Source: a virus
Length of the DNA stretch: 64,000 bases
Reading direction: 5' to 3' (one strand)
Virus record (IMG/VR): IMGVR_UViG_3300005563_000031
Coordinates: 32,001 to 96,000 of that record
In this document: positions 1-64,000 of the stretch, piece by piece
How positions within the stretch are numbered: the first letter of the stretch is position 1
Layout: every line of letters begins with the position of its first letter
Position numbers and translations under genes: made by a program
Notes under the pieces: generated by a model
What the model saw: only the letters and a program-made list of their open reading frames with translations
Told to the model about the DNA's origin: nothing
The model's database searches: none

Positions 1-10
1 CGTCACGGCG

Positions 11-427
11 ATGGAAGTCGCGCGCTACGTCGTGAATTCGATCTACAAAGAGGCGATGACCTACAAGCGCGATCACGGCCTCCATTACAGCGACTATCGC
101 GCGTTTGCGAACGGCGCAATGAAAAAGGTAGTCGCGCGGTGCTTTCAACTAAAGGACAAACCGGAAGTGGAGGAGGAACAAAAGCAGCTTACGAACGGAG
201 CAGGCACCGCGCTCGTACTCGCCAACTTCTACAAAACGGAAGAGGAAGCCAACGCCGAATACGTCAAGCGGCTGTTGGGCGAACTGCGCAAGTCAAAGGG
301 GCACACGAAAGCACTTAGGAATCGTGACGCCATTAACGCAGGTTACGCGTATGGCGATAAGGTGTCGCTGAATCCACAGCTTGGCGGTGCTAAACCGGCC
401 GCCGAATCTCAGCGCCTCACCAAATAA
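11..427 (+). CDS. DUF2786-family-like phage protein, C-terminal part (probably 5'-truncated)
   Basis: ORF at window edge; C-terminal pattern ALVL...AINAGYAYGDKVSLNPQL resembles DUF2786-associated proteins. Confidence 0.55.
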   Translation: MEVARYVVNSIYKEAMTYKRDHGLHYSDYRAFANGAMKKVVARCFQLKDKPEVEEEQKQLTNGAGTALVLANFYKTEEEANAEYVKRLLGELRKSKGHTKALRNRDAINAGYAYGDKVSLNPQLGGAKPAAESQRLTK

Positions 428-441
428 GGTATAACATCGCC

Positions 442-747
442 ATGCCTGCCCAAACACAATCCGACATCATCTTCACCCTCCTCGGTAAGTTCATTGCCGA
501 GGAGGTGTCGAGCAAAAGCGTAGCTCTCGCCGCCGGCAGTCCGATGGCGCAGGAGTGGCGAGACCTACGCATAGCATGTGGGGTATTCGGATACCCCACA
601 GCCAAAGAAGTGGAGGTAAAACTACGCGAAATTCTATACGCTGGACACGAAAACAAACATGCCAAAGCACTCGTGCGCGTCGCCACGCTGATATCGTCGG
701 GCAACGCAGCCGAGGCACTTGCTATTACACAAGAGGCCCTTAAATGA
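442..747 (+). CDS. hypothetical protein
   Basis: 101-aa ORF; TAAATG overlap with next gene. Confidence 0.7.
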   Translation: MPAQTQSDIIFTLLGKFIAEEVSSKSVALAAGSPMAQEWRDLRIACGVFGYPTAKEVEVKLREILYAGHENKHAKALVRVATLISSGNAAEALAITQEALK

Positions 748-1808
748 GTACCAAGCACGTTACTCCTCGGGACGTCACAAAGGAACTACGACCCCTCATG
801 CGCCTATCCCTAGATCAGGGTTGGCGACACGAACGCACATCCAACAACCACATAAAGTGGATTTCACCCACAGGAGGACTCGTACACAGCGGACAAATAC
901 GCGGCTCGGGCGACTTTCGCGCGCTGCGCAATCTCAAGTCAGATCTCGTCAAAAACGGACTACGAGTAGAGGAGGAAGGAAGAACCGTGTCCGCCGGTTG
1001 TTGCCCGCACGGTATTAGTTACCGCGAGCTGGCGAAAGGTATAAGAATCTGCGAAGCATGCGTCGACGCGTCCAAAACACCGCTCGGCCAGACTGTGCAA
1101 GCGCTCGCTGAGGCTGGGATCGCGGGCGAGGCGGTAGCAACCGCCGGCCCCACACCCACGACGCTCGGGGAGGCGATCCGGGCCGCAATGCATCCGGAGC
1201 AAACCGTGGTCGTCGTAACGGACACAGATGCCACCGTTCTCGAACGCAACGCCACCGAAAACACGCGCACGATTGAAGTGCGTGCGGTCGTGCAGGCGGT
1301 ACTCGCAGCGCTACCCACTCGACAGTTTCGTACCGAGCAAATTATCACGCAGGCACGAGGACGGCTCGGGAACGTCGCCTCGCGCGAAGTTAGTTACGCG
1401 TTGCGTGTGCTGAAAGCGAAAGGCGTAGTTGTAAACCGCCGGCACGGCGTGTGGCAGTGGGCATGTGTGACGGAGTTCGACCTTGCCTCCATTAATGTGC
1501 CTGCCACGCCTCCCGCACTTGCTACACCCCCTCCGGTACAAACAACACTTATTGAGGAATCCACTATGGCCGCCACCGTGACACCGATAACCACAACCCA
1601 ACAACCCGTAGCCCCTGCGCCAAAAACCGCTGTAACACCCGCTGTGTCTAGCACAGACGACGATCTACGAGTCATTGACGATGCGCTCGAAGCGTTGTCG
1701 AAAGTCGAGCAGGTGTTCCGACGCTACAAGAAGCGCATCGAAAAGGGCCGGGCGATGCAAGCGGCGCTCGATGCATTTAAGGCGGCTGTCACTGAGGACG
1801 AGGAATAA
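744..1808 (+). CDS. multidomain protein: HicA-like N-terminal domain, Cys/His motif, winged-helix-like segment, coiled-coil end
   Basis: GWRHERTSNNHIKWISPTGGLV...DFRALRNLKSDL matches the HicA dsRBD-like pattern; CCPH..C..C; REVSYALRVLKAKGVV..RHGVW. Confidence 0.6.
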   Translation: MSTKHVTPRDVTKELRPLMRLSLDQGWRHERTSNNHIKWISPTGGLVHSGQIRGSGDFRALRNLKSDLVKNGLRVEEEGRTVSAGCCPHGISYRELAKGIRICEACVDASKTPLGQTVQALAEAGIAGEAVATAGPTPTTLGEAIRAAMHPEQTVVVVTDTDATVLERNATENTRTIEVRAVVQAVLAALPTRQFRTEQIITQARGRLGNVASREVSYALRVLKAKGVVVNRRHGVWQWACVTEFDLASINVPATPPALATPPPVQTTLIEESTMAATVTPITTTQQPVAPAPKTAVTPAVSSTDDDLRVIDDALEALSKVEQVFRRYKKRIEKGRAMQAALDAFKAAVTEDEE

Positions 1809-1813
1809 GGTCG

Positions 1814-2056
1814 ATGCCTATGGCTCCCCACGGTGCGGGCCCTTGCTACGTGTGCGGACGTACGCACCCTGGGGAGCTTTGTGACGGAACAAAGATAAAG
1901 GTTTGCAATACCCGGCACTGTACGGTAACGGATGCAATCTTTACCTGCCAGGGCTGCGCCGCGAAGTGCTGCTGCCACACGTGCGCGGTGTCGCTTGCAG
2001 ACGGGTTATTCTGCTACGACTGCCGCCCGGCGGTAGACGACCGAATACTAGGCTAG
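1814..2056 (+). CDS. small Cys-rich zinc-binding protein
   Basis: several CxxC pairs in 80 aa. Confidence 0.55.
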   Translation: MPMAPHGAGPCYVCGRTHPGELCDGTKIKVCNTRHCTVTDAIFTCQGCAAKCCCHTCAVSLADGLFCYDCRPAVDDRILG

Positions 2057-2065
2057 ATTCTACGC

Positions 2066-2095
2066 TTGCATCCTAGATAGATAGTCTATATACTA
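2066..2095 (+). promoter_or_regulatory. sigma70-type early promoter with TAGTCTATATACTA box
   Basis: TTGCAT-17 bp-TATACT; motif repeated at 2491 and 3932. Confidence 0.8.
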
Positions 2096-2121
2096 TTCCC
2101 ACAGTAACCGGAGTCCACGCC

Positions 2122-2241
2122 ATGTTTAACGTCACCCTTCGTAGCTTGCCCATGTCCGCTTTCTCAGGTCCGCGCAAGCGTTGTGCAAAAGCAACCAAAA
2201 CCGTTGCTAAGCGCGAGAAGAAGGCAAAGGTGCGCAAATGA
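2122..2241 (+). CDS. small basic protein (39 aa, not in ORF track)
   Basis: CCGGAG RBS then ATG; MFNVTLRSLPMSAFSGPRKR...KKAKVRK; ATGA overlap with next gene. Confidence 0.55.
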   Translation: MFNVTLRSLPMSAFSGPRKRCAKATKTVAKREKKAKVRK

Positions 2242-2501
2242 GCACCACCCATACATTTTACGCCAGCACGTGTCCTTCATGCACTCGCATGCCGAATAGC
2301 CCCGGTCTGCAAGCTCGTAACGAGCGGGGCCGGCTAGTGCAGGGCTGCGTGGATGAATTCCATACAGGACACGTTATGGGTGAAGCTGCTATTTGGCATA
2401 ATCGTCCCGAAGCTAAAAAACTGCGCGCTGCCCTCAAATTGGGGCGGCGAGGCGGCGTCACGCTTTTTGCACCGGCTGCTAGAATCTCGCTTGCACCTTA
2501 G
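2238..2501 (+). CDS. hypothetical protein
   Basis: 87-aa ORF in early operon. Confidence 0.6.
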   Translation: MSTTHTFYASTCPSCTRMPNSPGLQARNERGRLVQGCVDEFHTGHVMGEAAIWHNRPEAKKLRAALKLGRRGGVTLFAPAARISLAP

Positions 2502-2520
2502 GTAATTAGTCTATATACTA
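2491..2520 (+). promoter_or_regulatory. sigma70-type early promoter, copy 2
   Basis: TTGCAC-17 bp-TATACT with TAGTCTATATACTA. Confidence 0.8.
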
Positions 2521-2558
2521 TCCCTACGTTATCAAAACAGCCCGGAGTTACCGCCCCC

Positions 2559-2715
2559 ATGTCCGCTAAGCACCTGCCCATCGAAAAGAACGGCAAAACC
2601 GTCCCGGCTTGCGATACGCAGAAAAAGAATACCGCACACCTGCGATTTTCTACGGACGGTCAAACTTCTTGCCGACGCTGCATGCGCGTCGCCGGCTACA
2701 ACTACAACCCTTAAC
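2559..2715 (+). CDS. small hypothetical protein (~51 aa, coordinates approximate)
   Basis: CCGGAG RBS; MSAKHLPIEKNGKTVPAC...CRRCMRVAGYNYNP. Confidence 0.5.
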
Positions 2716-2745
2716 GCTATTTCCACAGTAACCGGAGCCCGTATC

Positions 2746-2904
2746 ATGTCCGTATTTGAACTAGGGTATACGCTCGACGAATTCACCGCCGAGGTGAATC
2801 GCGAGTCTCGGATCCAGTACACCACCGAGCAGACGGCACCGTTTTGGAATCGGGGCCAATCCCCCGCCCATGCACGTGCCGTGCTGTCGCGTAGGGGAGT
2901 GTAA
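2746..2904 (+). CDS. small hypothetical protein (52 aa)
   Basis: CCACAGTAACCGGAG leader identical to that at ~2099; MSVFELGYTLDEF... Confidence 0.5.
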   Translation: MSVFELGYTLDEFTAEVNRESRIQYTTEQTAPFWNRGQSPAHARAVLSRRGV

Positions 2905-3117
2905 GACCATGTCCAACGTACGGCGGCCTAAACACACGGTGCAAGAATATCTTGCACTGCAAAAAGACCCGGCAGCTATGCAAGCTGCTGCAGAAACGAC
3001 GCGCCGGCTGTTTAGCGCGGTACAGCACCACGATCTCGAGTGTCCTTGCGAGCACTGCGTGGAGTACAGCGAAGCCGCTAATATCCTGTATGCGGACGTT
3101 ACAGAGGAGTTAAACGG

Positions 3118-3420
3118 ATGACCGCCCCTACCTACGCCTCGGTTCTCTTTAACTGCGACAACGAGCACAAAACGATCGTCAGCGAGCTAAGTACGCTTAC
3201 GCACGGCGGTACGATTGAGCATCTTGCCGGTGCGCTCGACAACGGCTGTGACGGATTCGCTATCCGCAGCGACCAGGGCAAGCTCGCTGTATTCCAAATA
3301 CAGCGCACGCATCGCGACGCGGACAATGACGTTACGCACTGGACCTTTGAACCCACGAATGCCACGCTACGCGCTTCTCCGCGTCTTACAGGCTATATCG
3401 TAACGGTGCTCAATGACTAA
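3118..3420 (+). CDS. hypothetical protein
   Basis: GAGGAG RBS; overlaps neighbours by ATGA-type junctions. Confidence 0.65.
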   Translation: MTAPTYASVLFNCDNEHKTIVSELSTLTHGGTIEHLAGALDNGCDGFAIRSDQGKLAVFQIQRTHRDADNDVTHWTFEPTNATLRASPRLTGYIVTVLND

Positions 3421-3853
3421 CTTCGACGCTGCGCCCCCGTGCGCAATTTGTAGTAATCACCGCGATGCGAATGTGCATTTAGCGCAGTACCGTTACAGCG
3501 GTTATCACGAGTACAGCGCGCAGCTACCTATTATCGACGCACCTGCGATTGCGCAAGAGCAATTTCCACCACCGAAGGAGTTCCCATCCATGTCCACCCC
3601 TGAAACAGTCGATTTGAGCGACGAACCGACGCGCGCTAGCAGCCCGAAACCGAGCGAATGCAAATACCCTGAAGTCGTCGTGGCGCTAGTCGGCGGCGAC
3701 GGCAACGCGTGCGCTGTGCTCGGCGCAGTGCAAAAGGCGCTGCGCCGAGCGGGCGTAGCGAGAGAGGAGATTTCGCAGTACATCGCAGAGGCGACAAATG
3801 GCGACTACGACCACCTACTTGCTACGACGATGCGATGGGTAACAGCCAAATAG
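3413..3853 (+). CDS. conserved phage hypothetical protein (second start likely at 3590)
   Basis: VALVGGDGNACAVLGAVQKALRRAG...GDYDHLL is a recurrent phage motif; AAGGAG before ATG at 3590. Confidence 0.65.
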   Translation: MTNFDAAPPCAICSNHRDANVHLAQYRYSGYHEYSAQLPIIDAPAIAQEQFPPPKEFPSMSTPETVDLSDEPTRASSPKPSECKYPEVVVALVGGDGNACAVLGAVQKALRRAGVAREEISQYIAEATNGDYDHLLATTMRWVTAK

Positions 3854-3876
3854 GAGGTCGATTGGTCTGCACGGGT

Positions 3877-3902
3877 AGACGCCGCCGCCGGGCGGCGTTT
3901 TA
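3877..3902 (+). terminator. Rho-independent terminator
   Basis: ACGCCGCC-gccg-GGCGGCGT hairpin followed by TTT. Confidence 0.6.
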
Positions 3903-3931
3903 CTGAATCTCGACTTTTTTAAAATCTCCAC

Positions 3932-3960
3932 TTGCAATTAGGAAAATAGTCTATATACTA
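3932..3960 (+). promoter_or_regulatory. sigma70-type early promoter, copy 3
   Basis: TTGCAA-16 bp-TATACT with TAGTCTATATACTA. Confidence 0.75.
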
Positions 3961-4002
3961 ATCCTCAGTCGATAACGTTTACCTAGTCCGGAGTTCCGTA
4001 CC

Positions 4003-4440
4003 ATGTCTTATCCGAACGTCCCCAAAGGTCTCCAAAACAAAGCCACCGGCGAACTGCGACAGATCCTTGTCAACGCGCTGCGTAAGTACAACCTTCCCGC
4101 TTCCTGGGGCAGCATCAACGGCAAAGACATCAAAAACGTCCGCAACCCAATCACACTCCTCGAGCGCATCGACGAGCTATGCAACGAGTTCGCCCTGAAT
4201 GTTAGCGATAGCGGCGAGCTGTTTCAGCCCCTCATCGATGCCAAGCGCGCGGAATGCCCTACCTACCGTATCGAAATTAGCGAGCAGCAACGCACGTTGT
4301 TGGAGCGAGCCGCGAAGGCGCTCATCAACAACGGTGTGCTCACGATACCACAACGCAATGAACTGGAAGCGTTACGCGACATGCTCGCGGCACTACCCGG
4401 CACCGGCAAACCCGGCGATCTACACGGTTTTACGCTCTAA
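4003..4440 (+). CDS. hypothetical protein
   Basis: CCGGAG RBS, 145 aa. Confidence 0.7.
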   Translation: MSYPNVPKGLQNKATGELRQILVNALRKYNLPASWGSINGKDIKNVRNPITLLERIDELCNEFALNVSDSGELFQPLIDAKRAECPTYRIEISEQQRTLLERAAKALINNGVLTIPQRNELEALRDMLAALPGTGKPGDLHGFTL

Positions 4441-4471
4441 CACACAACGACGACACCTCAGGAGACACAAC

Positions 4472-5587
4472 ATGAAAGTCGGTTCCACACTCGAGAAGAT
4501 TGAGGCGGAAATTCACCGCCGCGTCGACGCCAAGCGCGATCTCATCGTGCCGGTAACGAAGATGCACTTTGATTTCGCAACCGTCGAGGTGCCGAATTCC
4601 GAACCCGCACACAGAATCTACATGGCGGTGGGTAACGAGCAGTTTGCCATCCAGCAGCACGCGCACCAGCAGCTGATCGAGTTCACGAAGATCCCCGGCG
4701 ACTACTACAAGAAGTTGATGGCCGAGGATCCAGAGCTGCTCGTGACCAATCTCAACCGTCGCGTACCGCGCGTGCCGGAAAAGCGCCGCATGGTACGCCT
4801 ACTCGACAACAAAGTGCGCGCGGTGCTGTCGGACGGCTACCGCCGCTTTGATAACGAGGATTTTGCGGCCGCCATCGTGCCGTTGCTGAAGACAATGGAC
4901 TTGCAGGTCCTCTCGGCCGAGCTGACCGACTCGCGACTGTACTTCAAAGCTGTCGACCAGGCTATTGCGGTCGACGTACCGACCGGTGTCGCGATGGGCG
5001 ACGGGGGCCACACGATTTTTGACACGATCTGCCCGGCGCTGTCGATTGCTAACAGCGAAATCGGAATGGGCGCAGTCGTTGTTGAAACCGGCACTTACAC
5101 GAAAGCATGCACGAACCTCGCGTTGTTTGGACCCACGAACGGCGGTATCCGCCGCAATCATGCCGGCGCGCGAGCGGAATTGTCCGACGACGTGTACGCA
5201 CTGCTCACGGACGAAACGAAGCAACTTACGGACGCAGCGGTGTGGGCACAGATCCGCGATGTTATCAAGGGCGCGTGGAGCGAGGAACGTATCCGGGCGC
5301 GGGCCGCGAAGCTCGGGGAGACAACGAAGGACAAGATCGAGGACGTGGAGGAGGCGGTGGTAACACTCGCGAAGACCTACACGCTGTCACAGGACGAGCG
5401 CAAGGGCATCATGCACCAACTCATTCGCGGCGGCGATCTCACCCGCTACGGCATGCACTCGGCCGTAACGCGCTTCTCGCAGGACGTTGAGAACTACGAC
5501 CGCGCAACGTTCCTCGAACAACTCGGCGGCAAGATTATCGACCTGCCGAAGAAGGACTGGAGTGCCATTAACAGAAAGGCGGCTTAA
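4472..5587 (+). CDS. DUF932-like phage protein
   Basis: AGGAG RBS before ATG 4472; VRAVLSDGYRRFDN, ISNSEIGMG-type and CTNL..RRNHAG motifs. Confidence 0.75.
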   Translation: MKVGSTLEKIEAEIHRRVDAKRDLIVPVTKMHFDFATVEVPNSEPAHRIYMAVGNEQFAIQQHAHQQLIEFTKIPGDYYKKLMAEDPELLVTNLNRRVPRVPEKRRMVRLLDNKVRAVLSDGYRRFDNEDFAAAIVPLLKTMDLQVLSAELTDSRLYFKAVDQAIAVDVPTGVAMGDGGHTIFDTICPALSIANSEIGMGAVVVETGTYTKACTNLALFGPTNGGIRRNHAGARAELSDDVYALLTDETKQLTDAAVWAQIRDVIKGAWSEERIRARAAKLGETTKDKIEDVEEAVVTLAKTYTLSQDERKGIMHQLIRGGDLTRYGMHSAVTRFSQDVENYDRATFLEQLGGKIIDLPKKDWSAINRKAA

Positions 5588-5936
5588 CTGCAAGGCCAAT
5601 ACAGTGCGGAAACGGGAAATCGTTTCCGCACTGTAAGGAGTACACACGTGGAACTCAACACACTCGGATACGCGTGGTATGCATGGCATTTGCAGTACTT
5701 CGTGAAACCGGGTTTTTGTTATAGTTTTGATATTCGTCGCAGCCCTCACCGCCACATGCACGCCCTCGGCTGCGGGTATCGCACAGCAATGGCTGTCGCA
5801 ACCTTCCGCAAGCGCCAGGTATAGTCTCAATAGCACGGGGCACACAGTGTCCGTTGTCCTGAGAATATTTCCCCCCGTATCCTTAGTAACCGTCCGGGCG
5901 ATAACGCCCGGCGTGCTCTTACACTAAGGAGACCGC

Positions 5937-6254
5937 ATGTCCAAGTGCACCTGCTTTAATGATAATGGTATGCCGCACGGGGATGGTGGATGCCTCGAAC
6001 ATCCGCGCTACATCCGTATTGCACTACTGCGTGCGAACCACCCCGACGAGCACAACCAGGTGTTTGCTTCCGAAGCACTCGTACATATGCACGACGGCAA
6101 ACGCCTTTTCTACGACGTTACAGCGCGTGTACTGTGGTGGTTTGGACCCCTTCACGAATGCATGCACCCGGTACAGCCACGTGCGCACATAACCGTCCCC
6201 ACAGCCGTGCACGTACACCTCACCCGTCACCACAAACACCCGCATGGACAGTGA
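5937..6254 (+). CDS. hypothetical His/Cys-rich protein
   Basis: TAAGGAG RBS. Confidence 0.55.
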   Translation: MSKCTCFNDNGMPHGDGGCLEHPRYIRIALLRANHPDEHNQVFASEALVHMHDGKRLFYDVTARVLWWFGPLHECMHPVQPRAHITVPTAVHVHLTRHHKHPHGQ

Positions 6255-6493
6255 AACGTTTGACTATCGCTGGGGTCGTAAGCTCACCGCGTTAAAAGGT
6301 TGGGCGGAATATGTTGACCTCAATTGGTCTCCCGACCGCGCCTACGGTTACGACGCACCCAAATGCAGTTGCGTGGTAGAAAATGGCGTTGTAATGCGCC
6401 AATGTTGGAAGCATTTCAACGAAACCTATTATGGATCTAGTAGTGCATCCGGTATAGGTAAATCAACAACAACGCACACCGGAGTTCACGACG

Positions 6494-7276
6494 ATGCCGA
6501 AGTTACACGAAATCCTCGCGGCCGAAAAAATTCCAACCGCCGCGTGGAAGACGATGGTGCAAGAAACACTCAAAAAGTTCAAAGCACCGGACAGCTTTTT
6601 CCACGGGCACAGCAAAAGCCTGACGATGCTCGATCAGGAGGACCCGAAGTCGAAGGTAATCGAAGCGCAGAACCGTTCTGAGAAGCCGGTCACGACGACA
6701 GTCGCAGAGACGTTGGAATATGCCTTCGACCTGTTCGCGCGCAACGAGGACACGCAGTTACTGAAGAACCTCGGCAACGCCGAAGCACGCGGCACCATCT
6801 ATTTGCACGGTGCGGTGCTCGCTGCCGATGTGCCAGTTGATTCGTTGCTCGGTATCGAGAGCCGGCTGCAGGAAGTGAAGCAGCTGTTGCTCGCCATGCC
6901 TACACTCGATGCGACCAAGCACTGGGACCGCGCCGACCACATCGGCGAGTATGTGTGGGAGATAAAGTACCCGGAGGAATCGGCAAAAACAGCGAAGACC
7001 GCCAAGGCGGTCACACTGTCGCCGGCCACGAAGGAACACCCGGCGAACGTACAGTTGGTGCACGAGGATGTGCCGGTGGGCAAGTTCACGACCATCGCGC
7101 GCTCGGGCGAGTGCACGGCGGCGGAGAAAGCGGAAGCGATCAAGAACATCGACCTGATCATCACTGAGGTGAAGCGGGCACGGGTGCGCACCAACGAGAT
7201 CGAGGTGAAGGTGGCGACCATCGGCGATAAGCTGGTAAAAGCCATTCTCGAGCCGTTGCGGCGCGTGAATTTGTAA
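6494..7276 (+). CDS. conserved phage coiled-coil protein (MxKLHEILA.EK family, DUF7873-like)
   Basis: CCGGAG RBS; motifs ATKEHPANVQLVHEDVPVG and EVKRARVRTN. Confidence 0.75.
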   Translation: MPKLHEILAAEKIPTAAWKTMVQETLKKFKAPDSFFHGHSKSLTMLDQEDPKSKVIEAQNRSEKPVTTTVAETLEYAFDLFARNEDTQLLKNLGNAEARGTIYLHGAVLAADVPVDSLLGIESRLQEVKQLLLAMPTLDATKHWDRADHIGEYVWEIKYPEESAKTAKTAKAVTLSPATKEHPANVQLVHEDVPVGKFTTIARSGECTAAEKAEAIKNIDLIITEVKRARVRTNEIEVKVATIGDKLVKAILEPLRRVNL

Positions 7277-7278
7277 CG

Positions 7279-7566
7279 AGTTGGTAGCGATAGCGTTTGT
7301 GATTGTGAACCTGAGTCGCGGTTGAAGAAACCGTAATTTGAGATTTACCAACACTGCGTTAGCGCGAGGCGCGAAATAGCCCTAAAAACATACTATCTCG
7401 GTAGACGCGGGTTCGAATCCCGTCCCCCGCCCCATATCACTATGCGGGGGTGGTGCAGCGGTTTAGCACAACTGGGTTAACTGTGATTGCGACAAACAAG
7501 GTAATTTCGCGGGTGCCCCCAGGGGCGGGTTCGTAACTACGGTAAATGATACGGATTCCGCCCCTC
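7279..7566 (+). ncRNA. structured RNA containing a circularly permuted tRNA-like domain (YrlA/Y-RNA-like)
   Basis: T-arm GCGGG-TTCGAAT-CCCGT (7407-7423), acceptor 3' CCCCCGC+C+CCA (7424-7434), 9-nt linker, acceptor 5' GCGGGGG (7444-7450), D-arm GTGC/GCAC, anticodon-stem halves CTCGGT/ACTGGG, outer stem CGCGAAAT/ATTTCGCG. Confidence 0.75.
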
Positions 7567-7591
7567 TATTAAGATAAGAGAGATACCAATA

Positions 7592-7927
7592 ATGACAGTT
7601 AAAATTCTACCTCCTCTGAAACTGTGCACCCCACAGCAGCGCAAGTTTCTTACACAACGCCTCCACCAATCGCGTACGCCGTCGCACTACATCAGCTGGC
7701 GTGACAACGACCGTGACGCCGAAATGCCAAAGGACGTGCGCGCGGCGAAACGACTTCTGTTGCAGTGGCAAAAGCAGCGGCAGCGGATGGCCGACGCATC
7801 GAAAACTATCTTTAATCGCGCACACGAGGAGGCTAAAACAGCCATCCTGTTTAAAGGACCAGACGAGGCCCTACACGCAGTCGAGCGATACGAGCGGATG
7901 TGCCTCGAGGCGCGCGAGAAGGACTAG
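7592..7927 (+). CDS. hypothetical protein
   Basis: 111-aa ORF convergent with spanin. Confidence 0.6.
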   Translation: MTVKILPPLKLCTPQQRKFLTQRLHQSRTPSHYISWRDNDRDAEMPKDVRAAKRLLLQWQKQRQRMADASKTIFNRAHEEAKTAILFKGPDEALHAVERYERMCLEAREKD

Positions 7928-8415
7928 CGCTGCGGCTCTACTTCGGCTTGCAAAGCGCTGCACTGTCGATAGTGCTCCCAGTACTCGGCGGCAACGCGCA
8001 CAAGTAGGCCGTTAATTCGTCTATCGCTGCCGTCGACAACGGTCGCATCAGTGGCTGGTCCACGACCGGTTTCGGGCAAGGCAATACTTGGGGGGCTGAT
8101 ATGCGTGGTGCGGTGGAGCAACCGATTAACGAGTTCGCCAGTAGCACCGAGGTTAGCCACATCCGCTGCGTGTTTCTTTGAAAGATCATCAATGACCTGC
8201 CTGTTATTCGCAAGCGTTGTATCTCGATCTGAGATCTGCCGAGCTAACGTCAGTGTAGCAAGTTTCTGGTCGGCGAGCTGTTGTGCGAGGTGCTGATTTT
8301 CGAGCGCCGTGTATTTGTTATGCCACCCATTCCCCCATACGTACAACGCCGTGAATGAGCCTATGAGCGTTGTAAGTGCGATCGCAGCCGCGATAAGCCG
8401 CGCTTGTGTGAACAT
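7924..8415 (-). CDS. Rz-like i-spanin
   Basis: N-terminal TM helix plus coiled coil; contains an embedded lipoprotein ORF. Confidence 0.75.
   Translation of the reverse strand: MFTQARLIAAAIALTTLIGSFTALYVWGNGWHNKYTALENQHLAQQLADQKLATLTLARQISDRDTTLANNRQVIDDLSKKHAADVANLGATGELVNRLLHRTTHISPPSIALPETGRGPATDATVVDGSDRRINGLLVRVAAEYWEHYRQCSALQAEVEPQR
7938..8162 (-). CDS. Rz1-like o-spanin lipoprotein embedded in Rz
   Basis: MWLTSVLLANSLIG-C lipobox, Pro-rich mature part, different frame inside Rz. Confidence 0.7.
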   Translation of the reverse strand: MWLTSVLLANSLIGCSTAPRISAPQVLPCPKPVVDQPLMRPLSTAAIDELTAYLCALPPSTGSTIDSAALCKPK

Positions 8416-8424
8416 ACTTACAAC

Positions 8425-8766
8425 CTATGTTTGTGATACAGGCACTGTGGTCCCCGGCGGTCCTGATACGGAAGTGGCTGTGGTTGTAGTGGACGCCACA
8501 GTAGTCACCCCGTTCCAGTCGCGCCCGCCGCGAGTGTAGGTATCAAATACGAATTTTAAAAAGCTGTTGATTGCCACAAAAGCAATGGAAGCAAAGCCCG
8601 ACGCTTCGAGTTGGTGCATGGCGGTCGGGGAGTTAATATACCACATAACGAGTATGTAATCCATCCACACCGTCCAAACAAAACACGCGCTAAGAAACAA
8701 GCGCGGGAATATCCGTAGCGAGTCAATTGTTTCCGCAATATCAAGCCAGTGATGCTTAGCTTTCAT
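8425..8766 (-). CDS. holin-like membrane protein
   Basis: two TM segments, RIFPR motif, directly upstream of spanins. Confidence 0.55.
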   Translation of the reverse strand: MKAKHHWLDIAETIDSLRIFPRLFLSACFVWTVWMDYILVMWYINSPTAMHQLEASGFASIAFVAINSFLKFVFDTYTRGGRDWNGVTTVASTTTTATSVSGPPGTTVPVSQT

Positions 8767-9278
8767 CGCGTGTCCTTATATGCCCGCTCAATTCTATCAG
8801 CGAGCACAGCGACTTTCGTCGTCAGCAACCCAACCACATCGCGCATCGCATGTCGTTCGGTGCGCTCAACGGCGGCGTTATCCTGGAACTGCCGCATTGC
8901 TTCACCAAACACGCGCTTGTTGTCTTCGTGCATTTCGCGCCGTTCTATGGCCATCTTTTCGAGCTTTTTATCCAACTCCTCGCGCGTCACCATATTGCCC
9001 ATGGCGTTTTCCACGCTGTCGATTTTCTCGGAGAGTTTGTCCACACGTCCTGCATGGCGCAACACGATTAATTGAAGGCAGGTGATGAGCAGCGCCCACA
9101 AGCCGAGCGCTATGAGACTCCAACTTGGTCCGGCATCGCCCGGATTAACTGGTGTCACGTTGTGTACCGTCCTTGGTCGTCGTAGATAAAATACAGCCAC
9201 TTCGGGGTCTGTGTCGTCGCTAGGCGATGCCAGCGGCGGCCACTGATTGCTGTTGACCGATCCTTGGTCGGAATCCAC
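8763..9278 (-). CDS. membrane-anchored coiled-coil protein (lysis region; start uncertain)
   Basis: one TM plus coiled coil; ATGA overlap with holin-like gene. Confidence 0.55.
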   Translation of the reverse strand: MDSDQGSVNSNQWPPLASPSDDTDPEVAVFYLRRPRTVHNVTPVNPGDAGPSWSLIALGLWALLITCLQLIVLRHAGRVDKLSEKIDSVENAMGNMVTREELDKKLEKMAIERREMHEDNKRVFGEAMRQFQDNAAVERTERHAMRDVVGLLTTKVAVLADRIERAYKDTR

Positions 9279-9374
9279 CCCACTATTTCCTCATGCCAAA
9301 GGACTCTTAGGTCCTCGCCATGCTGCCTATAGTATAATTCCACATCGAATATAACACTGGACTTTCTGCAAATC

Positions 9375-10052
9375 ATGGAACGCGAGCCCGTTGATTTTAC
9401 AAAAGGTGCTGAGGAAGTGATCCGCGTGTTGGCAGACGGGAGCAGTTCCGCACGCAAGATACTTAAGGCGCTGCTGAAGACGCAGGACCCGATGAACTCC
9501 TTCATCGACCTTGCCGACATGGAAATGCGCGGCAACCAAATTGCCGTTGCCTTCTTGTACCACGGCGGCGACATACAGCGTTTCACACAGGCGCTGCTGG
9601 ACCGCGATCCGGAAATGGTCAAGTACGTCAACGCAACCGTAACCGGCGTGCCGCCGTGTCGGCGCGGCCCGGATCAAAAGCGCATCTCGCCTGCTGACTT
9701 CGCTGTTCAGAGCGCACTGCAAGCGCAAAAGATGGACAAGGTCACCGAGCGCATGGATGAGGGCGCCGAGCACGTACACAATTTCTTCCTCGGCCTGTTG
9801 AAACAAATGCAGGCGAGCCGCAAATTCACCACCAATATGCGGGTGAACTTAGGCCTCGAGGGCGGGTACATGGGCGTGTTTGTTATCCGCCTCGCGGAGT
9901 TGGTAGATGCAGAAGGCAAGCCGTACGGGCAGCAGCCGCAGGATGAGGCGAAAGCGGTGCAAGAGACTTACGAGCAGATTGCGAAAGAACGCGGCGATGT
10001 CGCGCCGTTGCCCGAAGATGTACAAAAAGCCATAAACGAGGGTCGTTGGTAA
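9375..10052 (+). CDS. hypothetical protein
   Basis: 225-aa ORF; TATAAT upstream at ~9334. Confidence 0.7.
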   Translation: MEREPVDFTKGAEEVIRVLADGSSSARKILKALLKTQDPMNSFIDLADMEMRGNQIAVAFLYHGGDIQRFTQALLDRDPEMVKYVNATVTGVPPCRRGPDQKRISPADFAVQSALQAQKMDKVTERMDEGAEHVHNFFLGLLKQMQASRKFTTNMRVNLGLEGGYMGVFVIRLAELVDAEGKPYGQQPQDEAKAVQETYEQIAKERGDVAPLPEDVQKAINEGRW

Positions 10053-10351
10053 TGCTGTCAATCACTGAAATCATGTCCGCCAAAGCCTACCACGAGCGCG
10101 GATTGCCGCCGGGGGCGATGCGTCGGTGGGCCTTTCTCGTAACGCCCGAGGAGTTGGCAAGCCTCGTCGACGAGTGTGGGAAGCGACCGGAATTGGGGCT
10201 AACACTCGAACCGCAGCAAGCGGCTGATATTAAGGCCGGACGCGCAGCGCTGCATGTTAACGGGCTGATGATCATCCCGGAGTTGATGTCGCCGGAGGAC
10301 TCCAGCGCGCAGTTTGTCAGCATGATGGATCTTCCGCCGGGCAGTGCATGA
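10046..10351 (+). CDS. hypothetical protein
   Basis: tandem overlap with neighbours. Confidence 0.6.
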   Translation: MVMLSITEIMSAKAYHERGLPPGAMRRWAFLVTPEELASLVDECGKRPELGLTLEPQQAADIKAGRAALHVNGLMIIPELMSPEDSSAQFVSMMDLPPGSA

Positions 10352-10665
10352 ACACGTGGGTAGTATCGATTGGTATGCTTGTGTGCTGGGCGATTATTTG
10401 GTTCGTACTGCGCCCCTTTGTACAACAGGAGTTAGCGCGGCGAGCCTCGCGCCACCATCGCCCGCAGCCGCAGGAGCTGTGGTTGCAAGACCACGACATG
10501 CTGCTGTACATCACAAACGTAGGTCCGAACGGTGTGTCTATCGCCTACTACAACGGGCGAACGATTGAACAGTGGACGGATAGCTGGGGGGACTGGGAGC
10601 GGCGCTTACACGCGCGCACAGTCATTTTTACGGGCAAGAAAAGTTTGCTCGCTCCCGGCGCTTAA
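10348..10665 (+). CDS. hypothetical membrane-anchored protein
   Basis: N-terminal hydrophobic helix; ATGA overlap. Confidence 0.65.
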   Translation: MNTWVVSIGMLVCWAIIWFVLRPFVQQELARRASRHHRPQPQELWLQDHDMLLYITNVGPNGVSIAYYNGRTIEQWTDSWGDWERRLHARTVIFTGKKSLLAPGA

Positions 10666-10691
10666 GGTATAGCTCAGGAAGGTAAAAGAAA

Positions 10692-11927
10692 ATGGAAAAA
10701 TGGGAACGGGAGGCTAAAACCTTCGCAAAATGGTGGCACACGGGACAGTACCGTAAGTATACCAACGACACCGTGCCGTACTACCTGCACTGCGGTGCGG
10801 TTGCGCGGTTGCTGAAAACACACGTACCTAGCGCGACGCGCGAAATGATTATCGCAGCGTGGTTACACGACACGCTCGAGGACACGGATGTTACGGCGCT
10901 TGAAATCTACAATACCTTTGGCTCCGTGGTGCTACAGCACGTCGAGGATCTTACCGAGCGTAAGTACCCCGGCTGCGGTCGACGCGAACGCAAAGAGCGG
11001 GAACTCGCACGACTTTCGCAAGTCTCGATTGGATCTAAAACTATTAAGTTAGCTGATCTACTCGACAATGCGAAGGATATACTCGAGAAGGACAAGGATT
11101 TTGCGGTGGTGTACTTGCGCGAGAAACGCGACTTACTTACCTACGCGCTAAAGGACGGCGATCCGGTGCTGTGGGCGTTGTGCGATCGCGTGGTGGAAGA
11201 CGGTTTAAAACTGTTGTCAGAATTTAAGGGGATTTCCAGCATGAAAACGGGCTTAACAGATATCACGTTAATTGTCGATAGATCCGGATCGATGAATAAG
11301 ATTTACAATGACACCATTGGCGGTCTCAATTCCTTTTTGCAATCGCAGCGCGCCGTGGAAGGCGAGGCAGTGTTTTCTGCCGTACAGTTTGATGATAAGT
11401 ACGAACAGGTCGTGACAGGCATCGACATACAACGCGTAACGAATTTCACGCCTGGGTATGACTTTATGCCACGCGGTTCCACAGCACTGTACGATGCGCT
11501 GGGACGCACTATTACGGCTATTGGCGCGCGGTTGAAGGCGTTGTCTGAAGAGGCGCGGCCTGAACGCGTAATGGTCGTGATCGTTACCGACGGCAAAGAG
11601 AACGCGAGCGAGGAATTTACCAAGAAGCAGGTGTTTGATATGATTAAACACCAAACCGACGTGTACAAGTGGGACTTTACCTACATCGGCGCAAACCAGG
11701 ATTCCATGCAGTCTGGAGCTGCTATCGGCATCGCTGCGAGCAAAACGATGGATTACTCGCATACAGGTGTAGGCGCACGGGGTGCCTTCGCTGCTGCATC
11801 TAACTACACGCACAGTTTCCGGGCCGCCCCAACCCGCGAGGCTGCGAGTGCGAGTGCATTCACGGCCGAGGATCGCAAAGCGGCGGCGGGCGATAGTGCG
11901 GGACTTAAGCCGGACAGTACCGTTTAA
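10692..11927 (+). CDS. RelA/SpoT-type HD hydrolase (small alarmone hydrolase-like) in frame with a vWA domain
   Basis: H.GQYRK...PY..H, AAWLHDTLEDT, IKLADLLDN; vWA MIDAS DRSGSM, PRGSTALYDA, VIVTDGKEN. Confidence 0.85.
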   Translation: MEKWEREAKTFAKWWHTGQYRKYTNDTVPYYLHCGAVARLLKTHVPSATREMIIAAWLHDTLEDTDVTALEIYNTFGSVVLQHVEDLTERKYPGCGRRERKERELARLSQVSIGSKTIKLADLLDNAKDILEKDKDFAVVYLREKRDLLTYALKDGDPVLWALCDRVVEDGLKLLSEFKGISSMKTGLTDITLIVDRSGSMNKIYNDTIGGLNSFLQSQRAVEGEAVFSAVQFDDKYEQVVTGIDIQRVTNFTPGYDFMPRGSTALYDALGRTITAIGARLKALSEEARPERVMVVIVTDGKENASEEFTKKQVFDMIKHQTDVYKWDFTYIGANQDSMQSGAAIGIAASKTMDYSHTGVGARGAFAAASNYTHSFRAAPTREAASASAFTAEDRKAAAGDSAGLKPDSTV

Positions 11928-11969
11928 TAACACCCGCACTCCTCCTCTCTTATCATAGAAGGGTAACGT

Positions 11970-13475
11970 ATGGTCACTGCAGTAAAGGTACAAGGTAATG
12001 CGCTCGTAGACGGCGACGGTACGCCGCTACAGCTGCGCGGTGTAAACTGTTCGGCGCTCGAATTCGTGGCGATCCAATACGCCTCCGCATCCCCCAAAAC
12101 CAACTTCGATAACTGGGGCGGCCAAAAGCCGAATCTCAGCGCTGTCAAGTCCTGGGGCGCCAACAGCATCCGTGTGCCTCTCAACGAGCAAAGTTACCTT
12201 GGACTCGTATGCACTGACCAAACCGGTGCGCAACTTTTGGCAGATCCGGGCGGTAACTACCGCAGTGCTGTGAAAGCGATCGTGGACAGTGCGACCGCAT
12301 TGGGGTTGGCGGTGATTTTGGACTTGCACAAGAACACCGCCAACTTCACACCGGCCGGCGCCAGTACGGCAGTGCCTGGCTTGTCCAACACGAGCGGACA
12401 GTCGGAGATGGCGGATGCCGACCACAGCTACGACTTCTGGTCGGCGGTTGCGAACGATTACAAAACCTACCCCAACGTGCTGTTTGACCTCTTTAACGAG
12501 CCGCATATTGACAATTTCCAAAATCCCAGCACTTTCTCACCAAACCCCGGCACTAGCTTGCCGGCAGGACTGAACACCGAAGCGGCATGGGCGTGGGCTG
12601 TGTGGCGCGACGGGGGCACCGGTAAGCTGATCTACGCCAACAACCAGACCTACTCGCAGAACTATGCCTCTGCCGGCATGCAGGCCATGTTGGATGCCGT
12701 GCGCGCGACCGGCGCCACGAACATATGCATGGCGGGCGGGGTATCGTGGGCGCAAGACCTTGCGTTGTGGACGCAGTTTTGTCCCATCGATCCGATCAAA
12801 CAACTGGCGTGCTCGTGGCATGCGTACCCGAGCCAACAGAACCCCGCCTACCCGAGCTATCCGCCGGGCACGTGGTGGGGGCAGCCGAAGGGCTCGTTTG
12901 ATTACGCAGCCGACATTCTCGCCGCCGGCTACCCGATCATTATCGGCGAAACAGGAGACGATCCCAACAACCAACTCATGCCTGTACTGTTGCCGTGGGC
13001 GGATGCGCACAAAGTATCTGTTACCGCGTGGACATGGGATGTGGGGTGGGGGAATGATTCACTCATTGCGGATGCGAGTGGCACACCTGTAAACACCGGC
13101 ATCGCGTACAAACAATGGCTTCAAACGCACACCTCCGGAGGTACTCCTGTGTCCACTACCCAAAATGCAGCCCTGTCGATCGCCTACAACAGCGTGGCCG
13201 GTTTCCCGGCGGGCAGCGTCGTTGACCACATCAACGTTGCACTTACGGCGAAAAACAACACCGCCAACACCCCGCCTGCCAAAAACGTCGCGCCCGGCAC
13301 TGCCAATGTGACCTTCACAGGACTCGCACCGGACACGTACCAAATTGCCGTGCAAGCAATGCCAGCGACGGGCAGCGGGTTTGGCACGCCGGCAAGCGGC
13401 TCGATTACCATTACGCAAGTCAACACCACTATCTCGTTGTCGCTGCCAAGCACTGTCACTGCTACACAGCCGTAA
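11970..13475 (+). CDS. glycoside hydrolase family 5 (cellulase-like) with C-terminal Ig/FN3-like domain
   Basis: LRGVN, WGANSIRVPL, VILDLH, catalytic FNEP and IIGETG, AWTW. Confidence 0.9.
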   Translation: MVTAVKVQGNALVDGDGTPLQLRGVNCSALEFVAIQYASASPKTNFDNWGGQKPNLSAVKSWGANSIRVPLNEQSYLGLVCTDQTGAQLLADPGGNYRSAVKAIVDSATALGLAVILDLHKNTANFTPAGASTAVPGLSNTSGQSEMADADHSYDFWSAVANDYKTYPNVLFDLFNEPHIDNFQNPSTFSPNPGTSLPAGLNTEAAWAWAVWRDGGTGKLIYANNQTYSQNYASAGMQAMLDAVRATGATNICMAGGVSWAQDLALWTQFCPIDPIKQLACSWHAYPSQQNPAYPSYPPGTWWGQPKGSFDYAADILAAGYPIIIGETGDDPNNQLMPVLLPWADAHKVSVTAWTWDVGWGNDSLIADASGTPVNTGIAYKQWLQTHTSGGTPVSTTQNAALSIAYNSVAGFPAGSVVDHINVALTAKNNTANTPPAKNVAPGTANVTFTGLAPDTYQIAVQAMPATGSGFGTPASGSITITQVNTTISLSLPSTVTATQP

Positions 13476-13738
13476 TGGGTCTTCGAACGACCGTTGCAGG
13501 ATTGGAACAGTGGGCAATCTTGCGCGACGTGTCACTGGATTTGCCCAAGCCGGGTGTGCTCAAAGCATGTCCGTTTTGCGGGCATCCGGCCGCATTTGCT
13601 GACAATAGCAAGCGCTACCAAGGACACGACAAGTACGTTATTGCCGTGTCCTGTTCCAACACGAGCTGCGGTGTGGTGACGCCGGGTCACTACACCACAC
13701 GAGAGACTGCGGCCGAGGCGTGGAACCGGCGCGTGTAA
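13475..13738 (+). CDS. Lar-family (restriction alleviation-like) zinc protein
   Basis: LKACPFCG...C..SCG...TRETAAEAWNRR. Confidence 0.75.
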   Translation: MGLRTTVAGLEQWAILRDVSLDLPKPGVLKACPFCGHPAAFADNSKRYQGHDKYVIAVSCSNTSCGVVTPGHYTTRETAAEAWNRRV

Positions 13739-13759
13739 CAATTCGGTGACATTTGGTGT

Positions 13760-13835
13760 TGGATCACCCGGATGGAATCGAACCATCATGTACGATGTTC
13801 AAAGCATCGTTGGGATACCAGTAACCCACAGGTGA
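13760..13835 (-). tRNA. tRNA-Gln(TTG)
   Basis: anticodon arm CGATG-CTTTGAA-CATCG; encoded CCA. Confidence 0.9.
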
Positions 13836-13974
13836 AAAATGAGTCGATTTGAACGTGTGGTGATCCAACTGCTGATCATTATCGCTAATAGGGTAGCGCG
13901 CAGTGCATCACCTGCAGACAGAATAAACATCGATCACGACGGGTGGCCGATGTACGGCGACAAACCCTTTTAAA

Positions 13975-14050
13975 TGGATCAGGCGGTTGGAATCGAACCA
14001 ACGTGAACTGCGTTCAGAGCGCAGTGGGGATGCCAGCAACCCACACCTGA
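13975..14050 (-). tRNA. tRNA-Gln(CTG)
   Basis: CTGCG-CTCTGAA-CGCAG; CCA. Confidence 0.9.
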
Positions 14051-14227
14051 GAATTTCTATGACAACAGAGAAAACTGCTATTTGCGGAGCGATCCGGCCT
14101 CAAGAAAAGCCTACGTGCCGACGTTCGCAAAAGATTGGCGGGCCGCGCTATGTTTGTGGACGCGAACCGAAGCACGAGGGGCCGTGCGGCTGCTGGCGGT
14201 TTTTGTCGCAGGTCGCTGCTGCGAAAT

Positions 14228-14299
14228 TGGCGGGAAGGTAAGGAGTTGCACCCTACTTTTGGGGTTTGGAGTCCCATAGCTCGCTCCGAGCACCGACCC
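14228..14299 (-). tRNA. tRNA-Trp(CCA), atypical
   Basis: loop CTCCAAA; two acceptor mismatches; TGCAA T-loop; CCA. Confidence 0.7.
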
Positions 14300-14307
14300 G
14301 TGAAACT

Positions 14308-14670
14308 ATGCCTATCTACGGTAGTCTAACACTACGCGCACGAATACTGGCAAACGATGAGCCGGCGTGGTTGAAAAAGCACGCACGCCGCGATTACATC
14401 GTGCAAGTACATCTTGCCACACCACGCTGGTACTCGCGTAAAGAAGTCGTACGGCTTAAGCAGAAGGCGCACGAGCTGTCGAAAGCGAAACGACGCAAGT
14501 ACGTACTGGACCACATCATCCCCCTCACACACAAGCGCGTATGCGGTTTAAACGTACACCACAATATGCAAATCATCGATGCCGGCACGAATGCGCGCAA
14601 ATCCAATCACTGGTGCGAGTGGCACGGGGAGTTATTCGCGGAACCTGAGCAGTTTCCACTGTTTCGATAG
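14308..14670 (+). CDS. HNH endonuclease, antisense within tRNA array
   Basis: LDHIIPL...VCGLNVHHNMQII...NARKSN. Confidence 0.85.
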   Translation: MPIYGSLTLRARILANDEPAWLKKHARRDYIVQVHLATPRWYSRKEVVRLKQKAHELSKAKRRKYVLDHIIPLTHKRVCGLNVHHNMQIIDAGTNARKSNHWCEWHGELFAEPEQFPLFR

Positions 14671-14758
14671 CGTGCCGGGCGCCGCGTGCCCATCGGTGCT
14701 AGGAAGTTTTGTGGCCCGCAAGCGGGGAAGATTCCTACGACGGGACGCCCATGCACTC

Positions 14759-14847
14759 TGGCGGAAGGCAGTGAACTCGAATCACAAACGCTTATCGCGT
14801 TCCATCCGCTTTCCAAGCGGCTCGAGGCCCTGCCTCGTTTACCTTCC
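14759..14847 (-). tRNA. tRNA-Ser(GGA)
   Basis: loop TTGGAAA, long V-arm, G73-CCA. Confidence 0.85.
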
Positions 14848-14852
14848 AATGT

Positions 14853-14941
14853 TGGCGGATACCGTAGGAGTCGAACCTACACGGCCCGTTAAGACCCTAA
14901 CACCGCTTTCAAGGCGGGCGAGCGCGCCAGTGCGGGTATCC
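14853..14941 (-). tRNA. tRNA-Ser(TGA), reduced D-arm
   Basis: loop CTTGAAA, long V-arm, G73-CCA. Confidence 0.75.
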
Positions 14942-15015
14942 GAAAAGTAGGTGAGGCCCGGTGCAGCGGATAGCACTTGGACAGGTGCGTCCACACCGGG
15001 GGTCACCGAGCAGCT

Positions 15016-15059
15016 GAACCGGAACTGCGCTTGTTCCTTACTGGCCTTTCGGCCGGTTC
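15016..15059 (-). ncRNA. three-way-junction motif, copy 1
   Basis: GAACC-GGCCGAAAGGCC-AGTAA-[GGAAC/GTTCC]-GGTTC. Confidence 0.6.
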
Positions 15060-15172
15060 GTTTGCGAGTATAAGGGCACTTGCGCGCGGGTGCAGTCGCT
15101 TACTGCACCTTGCGTCACGACCAACGCGCAGCAGGAGCGACACTGCCGCCATGGCGTCTAGCAAGTGTTTTC

Positions 15173-15260
15173 TGGCGGATGGCAATGGAGTCGAACCACA
15201 AGCGCTTGCGCACTCCATCTGTTTTCGAGGCAGTGCTGACACCGTGTCAGTTTACCATCC
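15173..15260 (-). tRNA. tRNA-Ser(CGA)
   Basis: loop CTCGAAA, V-arm, CCA. Confidence 0.85.
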
Positions 15261-15373
15261 GTAAAATCTAAGGCGGTTAGGTTTAAGTAGGGGGCAAACC
15301 CTTACCCGGCGCCGGGCCCAGCATCACCGCAAGCCCCTACCAGTCTTGACCAGCAAGTACCGGTAGGAATGTT

Positions 15374-15462
15374 TGGCGGAAAGCAGTGTACTCGAAACAC
15401 ACACCCGTTAGGATGCCCTCTGTTTAGCAAACAGGTACGAGCGCCTGCCCGTTTTACTTTCC
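15374..15462 (-). tRNA. tRNA-Ser(GCT)
   Basis: loop TTGCTAA, V-arm, CCA. Confidence 0.85.
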
Positions 15463-15468
15463 GTAAAT

Positions 15469-15547
15469 TGGTCCCCGCAGCAGCTTGGGGAGCTGCGACC
15501 GTCCGGTTAAAAGCCGGATGCTCTTCACCCGTGTGAGCTATACGAGG
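15469..15547 (-). tRNA. tRNA-Lys(TTT), non-canonical 6-nt T-loop
   Basis: TCCGG-CTTTTAA-CCGGA; T-arm GCAGC-TCCCAA-GCTGC; CCA. Confidence 0.75.
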
Positions 15548-15553
15548 AATGTT

Positions 15554-15629
15554 TGGTGCTCAGTGATGGAGTTGAACCATCTATCTCCGCGTTACGAATG
15601 CGGCGCATCGCCGGCAATGCTTACCGAGC
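15554..15629 (-). tRNA. tRNA-Thr(CGT)
   Basis: loop TTCGTAA; CCA. Confidence 0.85.
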
Positions 15630-15743
15630 TTATCGGAATAAGAAGACTGTACCAAACATGCTCGCACCATCGGCAGCAAAACACCGCGCGCCATCCTCGT
15701 AGTCGTTTGCCGCACTGTCTGCAGTTCATGTTGGAATTATACA

Positions 15744-15818
15744 TGGAGCCCCACGTTGGACTTGCGCCAACCCTCGCTACTTACAAGGCAGCTACACCGC
15801 TATCTGTGTTTGTAGGGC
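15744..15818 (-). tRNA. tRNA-Thr(TGT)
   Basis: GCTGC-CTTGTAA-GTAGC; CCA. Confidence 0.85.
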
Positions 15819-15883
15819 GAAAAGTACCGCCGAGCCCCTGTGCACACGCAGGTATTGGAAAGGCCCGGCGGATTTTGCAATTA

Positions 15884-15924
15884 GAACCAGACGCTGGCGC
15901 CTTTACTGGCCTTTCGGCCGGTTC
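15884..15924 (-). ncRNA. three-way-junction motif, copy 2
   Basis: 22 nt identical to copy 1; different but paired third stem AGGCG/CGTCT. Confidence 0.6.
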
Positions 15925-15943
15925 AATATGCATACTAACATGT

Positions 15944-16019
15944 TGGTGCCTCACCGACGAATTGCACGTCGCGCCTCATCTTTACCAAAGATGCGTTCCG
16001 CTCGCAGAACTTGAGAGGC
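15944..16019 (-). tRNA. tRNA-Thr(GGT)
   Basis: CATCT-TTGGTAA-AGATG; CCA. Confidence 0.85.
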
Positions 16020-16026
16020 AGTAAAT

Positions 16027-16100
16027 TGGCCTCCACGGTTGGACTCGAACCAACAACAGCAAGCCTTCGGAGGGCTCGCGCCGTATCCGACGGCGTGGAG
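16027..16100 (-). tRNA. tRNA-Arg(CCG), short D-arm
   Basis: loop CTCCGAA; CCA. Confidence 0.75.
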
Positions 16101-16107
16101 TTTAAAG

Positions 16108-16181
16108 TGGCACCCCCGGTTGGACTCGAACCAACATATCTGCCGTTCGTAGCGGCGGATCCTTGTTCCGAAGGCAGGGGC
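16108..16181 (-). tRNA. tRNA-Arg(ACG), short D-arm
   Basis: loop CTACGAA; CCA. Confidence 0.75.
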
Positions 16182-16266
16182 GTAGAAAACTGTCCGGCGG
16201 CAGTAGGCGCGAGTACGGCTTGCGCTTTCGCCGCGCACTTACCTTAAAGGCCTGCCGGTATGGCCG

Positions 16267-16437
16267 TTACACCGGTTTGTAAAGGGCTTGGTAGTAAAAT
16301 AAATGGTTTAGCGTGTCTGAACACAGGCGCTCGCACACTGCCACACCACCGGCCAATAACCACCCTTTGTTTAGGTAGTCAGTGACTTCGTTATTAAAGT
16401 ACTGCAAGTTTGTGTTACTTACTACGATGTATTTCAA
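16267..16437 (-). CDS. DUF1737-like small protein (56 aa, not in ORF track)
   Basis: TTG start; MKYIVVS...EVTDYLNKGWLLAGGVAV...YYQALYK. Confidence 0.7.
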   Translation of the reverse strand: MKYIVVSNTNLQYFNNEVTDYLNKGWLLAGGVAVCERLCSDTLNHLFYYQALYKPV

Positions 16438-16440
16438 TGT

Positions 16441-16536
16441 TGGTACTCGATGTAGGATTTGAACCTAACCCGTTGCAGCCAGTCCGACCGCTCTCGCACG
16501 CTTATAAGGCGCACCCGCACACCAGTGCTATCGAGT
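16441..16536 (-). tRNA. tRNA with TAT (Ile) anticodon and long variable arm
   Basis: TGCGC-CTTATAA-GCGTG; ~29-nt variable region; D tetraloop; A73-CCA. Confidence 0.7.
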
Positions 16537-16635
16537 ATTGCTCCTTTCCGAGGGGCGGCGGGCAGTGTAGTTAGCGACGCTACACTGAGTTGGGAGCTAC
16601 CCAACCAACCCCGCAGGCCCCTCGTACTTCTTTGT

Positions 16636-16710
16636 TGCGGTAGCTGGACTTGCACCAGCCTTAAATCGGCTTATGAAACCGTGGCGAAACTACCTTCGAC
16701 CATATACCGC
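16636..16710 (-). tRNA. tRNA-Met/Ile2(CAT), no encoded CCA
   Basis: loop TTCATAA; TGCAA T-loop; ends A-ACA. Confidence 0.65.
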
Positions 16711-16883
16711 AAAATTGTGCCCGCTTCGCTTTTCATTTCGTGGCAACGGACTAACACGCGGTGGCACCTATCAGCTCCCTACATGCATGCAACGCATTTG
16801 GGCGGGGATGGAGGCAGGGGTTAGGGAATGCGCATGTCTAGAATACGCCAATACACCTAAAGCCGTACCAACACCCCCATACC

Positions 16884-16958
16884 TGGTAGCGGGAGAGGGA
16901 TTCGAACCCCCGACCTTCTGGTTATGAGCCAGACGAGCTACCTCTGCTCTATCCCGCA
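16884..16958 (-). tRNA. initiator-like tRNA-fMet(CAT)
   Basis: 1:72 mismatch, TCTGG-CTCATAA-CCAGA, CCA. Confidence 0.85.
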
Positions 16959-17128
16959 TCAAACAATGCCGCGTTCCTCTTATATACCGGATACGCGGCC
17001 AACCCGGTATTGCAATTCGAGGAGGTGCTGTTGGGACTATCCTACAGGAGAACAAAGGACAGACCGGACTTATGGACGCTACGTGTCCCAACAGCACCGA
17101 CAACCGAACTATACAGCGAACTTTGAAT

Positions 17129-17203
17129 TGGTGCCTCGAGAAGTGCTCGCACCTTCGTATCTGGGTTTTCAGGCCAGCGCTACTCTGTCTCAGCTATCGA
17201 GGC
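17129..17203 (-). tRNA. tRNA-Phe(GAA)
   Basis: loop CTGAAAA; CCA. Confidence 0.8.
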
Positions 17204-17209
17204 AAATAC

Positions 17210-17295
17210 TGGTCCTCACGGCTGGACTTGCACCAGCACGCCGGTTAAGGCACAGCGTTCTCAACACTGCGTGTCTGCTGTTTCACCACGCGAGG
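17210..17295 (-). tRNA. tRNA-Leu(GAG)
   Basis: loop TTGAGAA; V-arm; A73-CCA. Confidence 0.85.
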
Positions 17296-17302
17296 AATAG
17301 TT

Positions 17303-17551
17303 TCAACGGATCGTTTCAATAGTCTTACCATCCTCGTTCATAATGTAGGCGACGTTGTAGGAACAGGACTGGTCCATTCCCACTGTTACCTCTGTAGTTT
17401 CACCCGGTGCGTCGCCGCACTGTATAACCGCGCACAAGTTTTCCTTGTACGTTACGTGGACGGCTTTCGCCTCACGCACTGATATCGCTTCTGTGTATGA
17501 GGGCTTAGCGGGCGCTTCTGGCCCGTACTTATAGAATTTTACTGTCAACAT
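17303..17551 (-). CDS. hypothetical protein inside tRNA array
   Basis: 82 aa; C-terminal AYIMNEDGKTIETI phage motif. Confidence 0.7.
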   Translation of the reverse strand: MLTVKFYKYGPEAPAKPSYTEAISVREAKAVHVTYKENLCAVIQCGDAPGETTEVTVGMDQSCSYNVAYIMNEDGKTIETIR

Positions 17552-17581
17552 AGTCTACTCGTCCTACTACTGCTAAGAAAC

Positions 17582-17665
17582 TGGTACCTCTGGTGAGAGT
17601 TGCACTCACACACCTTGCGGCGCCGGAATTTGAAGCCGGTGCGTCTGCTGTTCCGCCACAGAGGC
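17582..17665 (-). tRNA. tRNA-Leu(CAA)
   Basis: loop TTCAAAT; V-arm; CCA. Confidence 0.85.
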
Positions 17666-17671
17666 AAAAGT

Positions 17672-17748
17672 TGGTATCCCCGGCGGGAGTTGCACCCGCA
17701 GTTGAACGGATTTTAAGTCCGCTGTGTCTGCTATTCCACCACGAGGAT
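17672..17748 (-). tRNA. tRNA-Leu(TAA), short variable loop
   Basis: GCGGA-CTTAAAA-TCCGT; CCA. Confidence 0.8.
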
Positions 17749-17751
17749 GAA

Positions 17752-17822
17752 TGGGCACCCACGGTTGGAGTCGAACCAACGCTGGTAGCTTAGGAGGCCA
17801 CTTTCGTTCCGCCGACGTGGGT
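17752..17822 (-). tRNA. tRNA-Arg(CCT), short D-arm
   Basis: loop CTCCTAA; ends G-CCCA. Confidence 0.7.
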
Positions 17823-17823
17823 A

Positions 17824-17985
17824 TCACAGATGAACAGTACCTGCGACTACGGTAATGGCGAGGATAAGGCAGATCAGCAGCACCGCAATGTGCAGCAGTG
17901 GGCCCGGTTTGCCTATCATCGACATGATCGTGATGATCGCAGCGGCGATCAAAAATACGAGAACGAGAATTGCAGCAGCACTCAT
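17824..17985 (-). CDS. small two-TM membrane protein (53 aa)
   Basis: AAGGAG RBS; MSAAAILVLVFLIAAAII... Confidence 0.65.
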   Translation of the reverse strand: MSAAAILVLVFLIAAAIITIMSMIGKPGPLLHIAVLLICLILAITVVAGTVHL

Positions 17986-18043
17986 GTTGGAAACTCCTTT
18001 TCTAACACGGGTGGGCGGTAGCAAGTAACGCTCCCGACACAGC

Positions 18044-18116
18044 TGGCACCCTCGGTTGGAGTCGAACCAACAGTCTGCGGCTTAGAAGGCGCGCTACCGA
18101 TCCGGCCGGCGAGGGC
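18044..18116 (-). tRNA. tRNA-Arg(TCT), short D-arm
   Basis: loop CTTCTAA; CCA. Confidence 0.7.
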
Positions 18117-18122
18117 GAAGGG

Positions 18123-18194
18123 TGGAGCGGAAAATGGGAGTCGAACCCATCAGCGGCGTCGTTGGCAACGATACCTCACACCATGTGCATCCGC
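18123..18194 (-). tRNA. tRNA-Gly(GCC), short D-arm
   Basis: loop TTGCCAA; U73-CCA. Confidence 0.75.
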
Positions 18195-18202
18195 ATGTTC
18201 AG

Positions 18203-18340
18203 TTCTTTCGTCCGTCCCACTGTTGCATTATGGGCAACCACCCGAGAGGATTTGCCGCTACCTCTGACATCTCCCACTTAAAGGAGGGAGCGCTCTGGTG
18301 CTCTGAGCTACGAGTGTTATCAACAGTCGCCACGAAAGAA
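18203..18340 (-). ncRNA. tRNA-like RNA with enlarged anticodon and T loops on an extended stem
   Basis: core 18239-18316; outer stems TTCTTTCGT/ACGAAAGAA and ACTGTTG/CAACAGT; no CCA. Confidence 0.6.
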
Positions 18341-18342
18341 TT

Positions 18343-18418
18343 TGGTGCATGCTGTTGGATTCGAACCAACTGCCTCCCGGTTATCAGCCGGGTGCGCATC
18401 CGTATGTGCCTCGCATGC
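18343..18418 (-). tRNA. tRNA-Ile(GAT)
   Basis: CCCGG-CTGATAA-CCGGG; CCA. Confidence 0.9.
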
Positions 18419-18535
18419 GAAATAGATGTGGGTATTTGTCCGGCACCCACCGAGCCGTGCGGCTATTGCAGCGTAACCGCGACACCTCCAGCGCTTGCAT
18501 TGGCACTGGACCGGGCCGTTAAAGGTGTAGTGAAG

Positions 18536-18623
18536 TAGGATGTTTGGATTTGCACCAAGACCTCTGTTATTCCGCACGTCTGCGGATTCGACAGTGCTCT
18601 TCTATGACTGAGCTAACACCCTA
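18536..18623 (-). ncRNA. anticodon-less tRNA-like RNA
   Basis: acceptor, D-arm GCTC/GAGC and T-arm present; anticodon loop replaced by internal loop plus TCCGCA-GACG-TGCGGA; no CCA. Confidence 0.65.
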
Positions 18624-18645
18624 CATATTCACTATACCTTGAAGT

Positions 18646-18720
18646 TGGTCGGAGTAGTAGGAATCGAACCTACCTTGTCGTGCTCCCAAAGCACGCGATC
18701 AGCCACTGACCCACACTCCG
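18646..18720 (-). tRNA. tRNA-Pro(TGG)
   Basis: CGTGC-TTTGGGA-GCACG; CCA. Confidence 0.9.
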
Positions 18721-18777
18721 ATGGCGAGTGTCTCTCCGCTCCTGTCACGCCTGGATCGCCCGGCGTTCGGCATTGGC

Positions 18778-18855
18778 TGGTGCGGGTAGCAGGATTTGAA
18801 CCTACGGCCCCGTGCGCCCGAGGCACGTGCTCTGACCAGACTGAGCTATACCCAC
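18778..18855 (-). tRNA. tRNA-Pro(CGG)
   Basis: CGTGC-CTCGGGC-GCACG; CCA. Confidence 0.85.
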
Positions 18856-18865
18856 ATGTTAGAAT

Positions 18866-18942
18866 TGGAGCACCCGGCCGGACTTGCACCGACGATTTTA
18901 ACGCTTTGCAGGCGCCTGCATTTGCTGCTCTGCCACGGGTGC
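18866..18942 (-). tRNA. tRNA-Cys(GCA)
   Basis: loop CTGCAAA; U73-CCA. Confidence 0.85.
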
Positions 18943-18946
18943 GTGT

Positions 18947-19020
18947 TGGAGGGTCGTAATGGAGTCGAACCATTTATGGAGTCCGGTCACAGCGGAGTCC
19001 GGCTACCGAGCCAACGGCCC
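18947..19020 (-). tRNA. tRNA-His(GTG), U73 and no G-1
   Basis: loop CTGTGAC; CCA. Confidence 0.75.
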
Positions 19021-19116
19021 ATTGTTTGTGCCTTCCCGCGCACGGCTTGCGGCCGGTCGATCGCGTGGCGCGAGTCACGGCGCACTCCGAGGTGCGCTGG
19101 GCTTGATCGACAAAGT

Positions 19117-19204
19117 TGGTACCTCTGGAGGGAATTGCACCCCCATGCCGTTTTACGGGCGCTGCGGTCTGAACGCAGTGTGTCTTCTGTTTCACCACAG
19201 AGGC
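19117..19204 (-). tRNA. tRNA-Leu(CAG)
   Basis: CTGCG-TTCAGAC-CGCAG; V-arm; CCA. Confidence 0.85.
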
Positions 19205-19346
19205 AAAATGAGCATTAGGACAGTGCGCTGGTGCCGCGTTGGCATTCGCGCAAACCTCCGTTAGACAGCGCTATCTAACATCATCGATCCTGCTTTATAC
19301 AGCTTGCATAGCCCCACTCGATATGGGACACGGCACTGTCCTAATT

Positions 19347-19421
19347 TGGTAGACCGTACGGGATTCGAACCCGCCTAACATGCTTGAAAGGCACGTTGCA
19401 TCACCGAGACGCATACGGTCC
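19347..19421 (-). tRNA. tRNA-Glu(TTC)
   Basis: loop CTTTCAA; CCA. Confidence 0.8.
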
Positions 19422-19596
19422 GTAAAATTTAAGTGGCTCTGGCGCATAGGGGTACTCGTGTGAGGCGCATGCGCCACTGGCGGAGACAGGTACCTGGCAC
19501 GACTTACGCACCGTTGCTGCGTCGTAACCTGCGCTGGCTTGCCAGGCGAGAGCGGTCTGTGCGGCAGAGCTACTAAGTATACCGCACGACAAACAC

Positions 19597-19674
19597 TGGT
19601 AGACGTGACGAGACTCTAACTCGTTAGGCTACGGTTGAGAACCGCACTGCGCGAGACACTTTGCATTCACGTCC
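19597..19674 (-). tRNA. tRNA-Glu(CTC)
   Basis: TGCGG-TTCTCAA-CCGTA; CCA. Confidence 0.8.
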
Positions 19675-19682
19675 ATAAAAAT

Positions 19683-19754
19683 TGGTGGAGCTGTCGGGAG
19701 TTGAACCCGCAGGGTTTCCTTGCAAGGGAGACCCGTTGCCCGCAACACAACCCC
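19683..19754 (-). tRNA. tRNA-Ala(TGC), short D-arm
   Basis: G3:U70, loop CTTGCAA, A73-CCA. Confidence 0.8.
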
Positions 19755-19856
19755 GTGGTTCTTTGGTCTAGCCCAACATCTGACGGCTGGGCAGGCGCAC
19801 ATAACAGCAACGTCACCGGTAATTAACTGCTACATGTTGATCGCTTTTCGACTTAC

Positions 19857-19932
19857 TGGTAGGCCGCCAGGGATTCGAACCCTGGACCAACTGGTTAAGA
19901 GCCAGCTGCTCTTGCCGCTGAGCTAGCGACCT
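19857..19932 (-). tRNA. tRNA-Lys(CTT)
   Basis: GCTGG-CTCTTAA-CCAGT; canonical; CCA. Confidence 0.92.
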
Positions 19933-20030
19933 ATAAAGTTACGCTTCCGGTCATCTGCGCCGAATATCCCGTGGGCTAGTACCCACATGCTACAGGACAT
20001 GGACGGGCGTACAGAGCCGGACTTGCGTTC

Positions 20031-20121
20031 TGGTGCGTCGCGGATGGAATCGAACCTCGTGCCCTAAAGGGACCTGGTTTACAGCCAGGCGAGCGGCCAC
20101 CACTCCTTACTTGCGCAACGC
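20031..20121 (-). tRNA. tRNA-Tyr(GTA)
   Basis: CCTGG-CTGTAAA-CCAGG; V-arm; CCA. Confidence 0.85.
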
Positions 20122-20126
20122 ATGGT

Positions 20127-20198
20127 TGGTACCCGATGTGAGGATTGAACTCACTCCACCAACTTTGTAGGAGTCGGCGCCGTCCCAACGGTCCGGGC
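20127..20198 (-). tRNA. tRNA-Val(TAC), short D-arm, C33
   Basis: CGACT-CCTACAA-AGTTG; CCA. Confidence 0.7.
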
Positions 20199-20432
20199 AT
20201 AAACAAAAAGGATGACAATAGGCGTGCATCAGACGCCTCGTTTTACGTCACGGCTCGCGCCGCTTGGCTAGCTGCTCGCAGGTGGTCCGTAGACCACCAT
20301 TTTCGTCACCGCTTCTACCAGCGGCTCCTCGAACGTCGTTAGGCCGACTACCCAGCCAATTCTCGTATCCTCAAAAATCGTTGACGACCTATTTTTTATC
20401 GTGGTCAGCCGTCAGTGTTTTCCAGTCCTTTT

Positions 20433-20504
20433 TGGCGCCTCCAACGGGACTCGAACCCGTCACCCACTCGATAGACAGTCGAGTTTCACCCCAGGTGTAG
20501 AGGC
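20433..20504 (-). tRNA. tRNA-Asp(GTC), short D-arm
   Basis: CTCGA-CTGTCTA-TCGAG; G73-CCA. Confidence 0.75.
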
Positions 20505-20520
20505 AGGTTCTAACACTTAG

Positions 20521-20594
20521 CTGTAGGCCTGGGGCTCGAACCCAGCGCATCTCCGTTAACAGCGGAGCCTACACGCCCGGTGCAGTTGCCTACA
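20521..20594 (-). tRNA. tRNA-Asn(GTT), no CCA, flanks extend the acceptor stem
   Basis: CTCCG-CTGTTAA-CGGAG; G73; flanks TCTAACACTT/AAGTGTTAGA (20509-20607). Confidence 0.8.
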
Positions 20595-20609
20595 GCAAAG
20601 TGTTAGATT

Positions 20610-20683
20610 TGGAGCGGACGGTGGGAATCAAACCCACCTCATTGCGTTGGAAGCGCAAGGCCCAGTCACTAGACCACGCCCGC
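20610..20683 (-). tRNA. tRNA-Gly(TCC), first gene of array
   Basis: TTGCG-CTTCCAA-CGCAA; U73-CCA. Confidence 0.9.
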
Positions 20684-20705
20684 TCAAACCTAAATGTCAA
20701 CCGAA

Positions 20706-20718
20706 TTGTTAAAGAACG
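20706..20718 (-). promoter_or_regulatory. rrn-type boxA antitermination element
   Basis: CGTTCTTTAACAA fits GYTCTTTAANA, ~22 nt before first tRNA. Confidence 0.7.
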
Positions 20719-20930
20719 TCCGGTGATTTAGTTTGGGGGTGTTGGAAGGAGAGCGGTTGCTTTCCTTTTTGGCCCCCGTCCTGCACCGGGGGCAGGAGGG
20801 ATTAGAGCTTGGTACCTTCGAGTCGGGGCGCTGTTGGCATAATATTCCAACTATCGCGCCCAAACGTCGCCGCGACGACACATTGCTGCGCCGGATAGGC
20901 TAGACGTGAAGGTACTAAGGATCTAAACAT

Positions 20931-20966
20931 GTCTATATACTAAATTCGATTCGATACACATTGCAA
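20931..20966 (-). promoter_or_regulatory. promoter of tRNA array
   Basis: TTGCAA-18 bp-TAGTAT; contains the early-promoter box GTCTATATACTA in inverted orientation. Confidence 0.6.
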
Positions 20967-21156
20967 GTACTTTCGTAAAAATGCCGGGAGTGGTCAGCTC
21001 CCGGCGAAAGTTACGGACGTATAGCGCAGTGGAAAACCTCGAGAACAACAACACCGAAACTCGAGGCCCATGGTCTGTGCGCGTCAACATCCGGCAGTCG
21101 ACACCTACAAGGGAGGTCGTAAGTGTTTTACCGACTGCATTACAACTATACGCGCG

Positions 21157-21456
21157 TCACCAGTAGTAAACGTGTGGCCGGCGGTAGCTCGGGAAATTAA
21201 GGCTGTCCGGATCGCGACCCAGCTCGATAAGCCGTTCAAGTTGATTTGACCGGATACGCGCGGGGCGAATGTGCATCGTGCGATTCCACTCGCCGGAGGG
21301 CTCGGTCATAATTTGCAAACGCTTGTTGGGGTGTTGCTCATAGCGATACACATCCGGACGATACCAACACGGACGGTAGTAGCCGTAAGCAATGAGAATA
21401 CGCACACGATGTGCACGTGCAACGCGCTGCTGCCAGCGCCGTAAGGATCGCTTCAT
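21157..21456 (-). CDS. small Arg-rich hypothetical protein
   Basis: 99 aa; GGGAG RBS inside a hairpin. Confidence 0.65.
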   Translation of the reverse strand: MKRSLRRWQQRVARAHRVRILIAYGYYRPCWYRPDVYRYEQHPNKRLQIMTEPSGEWNRTMHIRPARIRSNQLERLIELGRDPDSLNFPSYRRPHVYYW

Positions 21457-21555
21457 GTCGAAAGACTCCCGTTAGGTTATCTAATTCGACATGAAGTTCT
21501 CCTCATAGTGGTTCAAAGGTCGCAGTTTCAACGAACGCCTGCTAAGCGCAATCAA

Positions 21556-22002
21556 CTATACCGGATAGGCGCCGGTGAGCAAATAGTTAGCAAGCCGATT
21601 CGCGCGCTTTTCATGCACCTGCGTGCGCCACTTGCTGTTCAACAATTCGTCGTGCGCCGCCTTCCAGTTATGGAGCCGGATCGCGGCTCGCGTATCGACA
21701 AATCCCAGCCACCTCCCCGCACCCATGTTGAAACACAATTCAACCACCGCGTTGCGCCGACAATCCGTATCCAAGTACGGCCACTCCGGTGTCCGCTCCG
21801 CGCCCGCGAGTGCCTTCTGTAAATCCACTGTACGCCAATTATCCGCTTGCTGTTGGGTGATCGTGTACCCACTCCACTGTAGCATGGGGTCTAGTCTGTG
21901 TCCCCACCCGACGGTCCACCATCCTTCGGTGTCGACATAGGCGGTAAGTTCGCACCGCTCGCTGGTGTTGATATCCCTAATAAGCCGTGCATCGAAGTCC
22001 AT
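21556..22002 (-). CDS. endolysin, T4-type lysozyme (GH24)
   Basis: E..ELTAYVDTEGWWTVGWGH, ELCFNMG, SKWRTQVHEKRANRL. Confidence 0.9.
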   Translation of the reverse strand: MDFDARLIRDINTSERCELTAYVDTEGWWTVGWGHRLDPMLQWSGYTITQQQADNWRTVDLQKALAGAERTPEWPYLDTDCRRNAVVELCFNMGAGRWLGFVDTRAAIRLHNWKAAHDELLNSKWRTQVHEKRANRLANYLLTGAYPV

Positions 22003-22238
22003 TTTCCATCCTTGCCCCGGAACCGAGCTTCTGGACGTGGGGTGTGGTGAATTACTTTCCGTGTAACAATTTCAATCGAGTGGTATTGTGGATCCAACTG
22101 CCCCTCAATCGGCTCGTGGTCGGGCGGTGCGTTATTGCGTGCAAAAGCCTGCACCTGCTCCTCGTTCGCATGATTCGTGCTCACGAAACTGTCGTGAATT
22201 ACGCCTGTGTCTTTATGGTAAAAATGAAAGTGTCTCAT
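21891..22238 (-). CDS. hypothetical protein (tail-associated?)
   Basis: ATGA overlap with tail-tip gene; long 3' overlap with endolysin. Confidence 0.5.
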   Translation of the reverse strand: MRHFHFYHKDTGVIHDSFVSTNHANEEQVQAFARNNAPPDHEPIEGQLDPQYHSIEIVTRKVIHHTPRPEARFRGKDGKWTSMHGLLGISTPASGANLPPMSTPKDGGPSGGDTD

Positions 22239-25200
22239 CGAATTACAAACTCTATATCTACGACCACCGAGCCGTAATTAATTGTTTGACTGCCGGAGGA
22301 CGGTACTACAATGGCAGTGCCGCCTGTGATGAAATTATAAAAGCCCGCTTTATACGTAAAGGGTAACATGGCTTGCAAAGTAATGGATTGGACAGCGCCG
22401 CTGCCGGTGGGAACGACTTGCAGGGGTGTAAAGAACGCGCTTTGGGCGACAGCGGGATCATTGCCTACAATGGGCGATCCGGTCGGGGAGTTAGACCACT
22501 GCCGCAGCCCCCACACACCCATTTTTATATCACCAAACGTACCTGCTACCTGCGCCGCGTTCAGTGTCGCGGTAATGATCATCGTACAGTCGTAATTGGG
22601 AGCGGGTGTTGCGTTGAGATACGAGAAGTACCACGTGCCCGCCGGATTCGTTACACCGGTGGTGGTGGTGGAAACGCCACCCGAAGCAATGAGCGTGGCC
22701 GCGTTATTGCGAATTTGTACGGTATCTTGGAAGAGTGCATCCGGTGTAGGACCGTAGTCCACGGAGTTAATAGCTGCGCCTACAGCGTAGAAACTCGTAT
22801 CCAAATACACTGCCGAGCCGGTCGGTACGCCCAGTGACGCACCGGTCGCTGAATCTAGTACCGATCCATTTTTCAAAAATCTGAAGGTAGTCCCGTCCCA
22901 CGTCACCCCCAGCACATCGGTTGTGAGGTAAGCAGCGCCCGCCGTAACGCCTGTTCCATTTTTGAAAATGTAAAGGGCACCGCTTACTGTACAATCAATC
23001 GCCGCTGTAATTGTGCTGTAACCAGAATCAAGTCCCGGCCTTACCCCCAATCCCACCATTACGTCCGTTAACGCACTTACCTTCCAAAACACGTGCGCTG
23101 TAGGATATCCCTCAAGCGAATACACATCCGCATTCCAACCCGCCGTCGTGTTGGCAAGGTTTTTAGCAAATGTGACCCCATTTACTGACGTGCCGTTGCG
23201 GGCAACAAAAGGAGTGGGGGTGGCTGGATTCAACAATCCAAAATAAACGTTGTCGAATACGAAGTTGGGCGAGTTCAACGAACAATCAAAATACAGCGAC
23301 TTACCGGGAGCCGGTATTGTTCGCCAATTAATGTTGTCGGCAAAGTAGGTAACAAATTTACCGTCGTACCGTATCTCGAGTAGCGTGTCGGTAGTAGCGG
23401 TAATGGGAATCGTATCAACCAATCCCCCATTTTCATAGATTTGGTAAAATCCACCCGACACGTACCACGCGTAATCCAGTGACGCGAAACTCTCATCGGT
23501 AAGGGGGTCTGAATTTAACCCAAACATGCCGTACAACATAGGCGTGCGCGTAACCACCCGAGCAACACAACCGCCCGAAAGCGCATCCTCGCTATAGCAA
23601 TCTGAATCCCATGCGGCGGCGGCGTTTAACTTCTTGTAAATTTGATTGCCCGTGCATACCGCGCTGTTGCGCGCCACTAACGGCAAAGCGCCCGGTGCTT
23701 CGAGCACACCTGCGTTCTGCCCTTGGAAAAAGCCCTGGTATGCAACTTCCTCTGACAGCGAGCGTACGCCTCCACCAAACAAGTTGAATGAAACAAACTT
23801 AGCCCAGAACGGCAGCCCCGCGTAACCGGGATCAAAAGCGAGCCGGAAAATGTCCTGGTCAATAACGGCAAAATTGCTGCCCGCCGGATGCGCAACAGTG
23901 TTCGTACTACCGTATTTACCACGCCGAAGGTATGTGAGCACAAACGCGTTGTCACCTAACGCCTGGGCCGTCTGATAGGAAATAATTTCTCCATCCACGA
24001 TGCACGGTGTTAGAATATTGTCCGCATCCGCCCGTGTACCTGAAGTCATTGTTAGAGGGCTAGACTGAAGTAATTGCACCGACACGCTGTTGGCGGTATC
24101 GGGGTCATTCCCCGCTGGTAGCAACTGCGTCGTCGTGCCATAACGACTTGGCGCATCCACCACACCCACACGCCAATACGTGATATTGTCGAGCGACAAG
24201 TACACCCCGCACCCGCCCCATTCGCCCCCCGCACCGCCTACCGCAATCCCCAGCTCATACCCGTTTGAAGCGGGCGCCGCGAGCGAGGGCGGGAATGTGA
24301 ACATGTAGGGTTTAGCAACAGGTCCCGGATCACCTAAGAAGTTCTGCACGTAGGCTTGTGCAAATTGATTGTTGTAAAGGGGCGCGGCGGCCGGACCAAC
24401 AACCATTTCCTCCGCGATAATTTCAATCGTGTCATCAGGATTGTCGGTAACGTCCGTAATGCGCACGAGCTGATTAACAATGCCCATCCGGCTATCGTTG
24501 ATCGCTATAAGGTCCATCGGCTCAAGCAAACAAAAATCCGCCCGCAACTTGAAAGCAAACGTATTGCGGATGTACAGATTGCGGTTACACATCAACGTGG
24601 CAATTTGATGCGCAACTGCTCGGTTCTTAATCAAATGCAGCGAAACAGCAGACTGCACCCGCAAGCCGTTTGTTGCGACGTCCAACTCGTCGCGATACTC
24701 CGCAATGGCCGTGTTGTATTGGTTTGTGCGATCAAGGAATTCTATCCGCCAACAGTTAAAGGTCTGATTGGCAGGGATAATAGACACCGTAACGGGCGCC
24801 GAGGTGCCGGTGTTAGGATCTATCGCATAGTCACTGTCGTCAATCGAGTAAAGTGGTGTTAGATTTGGAGTATAGGTAACTCCATTACCCGTAATCGCCG
24901 TATCACCATATGGAACAAATCGCAAGCCTGTACCCGGCGACCACACGCAGTTGCTATTAGTCGCTTGCAGTACTTCGTTGATAAAGTCCTGCGCGGCACG
25001 CTGCTGCTGTTCACAGGCTGAGAAAAAGAAGTTGTTGGCTGTGCAGTAGGTTTGGAACTGATCACTATCTACCGGAGCAAGATAAGGGAAATTCGCCCCG
25101 TGATTGGGATCTGTGCAATAGTCAACAAGAAACACCGCCGGATGCGCATCCATTGTGCTTGTGTAAAGGCACATACCGGATACTTCAAACGTGTAATTCG

Positions 25201-25660
25201 GTAATCCAGCCGAACTCCCAAGGTCTAAGTTCGGCGCTGCAATGTAGGCGGAGTGGTCATAGGGCAGTGCGTGATCAAGGTGGTGTTGGGTCATGTACGA
25301 CCACGGTGCTTGTGCGCCAGCACCGCTAAAAAACACCATATTCTGTGCGGCCAACGTCGTTACGCTTTGGTTGTTGAAAACCGCCGTAACGGCCGGCACC
25401 GGTCCCTCGCACAACAAACCCATGACCGAAGCGCTGTAGTCGTAGGAACTCGAAGTCTTTGACCCGCCGCCCTTGCCGCCTTGCTGTTGAGAAACGGGTG
25501 TTGCGGTGAAGTCAACATAATCAATCAAAATCATCGGCAACCGGTCTGTACCGTACAACAACGGAATGCAATTGCCGTAGGAGGACTGGTTGATCTGGAT
25601 TGAATTGAGCCGAGTAGGTGCTTTACTTTGCGGCTGTTTAGAGGAGAAAATGCCGCCCAT
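22235..25660 (-). CDS. tail tip / host-specificity protein (J-like) with repeated beta-sandwich modules
   Basis: SSYGNCIPLLYG, LPNYTFEV, LLEPMDLI, YLRRGKYG. Confidence 0.85.
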   Translation of the reverse strand: MGGIFSSKQPQSKAPTRLNSIQINQSSYGNCIPLLYGTDRLPMILIDYVDFTATPVSQQQGGKGGGSKTSSSYDYSASVMGLLCEGPVPAVTAVFNNQSVTTLAAQNMVFFSGAGAQAPWSYMTQHHLDHALPYDHSAYIAAPNLDLGSSAGLPNYTFEVSGMCLYTSTMDAHPAVFLVDYCTDPNHGANFPYLAPVDSDQFQTYCTANNFFFSACEQQQRAAQDFINEVLQATNSNCVWSPGTGLRFVPYGDTAITGNGVTYTPNLTPLYSIDDSDYAIDPNTGTSAPVTVSIIPANQTFNCWRIEFLDRTNQYNTAIAEYRDELDVATNGLRVQSAVSLHLIKNRAVAHQIATLMCNRNLYIRNTFAFKLRADFCLLEPMDLIAINDSRMGIVNQLVRITDVTDNPDDTIEIIAEEMVVGPAAAPLYNNQFAQAYVQNFLGDPGPVAKPYMFTFPPSLAAPASNGYELGIAVGGAGGEWGGCGVYLSLDNITYWRVGVVDAPSRYGTTTQLLPAGNDPDTANSVSVQLLQSSPLTMTSGTRADADNILTPCIVDGEIISYQTAQALGDNAFVLTYLRRGKYGSTNTVAHPAGSNFAVIDQDIFRLAFDPGYAGLPFWAKFVSFNLFGGGVRSLSEEVAYQGFFQGQNAGVLEAPGALPLVARNSAVCTGNQIYKKLNAAAAWDSDCYSEDALSGGCVARVVTRTPMLYGMFGLNSDPLTDESFASLDYAWYVSGGFYQIYENGGLVDTIPITATTDTLLEIRYDGKFVTYFADNINWRTIPAPGKSLYFDCSLNSPNFVFDNVYFGLLNPATPTPFVARNGTSVNGVTFAKNLANTTAGWNADVYSLEGYPTAHVFWKVSALTDVMVGLGVRPGLDSGYSTITAAIDCTVSGALYIFKNGTGVTAGAAYLTTDVLGVTWDGTTFRFLKNGSVLDSATGASLGVPTGSAVYLDTSFYAVGAAINSVDYGPTPDALFQDTVQIRNNAATLIASGGVSTTTTGVTNPAGTWYFSYLNATPAPNYDCTMIITATLNAAQVAGTFGDIKMGVWGLRQWSNSPTGSPIVGNDPAVAQSAFFTPLQVVPTGSGAVQSITLQAMLPFTYKAGFYNFITGGTAIVVPSSGSQTINYGSVVVDIEFVIR

Positions 25661-26109
25661 TAAAAGGGACTCCAGTAGCTATGGAACCACGGCGCCATCA
25701 TGCGCTTCTCACAAAACTCAACTCGTCCCGCGCGCCGATGCGCGTGAATGATGTACTCCTCACCCACTGCAATCGCCCCGTGCGACGCGTGCCGACCAAA
25801 CTTGTACATCAGCACGTCGCCGTCTTGCGCCAACTCCACTTTGTGCGCCCACTTCTCGAGGCCTGCCATATACAGTTCCTCGTTCTGGTGTAAGTGCCAA
25901 TTTGGGCTGTAGGGGCGCGGATCGTAAGCGGAATCAACTACACCGATGCTGCTATAAACACCAATTAACAACATGGCGCAGTCCACCGCGCCCTTATCAC
26001 CCTTTACGTAACCACAATCCACATACGGTGTATTGAGCCAGCTAAAAGCCTCGGCCACCGCTGCTTTACGCAGCTTATCAACTTCAAGCTTTGTACGTCC
26101 TTGCGCCAT
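25660..26109 (-). CDS. NlpC/P60 tail-associated peptidase (start approximate)
   Basis: WLNTPY...AVDC, FGRHASHGAI, IIHA. Confidence 0.85.
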   Translation of the reverse strand: MAQGRTKLEVDKLRKAAVAEAFSWLNTPYVDCGYVKGDKGAVDCAMLLIGVYSSIGVVDSAYDPRPYSPNWHLHQNEELYMAGLEKWAHKVELAQDGDVLMYKFGRHASHGAIAVGEEYIIHAHRRAGRVEFCEKRMMAPWFHSYWSPF

Positions 26110-27067
26110 TCGCCCCTCCAAACGGACTCCCCGTCTTCGGTCCCCCCTGACCACCATAATCTTGGCGCGAGCCTTGTATAACGTTACCGCCGTCGTACAG
26201 TGTTTCTGGAACCGGAATGTAAGGATAAGACCTATTTCGTTTTAGATTGTTGAATTTGACGGTACAGGTAGGAATTGTCTTATCACAACCAGGCAATGCT
26301 GTGAACCCCACACCCGCCACCGGTGCAGACGGCAACGGGTATGGCAACGTAAACACACCACCCGATCCCTGGTACGCCTTAACATTACGCGAGATACCCG
26401 CCAACACACCGGTCGTAAACGTAATACGCCCGAGGGTGAAGTAATCGTCCGGCTGCGTACTGATGTTGGTAACTACATGCAACGTATCGGAACCGGCGAG
26501 CACAACGTCTACATTGGTGTAATTAGCCGGCGATAATCCACACCCCGGATCAAACAGCGTGTGAATACATCCAGGAGCAAGGATGTTGGGCGGCATTTGC
26601 ACGTTCAACATCTCGATATCGGAATTGACCGTGACAACAGCTGAGAAACGATCGATTGTTATCTTATTAACGCGCCCCTGGAACCACGGCGTTGCACCCG
26701 GTGTCGTGTCCTTGAAGTCGTTAAGAAACATCTTAGACCAGGTAATGCGCGCGCCGTCGAGGACGCGTTCTTTGCAGGCCTGTAGAAACGGAAATCCTCC
26801 AAGCAACACCGGGGCCACCGGCGAGTCTGCTTGCGGGGAAAACGTAATATCAACCGACTGCACCTGTAGTCCCAAACTCTGTGTCGTCGCACCGCGCGTA
26901 ATAGTAAGCCCGGTTTGGTATAGTTGATTGCCAAAGGGCATTGGCAACTGTGTTGAGGTGAAGTAGTACACCTGCTTACCGCCTGCCAGCGTAATGGTGT
27001 ACAGGTCTGCCCGCTTGTACTGACCCGCGTCCAGTATTTCCCTTGCTGCAACAGAGGCTTGCTTCAT
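26084..27067 (-). CDS. DUF2163/BR0599 baseplate hub protein
   Basis: CIHTLFDPGCG, PGCDKTIPTCTVKFNN..YPYIPVPET. Confidence 0.9.
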   Translation of the reverse strand: MKQASVAAREILDAGQYKRADLYTITLAGGKQVYYFTSTQLPMPFGNQLYQTGLTITRGATTQSLGLQVQSVDITFSPQADSPVAPVLLGGFPFLQACKERVLDGARITWSKMFLNDFKDTTPGATPWFQGRVNKITIDRFSAVVTVNSDIEMLNVQMPPNILAPGCIHTLFDPGCGLSPANYTNVDVVLAGSDTLHVVTNISTQPDDYFTLGRITFTTGVLAGISRNVKAYQGSGGVFTLPYPLPSAPVAGVGFTALPGCDKTIPTCTVKFNNLKRNRSYPYIPVPETLYDGGNVIQGSRQDYGGQGGPKTGSPFGGANGARTYKA

Positions 27068-28503
27068 AGTATCACGCTATGGAATTTAAGCGCCTGTAGA
27101 CTCCAGAATGTTGACATGAACTGTTCAGGTGCGCTGATATCCTCATCAAACCGACAGTTGTAATAGAATTTTCCGGTCCACGTCAGCGTATGCCCACTGG
27201 CCGGCGGCGAACCGGGAGAGGGGAAAGTGACGATGCCCGTCGGACCTACCGAATAGTTTGCGGAGCTGACGAGCACACCGTTGTCGTAGATCTGGATCGC
27301 GGGAGTGGGTTGTACGGCTTGTACGATCTCAAACCCGAATGGGCCGTCTACGTTGTTATTGCCAGCAATGAGCTGGAATGTGCGAGTAATGCCGTCACCT
27401 GTTCCAAACGGGTACGCGGTGACAGAATTAAAAGCGCTGTCCTCATACAAGAACGTATTCGTTTGTCCTTGCATTTGGTTAAACAAGCCTACAATCTTAC
27501 GCAAATCGTCAATTGCCGCAGCCCGGTCCAACAACTCATAATTCAACTCCCACTCCACAATCGGGTACTGCGAGTAGGACAAGGTCGAGGTTTTGCCGGT
27601 GACCGCCTTTTGCACTGTCGTGCGCCACACGTAGCTACGCGCCCCCTCCCACGTCAACCCCTTAATGTTCTGTGGGAATACACTTGGATTACCTACCGAC
27701 AAACTACCGTCAGACAACGTAAAGGTAATCGTGCTACCTACAACAAGGTTGGTACCTGCAATAGGGAATTGCGCCAAAATCGTGTTGATGAGCTGCGCCG
27801 ACGGCAACGTGTTGGTAGAGATCGATAAACCGAGTGCTGCTACTTGAGGGCTAGCGACACTCAACAACTGCCCAACAAAATTCGGTAGCGCGTTCGCTAC
27901 CGAGATCGTATCTACAATGTCTGTGAACGAGCCAAACGGGTCACTAATTCGAGTTACAAAACCAAAGGTTCCAAACGCACTCGTGCTGCCCGTAACATGC
28001 CCTGCGCTCGTCATGGTCAAGCCGGGAGGTAGTGCACCGGAATGGATAGCAAACGTGACTAAATCCCCATCCGGATCCACAGCCACAAGTTGAATGTCTA
28101 CCGTTTGGTTGAGCGTAAAGACTGTATTAGGAAAGAACGTAGTGCCCTGGCCCCCGGCCGGCTGGGGCGGTAGATCGTTAATTGTCAGCGTGCCCTCACC
28201 CGCTAATGTGCGAGTGCCCACATAGTAGGCATCAACAGTAACTGTTTGGCGGGAACCGTCTTTGAACGCGTTGTACTCGTAGACACCGTTTTGGTCTACA
28301 CGCAGGTCATAGTTACCCGGTGCAGCTTGCATGCTCGTAATAAGCACGTCGTTCGCGGAGGGCGTCGGTGTGAGGCGCGGTACGAGGGAATCAGCGCCCA
28401 CAGGAACAGAGCCGACCACGCGCGTAGTCTTCCGACCGAGCAATGTGCGCCCGGCCATGCCGTGCGGCAGTGTTAGATAGCCGGTGTACAGTCCATGTAG
28501 CAC
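27064..28503 (-). CDS. Ig-like + PASTA + DUF2460 (distal-tail-like) fusion
   Basis: DPDGDLVTF..GALPPGL Ig repeat; LPNFVG..ILAQFPIAG PASTA; FGTGDG...WTGKFYYNCRFDED. Confidence 0.75.
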   Translation of the reverse strand: MLHGLYTGYLTLPHGMAGRTLLGRKTTRVVGSVPVGADSLVPRLTPTPSANDVLITSMQAAPGNYDLRVDQNGVYEYNAFKDGSRQTVTVDAYYVGTRTLAGEGTLTINDLPPQPAGGQGTTFFPNTVFTLNQTVDIQLVAVDPDGDLVTFAIHSGALPPGLTMTSAGHVTGSTSAFGTFGFVTRISDPFGSFTDIVDTISVANALPNFVGQLLSVASPQVAALGLSISTNTLPSAQLINTILAQFPIAGTNLVVGSTITFTLSDGSLSVGNPSVFPQNIKGLTWEGARSYVWRTTVQKAVTGKTSTLSYSQYPIVEWELNYELLDRAAAIDDLRKIVGLFNQMQGQTNTFLYEDSAFNSVTAYPFGTGDGITRTFQLIAGNNNVDGPFGFEIVQAVQPTPAIQIYDNGVLVSSANYSVGPTGIVTFPSPGSPPASGHTLTWTGKFYYNCRFDEDISAPEQFMSTFWSLQALKFHSVIL

Positions 28504-28516
28504 AGTAACGTCCTTG

Positions 28517-29284
28517 TTACATGATAATTATTGTATCGCCCGAAGCGAGCGCTGCAGGTAATGCAGTTGTTGTGAAGCGCCGCCCGGCAGTTCCTGTGAT
28601 ATCCGTCAATATAACACCAACCCGCTTCAACATGCCCGTCGATGTCGTAACTAAAAAACCTTTGTTAGCATAAACAGGTGTGGAATCAGTCTCCGTAATA
28701 TCAGAACACTCGAATTGCGTGGTTGTGGGTGTAAAGCTCGCCGCACTCACAGTCCCCGTCGTACGCCCTGCCAGCTCGAGATACAGTTTGGTTGCTGCGG
28801 GACCGTTGCCATTGATCTGCGTAACGTTAACGGGCAACACCCCGCCTGCCGCCGAAATAATCACATCGCCAATCGATTCGATGTCGACCTGTGCAGACAA
28901 GTCGATGATGAATGATTGCGGCGAGCAATTAGAACCCGAGGCTTGCACTGTTACTATCAAATAGTTGGCATTAGACGGCGTCAACGCCGTGTTCAGCAAC
29001 TGCAATTCGTACATGCCAGGATGGTTTGTCATATCAACCGGACCAAACCGACACGAGGCGGCAGCCGGCGCCACGTAAGTACCAGCAGTCGCAATGGACT
29101 GGATCGCGGACCCTGTGTACGAAGTACCCGCCGCTGCGTTGTCCGCAATCACCGAAATACGCAAACCCGATGTGGCGTTGGTTAGTGTGTTGAGCGTGCC
29201 GCCTGTGGTACTGCTGTTATCCATGAGGATAAAGCGAATTACTGCATTTTGGAACGCACCGTTGATACGTGAAATAAGAGACAT
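28517..29284 (-). CDS. virion structural/fibre protein
   Basis: Thr/Ala/Gly-rich, within tail module. Confidence 0.65.
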   Translation of the reverse strand: MSLISRINGAFQNAVIRFILMDNSSTTGGTLNTLTNATSGLRISVIADNAAAGTSYTGSAIQSIATAGTYVAPAAASCRFGPVDMTNHPGMYELQLLNTALTPSNANYLIVTVQASGSNCSPQSFIIDLSAQVDIESIGDVIISAAGGVLPVNVTQINGNGPAATKLYLELAGRTTGTVSAASFTPTTTQFECSDITETDSTPVYANKGFLVTTSTGMLKRVGVILTDITGTAGRRFTTTALPAALASGDTIIIM

Positions 29285-29290
29285 AATCCG

Positions 29291-30523
29291 TTAGCCTCCA
29301 ACAAATCCGCCTGAGAAAATACCCGCCGGCAACATCATGCCACCGGTGCCTCCGCCTCCACCCGTAATGTTCATCGTGAAGAGGTTCGTATCTGCAACCG
29401 CCGTACTCACGGTGTTGTTCGTAGCTCGGAAAAAACACAGCGCGTTTGTCGCATTCGCTACCGGAGTGCCTGAGAACACGTTGCTCGAGATGCTGAGACC
29501 AGACACTGTGAGCGAATTCACAGGTAACGTATAAATCTGTGCACCACTCGAATAGGTCTGGTCGGCGGCAACAAGAATTGTGTTTGCGGTGGCATTTGTT
29601 GCCAGCACGCGCGTTGGTGTGCCGCCGGATGTAACTTTGATGTAGCCGTTAACAGTAATTGACGCAACCGACACAACGGCAATTTCACGCACCGCTGTAC
29701 CGGCACTCGAAGTCGTCGTAGCCGCAGTGGCTGAACCTAACTGCTTAAGCGTCGCAGTGTAGGCGGCTGTCACCTCATCAAACAACGGCAGCGTGCCGCT
29801 CGTACCGAGGTTAATCGAGCTGATCGCTACACCTACAGTGTAGTTCTGCGTGGGGATCGTCGTACCCGTCATGAACGTTTCAATAGACGGATCGCTCGTA
29901 CCGGCACCAATCGTGGCAGAGGGTGTTAGGTCGTTGCTGCCTATCTGGTCTGCAACCGGTGTTTCCGCCACACCTCCCACCGTTGCGAGCTTCCAATAAC
30001 TCACCACACCTTTAATAGCGCGCGGATTGCCGCCGCCGCCAAGGTATGCCATTTCAGCATCCGACAACGCGCGAGCCCACGCGGCCATGTGTGCAGCTTG
30101 CCCGCCAATACCGAACGCGAAGTCACTCGGCCGCCCGGATACGAGCAACGCGGCCATCGCGGCGGGGGAAACAGTGGTACCGGATGTTCCCTTTACCGTA
30201 CCGTTAAGGTAGGAGGCGGCGGAGGAAGTCGACGCAAACACGGCGCCATAATGCTGCCATGTGCTCGTCGTAATCGCGCTCGTGAGTGCCTGGTTAGCAC
30301 CGCCCGAGGAACTGCGGTAGGCACACAGTTTGTTGGAAGCACTCGTGACATCCAGCAAAATGCCAAAGCAGTTTGTCTCACTGTTACTGCCGCCATTTAA
30401 CTGGAACAAGCGCCGGCCCTGACCGCCGGCGTTGTTGGTCCACATAACGAGCGTTAGCGGTACGGCGGTAGCAGGAACCGAGCTACTTGAAAGATGTAGT
30501 GTGCCTGAAAATGTTTGTGACAT
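29291..30523 (-). CDS. LamG/concanavalin-like virion protein
   Basis: TWQHYGAVF...YLNG...WARALSDAE. Confidence 0.75.
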   Translation of the reverse strand: MSQTFSGTLHLSSSSVPATAVPLTLVMWTNNAGGQGRRLFQLNGGSNSETNCFGILLDVTSASNKLCAYRSSSGGANQALTSAITTSTWQHYGAVFASTSSAASYLNGTVKGTSGTTVSPAAMAALLVSGRPSDFAFGIGGQAAHMAAWARALSDAEMAYLGGGGNPRAIKGVVSYWKLATVGGVAETPVADQIGSNDLTPSATIGAGTSDPSIETFMTGTTIPTQNYTVGVAISSINLGTSGTLPLFDEVTAAYTATLKQLGSATAATTTSSAGTAVREIAVVSVASITVNGYIKVTSGGTPTRVLATNATANTILVAADQTYSSGAQIYTLPVNSLTVSGLSISSNVFSGTPVANATNALCFFRATNNTVSTAVADTNLFTMNITGGGGGTGGMMLPAGIFSGGFVGG

Positions 30524-30554
30524 GTGCTTTCCCTAGCAGTCGTATCCCTGTTTT

Positions 30555-33275
30555 CTACGGGCTCGTATCCCAATTGCCCGGCGGCAATTTGTTAGTCCCA
30601 CCGTTATTGCTGTTGACCAAACTAATCATATCGGTGTACTTCATACAGAACCGCGTTGCGTAAACCCAGATCATCACCTGACACCCAAGCCCCGTATGCG
30701 CCGGTCGACTACCCGAGGCGGGGATTGCAATCCGAGTCATCACATCATTCCAAATAGCTTGGAAGTTGTTGTTGGTTGAAGTACCGAGCGGCGGCGGGCA
30801 GTTTGCGCCCGTACCGGCACCGATGCCAGGACCTTCCGTATTACCTATCAAAAACACCGTGTCTCGAATATCGCCCAATGTGCCTGTAAGCCCCGTAAGC
30901 ACGTTGAGGAACGTCGTGTACCACGCGTTGACATTCCCATGCACACCAAACAATGGGGTATCCGGTCCACCGTACCCAAACTTAGCGGGGTAAGCGTTCT
31001 GCAACGTAGTAACAAGGGTTTGGTTTGCAGACGCATCGGCCGTGCCGGCCATGTACGAAGCCGGACACCAAATAAGTCCTTTGTAATTGGTGTTAGCCGC
31101 CATCGTAAGATGCATGTTGATAAAGCGGGTGTTGTAGTTGGTTTGGTCACAAATCGCGTGCCCATTAATATCTACAACAGCCGCAATCGACTCGTCACCC
31201 GTAGCGATTATGTCAACTCGATTATCGGTATCGAGGTCGTGTACGGCTTGCAATACCCCCGCCCACATCTCATCGAGCGCATTCCATATCGCCACGTTGT
31301 CATAATCAAGCTGTTCGCGTGCGTTGGAATTGGTCTGGAAGAACAACTTCATCCAGTTCGTCGGCATCCAAGCGGGCCAGTAGCTCGAATCGGGCATCTT
31401 CATCTTGCCGAGGTAATACGTAGATCCCACCGCTCCCCAACTGCCGGTAATCGTGACGTTGTTGCCTGAGATCGCAGTGACGGGCTTAAGCGAGCCACCC
31501 GTGTTGCACTGTAACCACCCCGAACCCACCGACGTGGTGCCGTTCGGAGTAAGGGTAGCGGTGCTACCTGCAACTGAGGCAATCGTGCCTGACTGCTGGG
31601 ATGGAAACGCGCCTTGCCAGAACTTAATAGTTAAATAAATCTTCTTCGACGTTATCGCCCGCAACCGGCCGAGAATATCCGATAGGTAACTTCTGAAGTT
31701 GACAAACGTTTGCGCACCGCTCGTAAGCGTGGCGTCTGAAATAGAAACCCACGGGAATATGATAACAACACGGTTGAACAAATTAGCCGTGTTGGCAATG
31801 GTCGGAAGCGCTACATTGAGCTGCGTGGACTGATTTCCCGGCCAGGCATCGTGATTGTCGAACCAGAACCCGTGCCCCGGATGAATTTTCGTACCGTTAC
31901 CCCCGCCGCCGCTCGCCGGTTGTTTCGGTACGATGGGTAAATTGGGGCTAAGATCGGATACGTTGTTATTCGCATCGATCGCGCGCAATTGCACGTTTAC
32001 AGCGGAAGCGGACACGGCCGTAAATGTCGTATTGTAGGATTGTTTTGTGGTCGTTATGCCCACTTCCTCAATATTGGCACTAACAGCATTGCCAGCAGAA
32101 GTAGAGGTGAGGAATAATCCGACATTTACCGTCGCGTTCATCGTAACGACTTGCGTCGTGATCGACGTGCTACCATTCTCAGTTAACGAGTAGGAGATAG
32201 TCAGCGTCTTATTATCCGCTGCACGAATGATCTTAACGTAAACGGGACCTACGATAGGCTGACCGTTCGAATCATTGACAACCGTAACAGGCGTAGTGGT
32301 CGCAGTCCCCGCCGTAACGCGTGTGATGACTTTTAAGCCCACTGTGCCGTCCGATGGACCCATGCCCACCGCACACAATCGCCCGCCCGCTACGGCTGTC
32401 TCATGGATGATGATGCCCGCCAGCGCATTCGTAGCTCCGCCCGCCGTGTAGTTGTCAATCTGCGCAACGAGCTGAAATGCTCCCGTAAACTGCCCGAAGT
32501 TGAGGAACAATATTTGTTCGCTTGTCGTGGCTGTAATGCCTGTGCCGGCGCACGACAGCTGCCACACCTTGCCGTTTTGGTTGTATCCGGGAACTGCCGG
32601 GCTCGTAATGTTGCCAATGTTCACGCCCGTCGGACCGCCGAGCGGGTTTGATACCGTAACGATAGGACTCGGGGGTGCAACGACGTTACCGCCTACGAGC
32701 ACATCGACGTGTGCGCTGCCCGACGGGGAAGCGCCGGGCGGTGCAATGTCACACGGTGCATCAAATGTTAAATTGATACTGTAATCCGCTGTGCCTTGCG
32801 AAGCCACAATAGTAGTTGGCGTCGTAGGCGCAACTGTATCAGTTACAGGCCCCGTATTAACAACGTTGAAGCTAAGAAGCGGCGACAACTTAGCCGTAAC
32901 ACCATTCGTTACTGCAACGAGCTGAAAACTACCCGCAACGGGTAACGTGCAACTGTTTGTCAGCTTGTAGGGATCTACACTCGTGCCGCTACCGCTGATT
33001 GCAAAACCGGACGGGCGCGGCAAATCGCCCGTCGCATGTGCAAAGCCAAATTCAAGCGTGGTGGGTGCGACTGTAGGTAAGTCGATGTACGGCGTAAGAT
33101 CAATGGAAACGGGCACGCCCACTTGCAACGCGCCGAGCTGTACGTTTAAGTTGGTGCTCGTCGTCCCGTCCCACGTTACAAACTGATCGGAATTATCTGC
33201 ACCGGTAAGGAAATCGCTCCGTATATAGCCTGTGGGAGTAAGTACAATGGTTTCATTCTGCAGTCCAAAGCTCAC
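30555..33275 (-). CDS. large tail fibre/spike-like protein (FN3, lectin-like, possible TIM-barrel glycosidase domain)
   Basis: GTG start overlapping upstream stop; DTVAPTTP...RAIDANNNVS FN3 ends; K.HPGH and GGPD motifs. Confidence 0.65.
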   Translation of the reverse strand: MSFGLQNETIVLTPTGYIRSDFLTGADNSDQFVTWDGTTSTNLNVQLGALQVGVPVSIDLTPYIDLPTVAPTTLEFGFAHATGDLPRPSGFAISGSGTSVDPYKLTNSCTLPVAGSFQLVAVTNGVTAKLSPLLSFNVVNTGPVTDTVAPTTPTTIVASQGTADYSINLTFDAPCDIAPPGASPSGSAHVDVLVGGNVVAPPSPIVTVSNPLGGPTGVNIGNITSPAVPGYNQNGKVWQLSCAGTGITATTSEQILFLNFGQFTGAFQLVAQIDNYTAGGATNALAGIIIHETAVAGGRLCAVGMGPSDGTVGLKVITRVTAGTATTTPVTVVNDSNGQPIVGPVYVKIIRAADNKTLTISYSLTENGSTSITTQVVTMNATVNVGLFLTSTSAGNAVSANIEEVGITTTKQSYNTTFTAVSASAVNVQLRAIDANNNVSDLSPNLPIVPKQPASGGGGNGTKIHPGHGFWFDNHDAWPGNQSTQLNVALPTIANTANLFNRVVIIFPWVSISDATLTSGAQTFVNFRSYLSDILGRLRAITSKKIYLTIKFWQGAFPSQQSGTIASVAGSTATLTPNGTTSVGSGWLQCNTGGSLKPVTAISGNNVTITGSWGAVGSTYYLGKMKMPDSSYWPAWMPTNWMKLFFQTNSNAREQLDYDNVAIWNALDEMWAGVLQAVHDLDTDNRVDIIATGDESIAAVVDINGHAICDQTNYNTRFINMHLTMAANTNYKGLIWCPASYMAGTADASANQTLVTTLQNAYPAKFGYGGPDTPLFGVHGNVNAWYTTFLNVLTGLTGTLGDIRDTVFLIGNTEGPGIGAGTGANCPPPLGTSTNNNFQAIWNDVMTRIAIPASGSRPAHTGLGCQVMIWVYATRFCMKYTDMISLVNSNNGGTNKLPPGNWDTSP

Positions 33276-33877
33276 AGCAGTATGCTCCCTATAACAATAG
33301 GTTGATCCACCGACCACCAGTTATTCATAAACTGGCTAATAGGCAGCTTATCTTGTGTAAAACGACAGCGGTAAAAGAAACCACCCGTCCACGTTATCGC
33401 GGCATTGTTGGCAGGAGCTGAAGCAAACGTGATAATGCCCGAAGGACCCACGCTCGCTGAAGTAATCACACCATTGACTTTGAATACAGGCGTGCCGTTA
33501 AAATTCTGAATAATGTCGGCCCGGCCCGGCCCGCCCGCATTATGGAAGTTGGCAATTGTTTGAAAGTCCTTGTTGCTCCCGTCGCCCACTCCCATCGGCT
33601 CGTCTACCACGGTGTTGAACGTAGGATCATTGTAGAGAAAGGAATCAAACTGGCCGCCATGTTGGTTAAAAAACCCGGTAATTTCCTTGTAGTCGGAGGG
33701 TGTTTGGTCGTCGCGTAATAAATCGTAGGTAAACTCCCACTCGTACAATGCGTATTGCTGCAATGAAAGCGTAGCCGTTTTCGTCGACAAGGCGTTGGCG
33801 ACCAACGTATTCCATTTCACACGCCGCACAACGGGGAATTCCAACCCCCGCAATACCGGGTAAGCTAAATTACTCAC
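33272..33877 (-). CDS. DUF2460 distal tail protein
   Basis: GFFNQHGGQFDSFLYNDP, GVGDG, WTGGFFYRCRF; follows tape measure. Confidence 0.85.
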   Translation of the reverse strand: MSNLAYPVLRGLEFPVVRRVKWNTLVANALSTKTATLSLQQYALYEWEFTYDLLRDDQTPSDYKEITGFFNQHGGQFDSFLYNDPTFNTVVDEPMGVGDGSNKDFQTIANFHNAGGPGRADIIQNFNGTPVFKVNGVITSASVGPSGIITFASAPANNAAITWTGGFFYRCRFTQDKLPISQFMNNWWSVDQPIVIGSILL

Positions 33878-36339
33878 CTACGGCTCCCAAACTTGTTGCG
33901 ATTGTTGGCTTCTTGTATGAGCCCTACGAGATCACCGCGCTTCACAAGTAAATGGTCGTCACTTACCGCTTGCGCGTTAATCGAGAAACCGCCCCGACTG
34001 CGCGGCTGTCGCCCGTTTGGATTATTGTCGCCGCCTGAGGAATAGCTGTTAACGAGGTTTGTGAGTCCCTCATTAAAGCGCGCAGGAAGAATCTTCTCGT
34101 CCTTGTGCACTTCTGCAATCATATCGTGCGGCACTTCGTAACCGCCGGCAGCGGAGGCGAGTGCTGCGTAACTCAACGCCTCCGCATATGTCGCCGCCCC
34201 CACTTCAGGCGCCAACGCCCAACCGTAAATCGGAATAGCAGCCACAGAACCCATGGCCGCCGTCGCGGCTACGGCGGCATTAGAAGCGGCGGATGCGGAA
34301 GCCGTCGTATCCTGCACAGCTGCCACGATGATGTATTGTGCAATCGCTTTCACCGCCCACTCTACAAACATCTCGATCAATGCATCGATAACCGCGCGCA
34401 AAATATTGCGCATGCCGTCGGCAAACGTCATCGTGCCCTCTATCATGCCAGACAATGACGACGACAACGAGGAACGCAGCGCGTTCGTTAACGTACTCCA
34501 TTCTTGCTCAATTCGTTTAGCCAACTCCTGGCGCGAACGCAACACAGATTGTTTGTAGTTGTTCTCAGCTTTTATGGCCGCCTGAGCTGCCGCGTTCTGT
34601 GCCTTTAAATCATCGCCCGCAAGTGCCTTAAGCGCAGCCGCGTTGCGTTTTTCGGCCGCGAGCTTCTCATTAGCCAGCGCGATTTCTTGGGAGTAGGCTT
34701 CGCGCGCTGACAGTTCCTGCGCGGCGTAGGCGGATTTAACAGCTACCGTCTCAAGACTCAAATCGTTGAGGCGTTGTTCGAGTTGGTTTTTGGAACTCTC
34801 TTCCAACAACCCCGTTGCCTCATCGATATCGTCAACCGCGCTTTGTAACTCGCGTTTCTCTTCGGTAGTAAAGTCGATATCCGACTGCAATCGACCGTTG
34901 TTGACTTGTTGCTGAATATTCAGCATCTGGTCTTCGGTCGACTCAAAGAAACGCTTACGTTCCTCTTGTAACTCGCGCTCCGCTGCCAGCACCTGTGTAT
35001 TTGCCGCCCGGACCGCCGCTACGTTTCCTGTGTAGGTCGCTGCCACATCCGTTGCATATTTACGCAACGCAGACAGCCGCGCCTCGGTGCCCGCTTTAAA
35101 CTCCGCAAGCCCCGCCGCCTCACTCGCCAACTCCTGCGCTGACAGTGCCTTTCGTACTGCACCGCCTTTCTCATCGGCCACTTCCTTTAATGCTTCAGCC
35201 GCTTCGTGTTGGGCGGCAGACACTACTTCGCGCGATGCATCAGCCGCAGCGGCGCGCTCCTTGTCTGTCATCGCAGCTTGGCGACGATCCGCATCACGCC
35301 CAGCCGCTGCTTCTTTAGCGGATTCCTCCGCTGCCAACTGCGCCGCAAAACCGGTATCAGTTTTACCGCTACCCTCACCCCCACCACCTACACCTGCTTT
35401 CTTATCCGCTTGCGCTTCATCCTCATGCACGAGGTGCGAGAGATCTAACTCACCCAAATCCTTTCTAAAGTCGTTAAGCCCCCGCAAACCCTGACCAATA
35501 AAAACTAACGTTTTTTCCCAAAAGTTAGTCATCTGCGTTTCGAGGCGCTCATACTCGGCGTGCATTTTCTTAAGGTCTGTGATCTGCTCCTCTGTCAGAC
35601 CATTAACCGCGCGCATCTTCTCACTAACACCCGCTGCGGAACCATCAAACTCCTTAAACACCTCCGCTGCGAGCGCGCCACGAATACCGAAGACTTCGAG
35701 GATGGCATTGGTTTCCTCGGTGGAAGTTCCCGCCTCCTCCATGCGCCGATGGATGGTTTCGAGCGCTTCAGCGGTCCCGAAGGAACCGTTTGTGATCTGC
35801 TCGTTTGTGATACCGAGCAAATGCAACTTGTCTTGTGCTTCCGCTGCGCCGTTGCGTGCTTGCTGCAACATCAACACGAGCCGGTCGACTGCCCGATCAA
35901 CTACGCCCATCGACACGCCCGTTTCCTCAGCCGCTGCCGACAGCGCTTGGTACTGGTCAGTCGTTATGCGCGCGATGCTGGCCATATCTTCCATATGGTC
36001 AGCACGTTCTGTTAATTCTCCTATCTTCTCAACCAACCGCTCAACGTACTCGTAGATAAACGCAAAGCCGGTTATTTCCTTCAACTCGTCAAAGTCGCGC
36101 TTAATCCCCTCCAGCGTCTCGCCGATGTTGACGCCTTCCTCGTGTATGTGCTCAGCCGCTTCGTGTACTTCCTCCGCCACGTGCTGCTGCGACTCGGCCA
36201 CTTTTTCAGAGGCCGCCGTCGCGCCTTCAATCATCTTCGAGAACGCTTCGTCGGAGCTATCCTTTACCTCGCCAAGCGCACTGTTGATCCCGCTAAAGTC
36301 GGCGGTCCAGTTAGTTTGGATATTATCGTCTGCTGCCAT
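33874..36339 (-). CDS. tape measure protein
   Basis: 821 aa, Ala/Glu-rich helical; SAAGGY...VHKDEKILPA C-terminus. Confidence 0.9.
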   Translation of the reverse strand: MAADDNIQTNWTADFSGINSALGEVKDSSDEAFSKMIEGATAASEKVAESQQHVAEEVHEAAEHIHEEGVNIGETLEGIKRDFDELKEITGFAFIYEYVERLVEKIGELTERADHMEDMASIARITTDQYQALSAAAEETGVSMGVVDRAVDRLVLMLQQARNGAAEAQDKLHLLGITNEQITNGSFGTAEALETIHRRMEEAGTSTEETNAILEVFGIRGALAAEVFKEFDGSAAGVSEKMRAVNGLTEEQITDLKKMHAEYERLETQMTNFWEKTLVFIGQGLRGLNDFRKDLGELDLSHLVHEDEAQADKKAGVGGGGEGSGKTDTGFAAQLAAEESAKEAAAGRDADRRQAAMTDKERAAAADASREVVSAAQHEAAEALKEVADEKGGAVRKALSAQELASEAAGLAEFKAGTEARLSALRKYATDVAATYTGNVAAVRAANTQVLAAERELQEERKRFFESTEDQMLNIQQQVNNGRLQSDIDFTTEEKRELQSAVDDIDEATGLLEESSKNQLEQRLNDLSLETVAVKSAYAAQELSAREAYSQEIALANEKLAAEKRNAAALKALAGDDLKAQNAAAQAAIKAENNYKQSVLRSRQELAKRIEQEWSTLTNALRSSLSSSLSGMIEGTMTFADGMRNILRAVIDALIEMFVEWAVKAIAQYIIVAAVQDTTASASAASNAAVAATAAMGSVAAIPIYGWALAPEVGAATYAEALSYAALASAAGGYEVPHDMIAEVHKDEKILPARFNEGLTNLVNSYSSGGDNNPNGRQPRSRGGFSINAQAVSDDHLLVKRGDLVGLIQEANNRNKFGSRR

Positions 36340-36340
36340 G

Positions 36341-36640
36341 TTAGATAGACACCGGTTTGCTTCTTACATCGCACCCGCCCAATAAGCTCGACAGCTCATT
36401 GAACTCCGAGGCGGTAAATTCCGGCACTTGTTCACGCGGACCGCGCGCCGGCTCATACTTGCCTCTCTTATTGCGCCCTCCAACACCCAGCACAAACGCT
36501 TCCACCATTAAGTGCAGCGGCGGATGCTCGCGCCAAAATTCAACCATCGACCAAAACCGGGGGAAAGTCATTTTATCCACTTCCTCCCACGTCCAGTTAG
36601 TCGCCGCAATGACCGTGTTGTAGTAATAGCCCCAATCTAG
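36341..36640 (-). CDS. tail assembly chaperone, T part (-1 frame extension)
   Basis: open frame LDWGYYYNTVIAATNWTWEEVDKMTFPRF... beginning at the G stop. Confidence 0.7.
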   Translation of the reverse strand, partial: LDWGYYYNTVIAATNWTWEEVDKMTFPRFWSMVEFWREHPPLHLMVEAFVLGVGGRNKRGKYEPARGPREQVPEFTASEFNELSSLLGGCDVRSKPVSI

Positions 36641-36981
36641 GGGCTCGTAGGGCGCGATTCATCTCCCTCCTTTTTGCGCAATCCATTGGCTGCCGTGAGG
36701 GCTTCGAAACAGCGCTTGATGTTGCGTGTATCGAGCGCGTCCATAAACTGGTCAAGTGTGATTGAGGCATCAGCGCGCGAAACACTGGCGTGCAACAACT
36801 TGCCGAGCGCCTCTTGCCACTCGGGGGAGCCGGGATTTGTACCCCCAAACACAAGATCCCACTCTTTGCGCAAGCGGCGCATCGCGCCCCAACTGATCGG
36901 ATAGAACACAAACTTGTGTCCAAAGCCGAGATTCGCCTCGACACCCTCGTCGAGGAACGTATTTTGTTGTTGTGTATCCAT
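36637..36981 (-). CDS. tail assembly chaperone G
   Basis: between tail tube and tape measure. Confidence 0.8.
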   Translation of the reverse strand: MDTQQQNTFLDEGVEANLGFGHKFVFYPISWGAMRRLRKEWDLVFGGTNPGSPEWQEALGKLLHASVSRADASITLDQFMDALDTRNIKRCFEALTAANGLRKKEGDESRPTSP

Positions 36982-37010
36982 CTAACCGCCCCTGAGAGGG
37001 CCTCCTAAGT

Positions 37011-37754
37011 TTAGAACTGCGACAAAGACAACTTCCCAAGGTTGTTGGCCGCGTTCGTGAAGCACGAGAAATCAAACTCCGGGATCGACCAATCTGTGTT
37101 CTTAAAGTCAAGCGCCAGCTTGTCGCTGATGCACTGGTACAATTCGAGCGTCAGTTGGTTGCCGTTAAACGTGTTGTTCAACACCAACTTGAAGATTGGC
37201 GCCGTACCCATGAGCTGGTTCGCGAGCAATGCGCTATAGCCGCCGGTCGCGGTCGTGTAGGTATAGGAAATGAGCACGACCTGCCCGGTGTCCACCGAGG
37301 CAAACGTGTAGACACCCGTCGAGGCGTTCACGGAGTACTGCCCAGTGATAGGGCCGCTCGCGACACGCTGCAACACGACACCGGTGGCGGAGTTGACTAC
37401 GCCACCATCATCCAAAAATACACCGCTACCGGGCGGCGCGATCGTAACCTGGAATGGCGTCGTGGGAATCGGGTGCGATTCCGACACCGCCATGTTGGAG
37501 ACACCGGCCACCGGAGTAACACCAAAATAGATCTGGTTGAAGAAGTTAGCCGAGAAGCTCGCCGCCTTTGCCTTGCCGGAGACCTTCGCCGGACCACGAC
37601 CGACCGCCACCGGGTATTGGTATTGTCCGGTCAGCTCTTTGTTGGTCGTGCTGAAGTCAACCGAGATGTCCTGCAGCGTTCCGAACTGCTGCGGCGTGCC
37701 ACCACTGGAGGGCAACGCGAGGACCGTGCCTGCTCCAAATACAAACTGTCCCAT
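37011..37754 (-). CDS. major tail tube protein
   Basis: FGAG, FGTLQDISVDFS..KELTGQYQYPVAVGRG, IPEFDFS. Confidence 0.9.
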   Translation of the reverse strand: MGQFVFGAGTVLALPSSGGTPQQFGTLQDISVDFSTTNKELTGQYQYPVAVGRGPAKVSGKAKAASFSANFFNQIYFGVTPVAGVSNMAVSESHPIPTTPFQVTIAPPGSGVFLDDGGVVNSATGVVLQRVASGPITGQYSVNASTGVYTFASVDTGQVVLISYTYTTATGGYSALLANQLMGTAPIFKLVLNNTFNGNQLTLELYQCISDKLALDFKNTDWSIPEFDFSCFTNAANNLGKLSLSQF

Positions 37755-37780
37755 ACATCACCATCCTTGGTTAATCAAAC

Positions 37781-38242
37781 TCACTGTGGAGATTGGATCT
37801 CCACAGGCATCCTTGCAATCGCCTGGCTTTGCGACAAGAAACCTAGCGAGATTTCCGCCGGACCGCTCAACGAGCAGTAGTTAACCAGACCGCCTAGCGT
37901 GTTCTTTAAACCGATACACGGATTCACGCCGCCGTTAGGACCACCGGGGCCAATCATGTATTCGACCCCATCCATTATCACGGCAAGATCGCGTCCGCCC
38001 TGTTCCAACGAATCCGTCCACCGCACGTACACGTACAAGTCAACGGACAACGTGTAGAGTACAGGAAAACCGAGCTTGTAGACCGCATTTTCGCGCATCG
38101 GTACAACATAAATTGCCGGCTGTTGGTGCGCCGTAACCCAATCTACGAATCCGCGACTAACAACCTGTACATTGTAGGGCGGTTTGTTGACCAGTTCCGC
38201 GAGCTGCGCAGTCAACGCGGTATAGATCGCATCACGACGCAC
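37781..38242 (-). CDS. tail terminator
   Basis: RDAIY.AL, QQPAIY, NTLGGLV; position. Confidence 0.75.
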   Translation of the reverse strand: MRRDAIYTALTAQLAELVNKPPYNVQVVSRGFVDWVTAHQQPAIYVVPMRENAVYKLGFPVLYTLSVDLYVYVRWTDSLEQGGRDLAVIMDGVEYMIGPGGPNGGVNPCIGLKNTLGGLVNYCSLSGPAEISLGFLSQSQAIARMPVEIQSPQ

Positions 38243-38741
38243 CAATAACCTCCCGCGTCGCTGCGCGCAGTTTCGATTCCACAGCAGCTTTGTTCTCATC
38301 CGCTGAGGTGCGCAGGAAGGAACGCTGCGGGAATGTAGCTTGGTGTGGACGCACAGCCACAAGTGTTGGTATCATCGGACGACCAAACGCCATTGTTTGC
38401 GTCCGGAAGTGGCCGGGAATGTTGAATACGCCGCCGAACTCGTGCACGCCCGCATAAGGTATTCCCTTAACACCCACTTGTCCTACAATCTGCTCGTCGG
38501 TCTCGGACACAATCTGCCCGGTTACGGCGCGAGAAAGTGCACCCGTACGGTGGTTGAGTACCTGCCCTTGCAACTTGTTGAGGCGCACGTATTCAGAAAC
38601 GCGCCGCATCTCACCCTCAAGCGCCGCACGCACGTGCTCTTTCATCGCGCCGTAGATGTTAGGACCGCGAGCCAGTGCCTCCTCACGCCCAATCAATGTA
38701 AACGTAACATCGCCGGCCGTAATGATTTGTTCTGAAGCCAC
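38232..38741 (-). CDS. tail completion / neck protein
   Basis: RTGALSR, YAGVHEFGG, PQRSFLR. Confidence 0.8.
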   Translation of the reverse strand: MASEQIITAGDVTFTLIGREEALARGPNIYGAMKEHVRAALEGEMRRVSEYVRLNKLQGQVLNHRTGALSRAVTGQIVSETDEQIVGQVGVKGIPYAGVHEFGGVFNIPGHFRTQTMAFGRPMIPTLVAVRPHQATFPQRSFLRTSADENKAAVESKLRAATREVIGAS

Positions 38742-38743
38742 GG

Positions 38744-39388
38744 CTACAGCGCCCAGCCCGCTTGATCTTTATAAGGCTGCAACATAGCGAGCGTACGGTT
38801 ACTCATGCCCCAATTTAAGTCGCCTGTGTCAAACGTCGTCGTTTCGCCCGCGAGGGCGTTGGATTTGAGCAGTAAATTGTTGGACGAGCGCATCACTTCC
38901 ATTACGTACTGGCAACAGGCCTGCGCCAACCCGCCTGGCACATTATCAACACCGTTGTAGCCTGCCGTGTAGGCAATCGACAGCGCGCCGGGGTTCATCG
39001 TTTGCACACCAAAGAACTTAATCGCACGCGGCTCCAAGGTGTCTTCCACCCACGCACCCCAATTACCACCCATAACTTGGTCGGGTGTTATGATCGGGAT
39101 ACTATTGCCGCTACCGGTGCTGATTGAGGTGATCGATACAATCGGGTAATTGCGTAGCACGAGCGTCCACATGCGGTCTTGGAAAAAGCGCCGGGCCGCG
39201 CCGCCGGTGAAACGCAGTTCAGAAAACGGCAGAACTTCGCCTAAATTCGCACGCGAGCAATGTCGGCCGATGAGTTCGCTGCATCGACCGATGAGGACTT
39301 GAATCTGCTTATCGTCAGCGGTGGCTTTGTTGTTTCCGGCGTAGGCCCACGCCTTTACAGCGTCCACCGTTGTGAGCGGTGCATACAC
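38744..39388 (-). CDS. head-tail adaptor
   Basis: LTTVDAVKAW, YTAGY..VP..LAQAC, LQPYK. Confidence 0.8.
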   Translation of the reverse strand: MYAPLTTVDAVKAWAYAGNNKATADDKQIQVLIGRCSELIGRHCSRANLGEVLPFSELRFTGGAARRFFQDRMWTLVLRNYPIVSITSISTGSGNSIPIITPDQVMGGNWGAWVEDTLEPRAIKFFGVQTMNPGALSIAYTAGYNGVDNVPGGLAQACCQYVMEVMRSSNNLLLKSNALAGETTTFDTGDLNWGMSNRTLAMLQPYKDQAGWAL

Positions 39389-39391
39389 ACG

Positions 39392-39790
39392 TTACTCGTT
39401 ATTAGAGCCCGCTGTAGCCAACCGCACCCGGCCCCCAGCCGATGTACCGGCCGGCGCCGAAGTCTGCACGTTGGCAAGCTGCGCGCGTGCGGCATCGTTG
39501 AGCCGCTCCTGCTGTGCCTTGCGCGCCGCTTCGAGGTTCTTGCGCTTCGTCCCAAGGTCATTTTCCGCCGCTTCGAGCTGCTGGTGCAGTGCGTTCACCG
39601 CGCCCTCTTGCTGGTCGACTTCATCCTCGAGGTCCTGCAAGCTCGGCGCGCGGGTAGCGCCGTGCGAATCACGCAGCATGCTGAAATGCTGATCGGGAAT
39701 GAGGAAACAGCCTTCCGCGTCCGGATTGTAAGTAACACCCTCGAGAGAAATTTGGTTATGCCCCTTAGGCATCCGAATTCGTGTTGACAT
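39392..39790 (-). CDS. hypothetical head-associated protein
   Basis: follows capsid; coiled coil. Confidence 0.65.
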   Translation of the reverse strand: MSTRIRMPKGHNQISLEGVTYNPDAEGCFLIPDQHFSMLRDSHGATRAPSLQDLEDEVDQQEGAVNALHQQLEAAENDLGTKRKNLEAARKAQQERLNDAARAQLANVQTSAPAGTSAGGRVRLATAGSNNE

Positions 39791-39823
39791 CTTGTTGGTC
39801 CTACTTTTGGCGATAGCAAAACT

Positions 39824-39881
39824 AAAAAGAGGGCGGAAGGGTACTAGCTATCGCCAGAAAACTAGAACTCGCCTTCCGCCC
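39824..39881 (-). terminator. terminator after capsid gene with large structured loop
   Basis: GGGCGGAAGG/CCTTCCGCCC then TCTTTTT. Confidence 0.65.
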
Positions 39882-39923
39882 AACTCTCAGGGGACCACCC
39901 CTACTCCCACTCGCAGACAGCTA

Positions 39924-41534
39924 TTAGCCGTCACCGATGCCAGCCAGGATTCCGAAGGCCGGCGGGAAGTAGTTCTGCAGAACCGTGTGCAGGTACACGC
40001 CGTACTCGTACCGACGAGTGCGCAGGGGCCACTCGATTTGGTAGTAGTCGCGCAACACACGATACTGCAGGACATTGTTGACGTTGCTCAGCGGGTACGG
40101 CAACACGTCAGTGTAGAACAGGATCAAACCCGGCGGTACGTTCGGGTGCAAGTGGATTGGAATGTCCTTCGCGCCCGACATGCTGTACTTGTTCATGTAG
40201 GACTTGACCATGTAGCCGCCGGCCACCACGCCCTGCTGCGTGTCGAACACGAAGCGTGCGTTGCTGCTGCCGCTATTCGGGCCAACGAGGACCTTGCTCG
40301 AGATGTTTTTCTGCTCCTGTGAGCTGACGTACATGTCGGTTGGTGACAACCGGTAGGTATCCCAGAACCACTTAAGGATGCGGTCGATCTCGACGATGCC
40401 GCCGAGGCCGTCTGCCGTGAGGAACGAACCAACGTACACGCCGGTCGTACCCGAAACGGCCGAAGTCGGCATCTGTGTCCACGGGCCGGGGCTCGTAGGC
40501 GTGCCGAGGATGGTGACGTTCGGCTGGTAGGTCGCCAGCGCGCACATCGAGAACAGGCCGTCGAACGCGTTCGAGTTCTGCGAGAAGTCGACCGCGTTGG
40601 CAACCGCGCCGCCGTAGCCGGGGATACTGTTGACAGTCTGCGTGCCGCCGTTCGCCGTCGCAAGCGCGGTGATGCTGTAGTACGGCACTGTCGTGATCGC
40701 ACCGAGCACCTCAACACCGGCACCGGCCGTCACCGCCCAGAACCACGCATACGCAACCGCACCCGGCACGGCCGTTACGGAGGCGTTGATGATGCCGGTC
40801 GCAGTCGCAGCGAGCGTTGCCGCCGCCGAAACTTTCGCACAACCTGCGTTGTAGGTCTGGTTTGGTGTACCGTCGGCCGTGGTGAAAGTGATCTGCCCCG
40901 GCACACCCCCGGCTACCGTCGAGCGGCGGTAGCCGTCGAGCGTCAACGCCATGCAGCGCACGCTGTAAGATGTCGTGGAAACCAACCCTCCGACGGGAGT
41001 AGCCGCCGCTGCCACCGCGAGAGACGGTGTTGGGGTAATGGTAGCAAGGGCTGCTGTTCCGAGACCGCCCAGTGTGAGGATTTCCTCTTCGATCATCACC
41101 GACCACAACAGGTTGCGCACCGACAACGCCTTGAGGTCGTCGAAGCCCTGCGCAGCGAGGTCGGCGCCGAAGGTCACGTAATCCTCGAGGCCGAGCTGCT
41201 TGTAGGCCGCGATGAAGTCGCGGGTCGTGGTCTGCGTGAACGCATTCCGGATACCGTCGGCAATCGCTCCACCAATCATGTTGGAGTTGATGCCGGTGAT
41301 ACCGCGCCAGTTGGCCTGAATACCACCCTTACCCGAGGTGCGCGGGATCTTGTTGCGCAACGGAGTAATGACCGGAACGAGCGTTTTCGCACCCAGCTCC
41401 AAGTCGTAGTAGTTGATGCCTGTGGTCGCCCCACTCGGCATGTTCCAGAAACCGGTCGTGTCCTTCCGCAGGGCATCGGGGTTATTTACCGCGTAGTCCT
41501 GCAGTTGGGAAAACAACTCTGCAATCTTGTCCAT
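39924..41534 (-). CDS. major capsid protein with internal insertion domain
   Basis: YDLELGAK.L.PVITPLRNKIPR, IHLHPNVPPG, DYYQIEWP..RRYEYGVY; strong codon bias. Confidence 0.9.
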   Translation of the reverse strand: MDKIAELFSQLQDYAVNNPDALRKDTTGFWNMPSGATTGINYYDLELGAKTLVPVITPLRNKIPRTSGKGGIQANWRGITGINSNMIGGAIADGIRNAFTQTTTRDFIAAYKQLGLEDYVTFGADLAAQGFDDLKALSVRNLLWSVMIEEEILTLGGLGTAALATITPTPSLAVAAAATPVGGLVSTTSYSVRCMALTLDGYRRSTVAGGVPGQITFTTADGTPNQTYNAGCAKVSAAATLAATATGIINASVTAVPGAVAYAWFWAVTAGAGVEVLGAITTVPYYSITALATANGGTQTVNSIPGYGGAVANAVDFSQNSNAFDGLFSMCALATYQPNVTILGTPTSPGPWTQMPTSAVSGTTGVYVGSFLTADGLGGIVEIDRILKWFWDTYRLSPTDMYVSSQEQKNISSKVLVGPNSGSSNARFVFDTQQGVVAGGYMVKSYMNKYSMSGAKDIPIHLHPNVPPGLILFYTDVLPYPLSNVNNVLQYRVLRDYYQIEWPLRTRRYEYGVYLHTVLQNYFPPAFGILAGIGDG

Positions 41535-41603
41535 GTGTCTTCCTTGACTTCCTAACGTATGGGAGGCGAAAGTGCCTCCCGGTCCTTTCGGCCTACGCGG
41601 GCC

Positions 41604-42716
41604 TTATTTCGCTACCAAACCAAGCGCGGCGAGTTCGCCGTTCGGCACAAACACGCGCTTGGCATGAATGGCCTTAATAACAGTGCACGTATCGTTGTCC
41701 TCCGGCTTGCCGTCGGGGCGGTTGTTACGGAAACGACCGTCCTCGTCCGCAGCGTGCCGGGTGACACCCTTTTTCAACTCGTCGATCTGTCCGATGACCG
41801 ACGTCACCTTCTGTACGTCGCCGCCCTTTCCAACAGTCATCAACGCAGGAGCAACACGAGGAATCACGGGAACCTCCGGAGCAGCAGCGGGAACGACAGC
41901 AGTCGGTTGCGGACCAACAGCCTTCGAAACGGCTTCGTTGATCATCGCCACCAACTCGCCCTTCGTCAATTCGATCTTTTCGGACTTGCCGAACATCTCA
42001 CGAGCCTTTGACTTCGCAGCCTTTGTCTCGTCGTCGTCACCGTCCATATCGTCGTACCACGCCGGCTTGGCTTTCGCCTTCACCGCGCCCACAGCGGACG
42101 GGTTCGGTGCCTCCGCGTTGTTCGTAGCGTTCGTGGACTCAGCCGGCATCGAGGGCGACGTTACTGACGCACCGCGCTTGTTGCCTTCCGAGGAAATCGC
42201 GTCCTTCTGTACCTGCGACATAACATCACCATCCTTTGGTGTAGTGTCGGTTTTCACAACCGATCCAGCGGGCAAGGCAACGGCCTTACCATCCATTTGA
42301 TTCGTAGCACACTGCGCGCCGAGCTTGCTCAACGTGTCGTGCGCCGTTTGCAACAGTGCAAGGTCATCAGCGCTATTACGCGCGCCGCGCTTAGCGAGTG
42401 CAGTTTCGATGCCCTGGAGCGACTTCACGAGCGCATCCTGGGGCGACAGATCAACGGTAGCGGGTGCAGCGGGCACCTCGTACGCGTCAAACTTCGTGAG
42501 CAAACTGCTCGCAGCGGTTTTGATCGATTCCTGCGTGCTGCTTTGTGCGAGTGTCGTAAGGGTCTTCACGACCGGCAACAGCGTCTCGGCGTTGTACTCG
42601 CCTTTCAGCTCGAATTCCGGCACAGCGGAAATATCTTCAAACACGCGCTGTTGGTGCTTGGCGAGGAATCCAAGCATCGTAGCGTCATCCATGACGGCCA
42701 CTTTGTCCATTACCAC
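41604..42716 (-). CDS. scaffold-like protein
   Basis: between protease and capsid; KRGARNSADDL..LQ.AHD motif. Confidence 0.65.
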   Translation of the reverse strand: MVMDKVAVMDDATMLGFLAKHQQRVFEDISAVPEFELKGEYNAETLLPVVKTLTTLAQSSTQESIKTAASSLLTKFDAYEVPAAPATVDLSPQDALVKSLQGIETALAKRGARNSADDLALLQTAHDTLSKLGAQCATNQMDGKAVALPAGSVVKTDTTPKDGDVMSQVQKDAISSEGNKRGASVTSPSMPAESTNATNNAEAPNPSAVGAVKAKAKPAWYDDMDGDDDETKAAKSKAREMFGKSEKIELTKGELVAMINEAVSKAVGPQPTAVVPAAAPEVPVIPRVAPALMTVGKGGDVQKVTSVIGQIDELKKGVTRHAADEDGRFRNNRPDGKPEDNDTCTVIKAIHAKRVFVPNGELAALGLVAK

Positions 42717-42719
42717 TCC

Positions 42720-43982
42720 TTAGTGCAACACGTGTCCGTGTGTTGCGGGGACCTGCATCTTAACAGTTTTTCCACTGTTCCACTGCATGTGCGCTTGGGC
42801 CGCGTTGATGTGGTGCGCGGCCAGTTCCTTGTTGTCGAGTTCCAACTGTTCCTTCGCGGCGGCAGCGTGCGCGGCAGCGGCGTTGAAATGTTCCTCGACA
42901 TCATTCGTTGAAATCGCTTGGTGGCTCGAGGCAATCGCGGCACCGGTCGCTGTCATCGCACCCGCACCCTTATCCGGCGCAGCCGCCTTGGATACATCGT
43001 CGGGCGAGCTACCGCCTCCGATACCACTGCCACCTGCTATTTTCATGTACTGGCGGTGGAAGCTCGCAGCCTCCGTGTGGGCCTCGATCGCTGACTTTGC
43101 GTGCGTGTCGTTTTCATCCGGTGTGCCGTGCAACGTCGCAGCAGCCGTGTGTTTGATCCACGCGGTTTTGTGCGCCTCGGGAGTCCCGGATTCAATTGCC
43201 TTCTGTGTCGCTTGCTGCGCTTCGGTCGCAGCATTGACGCTGCCCGAAGTCGTCTTGCGAGCAAACGCGAACGCGCGCCCAGCAGCTGCGAGCGCTGCAG
43301 CGGACCTTTCACTACCGGCGTGACCTGCGTTGTTGAATCGACCTTGCTCGCCACGCGGCAGCACTTCCTTTTTCAACTCAACACGCTTAATGCCGTGTTT
43401 AACCAGTAGGTCAAGGCCTGCTGTTTTTCCGCCATCCGTGGCGGTCCCTTCCATGGGCAGCATGAGCGATGGTGCAAAGGGCACCTCTATGTCGCTCCCG
43501 TCGGCCTTGTGAACGGTAAAAAACTTCGCAGCCGGCACACACGGTCGGTCGACAATGGAGATCTCGGCGGGGTCTGCGGTGTAGCGCTGGACCATTTTGC
43601 CGTTTACAACATCAGGCCACTTCTTCGTGTACTTGCCGCCGATGCTGAAACCGGAGTAGGTTCCAGAGGTAACTTTCTTCCACTCCTGATCGTCGGTGAT
43701 GTGCGCTGTAACATCGATCGCTTTTTCATGATCGAGGAACTGGATGTCTTTGAGAATACCGGCGGCAACGCTTCCATGCATCGCGCGAACGTTCCCTAAG
43801 CTCTTACCGCCGGTATCCGAGAACACCGAAGCCGACCACTGTTGGAAATTAGGCTTGCTCGTTACGTAATCGAACACTTCCCGGTCGCGATCTACCATCT
43901 CCTGCGTAGCCCGACCGGTCACGGTGCGGGTTACCTCGTCCACTTTCGTGATGCGAGCGAAGATAGGTTGAATGATTTCCAC
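42720..43982 (-). CDS. prohead protease with C-terminal extension
   Basis: NVRAMH, YSGFSIGG, EISIVDRP. Confidence 0.85.
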   Translation of the reverse strand: MEIIQPIFARITKVDEVTRTVTGRATQEMVDRDREVFDYVTSKPNFQQWSASVFSDTGGKSLGNVRAMHGSVAAGILKDIQFLDHEKAIDVTAHITDDQEWKKVTSGTYSGFSIGGKYTKKWPDVVNGKMVQRYTADPAEISIVDRPCVPAAKFFTVHKADGSDIEVPFAPSLMLPMEGTATDGGKTAGLDLLVKHGIKRVELKKEVLPRGEQGRFNNAGHAGSERSAAALAAAGRAFAFARKTTSGSVNAATEAQQATQKAIESGTPEAHKTAWIKHTAAATLHGTPDENDTHAKSAIEAHTEAASFHRQYMKIAGGSGIGGGSSPDDVSKAAAPDKGAGAMTATGAAIASSHQAISTNDVEEHFNAAAAHAAAAKEQLELDNKELAAHHINAAQAHMQWNSGKTVKMQVPATHGHVLH

Positions 43983-44120
43983 TAACGCCCCATTTATCTA
44001 CTGCGTCCGGCAGTGTTAGATTAGGCAGTCCGTTACCTGATGGAGCGGCAGTATAGATGGAGTTTCGAAAAAACAATACAGGTTTATGTAATTTTCGTGT
44101 AGTAATCCACTTACAACACG

Positions 44121-44402
44121 CTAGGGCTTTTGCGCATTACGTTTGGTAGCGTTGTCCAATGCGTCGAGAAATGCTTCAGCGAGCGATATCTCGGGCTCCA
44201 CATAATCAGCAACCCACTCATCGTCGTGTATCAAACCGGATTTAACCGCTTGTTGGTATACGGGCAGCGTACGAAAATGATCGAGCTGCTTGAGTGGCAC
44301 TAACGCAAAAAACTCGCGCGACTTATAAGGCGGCAAGTCCCATGTGTGCTTTACCCAATCTGCGTTCTCAACAGAATTGTCCAACTCAACTACATCTACC
44401 AT
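44121..44402 (-). CDS. small protein downstream of MuF-ART (candidate immunity)
   Basis: 93 aa; ENADWVKHTWDLP. Confidence 0.55.
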   Translation of the reverse strand: MVDVVELDNSVENADWVKHTWDLPPYKSREFFALVPLKQLDHFRTLPVYQQAVKSGLIHDDEWVADYVEPEISLAEAFLDALDNATKRNAQKP

Positions 44403-44403
44403 C

Positions 44404-47400
44404 TCAATAACCGCCCTTGTACTTCGCGTTCTCTTCCAACTTCGCTTGTATGTAAGCACTCACATTACGCGCTGGTGTCTTATAGGAGCCGTGTGCATTA
44501 ACTTCTAGAGCGTCTGTTGACAACTCAACCGCTTTCATATCTCTGTGCGCCAATACGACTACTTCGTGCTCATTCGAGCAACCGTAGCCAGTACGGTAAC
44601 TACCAATTACTTGCGAAGCGGGCACACGCGTAATATACACATTGCCACTCCCTCCAAAGCCACTAGCAACACTTAAGCTCGTCGAGAACGAGCTCATTGG
44701 TTGCAACTTAACATTCCGGATGGACACCGCAGCTGCAGGGTCAATGTGCATGCCGCGCGCAACATACAATTCCGTAATGCCGCGCGAGGCCAACCACGAT
44801 TGCGTGTTGCGATACATACCGGCCACAAATTCTTTTAAACCCTCGTGCATTACAGTTGCAGGCACTTTATCTTTATAGTCATTGAGGTAAGTGCCCGACA
44901 CGGCTGATGCAGCATGCGTCATCAACGTTTCTGTAGATCCGTGCGATTGCAACGAGCCTAGCGCCGAAGTTGCAATCTCATTATCTTTCATACCAAACAC
45001 TTCTTTCGCCGCTAATTGCATAGCAACGGAAAGATCGTTGCTATCACCGGACGACGCAGCCCATGTTTGTACTAACTTAGCCTCAAGTGAATAGCCACCG
45101 CTCGAATCACTTTTAGCGTAAGCCTCTTTGAGCGCTTGGAAATTGGGACTGTCCTTTAATTCCCCCGCCAACTGTTTTTCAACCGATATCTTGTTACCTT
45201 TTGCATCCAAACTGTCCTTAGACAGCGCATTGTGTAGTTTCTCAAGACCTTCCGAGAAGGCGGATTTGCCCGACAACACATCCTTCGTATCAGCAGCAAA
45301 CTCGTGCACACCAATCGGTGCTACCCCCACCGCTGTGTCAGTGGGGATGCCTCGCGAGGATTCGGCACTTGGTTTACCAACACCTTCGCCTAAATGCGCG
45401 CTCGAAGTTACTTCGCTCGAGGAAATAGGTTTACCCGATGAATACAACGTGCCGGCCTTTTCCGCAGCCGTATCATTCTTCCACTGCGCGTAAGCAGCGG
45501 CGTTAGACATGCCCTTATTCAAATTCGCAACAAGGTTCTTATCCGCCTGGAACACTTGTTGTTCTTTGGGTGTTGATTTATCCCCGTGCGCTGCGTACTG
45601 CCACTCCGCCATCGCTTGCGCTTTGGTGTCTTTAAATGCCTTTATATCCGCTTCGGTGCCCGCCGACATATTCAAAGTAACCAACGCCACGTTTAATTTC
45701 GCAGCGTACACCTTGTCGTGCTCGGCGTTGGAGGAGGGTTGTACGAGGTGCGGTAGGTCCTCATACCCGGTCACAGGCTTAGCGGCTGCTTCAGGTTTTG
45801 CAGCCGGCACATCCTCTTTTGCACCCGCAACATGGCCAACACTTGTAGTGATAGGTTTCGCAGCACCCGCCGTACTCTTAACCTGATACGAGCCGTCCGG
45901 ATTTTTCGTAATCTCGAGCTTCCCATACTTACCTGCGTACTTGTCAGATTTGAGGTCTGAAAGCGCGGTTTTGAGGTTCGAGAGACTCGCGCCGGTTGCG
46001 TGCTGCAATTCGTCGAGTGTGAAGCTATGTCCTGAGGACAATAGCTCGTGCACACCACCCTTAGCACCTGCAACAGTCGTGGCAGTGGGTTTTGGCCCCT
46101 TATCGCTACCTTTGTCCTTCTCCCCGCCACCCGTGCCATCCGTGTACTGGTTGCCGTGGAACGGATGCCCATCCACGTCGCCTTTCATAACATGCGTCGA
46201 CAAATAAACCGGCTGCGAGATATCCCCGCGCATCCACTCAATAAACGCACCCCACGACAGCGACGATACAGGACCTAACTTCCAGCCAGCTTGGTAACTG
46301 CCAAGGTATGCTTGTACAGCCGCTTCTTTCGAATCGTACCCTAACAGGACCTTATGCTCATCAAATGTACCATCGAGTTTGAACTGGTCTACTATGTAGA
46401 CAGTGCCAGCCCACTCGTGGTCGGTGCCCGGTCGCACGAAAACATCCAGATGATCTCCATCCGCTCCTGTTGTCCGATTGAAATAGCCGTAATGCGCTTG
46501 TATCTCAGTCCAACCCGGCTTGCGCGGGGTCCCCGCCGGATTTTCGATCGCGATTGGCAGCCCACCGACGACGATGTGCCCCATCTTGTAGTTACCTGCG
46601 CGACGCTGCGCGCTAGTTGGTTCGGGGTGCGCGTTACGTGGCGACAGTGCAGCCTCATGGGCTTTATCATCTATCGGGTATTTGGTCAGCCCCGAAAGCG
46701 CTTTCGCTGCTGACGTTGGTGACTCGGGATCGTCTGCCAGCTCCTCGTCGTCGCCGGCTTCATGTCCTTCGCCATAATCGCTTCCAGTCGGGTTGATTCG
46801 AGGAAGTGTCTCGCTCTGGTCACGCTCGATTCCATCGGGGTCACGACGTGCACGGAGACGTTCCAACCGTGCGAAGATATCGCGTACCGCCTTGTGTAGT
46901 TCGCCGGAGGAAGGCTTACCAACAGCGCACCTGTCGCATTGGCTAAGACCGGCAGCCTTATCAACGGCCCCGCCGTCGTCTCCCTCATCGGGGCCGGCGC
47001 CGTCGTCCCCACCGTCATCGTCATCTTCCTCGTCTCCACCGGCTAAGTTAGATACCCAGTCGCACCAGCAATTTGGGTGGCCGGGTGGATAGTCGTAATC
47101 GTCGTCGTCGACAAAGTTATCATCTATATCAACCCAACCCGCTTCTGCTGCTTCCGAGCAGTAACAATCCTCATCCGGATCATGGTCCGCCGACAGTAAC
47201 CATTTCTTTTTGGTCGCACCGCCGGCTTTCATCGGCTCCACGCGCCCGTAACTGTGTGCGAATGCCAACTCTGTGTGCGCAATCATATCTGCACGTTGCG
47301 GGCTGAAAGCGTAGTTGGCTTGTAACTCCGCTGAGAATTCCTGCTTGCTCCATCCCTCCGTAAGCGCGTCCTCAATCGTACCGCGTACTTTGTCGCGAGT

Positions 47401-47856
47401 GGCTTCAGAGAGCTGCGTAATCAATTCCCCGCCCCGCTCCTCCGCGTACGCAACTGCGTCCTTATCGAGCACCTCAAGGATGTCTTTAGGATCTTGTGAG
47501 AAGGTCGTGATACGCTGCACTTCGGTGTAACCCGCTTTCTTAAAAGCTTCGATTACATCGGGTGTCAACACACCCTCCACGAGCGCAAAGTCCTCATCAG
47601 CAATAGCAGCTAGAATCTCCGCAACTTGCGAAGCGGGCACAACCGTGCCCATTTGCGTGACAATAGAACCGTCGGGCTGCAAACCGGGAGTGGGCGTACT
47701 GTCATCGTCGCCCTCAGCCTTACCTAACTTTGGATGCGGTCCTGCACCCGCGAGCGCTGCGCGCACGAGTGGAAACAGCTTGTCCGTCAAACGCTCGCCG
47801 AGCGCTGTGAGCTCGCGGTTAAGGTTCTGTTTTGTAGACGGCGCGGCCAAGAGCAC
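44404..47856 (-). CDS. MuF head morphogenesis protein fused to pyrophosphatase-like and ADP-ribosyltransferase domains
   Basis: RADMIAHTE, PPGHPNCWC; AGNYKMG..IENPAG..HYGYF..DGDHLD..FDEHK; YVARGM / SSFSTS / EHE. Confidence 0.85.
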   Translation of the reverse strand: MLLAAPSTKQNLNRELTALGERLTDKLFPLVRAALAGAGPHPKLGKAEGDDDSTPTPGLQPDGSIVTQMGTVVPASQVAEILAAIADEDFALVEGVLTPDVIEAFKKAGYTEVQRITTFSQDPKDILEVLDKDAVAYAEERGGELITQLSEATRDKVRGTIEDALTEGWSKQEFSAELQANYAFSPQRADMIAHTELAFAHSYGRVEPMKAGGATKKKWLLSADHDPDEDCYCSEAAEAGWVDIDDNFVDDDDYDYPPGHPNCWCDWVSNLAGGDEEDDDDGGDDGAGPDEGDDGGAVDKAAGLSQCDRCAVGKPSSGELHKAVRDIFARLERLRARRDPDGIERDQSETLPRINPTGSDYGEGHEAGDDEELADDPESPTSAAKALSGLTKYPIDDKAHEAALSPRNAHPEPTSAQRRAGNYKMGHIVVGGLPIAIENPAGTPRKPGWTEIQAHYGYFNRTTGADGDHLDVFVRPGTDHEWAGTVYIVDQFKLDGTFDEHKVLLGYDSKEAAVQAYLGSYQAGWKLGPVSSLSWGAFIEWMRGDISQPVYLSTHVMKGDVDGHPFHGNQYTDGTGGGEKDKGSDKGPKPTATTVAGAKGGVHELLSSGHSFTLDELQHATGASLSNLKTALSDLKSDKYAGKYGKLEITKNPDGSYQVKSTAGAAKPITTSVGHVAGAKEDVPAAKPEAAAKPVTGYEDLPHLVQPSSNAEHDKVYAAKLNVALVTLNMSAGTEADIKAFKDTKAQAMAEWQYAAHGDKSTPKEQQVFQADKNLVANLNKGMSNAAAYAQWKNDTAAEKAGTLYSSGKPISSSEVTSSAHLGEGVGKPSAESSRGIPTDTAVGVAPIGVHEFAADTKDVLSGKSAFSEGLEKLHNALSKDSLDAKGNKISVEKQLAGELKDSPNFQALKEAYAKSDSSGGYSLEAKLVQTWAASSGDSNDLSVAMQLAAKEVFGMKDNEIATSALGSLQSHGSTETLMTHAASAVSGTYLNDYKDKVPATVMHEGLKEFVAGMYRNTQSWLASRGITELYVARGMHIDPAAAVSIRNVKLQPMSSFSTSLSVASGFGGSGNVYITRVPASQVIGSYRTGYGCSNEHEVVVLAHRDMKAVELSTDALEVNAHGSYKTPARNVSAYIQAKLEENAKYKGGY

Positions 47857-49516
47857 CGCGCGCTTTAGTGGTGTTGTACCAATTCGTCGCCTTCTTGTAG
47901 CGAAAGGGGCCAGCCTTCCTCAGGCCGCCTCCTTTATCGTGTTTGGTTGGTGACAACGGCTCCGCCGGCCGGTGGGTGGTAACATCGACGTTACCGAGAT
48001 CTGGTTCACGCTCCTGGTCCGCTTTCGCGTTGCCGAGCGACTCGCGTGGCAGCAGCTTGGCGGGCTTGGACTTGGGCGCCGGCCCAATCGGCTCACCCGT
48101 TTCCGGATGTGTGGCTTGCGGCGGCCCGTGATCCATTGGTGCAGGCGTCGGAGGCGGCGCTTGCAAGTTAGGTGCGGTGCCGTCGACATACATCGACACC
48201 GGGATGGGACCTGAGGCAAGGAAGATCATCGGCGCCACACCAAGCGGCTTAAGGCCGTCGCGCTGGCGGATCTCATCGATACCAATAACACCCTTCGACA
48301 ACTTTAGATCGTCGATTTGGGCCTGGGTATGGGGATCGTTTTCCTCCTCCATATCCCATCTAAACTCGATGCCATCCAACTTCATCGTTTGCGCAAGGAC
48401 GAAGTCCATGATGTCTTTCATAAACATCAAGGTGGGCGCCAAGCCCTCATCCCGCGCCGTATCCTCTGCGGATTCGGCCGTGGCCCTATTTACTTGCGCA
48501 ATAAAGGGTGTTGGGGCGATGCCGAAAAGGAAACAGAGGATACGCGCGATCCATTCGTCGAAGGGCGTTTTTAACAACGCCTCCTCAGACGTAAACTCCT
48601 TCATGTTCTTCGCCGCTTCGCCGGGCACAAACCAAATCTTGCGCCGTGCTCCGGTATCGCCCGCGAGGATGCTGTCGAAGGTTTCTTGAAACTGTTTGAT
48701 TGTTTGTGCAGGCCACGTTTCAGGCACGCCCACAAGCGCTGCCGGCACGTTGCCGTCAGTGAAAAACTGCAGTTGGCTTGTTTCACGACGCAGACCAATC
48801 TGTATCGTCACGAGTGCCTGTTCCACTTTACCGAGCCCATACACACGATCGCTCGCTGGATTCGAGATAAAGTACAGCAACTCGTCTTTGAGGAAATCCG
48901 CTGTTGGAATGCCGTGCAGGACTTGCTGGTAGGCGGGGAACGGGGGCTCTGGCGTACGGCCTGACTCGTCAATCACGAGTTTGATCGTAGCGGGGTCAAT
49001 GCGCTCGAGGCGCAACAGCTGCTTACCCTCATACACCGGCCACACCGCGATGGCATCGAGGACCAACATGTCCTCAATCAACGACCGCAGCCACACATTC
49101 CAGCTCATGCGCCCGTCGGGATAGCGGAGGAACTTCTGCGCCGCCGCACAACGCTGTGCCAGTGCATCCGCGAGCGCCGTGTCTTTCTTCGCCGCTTGTG
49201 CAGCCGCATCGGTTGGTGTAATCGACCAGCCGAAGGTTACAATTTGATCTTTGCGCTTCTCGATAAGCAGGCGAAGGATGTCGTAGTACTTCGCAAAGTT
49301 GCGCAGCGTTTGAAAATCGATGCCTGAGTCGCGGCGCGGGCGCGTCGCAATGTTATAGCCGGTAAGATAGTCAAACCGGCGACCAGCCGTGTCTTGCTGC
49401 TGCGGAATTGGCGGGTTCTGCGGGGAGAAGTAGCCGCCTTGCAGGCCGTAGGTAACAGCTTGTGTTAACCGCTTCGTGAAGCCGGTCGGGGCCAATGACC
49501 GCACATCGTAGGCCAT
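47819..49516 (-). CDS. portal protein
   Basis: IEDMLVLDA, IDPATIK, AYQQVLHG, YGLGKVEQ, VNRATAE. Confidence 0.9.
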   Translation of the reverse strand: MAYDVRSLAPTGFTKRLTQAVTYGLQGGYFSPQNPPIPQQQDTAGRRFDYLTGYNIATRPRRDSGIDFQTLRNFAKYYDILRLLIEKRKDQIVTFGWSITPTDAAAQAAKKDTALADALAQRCAAAQKFLRYPDGRMSWNVWLRSLIEDMLVLDAIAVWPVYEGKQLLRLERIDPATIKLVIDESGRTPEPPFPAYQQVLHGIPTADFLKDELLYFISNPASDRVYGLGKVEQALVTIQIGLRRETSQLQFFTDGNVPAALVGVPETWPAQTIKQFQETFDSILAGDTGARRKIWFVPGEAAKNMKEFTSEEALLKTPFDEWIARILCFLFGIAPTPFIAQVNRATAESAEDTARDEGLAPTLMFMKDIMDFVLAQTMKLDGIEFRWDMEEENDPHTQAQIDDLKLSKGVIGIDEIRQRDGLKPLGVAPMIFLASGPIPVSMYVDGTAPNLQAPPPTPAPMDHGPPQATHPETGEPIGPAPKSKPAKLLPRESLGNAKADQEREPDLGNVDVTTHRPAEPLSPTKHDKGGGLRKAGPFRYKKATNWYNTTKARGALGRAVYKTEP

Positions 49517-49528
49517 GCGTAAATCCTT

Positions 49529-50020
49529 CTACTGCAGTTGAATGGCGACGAGCGCGGCATTCCGTCCATTGTTCGGGGAGATTGTACCGGCATTAGACAA
49601 GTGTGCATAGTCAATCGAGCTAATGCGGTGCCAGTTAAACTCGTAGGATAATCCTAGATTAAAGTTTGTGTGAGATCCATTAAGCGTGTCAATTCGCTGA
49701 ACGTATGCTGCTCCGATGTTGGCACATACGTTCCAACGACACGTGCGCAAGCCTGCGTGCCAGTCCCAGTTGTTGCTCGTGAGTCGGTTCTCGCCCCACA
49801 ACAAGGTGCCCGCATAAAAATCCAGTTGCGGGCCCAGCGCGTGTCTCGCATCGATTCCAAGTACCGGTGCGGCGCCGCCGGGGCCAAAGGCGGATCCTCC
49901 GCGTAAGTAAACGTGCGTATCCTCAGCATGGGCGCTCCGAATAAACCAAATCACGAGTATCGTGATAAACACGATGACGGCTATGTAGGCCCCGCCCCGA
50001 TTACCAATTGGAAAGCGCAT
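49529..50020 (-). CDS. PagL-like lipid A deacylase / acyloxyacyl hydrolase beta-barrel
   Basis: N-terminal signal/TM ending AHA; LNGSHTNF; HLSNAG...NNGRN. Confidence 0.75.
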   Translation of the reverse strand: MRFPIGNRGGAYIAVIVFITILVIWFIRSAHAEDTHVYLRGGSAFGPGGAAPVLGIDARHALGPQLDFYAGTLLWGENRLTSNNWDWHAGLRTCRWNVCANIGAAYVQRIDTLNGSHTNFNLGLSYEFNWHRISSIDYAHLSNAGTISPNNGRNAALVAIQLQ

Positions 50021-50044
50021 GCCGCACGTCCTTGTGTGCTTTAG

Positions 50045-50227
50045 TTATTTGGGCGGGTGGATTGTAGGCACTTCTACAACAGATACAACTACACGTGTTG
50101 GAACAGTGATTTTGATAATGCGAGAATGGCGGCGTTTCCACCACCACTCCCACAGTTTGCGTGCAATGAAGCCAAGGACGCCGCTAAGTACGCTCGATAA
50201 CACGTACCCCCACAGCGTCGAGTGCAT
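50045..50227 (-). CDS. small membrane protein
   Basis: 60 aa, one TM; TAATG overlap. Confidence 0.5.
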   Translation of the reverse strand: MHSTLWGYVLSSVLSGVLGFIARKLWEWWWKRRHSRIIKITVPTRVVVSVVEVPTIHPPK

Positions 50228-50568
50228 TACTGCACCGTGACGCTGACGGCGGACGGCACGGTGATGCTGACTGTCGTCGGGCCGCCGCCTGTGCCTTGCA
50301 CAGTAAAGGCCTCCGATACAGCGGGCGCGCCGAGCACGTTGCCGTTACTGTCCTGGCGCGCGACAGATACGGTGTAGGTACCGTCGGGCACGGAGGGGAA
50401 GGTCACGATGGCTGAGGTATCGCCGGGACCGGGTGCGGCGGATTGCTGGGTAAGGACGTTGTTAGAAGCATCAATCAGCGAGGCAATAAGGCCTCCTGCA
50501 ATGGTGCCCGCTGCAAAGTCTTGCGGCGTAAGAGTAATGGCGACTACTGCATCCATGTATAGCTCCAA
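50227..50568 (-). CDS. stand-alone Ig/FN3-like protein resembling the GH5 C-terminal domain
   Basis: VTFPSVPDGTYTVSV, TTVSITVPSAVSVT. Confidence 0.65.
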   Translation of the reverse strand: MELYMDAVVAITLTPQDFAAGTIAGGLIASLIDASNNVLTQQSAAPGPGDTSAIVTFPSVPDGTYTVSVARQDSNGNVLGAPAVSEAFTVQGTGGGPTTVSITVPSAVSVTVQ

Positions 50569-50634
50569 AGGAAGGTTAGATTAGACAAGTCTACAGGTAA
50601 GAACCCGTGCTTAAGCCTGTGCAGTCTAACACCG

Positions 50635-50967
50635 TTACTGGGTACGAACGGGAAGGATTGCGCCCATCACGAGCACTTTCTCTACATTCGACGTCAGCAC
50701 CTCGACCACAATGTCGTAATCCACCCCGTCGAGCCCGTCTTTAACCGGCACAAACACGACCTTGTTGGTCGCATCGAAACTGGCCGGGCCGTTAAAAATG
50801 TTGGTAGGTGTCGGATCACCCCCAGTATGGTTGCTGTAGTCCACGCGCACGGTAACAATCGGCGTGCCGGTAAGTGTTTCGAGCGCAGCAAGACCTTGCG
50901 TAAAATCAAATGTCAACGGCAACTTCTCAATCGGATCTTTTTCGTCAAAACGTTGTTTAGTTGGCAT
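50635..50967 (-). CDS. fibre adaptor-like virion protein
   Basis: KDP.E...TFDF...L...ETL...G.DGVDY. Confidence 0.65.
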   Translation of the reverse strand: MPTKQRFDEKDPIEKLPLTFDFTQGLAALETLTGTPIVTVRVDYSNHTGGDPTPTNIFNGPASFDATNKVVFVPVKDGLDGVDYDIVVEVLTSNVEKVLVMGAILPVRTQ

Positions 50968-50971
50968 GTAC

Positions 50972-53323
50972 TCAGTCCCTTGAGAACCAATCCGAATTTC
51001 CAAAGTACGCTATGCGCTTTAACTTTGGCATCGCTGCCACAAAACCCGGAACCGGCACAAAAAGACTCGATGCCAACACGGCAGACGCGTAGCCGTTAAA
51101 GGTAATCGAACCGGCGCCAGGTATAATGGTAACCGGCGCAATCATAACAGGGGCTGCGCCCGTTAAGCCAATCGTACCGGCATTCGGCGTAATTCTCGTA
51201 TCTGAAAGCGTTGAAACCGCTACGACTTGTCCGGTAATCAACAAATTACCAACACCCGGAACGAGTCGCGTATCCGCTACGCGAACAACAGGCAAGCCGG
51301 TAATCGCGATAGTGCCGGCATTCGGCGTAATCGTCGTAGCACTACCAAGCTGCGGCGCTTGGCCTGCGAGAACAATGGTACCTGCGACGGGCGTGATAAC
51401 TACAGGCGCCATAACTTGCGGCGCGTTACCTGCCAGCGTAATCGAACCCGCATTAGGTACGATAACGGTTTGGCCGCCGAGCTGCGCCAGCTGTCCTGAG
51501 ATCGTAATAGAGCCGGTCGCGGGAGTAATCGTTACTGCCACGCGCGTCGTTGGGATTTGCCCGGTAAGGGCTATAGCGCCCGCCGCCGGACGCAACGTTA
51601 CAGACAGCAACAATGCCGGTGCCGCCCCGGACAGCGTAACGCTGCCGGTGCTGGGCGTAATGAGGATTGCCCCACCGATCTGCGGAGCTTGCCCGGTAAG
51701 GGCTATAGCGCCCGCAGCGGGCGTAATAATCGTGGGCACGAGTAGTTGCGGTACGCCCCCCGCCAGCGTAATCGAACCCGTATTAGGTATGATCAGCGTT
51801 TGGCCGCCGAGCTGTGGCGGAGCGCCGCCGAGCGCAATCGAGCCGGTCAGCGGCTGTAGAAGCGTTCCTACGATGCGCGTGGGCGCTTGGCCTGCAAGAA
51901 CGAGCGCAGCACTACCCGGCTGCAGCACCGTACCTGTACTTAACTGCGCCGCTTGACCTGTGATAGCAAGTGAGGCAGCGGCGGGCTGCAACACTGCACC
52001 TACGATTCGCTGCGCAGCTTGTCCCGTTACCGCAATGGCGGCTGCCGCCGGTTGAATAGTAGTGCTTGAGATTGTCTGCGCCGTCTGTCCTACTATCGCA
52101 ATCGCGCCACTCGACGGTTGCAGGAACATATCCGCCACGCGCTGCGCACTTTGTCCGGCAAACGCAATGACACCCGCCTGCGGCTGGATTAGCGTATTGC
52201 GAATCTCTGTAGGCACTTGGCCTGTGAGCGTAATGCTGCCAGCCGCAGGCGTGATGGTGGTGTTGGCCGACACCGTAACCGTCGGTGCATAGCCTGTAAT
52301 CGTGATGTTACCGGCGGCGGGGGGCGCAACCGTCAGTGTTTGAATCGAAATAAGACCTGCAAGAACGAGCGCGCCCGCATTAGGTGTAATGGTCGTGTTG
52401 GTATTATTGGTAATAGCGGGCGCTTGGCCTGCAATCGAGATAGTACCGGCGCTCGGTTGTAAAATCGTGCCTGATACAACGGCGGGCGCATTACCTGCCA
52501 GCGTAATCGCGCCGGTATTAGGTACGCGAAGTACGCGAGTAACGAGGGGTGTTTTGCCTGTGATGGAGATCGCACCTGCACTAGGTGTGATCGTTGTGTT
52601 GCTCGGTATGGTGGTGGGTGTTTGCCCCGTGATCGTGATCGCGCCCGCATTTGGCGTAATCGTTGTGCCGCTCGTAGCTTCTTTGAAGAAGGCGGCGAGC
52701 GATGCGAAGTTGTTCGAACCGCCACTATTCGAGAACGTAGCCGCAATCGCTGTCAGCGCGGTGTAACGCTTACTCTCAGAAACGGCTGTATTGCTGATTG
52801 TGAAAGTCCAGCCGTTGATTCCAGCAGTAAAGCCTGTTCCCGCTGCAGGCAGGTTAAAGTTAGAAGTACACACGCCCAGCGCCGACAAGAGCCCCGGCTG
52901 AGTGTTGGGCGCGGCCGTGCCGGTTGTTACGTTGTCAGTGCCGTTGCCCAGCCCCGTTTGCAGTGCCGTTTTGTGCTGGGCGTCGTAACCAGAGGTGCCG
53001 CCGATCTCGCGGATCCAGATCGCAAGAAACCCAACCGAGACGTTAGGAGTTATCGTAACAGTAGGTGTGCCAGCCGCAGTATTGTCGAACTTGAAGTGTG
53101 CGAGCCGCTGTGTGTCACCGTTTTGATCGATCGTATCAAGCGCGGTGCCGTACGATCCATTAACACTGTCAGAACACGTGAACGATGTTGCAGTATCGAC
53201 AGCGGAGCAGAACACATGGATCGAACTGCCTGGAGTAACAGCGCTCGAAAACGCCAACTGAATGTTAGCTGCATTGGCTGAGTTATTCGACGCCTGCCGC
53301 TCTTGGAGGACGCTGATAGTCAT
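50972..53323 (-). CDS. repeat-rich fibre-like virion protein
   Basis: more than 20 tandem ~22-25-aa repeats of I.P..G.I.L.G..P. Confidence 0.75.
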   Translation of the reverse strand: MTISVLQERQASNNSANAANIQLAFSSAVTPGSSIHVFCSAVDTATSFTCSDSVNGSYGTALDTIDQNGDTQRLAHFKFDNTAAGTPTVTITPNVSVGFLAIWIREIGGTSGYDAQHKTALQTGLGNGTDNVTTGTAAPNTQPGLLSALGVCTSNFNLPAAGTGFTAGINGWTFTISNTAVSESKRYTALTAIAATFSNSGGSNNFASLAAFFKEATSGTTITPNAGAITITGQTPTTIPSNTTITPSAGAISITGKTPLVTRVLRVPNTGAITLAGNAPAVVSGTILQPSAGTISIAGQAPAITNNTNTTITPNAGALVLAGLISIQTLTVAPPAAGNITITGYAPTVTVSANTTITPAAGSITLTGQVPTEIRNTLIQPQAGVIAFAGQSAQRVADMFLQPSSGAIAIVGQTAQTISSTTIQPAAAAIAVTGQAAQRIVGAVLQPAAASLAITGQAAQLSTGTVLQPGSAALVLAGQAPTRIVGTLLQPLTGSIALGGAPPQLGGQTLIIPNTGSITLAGGVPQLLVPTIITPAAGAIALTGQAPQIGGAILITPSTGSVTLSGAAPALLLSVTLRPAAGAIALTGQIPTTRVAVTITPATGSITISGQLAQLGGQTVIVPNAGSITLAGNAPQVMAPVVITPVAGTIVLAGQAPQLGSATTITPNAGTIAITGLPVVRVADTRLVPGVGNLLITGQVVAVSTLSDTRITPNAGTIGLTGAAPVMIAPVTIIPGAGSITFNGYASAVLASSLFVPVPGFVAAMPKLKRIAYFGNSDWFSRD

Positions 53324-53330
53324 ACGTCTT

Positions 53331-54113
53331 TTACGCCCCCTTCAGCGCCATACCGATCGAGACATAGCTCTCGGCGGCCTTTTTGGAGGTGTAGGTCATC
53401 GCTCGCGTACCCAAATTACTGCTGTACAGGTATTCGGGCTGACACGCGGGACCAACAAACGAATTCTCGATACCGCTCCAATTCGTAGTGCCGCTGTTGA
53501 CCGCTGTAAATCCTGTGCCGCAGTTCGGCGAACCCACACCGCCGCCGTTCGCTGTGTTTTGATCTGTGCCGTTGAGGCAATGTCCGATTAAAATGCCTGC
53601 ATTCGAGCCGCCCGCAATATTGCCTGTGGTAAGGAAATCATTTGCCGTAGTCGTTGCTGTCTGCACGCTCCCGTTCCAATCAAGCGGCGCTTGATTCGCC
53701 AGCCCCGACCACTCCATAATCAATAAACTTTGCCACTCGAGATACGGAAAAGTTGCCGTAATCGTTTGCGCCCCTCCCACTGTAATGCGCGGCATAAAAA
53801 AGGCGTACACTGACATGTTGGCGGAGGCATCGAGATCGTCTATGCGGCCCGTGGCTGAGGGGAACGTGTTGCCGAGGTTATCGGTGAAGGACACCGTGCC
53901 GCCGGGATTCGTTGCGGCATTGAAATGGCAGACAAGGATAACAAGAGAATTGCCGACCGTGATGTTACCCGGCAATGAGATTGTGCGGGTCAAACTCTGC
54001 GAGTTATCCGGCGGCGAGGCGGTATTTTGCCCCGGCCACCGGTTATCTACCTGCTGTACTAACGCGGGCTGCGCAACGACCGGCGGCAGGTTGTAGGCAA
54101 TATTCCAGCCCAT
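53331..54113 (-). CDS. virion beta-rich protein related to the N-terminal domain of 50972..53323
   Basis: shared V.GNS..V / TD..GN.Y / G..T.T.T / GTGFTA pattern. Confidence 0.65.
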   Translation of the reverse strand: MGWNIAYNLPPVVAQPALVQQVDNRWPGQNTASPPDNSQSLTRTISLPGNITVGNSLVILVCHFNAATNPGGTVSFTDNLGNTFPSATGRIDDLDASANMSVYAFFMPRITVGGAQTITATFPYLEWQSLLIMEWSGLANQAPLDWNGSVQTATTTANDFLTTGNIAGGSNAGILIGHCLNGTDQNTANGGGVGSPNCGTGFTAVNSGTTNWSGIENSFVGPACQPEYLYSSNLGTRAMTYTSKKAAESYVSIGMALKGA

Positions 54114-54207
54114 CACGACTAACTCCAATAGTAGGCGAACGTGCATAGCGCATCACTACGCACGCCTCCTACCTAACCCACAGACTTAAGAGGCGTGCGC
54201 CGCCTAC

Positions 54208-54672
54208 TTAGGCCATCGTGAAGATGCCGGCCGTGGCCGGAGCAATCGTCAACGTGTTGGGGCTGGAGATCGTGAACGCGGCTGTCGACAGCGTGCAAAA
54301 GCACACCACCTTACCCGCGCCCGCGCCGGTGGAATTGCGAATGCACGCGTACTTGATGTTGTTCAGCGCGCTACCGCTCGCCGTGAACACAAGGCCCACA
54401 GTGGAGTAGGTGAACTTCATCTGCTTCGCGGATGCACCCACTGTCCACTGCGCGGTCGCAGGTACAAGGTTGCGCCCTCCTACCGCGTAGCCGCCCCGCG
54501 CGGAAATCTCACCTACTGCGGACGCAAAGGTGGAGATCGCGAGGCCTGCAAACACGGCAGACGCGCTCGCACGGTGCAATGACATTTTGTAGACGCCGGC
54601 ACCGAGGGTAATCGTGCCGTTGCCCATAAAGCGCTTGGCTTTGTTAAAAGCCTTCCATGTACCAGCAGCCAT
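54208..54672 (-). CDS. virion structural protein
   Basis: GGYAVGG, LTI.PA..GIF motifs; capsid-like codon bias. Confidence 0.7.
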   Translation of the reverse strand: MAAGTWKAFNKAKRFMGNGTITLGAGVYKMSLHRASASAVFAGLAISTFASAVGEISARGGYAVGGRNLVPATAQWTVGASAKQMKFTYSTVGLVFTASGSALNNIKYACIRNSTGAGAGKVVCFCTLSTAAFTISSPNTLTIAPATAGIFTMA

Positions 54673-54712
54673 GTGTCAAACCCCTTCCTTGGGTTAGGAT
54701 GAAAGAAATGTA

Positions 54713-54919
54713 TTATGCCATCGGAGGCACAGTGGTACCGGCTCCGTTCGCCGTGGCCGTCCATTTATCGCCGTCAAATAAATACCATTTGCCCGTGTCC
54801 GTTTCGAAGAACACGTCGTTTATCTTCGGGGGATTAGGTTGCGTGTTGTGGACTGGCTTCGTATCGGCCGCGAGTCCTTGCCACAACTGCGTGCTGAGCG
54901 GTCCAACTGTGATCGTCAT
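54713..54919 (-). CDS. small virion-associated protein
   Basis: GLAADTKP...FFETDTGKWYLFDGDKW. Confidence 0.65.
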   Translation of the reverse strand: MTITVGPLSTQLWQGLAADTKPVHNTQPNPPKINDVFFETDTGKWYLFDGDKWTATANGAGTTVPPMA

Positions 54920-54937
54920 TGCCCTAACATCCCTGTG

Positions 54938-56434
54938 TTAATCTAACTGAAACTCCGAGGCCGTCGCGAGCGCGGCGGCCGTATTGATAATCTCTGCGAT
55001 CAACCCGTCGCCGCGTACGTCCATGTCGATATGCTCACCAATCACACGCATGAGGTCCTGGAACTCCTGCGCCTGACTGACCATCCATGGATGGCAGTAA
55101 AACACCTTGGCCCCGCATGTTACAGGAGTTACGTGCTGACCGTCGTTTTCTTTCTGCTCGTAGGCGTGGTGTGTAAATGCGTGGCGATCTTCCATCTCAC
55201 GAAGGCAGCTATCGAACCCAAATACGTGGAATTTGTGATAGCCGAGCATAAGTAGGAGTGAGAATGCACGCAGGACAACCGTGCTTCCAGTCGGAACGAC
55301 GTAGTAAGGCTCGTTGCGCGCGTTAAGGAGGGGGATGGAGGACTCCATGCCCGTATGCCAGAGGATAACCTGATCAAAGGGGAGGGCTTCGAGGACATTC
55401 GGGTGTACCTGGGAGGACATAAGATACCAACAGTGGTTGATCACCGGCAGCACAAAGCGCTTGTTGTGCTCGCGCGCATCAACCATTACCTGTGCGGACG
55501 GTAACAAATCGTGTTCCAATGCCCACCTGTAGGTATTATTCACGGTTACGAGCTTAGCGCCGGAGGCGCGCAATGCCTTTATCTCATCCACATAGTCATT
55601 CAACGACGGGCCGCCGGCTAGCAGGATAACTTCGCAATCATTCTGTTGGAAGGGCCGCGCCTCGCGGTAGCCGCGCTGCACGTTCGCACGCATGTTGGCA
55701 AGGCAGGTGGCTTCTGTGACATTCAACTCGCCCGTTTCCACAAACCGTTTCGCATCCTGCCAGGCGGATACGTAGAAAATGCAGCTAACGGGATTGCGGT
55801 TATTATCAAACTGCGTTTCCGTGTAGTGTGTCACGACACCAAACTGCGACAGCTTTTTGGCCCACCAGTCGGGCGGCTGCACGGTCATGTGCAATGTTTC
55901 TCCAATCATCTCCCCGCACGAGTCGTCGACGGTGGAGATCTGGAAAAACACGTGCTGCGCGGACATGAGGATGTGGTTGAGCACGGTGTCAACTTGATCG
56001 GTAGGTATGTGCTCCATTACATCGGTGCAGTAGCCGTACTTGGCTTTGTAGGGGATGGGCTGGCTTAAGTCTGCGACCGCAAAGTTAAGGACCTTTACGC
56101 CGTCCTCCGGTGTTATCTGCGTCTGCATCGCTTCGAGCACTTGTTGGTCGAGGCAGTTTGGTGCGAAGTCGAGCATCTGCACCTTATAACCCATCGCCGC
56201 GAGCATCCACGCGCCGCGCCCGGTGCCGGCGCCAAAGTCAATTATGGTCGCACGCTCTGTAGGCTTGACCACTTGCATGAACTTCGGGATGAGGTGCTCG
56301 CCGGGCGCAAAGGCGCGGTACTCGGGCTTCTCCCACATGTCCTTGTACTTCTTGCGTTCGGGATTCAACTGCGCCACTCCGATGGTAACCACGGGTGGAT
56401 GCCCCACCATTCCAACTTCGCCGGCGGTTGTCAT
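54938..56434 (-). CDS. class I SAM methyltransferase + DUF115/Maf (MptE-like) domain fusion
   Basis: IIDFGAGTG, CTDVMEHIP; LAGGPSL, GSTV..RA, FGFDSC. Confidence 0.8.
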   Translation of the reverse strand: MTTAGEVGMVGHPPVVTIGVAQLNPERKKYKDMWEKPEYRAFAPGEHLIPKFMQVVKPTERATIIDFGAGTGRGAWMLAAMGYKVQMLDFAPNCLDQQVLEAMQTQITPEDGVKVLNFAVADLSQPIPYKAKYGYCTDVMEHIPTDQVDTVLNHILMSAQHVFFQISTVDDSCGEMIGETLHMTVQPPDWWAKKLSQFGVVTHYTETQFDNNRNPVSCIFYVSAWQDAKRFVETGELNVTEATCLANMRANVQRGYREARPFQQNDCEVILLAGGPSLNDYVDEIKALRASGAKLVTVNNTYRWALEHDLLPSAQVMVDAREHNKRFVLPVINHCWYLMSSQVHPNVLEALPFDQVILWHTGMESSIPLLNARNEPYYVVPTGSTVVLRAFSLLLMLGYHKFHVFGFDSCLREMEDRHAFTHHAYEQKENDGQHVTPVTCGAKVFYCHPWMVSQAQEFQDLMRVIGEHIDMDVRGDGLIAEIINTAAALATASEFQLD

Positions 56435-56441
56435 GTTTGTG

Positions 56442-57104
56442 TTAGGTCCCTGGAATAGTGAATACGTGCGGATAACCCTGTGTCGACGAAACGCGCCCTA
56501 TTGAGCCGTACGGCAGCGAGCGCATGCACTCAAAGTCATAGTCCTTCAATATCGCCCGTGACACTTCAACAATCTTCAACAATTTCTCGTGGTTGCTTTT
56601 CTGTCCCAACACCGCCTCGCGCCGCGACTGTAGCGCGATCGTAAGGAAGTCGCGCTTGCCTTTGTACTTCAGTTTGTTAATCTGACGGGCAAGGCGCGCC
56701 GCAACCTTCTCACCTTCAAATACAGCCGCCGTCGCGTTTGTTTCAAGTGTGTAGAACAAACTCTCGAGGTGGGCGAGGAGGTCGGCGGTGTTGTGATCGT
56801 TTTTCGGGTCACTCGCCCATGCGAGGACGTTCTCAGTGAGCAGCCCCTCCGCATTGCTAAGGATTTCTCGATCCTCACGGTTAAACTGCGGTCCGCGCGC
56901 ATCGTACTCCGCTCGCTGCGCGACATCGGAAAGCACGGCATACGCTTCCTGGACTTGTTTGAAATGCGCTTCCGCATAGGGCTCTTTGTTGTAATCGGGG
57001 TGGTACTGGCGCGCTTTGATACGCCACGCTTTCTTAATCTGTTCCGCTGTCGCATCGCGTGCTACACCAAGAAGCGCATAGAAGTAGGGTAGTTCCTCGT
57101 CCAC
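56442..57104 (-). CDS. DnaJ-domain protein
   Basis: YALLGV...IKKAWR...YHPD...EAYAVLSD. Confidence 0.9.
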
Positions 57105-57301
57105 GTCGTTAGTTTCCGGGTGAAAAGTTATAGAACCCGACTGCTAGGCACACGATGCCCGTCACAAGTGTAATGAGGCTGAGCCGACTTTGCAGACGTG
57201 TTTTGGCAATAATCCAAAAGAAAAATCCCAACAGCAGCATACAGGCGCCGTAGATCATGCTGGCGCCTGCATAGAGTTGAAACTGCGTTTCAAATGGCAT
57301 T

Positions 57302-57880
57302 TTACACACTCGGCGCGTCAATCGCTTTTTCAGTGCCGTCGGGATACCGAAAGATCGCGCGATTGTTGATAAGCACGACACTCGTTGGGAATATAGGCGC
57401 GGGCTTCGGGGGCGGCTCGACTGCTTTCCAATACTTCGAAGGTGCCGTTGTTATGGGTGGCTTACCCGCTTTCTCTCGCGCCAATGCACGCTGTGTGATC
57501 GCAGCCATCACACCGGCGCTCGTCTCCGTTTCCCACTTATCAGGATCCAGTGACACGGTCGTCCTGTTCGTCGTGTAGAAACCCTTCCACACAAACTCCG
57601 CATGCGGGCGATGCATACGACAGTGGTAGCAGTAGGCGCCGCCGTAGAACCACGGGTCGGTAGCATACGTTTGCGCAATTACCCCATCCATGCGTGTTGA
57701 CTTGCCGCACTCAAGGTGCACGTACTCCTCGTTGTAGGGGCGGATGTAGCCCTTAGCCAACTCTTTATCATCTAACACGAGGTACGCCTTCGCTTGGTCG
57801 GTCGGTTCGGTATCGTGGTGGCGGTGTAAATCAGAATGGGCAGGATCCGTTGTCAGCGTCATCATTACTCTCCTTTGCAT
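57302..57880 (-). CDS. conserved phage zinc-binding protein
   Basis: YVH..CG..T.M...TYA.DP.FY..AYC..C. Confidence 0.7.
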   Translation of the reverse strand: MQRRVMMTLTTDPAHSDLHRHHDTEPTDQAKAYLVLDDKELAKGYIRPYNEEYVHLECGKSTRMDGVIAQTYATDPWFYGGAYCYHCRMHRPHAEFVWKGFYTTNRTTVSLDPDKWETETSAGVMAAITQRALAREKAGKPPITTAPSKYWKAVEPPPKPAPIFPTSVVLINNRAIFRYPDGTEKAIDAPSV

Positions 57881-58160
57881 CGGCTGCGGCAGCAGCCTCC
57901 ATTTCCACTATGTAATCGGGTTTATGACCAAACCAACACCCCACGATGCCCGTCGCGAGGTAGTAGCTTTCGCTCGCCATGCTGCCGCGCCGATGTGGGC
58001 CACCATTGATGTTCCAAAACCACCCCGAGCAATAACAGTTCGCTTTCGTGCGCCGCGCTCGCACAGCGGGCGTAATGGGACGTTTGCCTTTAGTGGGCTT
58101 GGCACTGGGACTGCGCTTCGTACGTCGCTGTGTGCGCTTGTGCGTTCGTTTGCGGGCCAT
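57831..58160 (-). CDS. hypothetical basic protein
   Basis: CYCSG...PHRRGS motif. Confidence 0.5.
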   Translation of the reverse strand: MARKRTHKRTQRRTKRSPSAKPTKGKRPITPAVRARRTKANCYCSGWFWNINGGPHRRGSMASESYYLATGIVGCWFGHKPDYIVEMEAAAAADAKESNDDADNGSCPF

Positions 58161-58916
58161 CGGTCGTCCTATACCGGCGCAGACTGGGTGTGTACTCGTA
58201 CACGTAGCTGTAACAGCGCAGTGGATACGGAAAACAAACAATGGGAGGCAATTCGTACCACGCGTATGTCATCGCGCGTAAGTCACTGCCGTAATACTCC
58301 TTTGAAGATATGTAGCGCAACCACCAAACACCCAACTTCGCATTCCAAGTGTAACGCGGTTTAGGTAACAGAGGTACGCGCGGGTTCATATCAACTTTAC
58401 GCGGGGTGTAGGAACGGGGGCGGCCAGGGGTTCCTGTAAAGCCACACGCTGGGTTTTTGGTAATCGAAGAAACTTAGGGAGTTCCTTAAGCACCACACGT
58501 TGTACTGCCAGTCCCATCGGTAAATTGGCCGCACTTTCGCGTTCAGACTTGCGGGCGTGTAGGACAATCTCCCTCCCCAACGGACTTAAGTCCGTCCAGT
58601 CTCGTTGCCGTTCCTCGTGCGTGAGCGGCAACAGTATCTGTAGTGCGATGCGCTTTGTCACAATTACTGAGGTGCTGTCGCATACAAATGCTGCCACGTT
58701 GGTTTCAACATACGCCGTATAACTGCAGGCAGCACGTAAATCATCGCACGCACGTAATCGCAACAGTCCTCCTGCGAACGCAGCACTGCAGAGTGGCCTT
58801 TGTAGGTAATGGGCAGCTTGCACAGCATGCACACGTTTTCAACCGGGTGGGGCATGCGCTTGTGCTCAAAGCAGGTACAGGTTTTCACGCACCCAGCTCC
58901 AGAACGAGTTGGTATC

Positions 58917-59228
58917 TCACTGATCCTCCGCCTTAGCCCACTCTTGCGGGTCACGCGCATCGTCGAGCAACACCGGCTTTCGCGTGTGCAACAACTGCGG
59001 TTGCAGCGGGTGCCCAAAGGACAGCACTTGCTGCCATATGCGACCTAACACGAGCAACTGCAACCGCTCCTTCCAGTTCAACCGCCAACAGAAGGTAATA
59101 ATCTTCTCAGGCGTCCCGCTGTCGACGTGGGAGGGCAGCGGGCGATACTGCGGCTGGTCCTTCGCAATCGTTATGTTGACTTCGGGGAAGGTGACGGGTT
59201 CCATTGGTCGTAATACCTTTGTAAGCAC
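58917..59228 (-). CDS. conserved phage hypothetical protein
   Basis: AKDQPQYRPLP...CWRL.WKERL...LQP. Confidence 0.7.
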   Translation of the reverse strand: MLTKVLRPMEPVTFPEVNITIAKDQPQYRPLPSHVDSGTPEKIITFCWRLNWKERLQLLVLGRIWQQVLSFGHPLQPQLLHTRKPVLLDDARDPQEWAKAEDQ

Positions 59229-59389
59229 GTCGTGCTACAGAAATGTCGGTTCGGAGGCAATTCCTCGAGCGCCCTAAAGCGCGGCACCTCGTAATCGGGG
59301 TGGTACTGCAACACCACTTCAATATACTGCTCGTGCATCTCGCGTTGGCACTGGTCGCAGTGAACAACCGTGTGGTAAACAATACTCAT

Positions 59390-59578
59390 TCACAAGTCCG
59401 TGCATTTCGCGTCCTTGCGATTAAACAGCTTGGGACGCAGGGTGGATTTGGGATCAATGCCATTCATAAGCAGCAGTTTGTCGAGCACGACCGGGCGCAC
59501 GACGGGCGCCGCTTGCGCGGTCTCGGACTCGTCCACGACGAGCTTGCCATCCTTCCACACTTCTTTGTAAACTTTCAT
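59390..59578 (-). CDS. hypothetical protein
   Basis: 62 aa, abuts neighbours. Confidence 0.5.
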   Translation of the reverse strand: MKVYKEVWKDGKLVVDESETAQAAPVVRPVVLDKLLLMNGIDPKSTLRPKLFNRKDAKCTDL

Positions 59579-59872
59579 TCAGATACCCTTCTTAACTAAC
59601 CCGTTTGAATCGGGCAGGGCGGGGAGCGGTGACAGCACGTGCCCAAACGCATGCATGCTGTTGGCAAAATGCGCATCAGCCCATTTCTGCGTAGCTTGCA
59701 CCGCACGTTCTAAATCCTCGAGTGTTGTGTCTGAAGTCATAGAACGGCCGCGCATTCGGCTAACGTAATTGTGTGCGACTGCGTGTAGGTCTCGAATTTC
59801 AATCGAGCACATCGGACACGGAGCGCTGCCGTCAAACGGGGGATCTTTTATTTCTTCCATTCCACTACCCAT
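59579..59872 (-). CDS. hypothetical protein
   Basis: 97 aa. Confidence 0.55.
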   Translation of the reverse strand: MGSGMEEIKDPPFDGSAPCPMCSIEIRDLHAVAHNYVSRMRGRSMTSDTTLEDLERAVQATQKWADAHFANSMHAFGHVLSPLPALPDSNGLVKKGI

Positions 59873-59914
59873 CCTTGCTTTGGCTAACCGCGCTGCGTAT
59901 CTAACACATCCGAC

Positions 59915-60334
59915 TTATCGGTCATCACGCACCTTGTACTTGAATGCCTCAAACTGCACACCGCGCGAGGCTGCATGACCTTCGAGGTATTGTATGTGGC
60001 GCAGCGCACGGGCCAACTCCTCATGCGCCGTGTACTTGTCGCCGATTTTTTCTAACACCAGCTCAGCCACGCTATTGGCATACGAAAAATGCAGGTCCTT
60101 TACGTCCTTTGCCTGCAACAGCTCCATACCACTAATGGTGAGATGCACGCATGGCGTATGCAACAACACACCTCGAAGGGCCCATGCATTCGTGTCGGCG
60201 CGTTGCCGTTCATTATCTAACGCAATCTTAAGCAACGTCTTATCGCGCTCTAAGCGTTCGGTCGCAAAGCGAAGTCGACGCAAGACTTCTGTTTCTATAT
60301 CGTTGGCTCGGCTCATAGCGTCACTTCCTGCCAC
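59915..60334 (-). CDS. hypothetical coiled-coil protein
   Basis: 139 aa. Confidence 0.55.
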   Translation of the reverse strand: MAGSDAMSRANDIETEVLRRLRFATERLERDKTLLKIALDNERQRADTNAWALRGVLLHTPCVHLTISGMELLQAKDVKDLHFSYANSVAELVLEKIGDKYTAHEELARALRHIQYLEGHAASRGVQFEAFKYKVRDDR

Positions 60335-60608
60335 GTGCGGCGACGTTTACAACAGCGACACGCGTACACAGAGAGCGTAACACCCCAGCACAGCGCGACG
60401 TTTTCGATCTCTTTATCACTATGTCCAACGATGCGGCACCATAGTTGACGCCAGAACATGCTTTATTCCCTAAACCAAACTAGTCCCACGCCTACCAACA
60501 AAACTCCCAGGATAATCATTATGCCGTATGGCAAAAAATTATCCTCCGGGCGCACGCTACACCCGCCCGCGATACCGCCTACCAGCAACGCGACACCGAA
60601 CAAAGTTG

Positions 60609-61265
60609 TCATAACCGCGTGTAGCCAGCCTCAAACTCTGTAGCCGGCGAAAACGATTGATACCCGCCCTCATACTGCACCCAGTACCCGCCTACTTTCG
60701 GCTCGTGCTTTTTAATGTAGGCATCGCTTACTACGAAGGAGGCGTAGTAGTTGTCCTCGGGTGTAATCAACCACACCTCATCTTTGTTGGTCGAGGGATC
60801 GTGGATGTCCGCTATTTTGAGCGCCCACACTTTCTTGTGGCACTGGTAGCGCGGCAGTGGTGTCATGCAACCCTCCGCGCCAACACGAATTGGAACGGTG
60901 GGCGGATTCGGATCGCCCCGCGTGATCGCAACCATATCGCCTAGTGTTGCGTTGCCGGCTTTCGCACGGCGCTTCGCATCCTCAAACTCGCGATTCACAG
61001 GAACAGACTGCGGAGCGGGCGGGCCCCCGGCCGGGCGCGGGCTATCGCTTACTGCTTTGACATTGCTTTTGGTCGAGCCCTCTGTAAGGCCCTTGGATGC
61101 GTTCTCAAACTCGCGATTCACAGTGGGGCCTCCGGGGCAATTAGGATAGTTTATACAGACACCTGCCGTCGCTCCGCAGTACGTGCAGCAGAGAGGATCC
61201 TCACCGAGCCGTTCAATCCAACGGCGCAATTCCTCGCTCGTCATGTTGAACAGTGTTTTGATCAA
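60609..61265 (-). CDS. conserved phage protein
   Basis: C-terminal PRYQCHKKVWALKI...GGYWVQYEGGYQSFSP..FEAGY; internal VNREFE repeat. Confidence 0.7.
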   Translation of the reverse strand: MIKTLFNMTSEELRRWIERLGEDPLCCTYCGATAGVCINYPNCPGGPTVNREFENASKGLTEGSTKSNVKAVSDSPRPAGGPPAPQSVPVNREFEDAKRRAKAGNATLGDMVAITRGDPNPPTVPIRVGAEGCMTPLPRYQCHKKVWALKIADIHDPSTNKDEVWLITPEDNYYASFVVSDAYIKKHEPKVGGYWVQYEGGYQSFSPATEFEAGYTRL

Positions 61266-61552
61266 ACTTCACTCCATACACCGCGTGTTAGATAGCCGTG
61301 CCAACTACCGCCACCGGTAATAAGGATCGACGGCGCTACGGTAATTGTACCATCCTCGTGCTCGACCACCTCGTGTCGCTTTAGATTACCGTGCGCACCG
61401 TCTGGCAACGAGGCATTAACTGGCGAGCAGCACATCCATGCCCCCATGCAGTCGCTTTTCATGTATTCGCCCGGCTGTAGCTTGTACCACAGTGGCTCCC
61501 CGTTGTTGTGTGTCTCTTGTTCCTCGAGATCGCGTCGCCGCTTACCTAACAC
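61262..61552 (-). CDS. DUF6527-like protein, copy 2
   Basis: HEVVEHEDGTITVAPSIL...WHGYL..GVW; GGAGG upstream of GTG. Confidence 0.65.
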   Translation of the reverse strand: MLGKRRRDLEEQETHNNGEPLWYKLQPGEYMKSDCMGAWMCCSPVNASLPDGAHGNLKRHEVVEHEDGTITVAPSILITGGGSWHGYLTRGVWSEV

Positions 61553-61851
61553 GATACCATCCTCCCCTCTCGTATCCATCCGTGCCAGTTGCCAATCGAG
61601 TTGACGGAGGGCAACAGGGTAGGCTTTTGTTCGTTTCGATCCCAGTCCCACGAATGTCCACCATTTGTGGCCGGCGAACGCAACGGCCGTATAGGTAGGT
61701 GTGCTATGTGGCCGCCGGGCAGTGCGCAAATCATCCATTGTTGGTTTTCGTCGTCCGTATAGAAATAGTAATCGCCCGGATCGAGATCGTACACACTAAG
61801 CGCGGCCTTCTCTCGCGGCACCAACTTCATGTTGATAGATTCCGTGTTCAT
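61546..61851 (-). CDS. DUF6527-like protein, copy 1
   Basis: WDWD.NEQKPTLLPSV....WHGWIREG. Confidence 0.7.
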   Translation of the reverse strand: MNTESINMKLVPREKAALSVYDLDPGDYYFYTDDENQQWMICALPGGHIAHLPIRPLRSPATNGGHSWDWDRNEQKPTLLPSVNSIGNWHGWIREGRMVSC

Positions 61852-62132
61852 ATGCCATACCCGCCGGCTGCTGCGAGATCGGGGTCGACGTACTGCGTGC
61901 ACAATTTCTCCAATGGTGCCAACAACTCGCCAAGGTAGTAACGTGCAAACGCAATGGACAGCTGCTCGTGGGTACGCTCGACCACCGCATGCGAACCAGT
62001 AAGTGTTTCGTTGAACACATCGGCGTCTGCCTTGTTGGTAAAGATACCAACGGGCACGAAATCATCGAACGTGACGGGGATGTACTGGTATGCTACGTGG
62101 TAGCTAGGCGAGTGTGAAGCTTTCATGGACAC
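61848..62132 (-). CDS. hypothetical protein
   Basis: 94 aa, ATGA overlap. Confidence 0.55.
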   Translation of the reverse strand: MSMKASHSPSYHVAYQYIPVTFDDFVPVGIFTNKADADVFNETLTGSHAVVERTHEQLSIAFARYYLGELLAPLEKLCTQYVDPDLAAAGGYGI

Positions 62133-62424
62133 TTCCTTGTGCTAGCTGCCAGCGCTCGGCTTCGCAATAGTGCGCACTCGTAAAGAACCCGTTGCAATAG
62201 CCGCAATAGTGCATTACAGGGTGGCTATGCGTGCGACCTAACCCAACCGGCGCATCGCATGCCGAGCATTCAAACGCCGTGTCACACAAACACACATTTA
62301 ATGGATAGGAGGAATAGGCAATCACGTCCTCATCCCACACAGATGCCGGCTTTCCTACTGCCAGCGGCACAATGGTCGCAACGCCTGCGCCAAAAGCTAA
62401 CTTAAACAGGTCGCGTCGATTCAC
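62104..62424 (-). CDS. twin-arginine-signal-like Cys/His-rich protein
   Basis: NRRDLFK plus hydrophobic stretch; CxxC pairs. Confidence 0.55.
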   Translation of the reverse strand: MNRRDLFKLAFGAGVATIVPLAVGKPASVWDEDVIAYSSYPLNVCLCDTAFECSACDAPVGLGRTHSHPVMHYCGYCNGFFTSAHYCEAERWQLAQGSVHESFTLA

Positions 62425-62596
62425 TGCGCAATCTCCTTTGTTAACTCACGCGCGTATGCTTCAAGGTGCGGTGCGGAGTACTGCACTGATAATTGTCTTT
62501 CTTTGCAGTGCCTAACCTGCTCCATAATAGATTCCACTTTGCCGGTTGGCAAGTGGTCGCGCATGAGTAGGTAAAGGAACTGTGTTAGACGTTCGT

Positions 62597-64000
62597 TCAT
62601 TGCGGTTGTGCCCCCATAAGATATGCCGTGTGTACGATGTTGTGTTGTGCATCGGCCTCAGCTTCAGCCTTACGTTGCGCTTCCTGCAAGCGTTTGTCCA
62701 CGCCATAGTACTCAAGCAACCCACGGGCGCCTGGGCGCAGGAAGAGGAACGTTAACAACTGCGTAAAGGCGTCCACCTGGTCGTCGTGCTTCGCCTTCGG
62801 GAAGTTATAGAGCTCCTTGAGGAATATCGGCACCCATGCTTCGGGCTGGCCGGTCTCAGGATCCAGCGGAAAGAACACGCGATTCGCTTCCCAGTACGGC
62901 GTAAGTGGCCGGGCGCGAGCGGGCTTGTCGATGTTAGTTTCAATCGGGACGACGGGGAACTTGCCATCGTTTTGGTATTCCTGTATTAGCTGCTGGCCGG
63001 AGGCTTTGTCCTCGATCAACAGTGCGCTTGGGTTAACGACGAGCGAGGTAAGTGCGACCTGTTCCTTAAGCTGCGTGTACCGCCACTTGTCGCGGATCAC
63101 GTTGTTGATAAACACACCGCGATCAAACTCCCATGCCTCGAGCAATACGGAGTAATCGTTTTCCTCTTTGTCTTTGATTGCGCTATCGATCGACAACATA
63201 CGCTGTACGATGACACCGACGGGCAGCTGCGAACGGTAGATAAACTGCGCGTGGCCTTTCGTAAAAATCTCACCTTGCAGCATACTGGGGCGCTGCTGGT
63301 GTTGACCTTCGAAACCGCTTTGGCCGAGGACGATGCGATCGCTATCGATGACATCCGTTGGAAAGCGCGCCTCGAACATGAGGCCATTTGTAACGGGCGT
63401 TTCAACTTTGGTCTTGTGATCAACAAAACCCCAGTGTGCGCCAACCGCAGTACCTTGCTCGTCGAGTGTTTTGTAGTATTTGCGCGGGTCCGTCCACCCG
63501 AGTGTCGTCGTGTGGCGCGTGTCTTCCTCTTCCTGCTCCCACATCTGCGGGATCTTAAGCAGCTCCCATGTAGCGAGGCCGTCACGCTCTAACACATGGC
63601 CCGGTAGATCATCCTCACGCAGCCGTTGCCCGATAATGCAGCGAGTGCTAGTCGAGGGATCGGCCACGCGGTTCCAAAACGCGTTATCCCACCACCGGTT
63701 AACTTTGTCGACTTCGGGCTGTTGGAACGCCTTACGAGCATCCAAAGCATCGTCAACAAAGAGGCCCATAAATCGATGGCCAGTGACACCGGCTCCGGTA
63801 GTGAGTGCGAGGCGCTCACCGGTTTTCGTATTGCGGTAGTACAGCTTCTCGTTCTGGTCACGCGAGAACTTCCACTGTATGTCAAAAGTTTCCTTGTACC
63901 ACTTTGATTCGAGCACCATGCGGCACTTACCGCTGTCGCGCGACTCGATGCCGGGGACCCCTGATGCAAAGCAACCGCGATACCACGGCTTCCACGTCCA
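62597..64000 (-). CDS. terminase large subunit (5' part outside window)
   Basis: VTGHR..LFVDD, QR..EDDL.G, QQRP, SIDSA, IEDKASG, FP..KHDDQVDA. Confidence 0.95.
   Translation of the reverse strand, partial: WTWKPWYRGCFASGVPGIESRDSGKCRMVLESKWYKETFDIQWKFSRDQNEKLYYRNTKTGERLALTTGAGVTGHRFMGLFVDDALDARKAFQQPEVDKVNRWWDNAFWNRVADPSTSTRCIIGQRLREDDLPGHVLERDGLATWELLKIPQMWEQEEEDTRHTTTLGWTDPRKYYKTLDEQGTAVGAHWGFVDHKTKVETPVTNGLMFEARFPTDVIDSDRIVLGQSGFEGQHQQRPSMLQGEIFTKGHAQFIYRSQLPVGVIVQRMLSIDSAIKDKEENDYSVLLEAWEFDRGVFINNVIRDKWRYTQLKEQVALTSLVVNPSALLIEDKASGQQLIQEYQNDGKFPVVPIETNIDKPARARPLTPYWEANRVFFPLDPETGQPEAWVPIFLKELYNFPKAKHDDQVDAFTQLLTFLFLRPGARGLLEYYGVDKRLQEAQRKAEAEADAQHNIVHTAYLMGAQPQ

Follow-up and report, generated by a model that had tools for sequence, protein, structure and literature searches.

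About half of the longer spacers in a tRNA operon of an uncultured phage are exceptionally stable, self-contained folds, as judged by structure prediction. The operon lies on the minus strand of a 105.8-kb genome, includes five small ORFs and falls within the window, the 64-kb stretch of DNA that was analysed as a whole (Table 1). Our tentative reading, held with close to even confidence, is that the structured spacers are cis-acting, self-folding modules transcribed as part of one long tRNA operon, where they would serve insulation, processing and stability.

Operon architecture

ARAGORN called 23 tRNAs at its default setting and 32 at a relaxed threshold, and further ones came from Rfam and sequence reading. 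Many of the array tRNAs are non-canonical. The initial annotation had described the spacers as non-coding and as lying between tRNAs on the tRNA strand, which is confirmed, including beside tRNAs missed by ARAGORN at default. AU- or U-rich sequence is uniform across tRNA leaders and trailers. At the head of the operon, the candidate promoter was read from the sequence and was not recovered by a consensus promoter scan. Within the window, GYTCTTTAACAA is matched perfectly just once, by GTTCTTTAACAA at 20706-20717, with no second boxA; this element agrees with the E. coli rrn BoxA core at 7/8 positions. In rrn operons the BoxA core GCUCUUUA resides in leader RNA (E. coli core derived from PMC3177189), and the boxA-like element may likewise provide rrn-type antitermination for a long untranslated transcript. 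A single perfect boxA ahead of the first tRNA fits an rrn-like, Rho-protected long transcript. One interval, 21016-21152, had been counted among the products of tRNA processing, but its place upstream of the terminator and of the operon start excludes such a release.

The array is absent from 42 relatives identified by their tail protein and from 7 identified by orf82, a set that does not include the closest relatives (Logan contigs). The in-array orf82 has homologues in relatives without nearby tRNAs, which indicates that small genes were already in place when the array was put together among them.

Table 1. Positions in the window of the tRNA array, its head and its spacers, with folding z on the minus strand against 200 dinucleotide shuffles
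Feature	Position	Strand	Folding z	Basis
tRNA array: about 38 tRNAs and a pair of odd tRNA-like RNAs	13760..20683	-		ARAGORN, Rfam, sequence reading
Odd tRNA-like RNAs in array	18235-18320 and 18534-18624			
Small ORFs interrupting array	17824-18024, 17303-17551, 16267-16437, 15592-15744	-		
HNH-like ORF within array	14266-14670	+		
boxA-like element GTTCTTTAACAA, 22 nt upstream of first tRNA	20706..20717	-		motif match
Candidate operon promoter, just downstream of terminator	~20930-20965			read from sequence
Intrinsic terminator, 8-bp GC stem then ATTTTT, end of upstream orf99 unit	20983..21005	-		terminator scan
Structured 3' UTR of orf99, outside tRNA operon	21016..21152	-	-2.0	z and position relative to terminator
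Spacer Asp-Val, 229-nt multi-branched fold, at least four hairpins including a UACG tetraloop	20206..20434 (interval 20205-20433)	-	-3.7	folding z
Spacer Tyr-Lys, 77-nt irregular closed hairpin	19945..20021	-	-2.8	folding z
Interval	19432-19574	-	-0.5	folding z
Spacer Glu-Leu, 132 nt, perfect 13-bp closing stem around four hairpins	19214..19345	-	-4.4	folding z
Interval	19048-19111	-	0.0	folding z
Interval	18427-18528	-	-0.3	folding z
Spacer Phe-Met, 75-nt hairpin, perfect 14-bp stem plus small inner hairpin	17024..17098	-	-4.6	folding z
Interval	16740-16870	-	-0.5	folding z
Spacer Met-type II tRNA, 76-nt Y-shaped three-way junction	16549..16624	-	-4.8	folding z
Module copy 2, upstream of tRNA-Thr(UGU): three-way junction, linker, 13-bp hairpin, UACUUUUC leader	15816..15943	-		sequence and fold comparison
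Copy 2, three-way junction	15884-15924	-		
Copy 2, 13-bp hairpin	15827-15871	-	-3.0	folding z
Interval	15280-15369	-	-0.2	folding z
Two-hairpin element, 91 nt, 7-bp closing stem	15077..15167	-	-2.1	folding z, marginal
Module copy 1, upstream of tRNA-Ser(UGA): three-way junction, linker, irregular hairpin, UACUUUUC leader	14942..15062	-		sequence and fold comparison
Copy 1, three-way junction	15016-15059	-		
Copy 1, irregular hairpin	14950-15006	-	-3.7	folding z
Interval	14672-14757	-	-1.6	folding z

Folding of the spacers

The 15 intervals that the initial annotation had listed were each folded on the minus strand and compared with dinucleotide shuffles. Seven folded far better than the shuffles (z -2.8 to -4.8), three were marginal and five were at chance, so that the proposal of structured RNA in most spacers holds for about half of them. 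Five or six spacers of comparable length are unstructured. When 19 whole spacers were folded with their ends unchosen, the mean z was -1.80 and 6/19 reached z <= -2.9, compared with a mean of -0.22 and 1/50 at that level among 50 coding controls (Mann–Whitney, p=5e-5); the array's own tRNAs, with a mean z of -1.7, were on a par with the whole spacers.

Terminal inverted repeats had been given as a feature of the spacers at large. Perfect closing stems exceed the shuffles only in the Phe-Met hairpin (14 bp) and the Glu-Leu element (13 bp), lengths that 0/200 shuffles reach in either case. Closing stems of the other elements measure 5-8 bp: the 8-bp stems at 16549-16624 and 15858-15915 are marginal against shuffles, and the remaining repeats of 5-7 bp are at the level given by shuffled sequence. 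The 15858-15915 stem is internal to spacer 15816-15943 and has no closing role. The description of the RNAs as multi-stem likewise applies in part, for example to the Met-type II, Glu-Leu and Asp-Val elements, several others being single irregular hairpins. Five GNRA or UNCG tetraloops are present on the minus strand and none on the plus strand; shuffled spacers contain 1.05 +/- 0.86, and 0/60 shuffles reach five. Folded with 80-nt flanks, native spacers form 164 predicted pairs with those flanks, versus 328 +/- 54 for shuffled spacers (minimum 212 in 40 shuffles).

Among the individual elements, the Met-type II junction has the best-defined fold of the set, its minimum-free-energy (MFE) structure accounting for 66% of the ensemble. 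The Glu-Leu element spans its entire spacer, from 1 nt after the CCA to 9 nt before the next tRNA, and scores -2.6 on the plus strand. The Asp-Val fold scores -1.7 to -2.0 on the plus strand and makes 2 cross-pairs with its flanks (27 in shuffles), and the Tyr-Lys hairpin, matched by 1/200 shuffles, makes none (20 in shuffles). For the marginal element at 15077..15167, 6/200 shuffles are as good and the closing stem is at chance level. On its predicted fold, the Phe-Met hairpin may be processed by a double-strand-specific (RNase III-type) nuclease. In RNase III processing stems, the released RNA is flanked by a near-perfect helix of roughly two turns, and 13-14 bp is short for classical substrates.

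Families, homologues and a duplicated module

The initial annotation could place none of the spacers in a known family, and a scan of Rfam 15 (4,227 models, including GOLLD, ROOL, YrlA, ribozymes, riboswitches and tmRNA) agrees: no family matched a spacer at its gathering score or up to E 10, and only tRNA-clan hits reached threshold. The noise consisted of SgrS (21.7 bits, 12-22 across two runs, against 37), DicF (15 against 48) and H19_2 (12 against 50). As no spacer gave a tRNA-clan hit, we rejected the idea that spacers are tRNAs or pseudo-tRNAs; ARAGORN calls on some spacers appear only at thresholds that also call coding DNA. Searches of the spacers against the array tRNAs (blastn-short) returned nothing beyond chance matches of 9-12 nt, and thus no decayed tRNAs. 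T-loop motifs (GTTCGA, GTGCAA, GCGCAA) are confined to tRNAs or to the odd tRNA-like RNA at 18534-18624, with one stray GTTCAA match in spacer 13836-13974, outside the listed intervals, and a motif search of the structured spacers found no T-arm motif and no anticodon-loop mimic. Matches of T4 rnaC and rnaD to the array are restricted to tRNA T-arms.

Homologues of the elements, whose collection had been suggested as a check, were absent from IMG/VR, JGI metagenomes, INPHARED phages and 18 other arrays; the spacers show no similarity to the flanking DNA of relatives, and covariance models of the Glu-Leu and Met-type II elements have no match elsewhere. A MITE-like or repeat element was rejected, since no stem sequence recurs outside its own element in the 105.8-kb genome; the Glu-Leu and Phe-Met elements are single copy. 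There are no target-site duplications, and no direct-repeat families besides the tRNAs and one 22-nt motif. The elements are all different, as had been stated, and single-copy, save for one duplicated three-way-junction module. Its two copies share 22 identical nucleotides and a common architecture; pairing is retained in the second stem and the long hairpin despite different sequences, and a 5-bp stem is fully compensated between the copies, the sole in-genome evidence of compensatory change. That 22 nt are kept identical suggests that the sequence itself is recognised, and not self-pairing alone.

Candidate roles of the structured spacers

The initial annotation proposed a library of small structured RNAs, with decoys as an example. 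In its general form, each structured spacer would be an independent gene for a trans-acting RNA (a decoy, a sponge or a protein-binding RNA) matured by tRNA punctuation, which we consider unlikely. Stability above that of the tRNAs themselves (z down to -4.8), well-defined folds such as the Met-type II junction, strand-specific tetraloops and the duplicated module, with its invariant core and compensated stems, all point towards it, as does precedent. In T4, one precursor yields eight tRNAs and the species I and II RNAs (PMC2330249). These stable RNAs of the T4 tRNA cluster, species 1 (rnaC, 139 nt) and species 2 (rnaD, 119 nt), are of unknown function; like them, the elements between 14942 and 20434 sit between minus-strand tRNAs, on the tRNA strand of a phage tRNA operon, and both clusters embed a homing-endonuclease gene (here the HNH-like ORF). 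In the same test, rnaC scores -4.6, comparable to the best elements of the array. However, rnaC has a tRNA-type T-arm (3') hairpin that the structured spacers lack and shares no sequence similarity with them, and the T4 pair lies at the operon end, whereas the array intersperses seven or eight different elements among its tRNAs. In E. coli, the 3'ETS of glyW-cysT-leuZ is an sRNA sponge released from its tRNA precursor by RNase E (bioRxiv 10.1101/2021.04.25.441314), but such sponges base-pair through unstructured seeds with Hfq, and the array elements are mostly closed helices. Like the array elements, GOLLD, ROOL and YrlA-type Y RNAs are structured, have no known function and cluster with phage tRNA genes (PMC12286853); the array elements are far smaller than GOLLD and ROOL (45-230 nt), none of these families is matched, and the phage lacks a Ro60/TROVE gene. 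Nor does it encode RtcB, RNase III or a CCA-adding enzyme. The absence of these partner proteins, of tRNA-mimicking loops or T-arms, of homologues and of Rfam matches, together with the third of listed intervals that are wholly unstructured, argues against a library.

Somewhat more doubtful is that the cores are DNA-level residue, scars of recombination, tRNA-cassette insertion, homing-endonuclease traffic or gene remnants with no RNA function. The two longest stems are perfect Watson–Crick inverted repeats that contain no G-U pairs and have comparable scores on the two strands, the HNH-like ORF lies on the opposite strand within the array, and both the distribution of orf82 and the absence of the array from the relatives examined would suit such a history. 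Against it, the genome contains no repeat families, extra copies or target-site duplications, the spacers resemble neither flanking DNA of relatives nor tRNAs, tetraloop enrichment is limited to the transcribed strand, and the minus strand folds clearly better at 19214-19345 (-4.4 versus -2.6) and 20205-20433 (-3.7 versus -2.0). Transcriptional punctuation, in which a hairpin and U-rich leader form a leaky terminator or pause, so that tRNA dosage is graded from one end of the array to the other, seems improbable. U-rich leaders (UACUUUUC, GCUCAUUUU, CCUUUUU) do follow several cores at 0-9 nt, and a boxA at the operon head would modulate read-through, but nearly all tRNAs have such leaders, hairpin or not, multi-branched elements are unlike terminators, and a terminator scan found 12 sites against 8.8 +/- 3.1 in shuffles, none at structured elements. 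An artefact of chance or composition is the least credible account. Five of the 15 intervals score from 0 to -0.5, short closing stems (5-7 bp) are equally common in shuffles, and the interval ends that had been picked favour closure; yet the whole-spacer test without chosen ends is still significant, and perfect stems of 13-14 bp occur in 0/200 shuffles. Chance origin is thus refuted for the seven strong elements and holds for the five weak ones.

We return to cis-acting modules. In the proposed order of terminator, candidate promoter, rrn-type boxA and about 38 tRNAs, one long untranslated transcript would be made, and its longer spacers would have evolved as self-contained folding modules. 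In every structured spacer, a self-pairing GC-rich core lies between AU- or U-rich single-stranded linkers adjoining the tRNA ends. The cores would hinder pairing of spacers with neighbouring tRNAs during co-transcriptional folding, keep the linkers open to RNase E and RNase P, and block 3' exonucleases, and the two long perfect stems could let in a double-strand-specific (RNase III-type) enzyme. From known tRNA-operon processing and from T4, it is sound to expect that RNase P and RNase E cut at the flanking tRNAs; the cuts would free the cores as by-product RNAs, some of which may persist, as do T4 species 1 and 2. The anatomy, the exceptional stability of about half the spacers, the strand bias of the tetraloops and the lower cross-pairing are observed, whereas a single transcript, where it is cut and whether cores accumulate are inferred. 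Elements that are all different and single-copy are expected if selection acts on self-pairing only and on no specific sequence. Given the five or six unstructured spacers of comparable size, insulation is not universal or not required, and reduced cross-pairing, which follows almost automatically from strong self-folding, cannot separate cis-acting spacers from independent RNA genes. Bacterial rrn operons, which combine boxA antitermination with structured transcribed spacers and leader-trailer processing helices, offer a parallel, with a boxA just upstream of the first structural RNA, a long untranslated transcript, and spacers closed by long helices that can be processed as double strands (PMC10250234). 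The closing helices predicted here could act likewise, although the array's cargo is tRNA only, its helices are 13-14 bp where rrn stems are long, and the phage encodes no RNase III.

A survey of 17 unrelated phage tRNA arrays found a like tendency in their spacers (n=72, mean z -1.49, 19% at z <= -2.9), suggesting that operons of this kind share the property in general. We think it rather unlikely that the seven or eight strongly folded spacers are unrelated small-RNA genes in a boxA-protected operon, excised by host tRNA-processing enzymes as a phage cargo array. If they were, the array would carry trans-acting RNAs, for example sponges or decoys for host factors, and the duplicated module would be a recognition handle.

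A dense tRNA operon led by a boxA-like element

The 105,784-bp source record, rated as complete by CheckV and represented here by bases 32001-96000, has no close cultured relative. No cultured phage has a tail tip protein more than 37% identical to its own, and in megablast and blastn searches against 50,697 phage records the array matched single tRNAs only. The array comprises about 38 tRNAs and two odd tRNA-like RNAs. ARAGORN called 23 tRNAs at its default setting and 32 at a relaxed threshold; Rfam added Phe, Lys(UUU) and Asp; and reading of the sequence added Trp, Thr(UGU), a second CAU tRNA, Gly(GCC) and Val, some of which are also called at lower ARAGORN thresholds. Within positions 13000-22500, default ARAGORN misses about 15 tRNAs of the array and the Rfam tRNA model misses many that ARAGORN calls (His, Asn, Thr(GGU), three Arg and others). 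Standard annotation would lead to a bad undercount of this array's tRNAs. The second tRNA-like RNA is called by ARAGORN, at the relaxed threshold only, as a 91-nt 'Gly', and the anticodon of the 96-nt tRNA is UAU when read by eye as against Leu(UAA) by ARAGORN.

Five small minus-strand open reading frames, one of them DUF1737-like, lie inside or directly upstream of the array. The HNH-like gene is embedded in antisense orientation, and the tRNA transcript must therefore cross it to reach tRNA-Trp and two tRNA-Gln. A glycoside hydrolase family 5 (cellulase) gene adjoins the array (Pfam E=5e-33).

The head of the operon carries a terminator, a candidate promoter and a boxA-like element, the last being the one place in the 64-kb window where GYTCTTTAACAA is matched perfectly. 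It agrees with the E. coli rrn BoxA core (derived from PMC3177189) at 7 of 8 positions. This layout fits one long untranslated transcript protected from Rho, and the single boxA suggests that Nus factors act in antitermination of this phage operon.

Features of the tRNA array and its surroundings, with folding classes of the 15 annotated spacer intervals
Feature	Position	Strand	Basis or remark
tRNA array, very dense	13760-20683	minus	ARAGORN, Rfam and sequence reading
Intrinsic terminator	21005-20983	minus	Terminator scan; head of operon
Candidate promoter	Operon head, after terminator	minus	Read from sequence only
boxA-like GTTCTTTAACAA	20706-20717	minus	rrn-type; 22 nt before first tRNA
Strongly folded spacers (7)	14950-15006, 15827-15871, 16549-16624, 17024-17098, 19214-19345, 19945-20021, 20205-20433	minus	z -2.8 to -4.8
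Marginal spacers (3)	14672-14757, 15077-15167, 21016-21152	minus	z -1.6 to -2.1
Spacers at chance (5)	15280-15369, 16740-16870, 18427-18528, 19048-19111, 19432-19574	minus	z 0 to -0.5
Duplicated module	14942-15062, 15816-15943		Before tRNA-Ser(UGA) and tRNA-Thr(UGU)
tRNA-like RNAs	18235-18320, 18534-18624	minus	Normal acceptor and D arms; enlarged/extended anticodon region
96-nt tRNA	16441-16536	minus	Long variable arm; seven-base anticodon loop CUUAUAA
UGCAA/GCGCAA T-loops	14251, 15767, 15967, 16655, 17233, 17605, 17695, 18555, 18889, 19140	minus
orf82 (82-aa ORF)	17303-17551	minus	In array; small conserved family, 59-68% identity (proteins P0121-P0126, loci L047-L054)
HNH-like endonuclease ORF	14266-14670	plus (opposite to array)	HNH motif by eye; no Pfam match
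Glycoside hydrolase family 5 gene	11970-13475	plus

Folding of the spacers against shuffled and coding controls

The initial annotation had described most spacers as closed, multi-stem RNAs with terminal inverted repeats, assignable to no known family and released by tRNA processing. All 15 of its intervals are indeed non-tRNA spacers, and no Rfam family was matched by any of them, either at gathering scores or with E relaxed to 10. When each was folded on the minus strand against 200 dinucleotide shuffles, stability in excess of the shuffles was strong for seven, marginal for three and at chance for five. Perfect long-range stems beyond all 200 shuffles occur in 17024-17098 (14 bp) and 19214-19345 (13 bp), where the terminal repeats stand; two 8-bp stems are marginal against shuffles and the remaining repeats, of 5-7 bp, are as expected by chance. 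In several elements the fold is one irregular hairpin, not a multi-stem RNA. The interval 21016-21152, which lies upstream of both the terminator and the start of the operon, therefore cannot be released by tRNA processing. Overall, the earlier observation is partly confirmed and the interpretation placed on it partly supported.

Because the ends of these intervals favour closure, we also folded an unbiased set of 19 whole spacers cut at feature boundaries only. Their mean z was -1.80, with 6 of 19 at z <= -2.9, compared with -0.22 and 1 of 50 for random coding segments of the same genome (Mann-Whitney p=5e-5); the array's own tRNAs, folded with exact ends, averaged -1.70. By this measure, about half of the long spacers fold at least as well as the array's tRNAs. 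A genome-wide landscape of fixed 120-nt windows gave only modest enrichment (spacers -0.8 sd, tRNAs -0.35, remaining genome 0); out-of-register windows blur the signal.

The sole exception to elements that all differ from one another is the duplicated module, in which a small three-way junction, whose 22-nt core is identical in both copies, is followed by a linker, a long hairpin, the leader UACUUUUC and then the tRNA. The junction's second stem and the long hairpin have wholly different sequences in the two copies, and their pairing is kept; with two copies only, this preserved pairing is suggestive. The exact 22-nt core had no match in IMG/VR or JGI metagenomes, and the two matches to a 17-nt core proved to be chance hairpins with no tRNAs nearby.

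Relatives and other phage tRNA arrays

The closest tail-protein relatives (P0002, 69% identity; P0003, 58%, on a 104-kb contig) are both on Logan contigs, and no tRNA array was found in 42 IMG/VR loci and 5 whole records of such relatives. The claim of structure for this window thus stays within thermodynamics, because no array-bearing relative was among those reached. orf82 has five homologues elsewhere, with loci drawn from JGI metagenomes (5) and IMG/VR (3), one contig being common to both. These loci hold no tRNAs, no spacer similarity and nothing else in common with the array. Three further contigs encode an orf82 identical to protein P0121 of the family. Since orf82 homologues sit in tRNA-free contexts in all reachable relatives, the array seems, from gene context, to have been assembled around pre-existing small genes.

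In about ten array tRNAs the T-loop is UGCAA (or GCGCAA), with G at position 55, and not the near-universal UUCGA/UUCAA. A search with a T-loop triple pattern retrieved 18 other IMG/VR phage tRNA arrays with UGCAA T-loops (loci L057-L074), and the odd T-loop therefore recurs in phage arrays; it may be connected with the evasion of nucleases that target T-loops, among them SegB-type homing enzymes (PMC2330249). By blastn, none of the 18 shares a spacer with the window, and single-sequence covariance models of 16549-16624 and 19214-19345 found only themselves. In a quick survey of 17 of these unrelated arrays, in which some counted spacers may be undetected tRNAs, spacers of 50-260 nt leaned the same way, with a mean z of -1.49 and 19% at z <= -2.9. 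One of the 18, L066 (IMGVR_UViG_3300045391_005805), is an unrelated phage contig with a GC content of 0.55 and 37-46 tRNAs in 12 kb. Of its 15 spacers, 6 are at z <= -2.9. This contig offers the best second case at hand in which structured spacers could be tested by way of relatives.

Possible roles of the folded spacers

Several origins were considered and rejected. The spacers are not decayed tRNAs, nor are they repeats or MITE-like elements, each being single-copy in the genome. An acceptor-like 7-bp pairing followed by ACCA in 19214-19345 was taken as coincidence, as the preceding 17 nt form no T-arm. Chance folding accounts for five of the 15 intervals and, set beside the coding controls, is very improbable overall. 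MFE folds of the in-operon spacers show five GNRA/UNCG tetraloop hairpins for the transcribed strand, as against zero for its complement; shuffled spacers contain 1.05 +/- 0.86, and 0 of 60 shuffles reach five. These counts speak for structure at the RNA level. The elements 19214-19345 and 20205-20433 are among those clearly more stable on the minus strand, other elements being symmetric, and we regard a DNA-level or historical residue as unlikely.

Predicted pairing with the 80-nt flanks is half as frequent for native spacers as for shuffled ones (164 versus 328 +/- 54 pairs), and native spacers therefore fold as autonomous units. The leaders and trailers of the tRNAs are AU/U-rich throughout, so the layout is one of single-stranded linker, GC-rich folded core and single-stranded linker. 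The best-supported reading, which we hold tentatively, is that an rrn-like tRNA operon headed by a boxA carries transcribed spacers that fold on themselves and act in cis. Folding would keep each spacer's own sequence from interfering with the adjacent tRNAs and leave AU-rich linkers exposed for RNase E and RNase P; the two long stems could serve as double-strand processing sites, and the folded spacers would be freed as by-products. That the hairpins act as leaky terminators or pause sites seems improbable. The library of trans-acting RNAs proposed in the initial annotation is doubtful. T4 rnaC, a proven stable RNA of a tRNA operon, scores z -4.6 in the same test, a value within the range of the window's strong elements (-2.8 to -4.8); rnaD scores only -0.8, so folding energy is no proof for or against accumulation. 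The spacers showed no similarity to rnaC or rnaD, and among candidate partners Ro60, RtcB, RNase III and CCA-adding enzyme, none is encoded by the phage.

Large phage tRNA arrays are usually interpreted as means of codon supply or anti-defence and nothing more, with no attention paid to their spacers. The window adds an interesting, if unproven, case to the structured segments, other than tRNAs, that are transcribed together with the tRNAs of phage operons. If folding is a design rule of polycistronic tRNA precursors, serving insulation and processing, it has consequences for how tRNA operons are annotated and engineered; if some of the spacers prove to be working RNAs, new RNA classes would have gone unnoticed in phage tRNA arrays.

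Follow-up and report, generated by a model that had tools for sequence, protein, structure and literature searches.

Folded non-tRNA RNAs have been known within phage tRNA clusters since T4. The stable RNAs of that phage designated species 1 and 2 (rnaC and rnaD) are small folded molecules that lie between tRNA genes on the same strand; tRNA-processing enzymes are presumed to release them, and no function is known for them. In E. coli 3'ETS-leuZ and the metZWV spacer are functional RNAs that are released as a by-product of tRNA processing. The put RNAs of phage HK022 represent a two-copy, promoter-proximal system in which the sequences differ and the structure is shared, each RNA comprising two stem-loops in about 70 nt. 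Current research treats phage tRNA arrays themselves both as a means of countering host defences that target tRNAs and as a codon supply, and their spacers are usually ignored. Phage tRNA regions also contain theta (minimal HDV-like) ribozymes, small elements to which a role in tRNA maturation is ascribed (Kienbeck et al. 2024, PMC10879173).

Here we describe a three-way junction (3WJ) that occurs twice in the tRNA array of a soil phage and is an uncatalogued addition to the loose class of non-tRNA RNAs in phage tRNA clusters. Like T4 species 1 and 2, the 3WJ is located within the tRNA cluster and on the tRNA strand. It is smaller than the T4 RNAs (41-44 nt, or about 105-125 nt with the hairpin that follows it), occurs twice and displays no similarity to cultured phages, including T4-like phages. 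HK022 put RNA and the element described here are both two-copy folded phage RNAs, whereas the former consists of two stem-loops and the latter of a 3WJ.

The IMG/VR record IMGVR_UViG_3300005563_000031 comprises 105,784 bp and is rated complete; bases 32001-96000 of the record, a stretch of 64,000 nt, are the window analysed here and all coordinates refer to it. An HK97-type portal and tail genes identify a tailed phage, which is present in public sequencing runs from rhizosphere and soil metagenomes. The tRNA array contains ~36 genes on the minus strand, from ~20683 to 13760, with an encoded CCA in nearly all. ARAGORN called 23-28 of these genes (23 in the default run), and our own cloverleaf scan added others, among them tRNA-Thr(UGU). 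The tRNA-Thr(UGU) and tRNA-Ser(UGA) genes, located directly downstream of the two 3WJ units, were both missed by the ARAGORN default run. At least nine tRNAs of the array (Leu-CAG, Leu-UAA, Leu-CAA, Leu-GAG, Cys, Thr-GGU, Thr-UGU, the second CAU tRNA and Phe) contain the T-loops UGCAANU or CGCAAGU, in which G is found in place of the near-universal U55 (pseudouridine 55).

At its head, again on the minus strand, the array displays a terminator, the promoter TTGCAA-18-TAGTAT and the boxA-like CGTTCTTTAACAATT; two stretches, 20706-20720 and 20937-20971, contain the promoter and boxA-like element between them. An ATG is located 6 nt past the -10 box of this promoter, and CGTTCTTTAACAATT stands immediately ahead of the first tRNA. 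The promoter and boxA point to rrn-style antitermination of what would be one long array transcript. Sigma-70-like promoters are depleted within the array, with 0 found between 13500 and 21500 compared with 4.1 +/- 1.9 in shuffles. A single long array transcript is therefore favoured, because internal promoters are depleted and the head carries a good promoter and a boxA-like element.

A three-way junction that occurs twice

The 22-mer GAACCGGCCGAAAGGCCAGTAA is found twice on the minus strand, which is the sense of the tRNAs, at 15924-15903 and 15059-15038. No further copy was detected in the window with up to three mismatches (0 expected by chance), and the 22-mer is absent from the rest of the 105.8-kb genome, also when 2-3 mismatches are allowed. 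In each case the repeat is followed by a stem-loop of differing sequence and then by GGTTC, which completes an element of 41 nt in copy A (15884-15924, minus strand) and 44 nt in copy B (15016-15059, minus strand). The minimum-free-energy fold is the same 3WJ in both copies, with z values of -2.5 and -3.5, respectively, and the 3WJ persists in both when the whole spacers are folded. Helix P1 is formed by GAACC and GGUUC (15924-15920 with 15888-15884 in copy A, and 15059-15055 with 15020-15016 in copy B). Stem 2, GGCC-GAAA-GGCC, follows P1 without a linker (15919-15908 and 15054-15043), and the junction strand AGUAA (15907-15903 and 15042-15038) leads into stem 3, which is closed by a CCAG loop in copy A (15902-15889) and an AAGCGCA loop in copy B (15037-15021) and passes linker-free into the 3' strand of P1. 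The unpaired conserved nucleotides are the nine of GAAA and AGUAA, while the two other junction strands are of 0 nt.

The two copies differ in stem 3, in which AGGCG pairs with CGUCU in copy A, and GGAAC with GUUCC in copy B. Both partners differ in three of the pairs, a single partner differs in a fourth (G.U in copy A, A-U in copy B) and the fifth is unchanged, a relationship that is obscured in a MAFFT alignment of the two copies, which puts stem 3 out of register. Among same-length inserts drawn from random sequence or natural windows, 0.7-1.7% form a flush 5-bp stem by chance; for both copies together the chance is about 1 in 10,000. The 3WJ does not form in the plus-strand transcript, where the stem-2 hairpin grows to seven pairs and competes with P1 and where the G.U pair of copy A becomes a C.A mismatch. 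The lack of the junction on the plus strand, together with the copy A C.A mismatch there, therefore indicates that the element is an RNA of tRNA sense. The initial annotation had described a motif at 15016-15059 and 15884-15924 of the minus strand, with 22 identical nucleotides, a third stem that differs in sequence yet pairs, and a GC-rich hairpin and then a tRNA after each copy. The sequence scan and the folds bear out this description throughout: GAACCGGCCGAAAGGCCAGTAA is exact in both copies, stem 3 is compensatory, and the hairpins at 15871-15827 and 15007-14950 lead to Thr-UGU and Ser-UGA, respectively.

The 3WJ could not be assigned to a described motif. Readings as an integron attC core, a K-turn or, for AGUA/GAA, a loop-E/sarcin-ricin element do not fit when judged on sequence by itself. 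A tRNA or tRNA-like domain (tmRNA TLD or YrlA), which would show a T-arm with a UUCRANY-type loop, a D-loop partner and an acceptor end, was rejected, as neither ARAGORN nor Rfam calls one, the stem-3 loops are CCAG and AAGCGCA, and no CCA is present. A cmscan of 13500-21000 returned tRNA-type and chance matches only, with no Rfam match at the motif at E<=10, and a whole-genome descriptor search for similar GNRA-capped 3WJs recovered the two copies together with chance-level G.U-rich matches.

Searches for homologues gave a similar picture. No homologue was found among cultured phages by blastn of either the 1.5-kb region or the motif; a single match at E=1 in a T4-like phage was rejected, being an intercistronic hairpin between neck and tail genes. 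In IMG/VR the matches to 17-mer, 16-mer and GNRA-variant patterns were terminator-like or coding, and none closes to a 3WJ or lies in a tRNA array. The same was observed with a stem-2-degenerate pattern, where none of the matches listed closes into a 3WJ or is in a tRNA array. A 19-mer search of JGI/ENA metagenome contigs yielded three chance matches and no motif, while the 14 matches to an 18-mer in GTDB genomes are at about the estimated chance level and none is closed. Relatives of the HD-domain protein and GH5 cellulase encoded next to the array occur at loci that lack a tRNA array, and the closest of these, L009, lacks the motif. The portal aligned with 80 IMG/VR loci, the best at 61% identity, and no tRNA array was found in five whole IMG/VR records (three portal relatives, two at 58-61% and one at 43%, and two GH5 relatives). 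Portal identity to cultured relatives is at most 41%, and closer portal relatives are recorded in Logan assemblies only (P0121 at 96%, and P0122 at 77% on a 104-kb contig); contigs of about 92 kb encode the more distant portal relatives P0130/P0137, at 57-59%. Within the collections scanned, the 3WJ thus appears confined to one soil-phage lineage. The initial annotation had named a lack of other occurrences as counting against its reading, and such a lack was half borne out: apart from one near-identical relative, described below, the motif is absent from every public collection scanned.

The larger module and its variation in a soil relative

Both copies are embedded in a module with a common order, in which an outer helix (P0) encloses the 3WJ and is followed by a long GC-rich hairpin, the octamer UACUUUUC and the tRNA. 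P0 is a GCA/UGC helix of 3-4 bp that closes the 3WJ across a symmetric internal loop in both copies. In unit A (15876-15932, minus strand) UGCA at 15932-15929 pairs with UGCA at 15879-15876 across a 4x4 loop, and in unit B (15010-15065, minus strand) GCA at 15065-15063 pairs with UGC at 15012-15010 across a 3x3 loop. The GC-rich hairpins, identified by folding at 15827-15871 in unit A (45 nt) and 14950-15007 in unit B (about 57 nt), start 2-4 nt past P0; they are long and irregular, and their sequences are unrelated between the two units. The octamer UACUUUUC is identical in both units, at 15819-15826 and 14942-14949, has no third occurrence in the window, and abuts the first base of tRNA-Thr(UGU) (15744-15818, with the unusual T-loop CGCAAGU) and tRNA-Ser(UGA) (14853-14941), both of which are on the minus strand and have an encoded CCA. 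The octamer is the exact complement of GAAA plus AGUA, and AGUAA complements the common leader UUAC(U); this complementarity is possibly due to chance.

The identity between units A and B amounts to 22 + 5 + 8 nt, separated by unalignable sequence, and the identity blocks begin and end at helix boundaries. Such a pattern is characteristic of constrained RNA with one variable peripheral stem, and is not that expected of recent duplication or gene conversion.

The soil metagenome run X5 contains a relative that is ~95% identical across the tRNAs, on a contig that spans copy A. Module A of this relative differs at five places and the variant refolds to the same structure. Thus, G15900>A converts the stem 3 G.U pair to A-U, C15930>U keeps the C-G pair of P0 as U.G, U15880>C is an internal-loop change, and the unit A hairpin displays one substitution and a 1-nt deletion, both in loops. 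Seven changes are present in tRNA-Thr(GGU), which is adjacent to copy A. As judged by the refolded variant, the X5 changes in copy A are structure-neutral and the fold is retained. The 226-nt copy-B spacer (14947-15172), conversely, is replaced in X5 by 102 letters that cannot be aligned at 80%, and therefore one copy is either dispensable or diverged beyond recognition. Two other differences were observed in this relative: a 143-nt insertion at 14849-14852, between Ser(GGA) and Ser(UGA), and the replacement of 132 nt including tRNA-Ser(GCU) (15337-15468) by 135 nt. With the tRNAs conserved and whole spacers swapped, the spacers evolve by cassette-like replacement. As no homologue was found outside the lineage, the evidence for covariation comes from the two paralogues and a single close relative.

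A proposed processed spacer domain and alternative explanations

The 3WJ fold is real and probably functional. The initial annotation had regarded it as a functional fold, and selection on the fold is supported by the compensatory stem 3, the identity blocks at helix boundaries, the strand asymmetry and the neutral X5 changes; the three functions that it offered (protein-binding site, processing signal or small ribozyme) are not told apart by these data. Our leading explanation, which is tentative, is that the 3WJ is a co-transcribed domain of the tRNA-precursor spacer with a specific recognition surface, released together with the hairpin. The repeat, fold, strand and conservation pattern are established; that the element is co-transcribed, released and stable, and what kind of partner it would have, we infer. 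In this model the long precursor RNA of the tRNA array would contain the two copies as paralogous domains of tRNA sense. The invariant half of the element (the CC:GG end of P1, the 4-bp GAAA-capped stem and AGUAA) would provide a sequence-specific surface, either as an internal tertiary lock of the GNRA/A-minor type or as a binding site for a protein or RNase, with stem 3 acting as a structural strut only. The 3WJ and GC hairpin would fill the spacer as two closed domains, leaving exactly eight single-stranded U-rich nucleotides for RNase P. Cleavage by RNase P at the 5' end of the tRNA, combined with a cut in the AU-rich trailer of the upstream tRNA, would free a stable spacer RNA, roughly 105-125 nt in length and folded at either end.

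The possibility of a tertiary lock is informed by junctions stabilized through A-minor contacts, in which an adenine-bearing loop on a short helix beside the junction docks on a receptor helix containing G:C, with parallel stacking. GNAA loops prefer a CC:GG helix receptor, and such loop-helix contacts fix junction stacking (Geary, Chworos and Jaeger 2011, PMC3035441). The 3WJ resembles these junctions in possessing a short GNAA-capped helix at the junction and CC:GG in the adjoining helix, and the GAAA loop, CC:GG and A-rich junction strand appear to supply the sequence prerequisites for an A-minor contact. The invariance of the loop, the junction and the end of P1 would be explained by the preference of GNAA loops for a CC:GG receptor. 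In the 3WJ, however, CC:GG comprises the two junction-proximal pairs, while the expected reach of a loop on a 4-bp stem is about 4-6 pairs, and the Y(UAA)R triloop form is absent, UAA being flanked by G and R. Several points weigh against the processed-domain explanation. No homologue was found outside the lineage, the X5 relative lacks the copy-B spacer, so at least one copy appears dispensable, and generic 'insulator' folding alone does not explain 22 invariant nucleotides. The latter would be accounted for by a putative tertiary lock or protein site. In addition, P0 of copy A, as seen in its minimum-free-energy fold, takes in the final base of a -10-like hexamer (see below) and is upstream of any start that this hexamer could set, so that a start site there remains a less probable alternative.

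A different view of the same pattern is that the units are a neutral relic, in which a spacer module that was duplicated long ago has since decayed save for patches kept by chance or by short gene conversion, the fold mattering as generic spacer structure only. This is unlikely but retains an appreciable share of the probability because of the spacer turnover seen in the X5 relative, where the copy-B spacer is wholly replaced and spacers turn over by replacement. There are, in addition, two copies only, in one lineage, and many other spacers are equally structured without being repeated. Three identity patches at exact helix boundaries and a compensated stem 3, however, are not expected from decay or gene conversion.

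The sequence upstream of the junctions suggests a further alternative. A TAnnnT hexamer is located exactly 7 nt upstream of each copy (TAGTAT at 15932-15937 before copy A, and TATACT at 15067-15072 before copy B, both on the minus strand), and could represent an internal -10-only promoter that would make the 3WJ the triphosphorylated 5' end of a secondary transcript. In that position the junction would confer stability on the RNA or, like HK022 put RNA, affect RNA polymerase, before being removed with the leader by RNase P. The same two hexamers serve as -10 boxes in the best two promoters of the window, TAGTAT in the one at the array head (TTGCAA-18-TAGTAT) and TATACT in the one at 3932 (TTGCAA-16-TATACT). 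The X5 relative retains TAGTAT without change, and the TGT that precedes this hexamer gives copy A the extended -10 form TGnTAGTAT. Against this, a -35 is lacking at both copies, the DNA upstream of them is rich in GC, in contrast to that of real-looking promoters, and when -35 and -10 hexamers 16-18 nt apart are required for a sigma-70 promoter only the -10-like hexamers are found at the two copies. The promoter scan calls none in 13500-21500, promoters being depleted in the array, and a single boxA-headed operon has no need of one. The conserved P0 would, moreover, lie upstream of the proposed start. An internal promoter is rather improbable.

It is very unlikely that the element is a new minimal RNA class specific to phage tRNA operons, with the 22 invariant nucleotides as its active surface; such a class would comprise either a tiny self-cleaving or RNase-guiding element or a put-like RNA acting on RNA polymerase at internal starts. 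The arrangement of junction, GC hairpin, UACUUUUC (5 U in 8) and gene resembles an aptamer and terminator platform, which would be consistent with a cis-regulatory switch; as a small sensor or antitermination element, the 3WJ would then govern whether transcription passes the hairpin and U-rich tract and enters the tRNA. An intrinsic terminator, or a stand-alone small-RNA gene ending in one, would display a compact GC stem with a 3-8 nt loop and a U tract directly after it. The hairpins, however, are long, irregular and interrupted and are not called by the terminator scan. In addition, the 5 U in 8 match the U-rich leaders that are general to the array tRNAs, no alternative pairing between 3WJ and hairpin was seen, and no riboswitch family was matched in Rfam. 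A switch is accordingly very unlikely.

A constraint at the level of protein or DNA was rejected as likewise very unlikely. Both copies are in the same frame of minus-strand ORFs, of 57 and 79 aa, and could encode a shared peptide, EPAERPV(K/R), while GGCC-N4-GGCC is a dyad that could serve as a protein-binding DNA site. The 22 nucleotides, however, display zero synonymous differences, although the codons next to them show no relationship; the peptide is found at the N terminus of one ORF but at the C terminus of the other; and the listed ORFs start inside the upstream tRNA gene, one also ending inside the downstream tRNA gene. The X5 change is non-synonymous (Ala>Thr) yet repairs the G.U pair, and a site on double-stranded DNA leaves the compensated stem 3 and strand asymmetry unexplained.

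With respect to catalysis, the hammerhead is a three-way junction whose junction strands contain CUGANGA, GAAA and the cleavage-site UH. It was rejected here, as the junction strands of the 3WJ are of 0 nt, 0 nt and AGUAA and no Rfam match was obtained at E<=10. Twister, twister-sister, pistol, hatchet and hairpin ribozymes were similarly rejected, giving no match at the motif by cmscan at E<=10, and no HDV match was found at that threshold. HDV-like and theta ribozymes are built on a nested double pseudoknot, carry their catalytic C in J4/2 and cleave within about 5 nt of a tRNA 3' end (PMC10879173). The 3WJ lacks the nested double pseudoknot and any HDV-type match in Rfam, and the copies are 19 and 113 nt, rather than within 5 nt, from the ends of the upstream tRNAs; theta ribozymes are from gut phages, whereas this phage is from soil or rhizosphere and its tRNAs have an encoded CCA. 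Although a small conserved junction within a tRNA operon is the context in which theta ribozymes occur in gut phages (PMC10879173), a new minimal ribozyme whose self-cleavage would assist in cutting the tRNA precursor, one of the functions first proposed, is the least probable of these explanations, because there are too few conserved unpaired bases (the nine of GAAA and AGUAA), no known core and the wrong distance compared with theta ribozymes.

If the 3WJ, read as a processed spacer domain or otherwise, has a partner or activity, it would offer a handle on the punctuation and processing of long tRNA precursors, and would add to the unexplained non-tRNA RNAs of phage tRNA clusters. Its general importance is limited, as the 3WJ is confined to one lineage on present evidence.

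Spacer design across the array and neighbouring genes

All spacers longer than 40 nt (n=17) were folded. In nine of the 17 z was <= -2.4 relative to shuffles, and in 11 a closed structured domain is separated from the tRNA by no more than 7-9 unpaired U-rich nucleotides, a regularity that favours the processed-domain explanation. The last leader bases are U-rich throughout the array (UUUUAC, AUUUAC, ACUUUU and similar), and UACUUUUC is therefore a special case of the general leader. The GC hairpin, likewise, is a special case of the general spacer design. Such a design would leave RNase P a short single-stranded leader and prevent mispairing between spacer and tRNA. The duplication and the 22 invariant nucleotides set the 3WJ apart from the other structured spacers. 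The array indicates that spacers can hold selected, sequence-specific folds within a regular design of closed domains and an about 8-nt leader.

Several individual spacers contain additional features. A second closed multi-helix domain is located at 15077-15167 (minus strand), in the same spacer as copy B and upstream of it, where an outer helix, CACUUGC/GCAAGUG, surrounds three hairpins; the domain is not repeated elsewhere. The 227-nt spacer at 18419-18645 (minus strand) folds into a long stalk with a cloverleaf-like top (z = -3.7), while z is +0.6 for the spacer at 18221-18342 (minus strand); the elements in these two spacers may be Y-RNA/YrlA-like. The spacer after tRNA-Thr(UGU), at 15592-15744 (minus strand), contains a TATAAT box 6 nt ahead of an ATG. 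The corresponding ORF reads MNCRQCGKRLRGWRAVFCCRWCEHVW..., a basic CxxC...CCxxC zinc-ribbon-like peptide, and enters the next tRNA gene, where its stop codon is in the anticodon loop of that gene. It may be spurious or a leaderless mini-gene.

The array is adjoined by two plus-strand genes, encoding an HD-domain and vWA-like protein (10692-11927) and a GH5 cellulase-family enzyme (11970-13475). A homologue of the cellulase in the viral contig L009 displays 68% identity and has no tRNAs within 10 kb on either side. Many further homologues are ~50% identical, and the few with a source name derive from Gammaproteobacteria; these homologues hint at host range or at a depolymerase role for the enzyme.

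Follow-up and report, generated by a model that had tools for sequence, protein, structure and literature searches.

An anticodon-less tRNA-shaped gene with an 8/4 scaffold and a closed elongated arm in a phage tRNA operon

Two explanations are currently given for phage tRNA genes, namely codon supply and the replacement of host tRNAs that defence nucleases destroy. Moreover, phages T4 (rnaC and rnaD) and T5 encode stable non-tRNA RNAs among their tRNA genes, which are processed together with the tRNAs. None of these small stable RNAs is a complete cloverleaf in which the anticodon loop has been replaced, whereas the RNA gene described here, referred to as the unit, is.

Several RNAs are known that use the tRNA shape without decoding. 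YrlA/Y RNA (RF02553; Chen et al., 2014, PMC4201824) is, like the unit, a non-decoding mimic of the tRNA body. However, in YrlA the acceptor end is closed, the RNA exits by the anticodon side and is bound by Ro, whereas the unit is open at the acceptor end and closed on the anticodon side. An identity with YrlA was rejected due to this opposite topology, the lack of a match to RF02553 at the unit and the lack of a TROVE gene in the phage genome. The tRNA-like mascRNA/MEN-beta RNAs (RF01684) and the tRNA-like domain of tmRNA, which tRNA enzymes such as RNase P recognise, resemble the unit in not decoding; they are, however, eukaryotic or dedicated to ribosome rescue, have other architectures and are not matched by Rfam or ARAGORN at the unit. 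A tmRNA was rejected in particular, as ARAGORN with -m reported none in the whole genome and no Rfam tmRNA match was obtained at the unit.

For the scaffold of the unit there is a published precedent. In Mukai et al. (2017, PMC5389517), (8/4) tRNA-Ser and tRNA-His are placed in tRNA clusters of alpha-proteobacterial phages. The (8/4) tRNAs, allo-tRNAs and "irregular tRNAs", as characterised there, share with the unit a 12-bp acceptor/T stack split into 8 + 4 bp and a 2-nt linker ahead of the D stem, and the phage representatives additionally share the location in a phage cluster together with an (8/4) tRNA-Ser (PMC5389517). According to the same paper some irregular tRNAs are charged yet unused in translation and others are uncharged. 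The (8/4) tRNAs keep an anticodon as described there, whereas the unit has none; it also differs from tRNA-Ser and the allo-tRNAs by its short variable loop and by the lack of an encoded CCA. Compared to the canonical tRNA (RF00005), the unit is alike in the order of the cloverleaf, the D stem, the T arm, the core residues and the location in a tRNA operon, but it lacks the 7-nt loop and U33, is built as 8/4 instead of 7/5, has a G at position 55 and has no G18-G19. Non-decoding tRNA-like RNAs and the 8/4 scaffold are thus already known. Apparently new is a full cloverleaf in which a stalk replaces the anticodon and which is located in a phage tRNA operon; full-text literature searches returned no description of an anticodon-less cloverleaf RNA in a phage tRNA array.

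The unit and its operon

The phage is represented by a virus record of 105,784 bp (IMGVR_UViG_3300005563_000031), rated 100% complete by CheckV. All coordinates refer to the window, i.e., the whole stretch of 64,000 nt that was analysed (positions 32,001 to 96,000 of the record). An alpha-proteobacterial host is likely because the relatives of the portal protein belong to Brevundimonas phages and to prophages of alpha-proteobacterial MAGs (e.g., Roseiarcus, Acetobacteraceae and Rhodospirillales). The features are as follows, those of the unit in the order 5' to 3':

13760..20683, minus strand: tRNA operon, ~7 kb, about 38 units with an anticodon loop (ARAGORN, Rfam and by-eye parsing)
18536..18623, minus strand: whole unit (sequence, fold z = -3.2, cloverleaf energy, pair probabilities)
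18616..18623, minus strand: acceptor 5' strand UAGGGUGU (8/8 pairs with 18536-18543, one of them G-U)
18596..18613, minus strand: D arm, GCUC / 10-nt loop AGUCAUAGAA / GAGC (U8-A9 before it, A26 after it)
18564..18594, minus strand: closed elongated arm, CUGU, CGAA, UCCGCA, GACG, UGCGGA, AUA, ACAG (-11.4 kcal/mol)
18559..18563, minus strand: variable loop AGGUC, class I, 5 nt (sequence)
18544..18558, minus strand: T arm, UUGG / UGCAAAU / CCAA, 4-bp stem (sequence and scripted pair count)
18536..18543, minus strand: acceptor 3' strand ACAUCCUA (C-UUC next, no CCA)

The sequence reading gives an anticodon-less tRNA-shaped gene of 88 nt on the minus strand (18623-18536), which runs UAGGGUGU-UA-GCUC-AGUCAUAGAA-GAGC-A-CUGU-CGAA-UCCGCA-GACG in its first half and UGCGGA-AUA-ACAG-AGGUC-UUGG-UGCAAAU-CCAA-ACAUCCUA, then C-UUCAC, in its second half. 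A first-pass annotation had described this RNA as an anticodon-less tRNA in an 8/4 fold without CCA, composed of an 8-bp acceptor, a T arm, an internal loop and a 6-bp hairpin with a GACG loop; all of these parts are present on the minus strand at the coordinates given, and the fold is borne out by the sequence and by a scripted pair count, which yielded 8/8 acceptor and 4/4 T-stem pairs for the 8/4 split compared to 7/7 and 4/5 for a 7/5 split. With the 7/5 split the T stem would contain a C-A mismatch and the D stem would be preceded by three instead of two nucleotides, and the canonical U8-A9 linker before G10 is obtained in the 8/4 reading only. Altogether 26 of the 26 designed pairs are formed, including one G-U. 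Several decoding neighbours are less clean than the unit; as an example, the neighbouring tRNA-His forms 6/7 acceptor pairs. A ninth acceptor pair is possible between G18624 and C18535.

The arm in the place of the anticodon arm consists of a 4-bp lower stem (CUGU/ACAG), a 4x3 internal loop (CGAA/AUA) and a 6-bp helix (UCCGCA/UGCGGA) capped by GACG, so that 23 nt separate the strands of the lower stem. The 3' half of the arm repeats the 5' half in inverted orientation, albeit imperfectly. The GACG cap lies outside the specially stable tetraloops.

The core of the tRNA body is present in the unit with U8, A9, A14, G15, A21, A26, G45, G46, C48, U54, C56 and A58 and with the pairs G10-C25, C13-G22 and G53-C61. 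Using the textbook tertiary pairs of tRNA-Phe, the contacts U8-A14-A21, A9 with U12-A23, G45 with G10-C25, G46 with C13-G22, G15-C48 and U54-A58 were read off the sequence as available. The D-arm had been called normal in the first-pass annotation, which holds for its stem and core residues but not for its loop, where the G18-G19 pair is missing.

The unusual elements of the unit recur in the same array. The 8/4 split is found in three of the four tRNA-Ser genes of the phage and is absent from the other units tested. Nine other units have a UGC-type T loop with G at position 55, namely four tRNA-Leu, tRNA-Cys, Thr-GGU, Trp, the CAU tRNA and Phe, the latter with the T loop UGCGAGC. Almost all array units with a UGC-type T loop have a D loop without G18-G19, and by eye several of these D loops contain an AG-rich motif (CAGAAGA, UAGCAGA), as does the D loop of the unit (..UAGAAGA). 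Judged by these neighbours, the G55 T loop and the GG-less D loop of the unit are the house style of this phage and not defects.

The loop-bearing units of the operon serve all 20 amino acids. The 37 other loop-bearing units were collected with ARAGORN at lowered stringency and by parsing five orphan T arms by eye, the latter giving Asp-GUC, Val-UAC, Trp-CCA, the CAU tRNA and a tRNA-Gly(GCC) whose anticodon stem is 7 bp long; one more unit of the operon has a 6-nt loop. ARAGORN and Rfam each overlook part of the operon. The unit follows tRNA-Pro(UGG) at a distance of 21 nt and lies within the 227-nt non-tRNA stretch that extends from this gene to tRNA-Ile(GAU). Neither a sigma-70-like promoter-like site nor a minus-strand terminator-like site was detected near the unit, and therefore its co-transcription with the operon is the simplest assumption. 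A 3' CCA is encoded in 35/37 loop-bearing units and is missing from the unit and from a second irregular unit at 18.2 kb, both of which have no normal anticodon loop. With four CCA-less among 39 units, the chance that both irregular ones fall into this group is 6/741, i.e., about 0.008.

The cloverleaf of this 18.2-kb unit has one loop of 10 nt and one of 11 nt and lacks CCA. A further element at 7.4 kb consists of a T arm, an acceptor-like stem with a closing loop and a D arm and shares this topology with the tRNA-like domain of YrlA; it scores only 21 bits against the Rfam YrlA model, whose gathering score is 69, and the phage has no Ro/TROVE gene. Together with the unit, these two elements had been proposed to be three topologically different tRNA-elbow mimics. 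Three different look-alikes of the tRNA elbow are indeed found in the sequence; as functional mimics they are putative.

In RNAfold the unit reaches a minimum free energy (MFE) of -28.8 kcal/mol with z = -3.2, and 0/200 shuffles were as stable. The cloverleaf lies at MFE + 1.6 kcal/mol, and the pair probabilities of the long arm are 0.92-1.0. The structure is clearly beyond chance and is located on the coding strand of the tRNA array. The ~115-117-nt stretch downstream of the unit (z = -0.46) and the stretch with the 18.2-kb unit (z about -0.45) behave like shuffles. The unit is a discrete structured island between unstructured flanks; that it is a part of a larger structured spacer RNA was rejected due to the z value of about -0.46 of the flanks.

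Decoding capacity and look-alikes in other phages

According to its sequence the unit cannot decode. Its arm has no 7-nt loop, no U33 and no 5-bp anticodon stem. The Rfam tRNA model RF00005 gave no match to the unit at the gathering threshold (29 bits) or at E <= 10 with lax filters, and none of the other Rfam families matched it. A residual decoding function, be it via an alternative fold or via the removal of a short intervening hairpin, is very improbable. It could be based on the label tRNA-Gly(UCC) that ARAGORN assigns to the unit, at -ps90 only and via a forced fold, and on the tolerance of this phage for irregular tRNAs such as the tRNA-Gly(GCC) with its 7-bp anticodon stem. However, the arm of the Gly-UCC fold amounts to -2.0 kcal/mol compared to -11.4 kcal/mol for the closed arm, it has A33, and the fold furthermore contains a mismatched stem and an almost unpaired variable arm, for which reasons it was rejected; a regular tRNA-Gly(UCC) is already encoded in the operon at 20610-20683, and RF00005 stays silent on the unit even at E <= 10. 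Removal of a hairpin fares no better. In agreement with the earlier claim that the unit is too short for a self-splicing intron, the excess of 14-16 nt is much smaller than a group I intron, and the 4x3 geometry of the internal loop is not the 3-4-3 of a bulge-helix-bulge intron, so that both intron types were rejected; the intron mode of ARAGORN returned the same forced fold and no intron. Moreover, any contiguous deletion of 14 nt from the 21-nt stretch past position 31 never creates a 7-nt loop with U33. Two non-tRNA readings of the hairpin were rejected as well: a terminator, as there is no U tract, and a repeated palindromic element, as the 16-nt hairpin is present in a single copy in the window.

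The unit is unique within the genome and within the collections searched. In a BLAST search of the region against 50,697 phage records only the neighbouring ordinary tRNAs were matched, no related sequence came up when the hairpin, T arm and D arm of the unit were scanned for exact matches, and a scan for its lower stem with any arm length returned five loci, all unrelated. Searches of IMG/VR, JGI metagenomes, GTDB genomes and INPHARED with tail protein, portal and PolA as queries revealed no close relatives of the phage; in the DNA of these collections the portal is matched at 58-61% identity at best. Four IMG/VR records with portal relatives were checked: three of them, with lengths of 47-64 kb, have a completeness rating of 96-100%, and tRNA genes are absent from all four. 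The prophage-like portal relatives from alpha-proteobacterial MAGs are no more than 48% identical, and INPHARED phages reach at most 41% for the portal and 29% for PolA, i.e., the phage has no cultured relative. Closer portal proteins are P0001 with 96% identity (25-kb contig) and P0002 with 77% identity (104-kb contig). Within the array, no close paralogue of the unit was detected beyond generic tRNA similarity, and an origin as a recent duplicate of a neighbouring tRNA was rejected on this basis. The T-arm scan did not reveal orphan T arms outside recognisable units, therefore the long spacers of the operon do not appear as an obvious graveyard of decaying tRNAs.

Look-alikes of the unit are encoded by other phages. 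A scan of IMG/VR with a pattern that required a D arm of class I and a T loop as well as 8-21 extra nucleotides resulted in 86 loci. About two thirds of these are decoding tRNAs with unusually long variable arms, and about 25-30 are class I tRNA bodies with closed elongated anticodon arms. As in the unit, the closed-arm analogues (among them L264, L281, L252/L284 and L240/L266) combine a class I body with an arm in which a lower stem of 4-5 bp leads via an internal loop into a capped hairpin; most of them are 7/5 and, unlike the unit, well scored by RF00005, and the arm has no sequence homology to that of the unit. In the homologous pairs L252/L284, L240/L266 and L236/L253 the body is near-identical and the hairpin is replaced yet still paired. 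In two virus records of 101 kb and 61 kb, both 100% complete according to IMG/VR/CheckV, a closed-arm gene is one of only two matches to the tRNA model. A covariance model of the unit (R1) aligned L264 (39.5 bits) and L281 (36.1 bits) end to end, which shows a common design and not homology with the unit; the closed-arm analogues of other phages are not demonstrably homologous to it. The class is provisionally defined by a tRNA body that is intact and an anticodon arm that is elongated and closed; the unit shows both, and in other phages the class looks real.

Possible roles of the unit and their meaning

It is quite possible, if short of probable, that the unit is a maintained non-decoding tRNA mimic in the phage operon that is released by tRNA processing. 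The unit would be transcribed together with its operon neighbours, RNase P would cut its 5' end and exonucleases would trim its 3' end; such a release may be expected because both steps need only the acceptor/T half, which is perfect here. The released RNA would be an L with a normal elbow whose "anticodon" limb is several base pairs longer and blunt. It would pair with no codon and would probably be unused in translation even if a host CCA-adding enzyme completes its 3' end; without CCA it would not be an immediate substrate of a synthetase. The most likely action would be competitive binding at a tRNA-binding host factor: acting as a decoy or sponge, the RNA would occupy a host protein that binds the tRNA body and would present to it neither a cleavable nor a decodable anticodon loop. 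Candidate targets are a host tRNA-targeting defence or toxin nuclease and a processing or modification enzyme. Matches to PTH2 (PF01981), a CCA-adding enzyme, Ro (TROVE), RtcB and RNA ligase were absent from the 105.8-kb phage genome, therefore any partner would be a host protein, and a link to phage-encoded tRNA-repair or tRNA-handling enzymes was rejected.

In favour of the maintained mimic count the intact body, the strong preference for the closed arm, the house-style loops, the absence of a fresh duplicate and the unstructured flanks, and furthermore the analogue pairs that keep the body while their hairpins change and yet pair. Against it count that no phage-encoded partner is obvious and that GACG is not specially stable. 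Moreover, since the two halves of the arm are nearly inverse to each other, a single template-switch mutation could have created the hairpin recently and without selection. This leads to the alternative that the unit is a dead gene, i.e., a former class I 8/4 tRNA that lost its loop by a palindromic insertion or template switch, lost its CCA and is still transcribed and processed without function, which is possible, albeit on the doubtful side. Such a gene would be in line with the uniqueness of the unit in the genome and in the collections searched, with the fact that nothing points to conservation, with arm halves that are near-inverse copies obtainable in one mutational step and with the other units already serving all 20 amino acids. 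However, neutral decay should also reach the stems, whereas the 26 pairs, the core residues and the match to the phage-specific D and T loops are intact. A parent is not recognisable among the 38 neighbours, there are no orphan T arms in the spacers and no visible graveyard, and CUU in place of CCA differs in two of the three bases, assuming that the ancestor encoded CCA. Closed-arm units elsewhere, moreover, stay closed while the sequence of the hairpin changes. The mimic is only slightly favoured over the dead tRNA gene.

The unit could also be a processing module only, providing an extra site for RNase P and 3' trimming that cuts the 227-nt spacer and helps the operon transcript to mature or to decay; the RNA set free would itself have no role. 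The tRNA punctuation of mitochondrial transcripts and mascRNA are models for such a function. The location within a long inter-tRNA spacer, which is shared with the 18.2-kb irregular unit, the perfect acceptor/T half as the part that RNase P recognises and the absence of both CCA and anticodon would fit. The explanation is nevertheless improbable, as the adjoining ~115-nt spacer has no special structure that could be freed (z = -0.46), the other spacers of 140-700 nt in the operon have no such unit, and this purpose would already be served by a minimal acceptor/T hairpin, so that the intact D arm and the long perfect arm as well as the core residues would be superfluous.

Two extensions of the mimic reading go further. 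It is rather unlikely that the unit is a member of a widespread, uncatalogued class of phage RNAs, in which tRNA bodies had their decoding loop purposely swapped for a closed stalk to become uncleavable and undecodable competitors; the targets would then be host proteins that grip the tRNA body, such as defence nucleases, toxins, and modification or export-type factors. Furthermore, the additional pair G18624-C18535 could turn the unit into a 9/4 RNA with a 13-bp stack like that of tRNA-Sec, which could keep it off EF-Tu.

For phage biology the locus has several implications. Several decoding tRNAs of the operon escape standard tRNA finders and Rfam, as do the 8/4 fold, T loops with G55 and D loops without GG; therefore, the tRNA inventories of uncultured phages are too low. 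Neither of the two explanations of phage tRNA genes fits a tRNA that has everything but decoding. If the unit is only a dead gene, it is a clean case of the inactivation of a tRNA gene in one step. If it is maintained, it would represent a third use of the tRNA shape in the conflict between phage and host, namely competition or decoy at tRNA-binding proteins, and such RNAs, being short, abundant and processable, would be easily tested.

Irregular tRNA genes of the array

Four additional tRNA genes of the minus-strand array (window 13760-20683) were parsed by eye starting from orphan T arms, and these were called neither by ARAGORN nor by Rfam:

20431-20507, minus: tRNA-Asp(GUC)
about 20125-20200, minus: tRNA-Val(UAC) with C33
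14226-14300, minus: tRNA-Trp(CCA) with two acceptor mismatches
16630-16712, minus: CAU tRNA that lacks CCA and whose D arm is enlarged

Once these are counted, the operon covers all 20 amino acids. At low stringency, ARAGORN also reports two units distant from the array, given here in coordinates of the whole virus record (G000:C1), i.e., a 98-nt "tRNA-???" with the 4-nt anticodon CGAG at 24794-24891 (+), which lies outside the window, and a lone tRNA-Gly(CCC) at 88304-88377 (+).

Three further genes of the array keep an anticodon loop and are irregular in structure:

16441-16536, minus: 96-nt unit whose variable arm is long and whose T stem has 4 bp; CCA is encoded, and the anticodon loop reads UAU
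18121-18195, minus: CCA-bearing tRNA-like gene that was not called, its D arm tiny and its anticodon stem 7 bp long
18044-18116, minus: tRNA with CCA, a C-C mismatch in the anticodon stem and the 6-nt loop UUCUAA

The first was labeled Leu-UAA by ARAGORN at low stringency; it has the appearance of a gene of the allo-tRNA(UAU) type, in which an isoleucine AUA anticodon sits on a serine-type body. In the second, the D arm (CACA/UGUG) closes on a 3-nt loop and the long stem on the canonical loop UUGCCAA; this gene is probably a tRNA-Gly(GCC) whose anticodon stem is elongated. The third, for which ARAGORN gives "?(Arg|Pyl)", may be an irregular tRNA-Arg(UCU).

None of the four tRNA-Ser genes was called by ARAGORN at default settings:

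14759-14847, 15173-15260 and 15374-15462, minus: tRNA-Ser(GGA), (CGA) and (GCU), 8/4 split
14853-14941, minus: tRNA-Ser(UGA), 7/5 split

In the three genes with the 8/4 split between acceptor and T stem, all positions are paired (8/8 and 4/4). This is the same split as in the (8/4) tRNA-Ser on record from alpha-proteobacterial phages (PMC5389517).

Shortly before the distal end of the operon lie two protein genes (10692-13475, plus), encoding a protein with a RelA/SpoT-type HD domain (HD_4) and a weak VWA match, and a GH5 cellulase-family protein.

tRNA look-alikes in this phage and in other viral contigs

Two other look-alikes are found in the phage:

18210-18318, minus: cloverleaf without CCA ("stalked RNA 1")
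7399-7473, plus: permuted element running from T arm through an acceptor-like stem with a 13-nt loop to D arm

The cloverleaf has the acceptor CACUCG/CGGGUG and the D arm UA-GCUC..GAGC; its "anticodon" loop (UCCUUUAAGU) measures 10 nt and its T loop 11 nt. The 147 nt around it are no more stably folded than shuffled sequences (z = -0.45). The permuted element gives weak matches to tmRNA families and a sub-threshold match to Rfam YrlA (RF02553; 21.2 bits, E 0.05). It shares its topology with the tRNA-like domain of YrlA; however, the phage has no Ro/TROVE gene.

Among the IMG/VR loci from the pattern scan (L numbers), closed-arm, anticodon-less look-alikes occur in unrelated viral contigs (L252/L284, L240/L266, L236/L253, L227/L237, L264, L281), and the homologous pairs retain the body and exchange the hairpin. 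The virus records containing L281 and L264 are rated 100% complete and hold only two tRNA-model matches each. At loci including L222, L233, L234, L238, L243, L248, L256, L261, L265, L285, L296 and L297, a variable arm of 14-19 nt (e.g., AGGCGAAUAGUAUAACGG) occurs alongside normal anticodon loops in many class I tRNAs of phages (Val-UAC, Pro-UGG, Asn-GUU, Ile-UAU, Thr-UGU, Gly-UCC). This oddity is recurrent and apparently conserved.

Two elbow types across the array

The array contains two elbow types. D loops containing GG are paired with UUCRANN T loops, and GG-less, AG-rich D loops are paired with UGCAANN (G55) T loops; the latter are carried by the four tRNA-Leu, tRNA-Cys, Thr-GGU, tRNA-Phe, the CAU tRNA and the anticodon-less 88-nt look-alike (18536-18623, minus). 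As a separate observation, a UGCAAAU T loop is also present in the tRNA-Gln of L163, a locus in an unrelated phage contig. The pairing rule between D loop and T loop within the array suggests that the G18-Psi55 contact is replaced in a covarying manner in the UGCAANN units.
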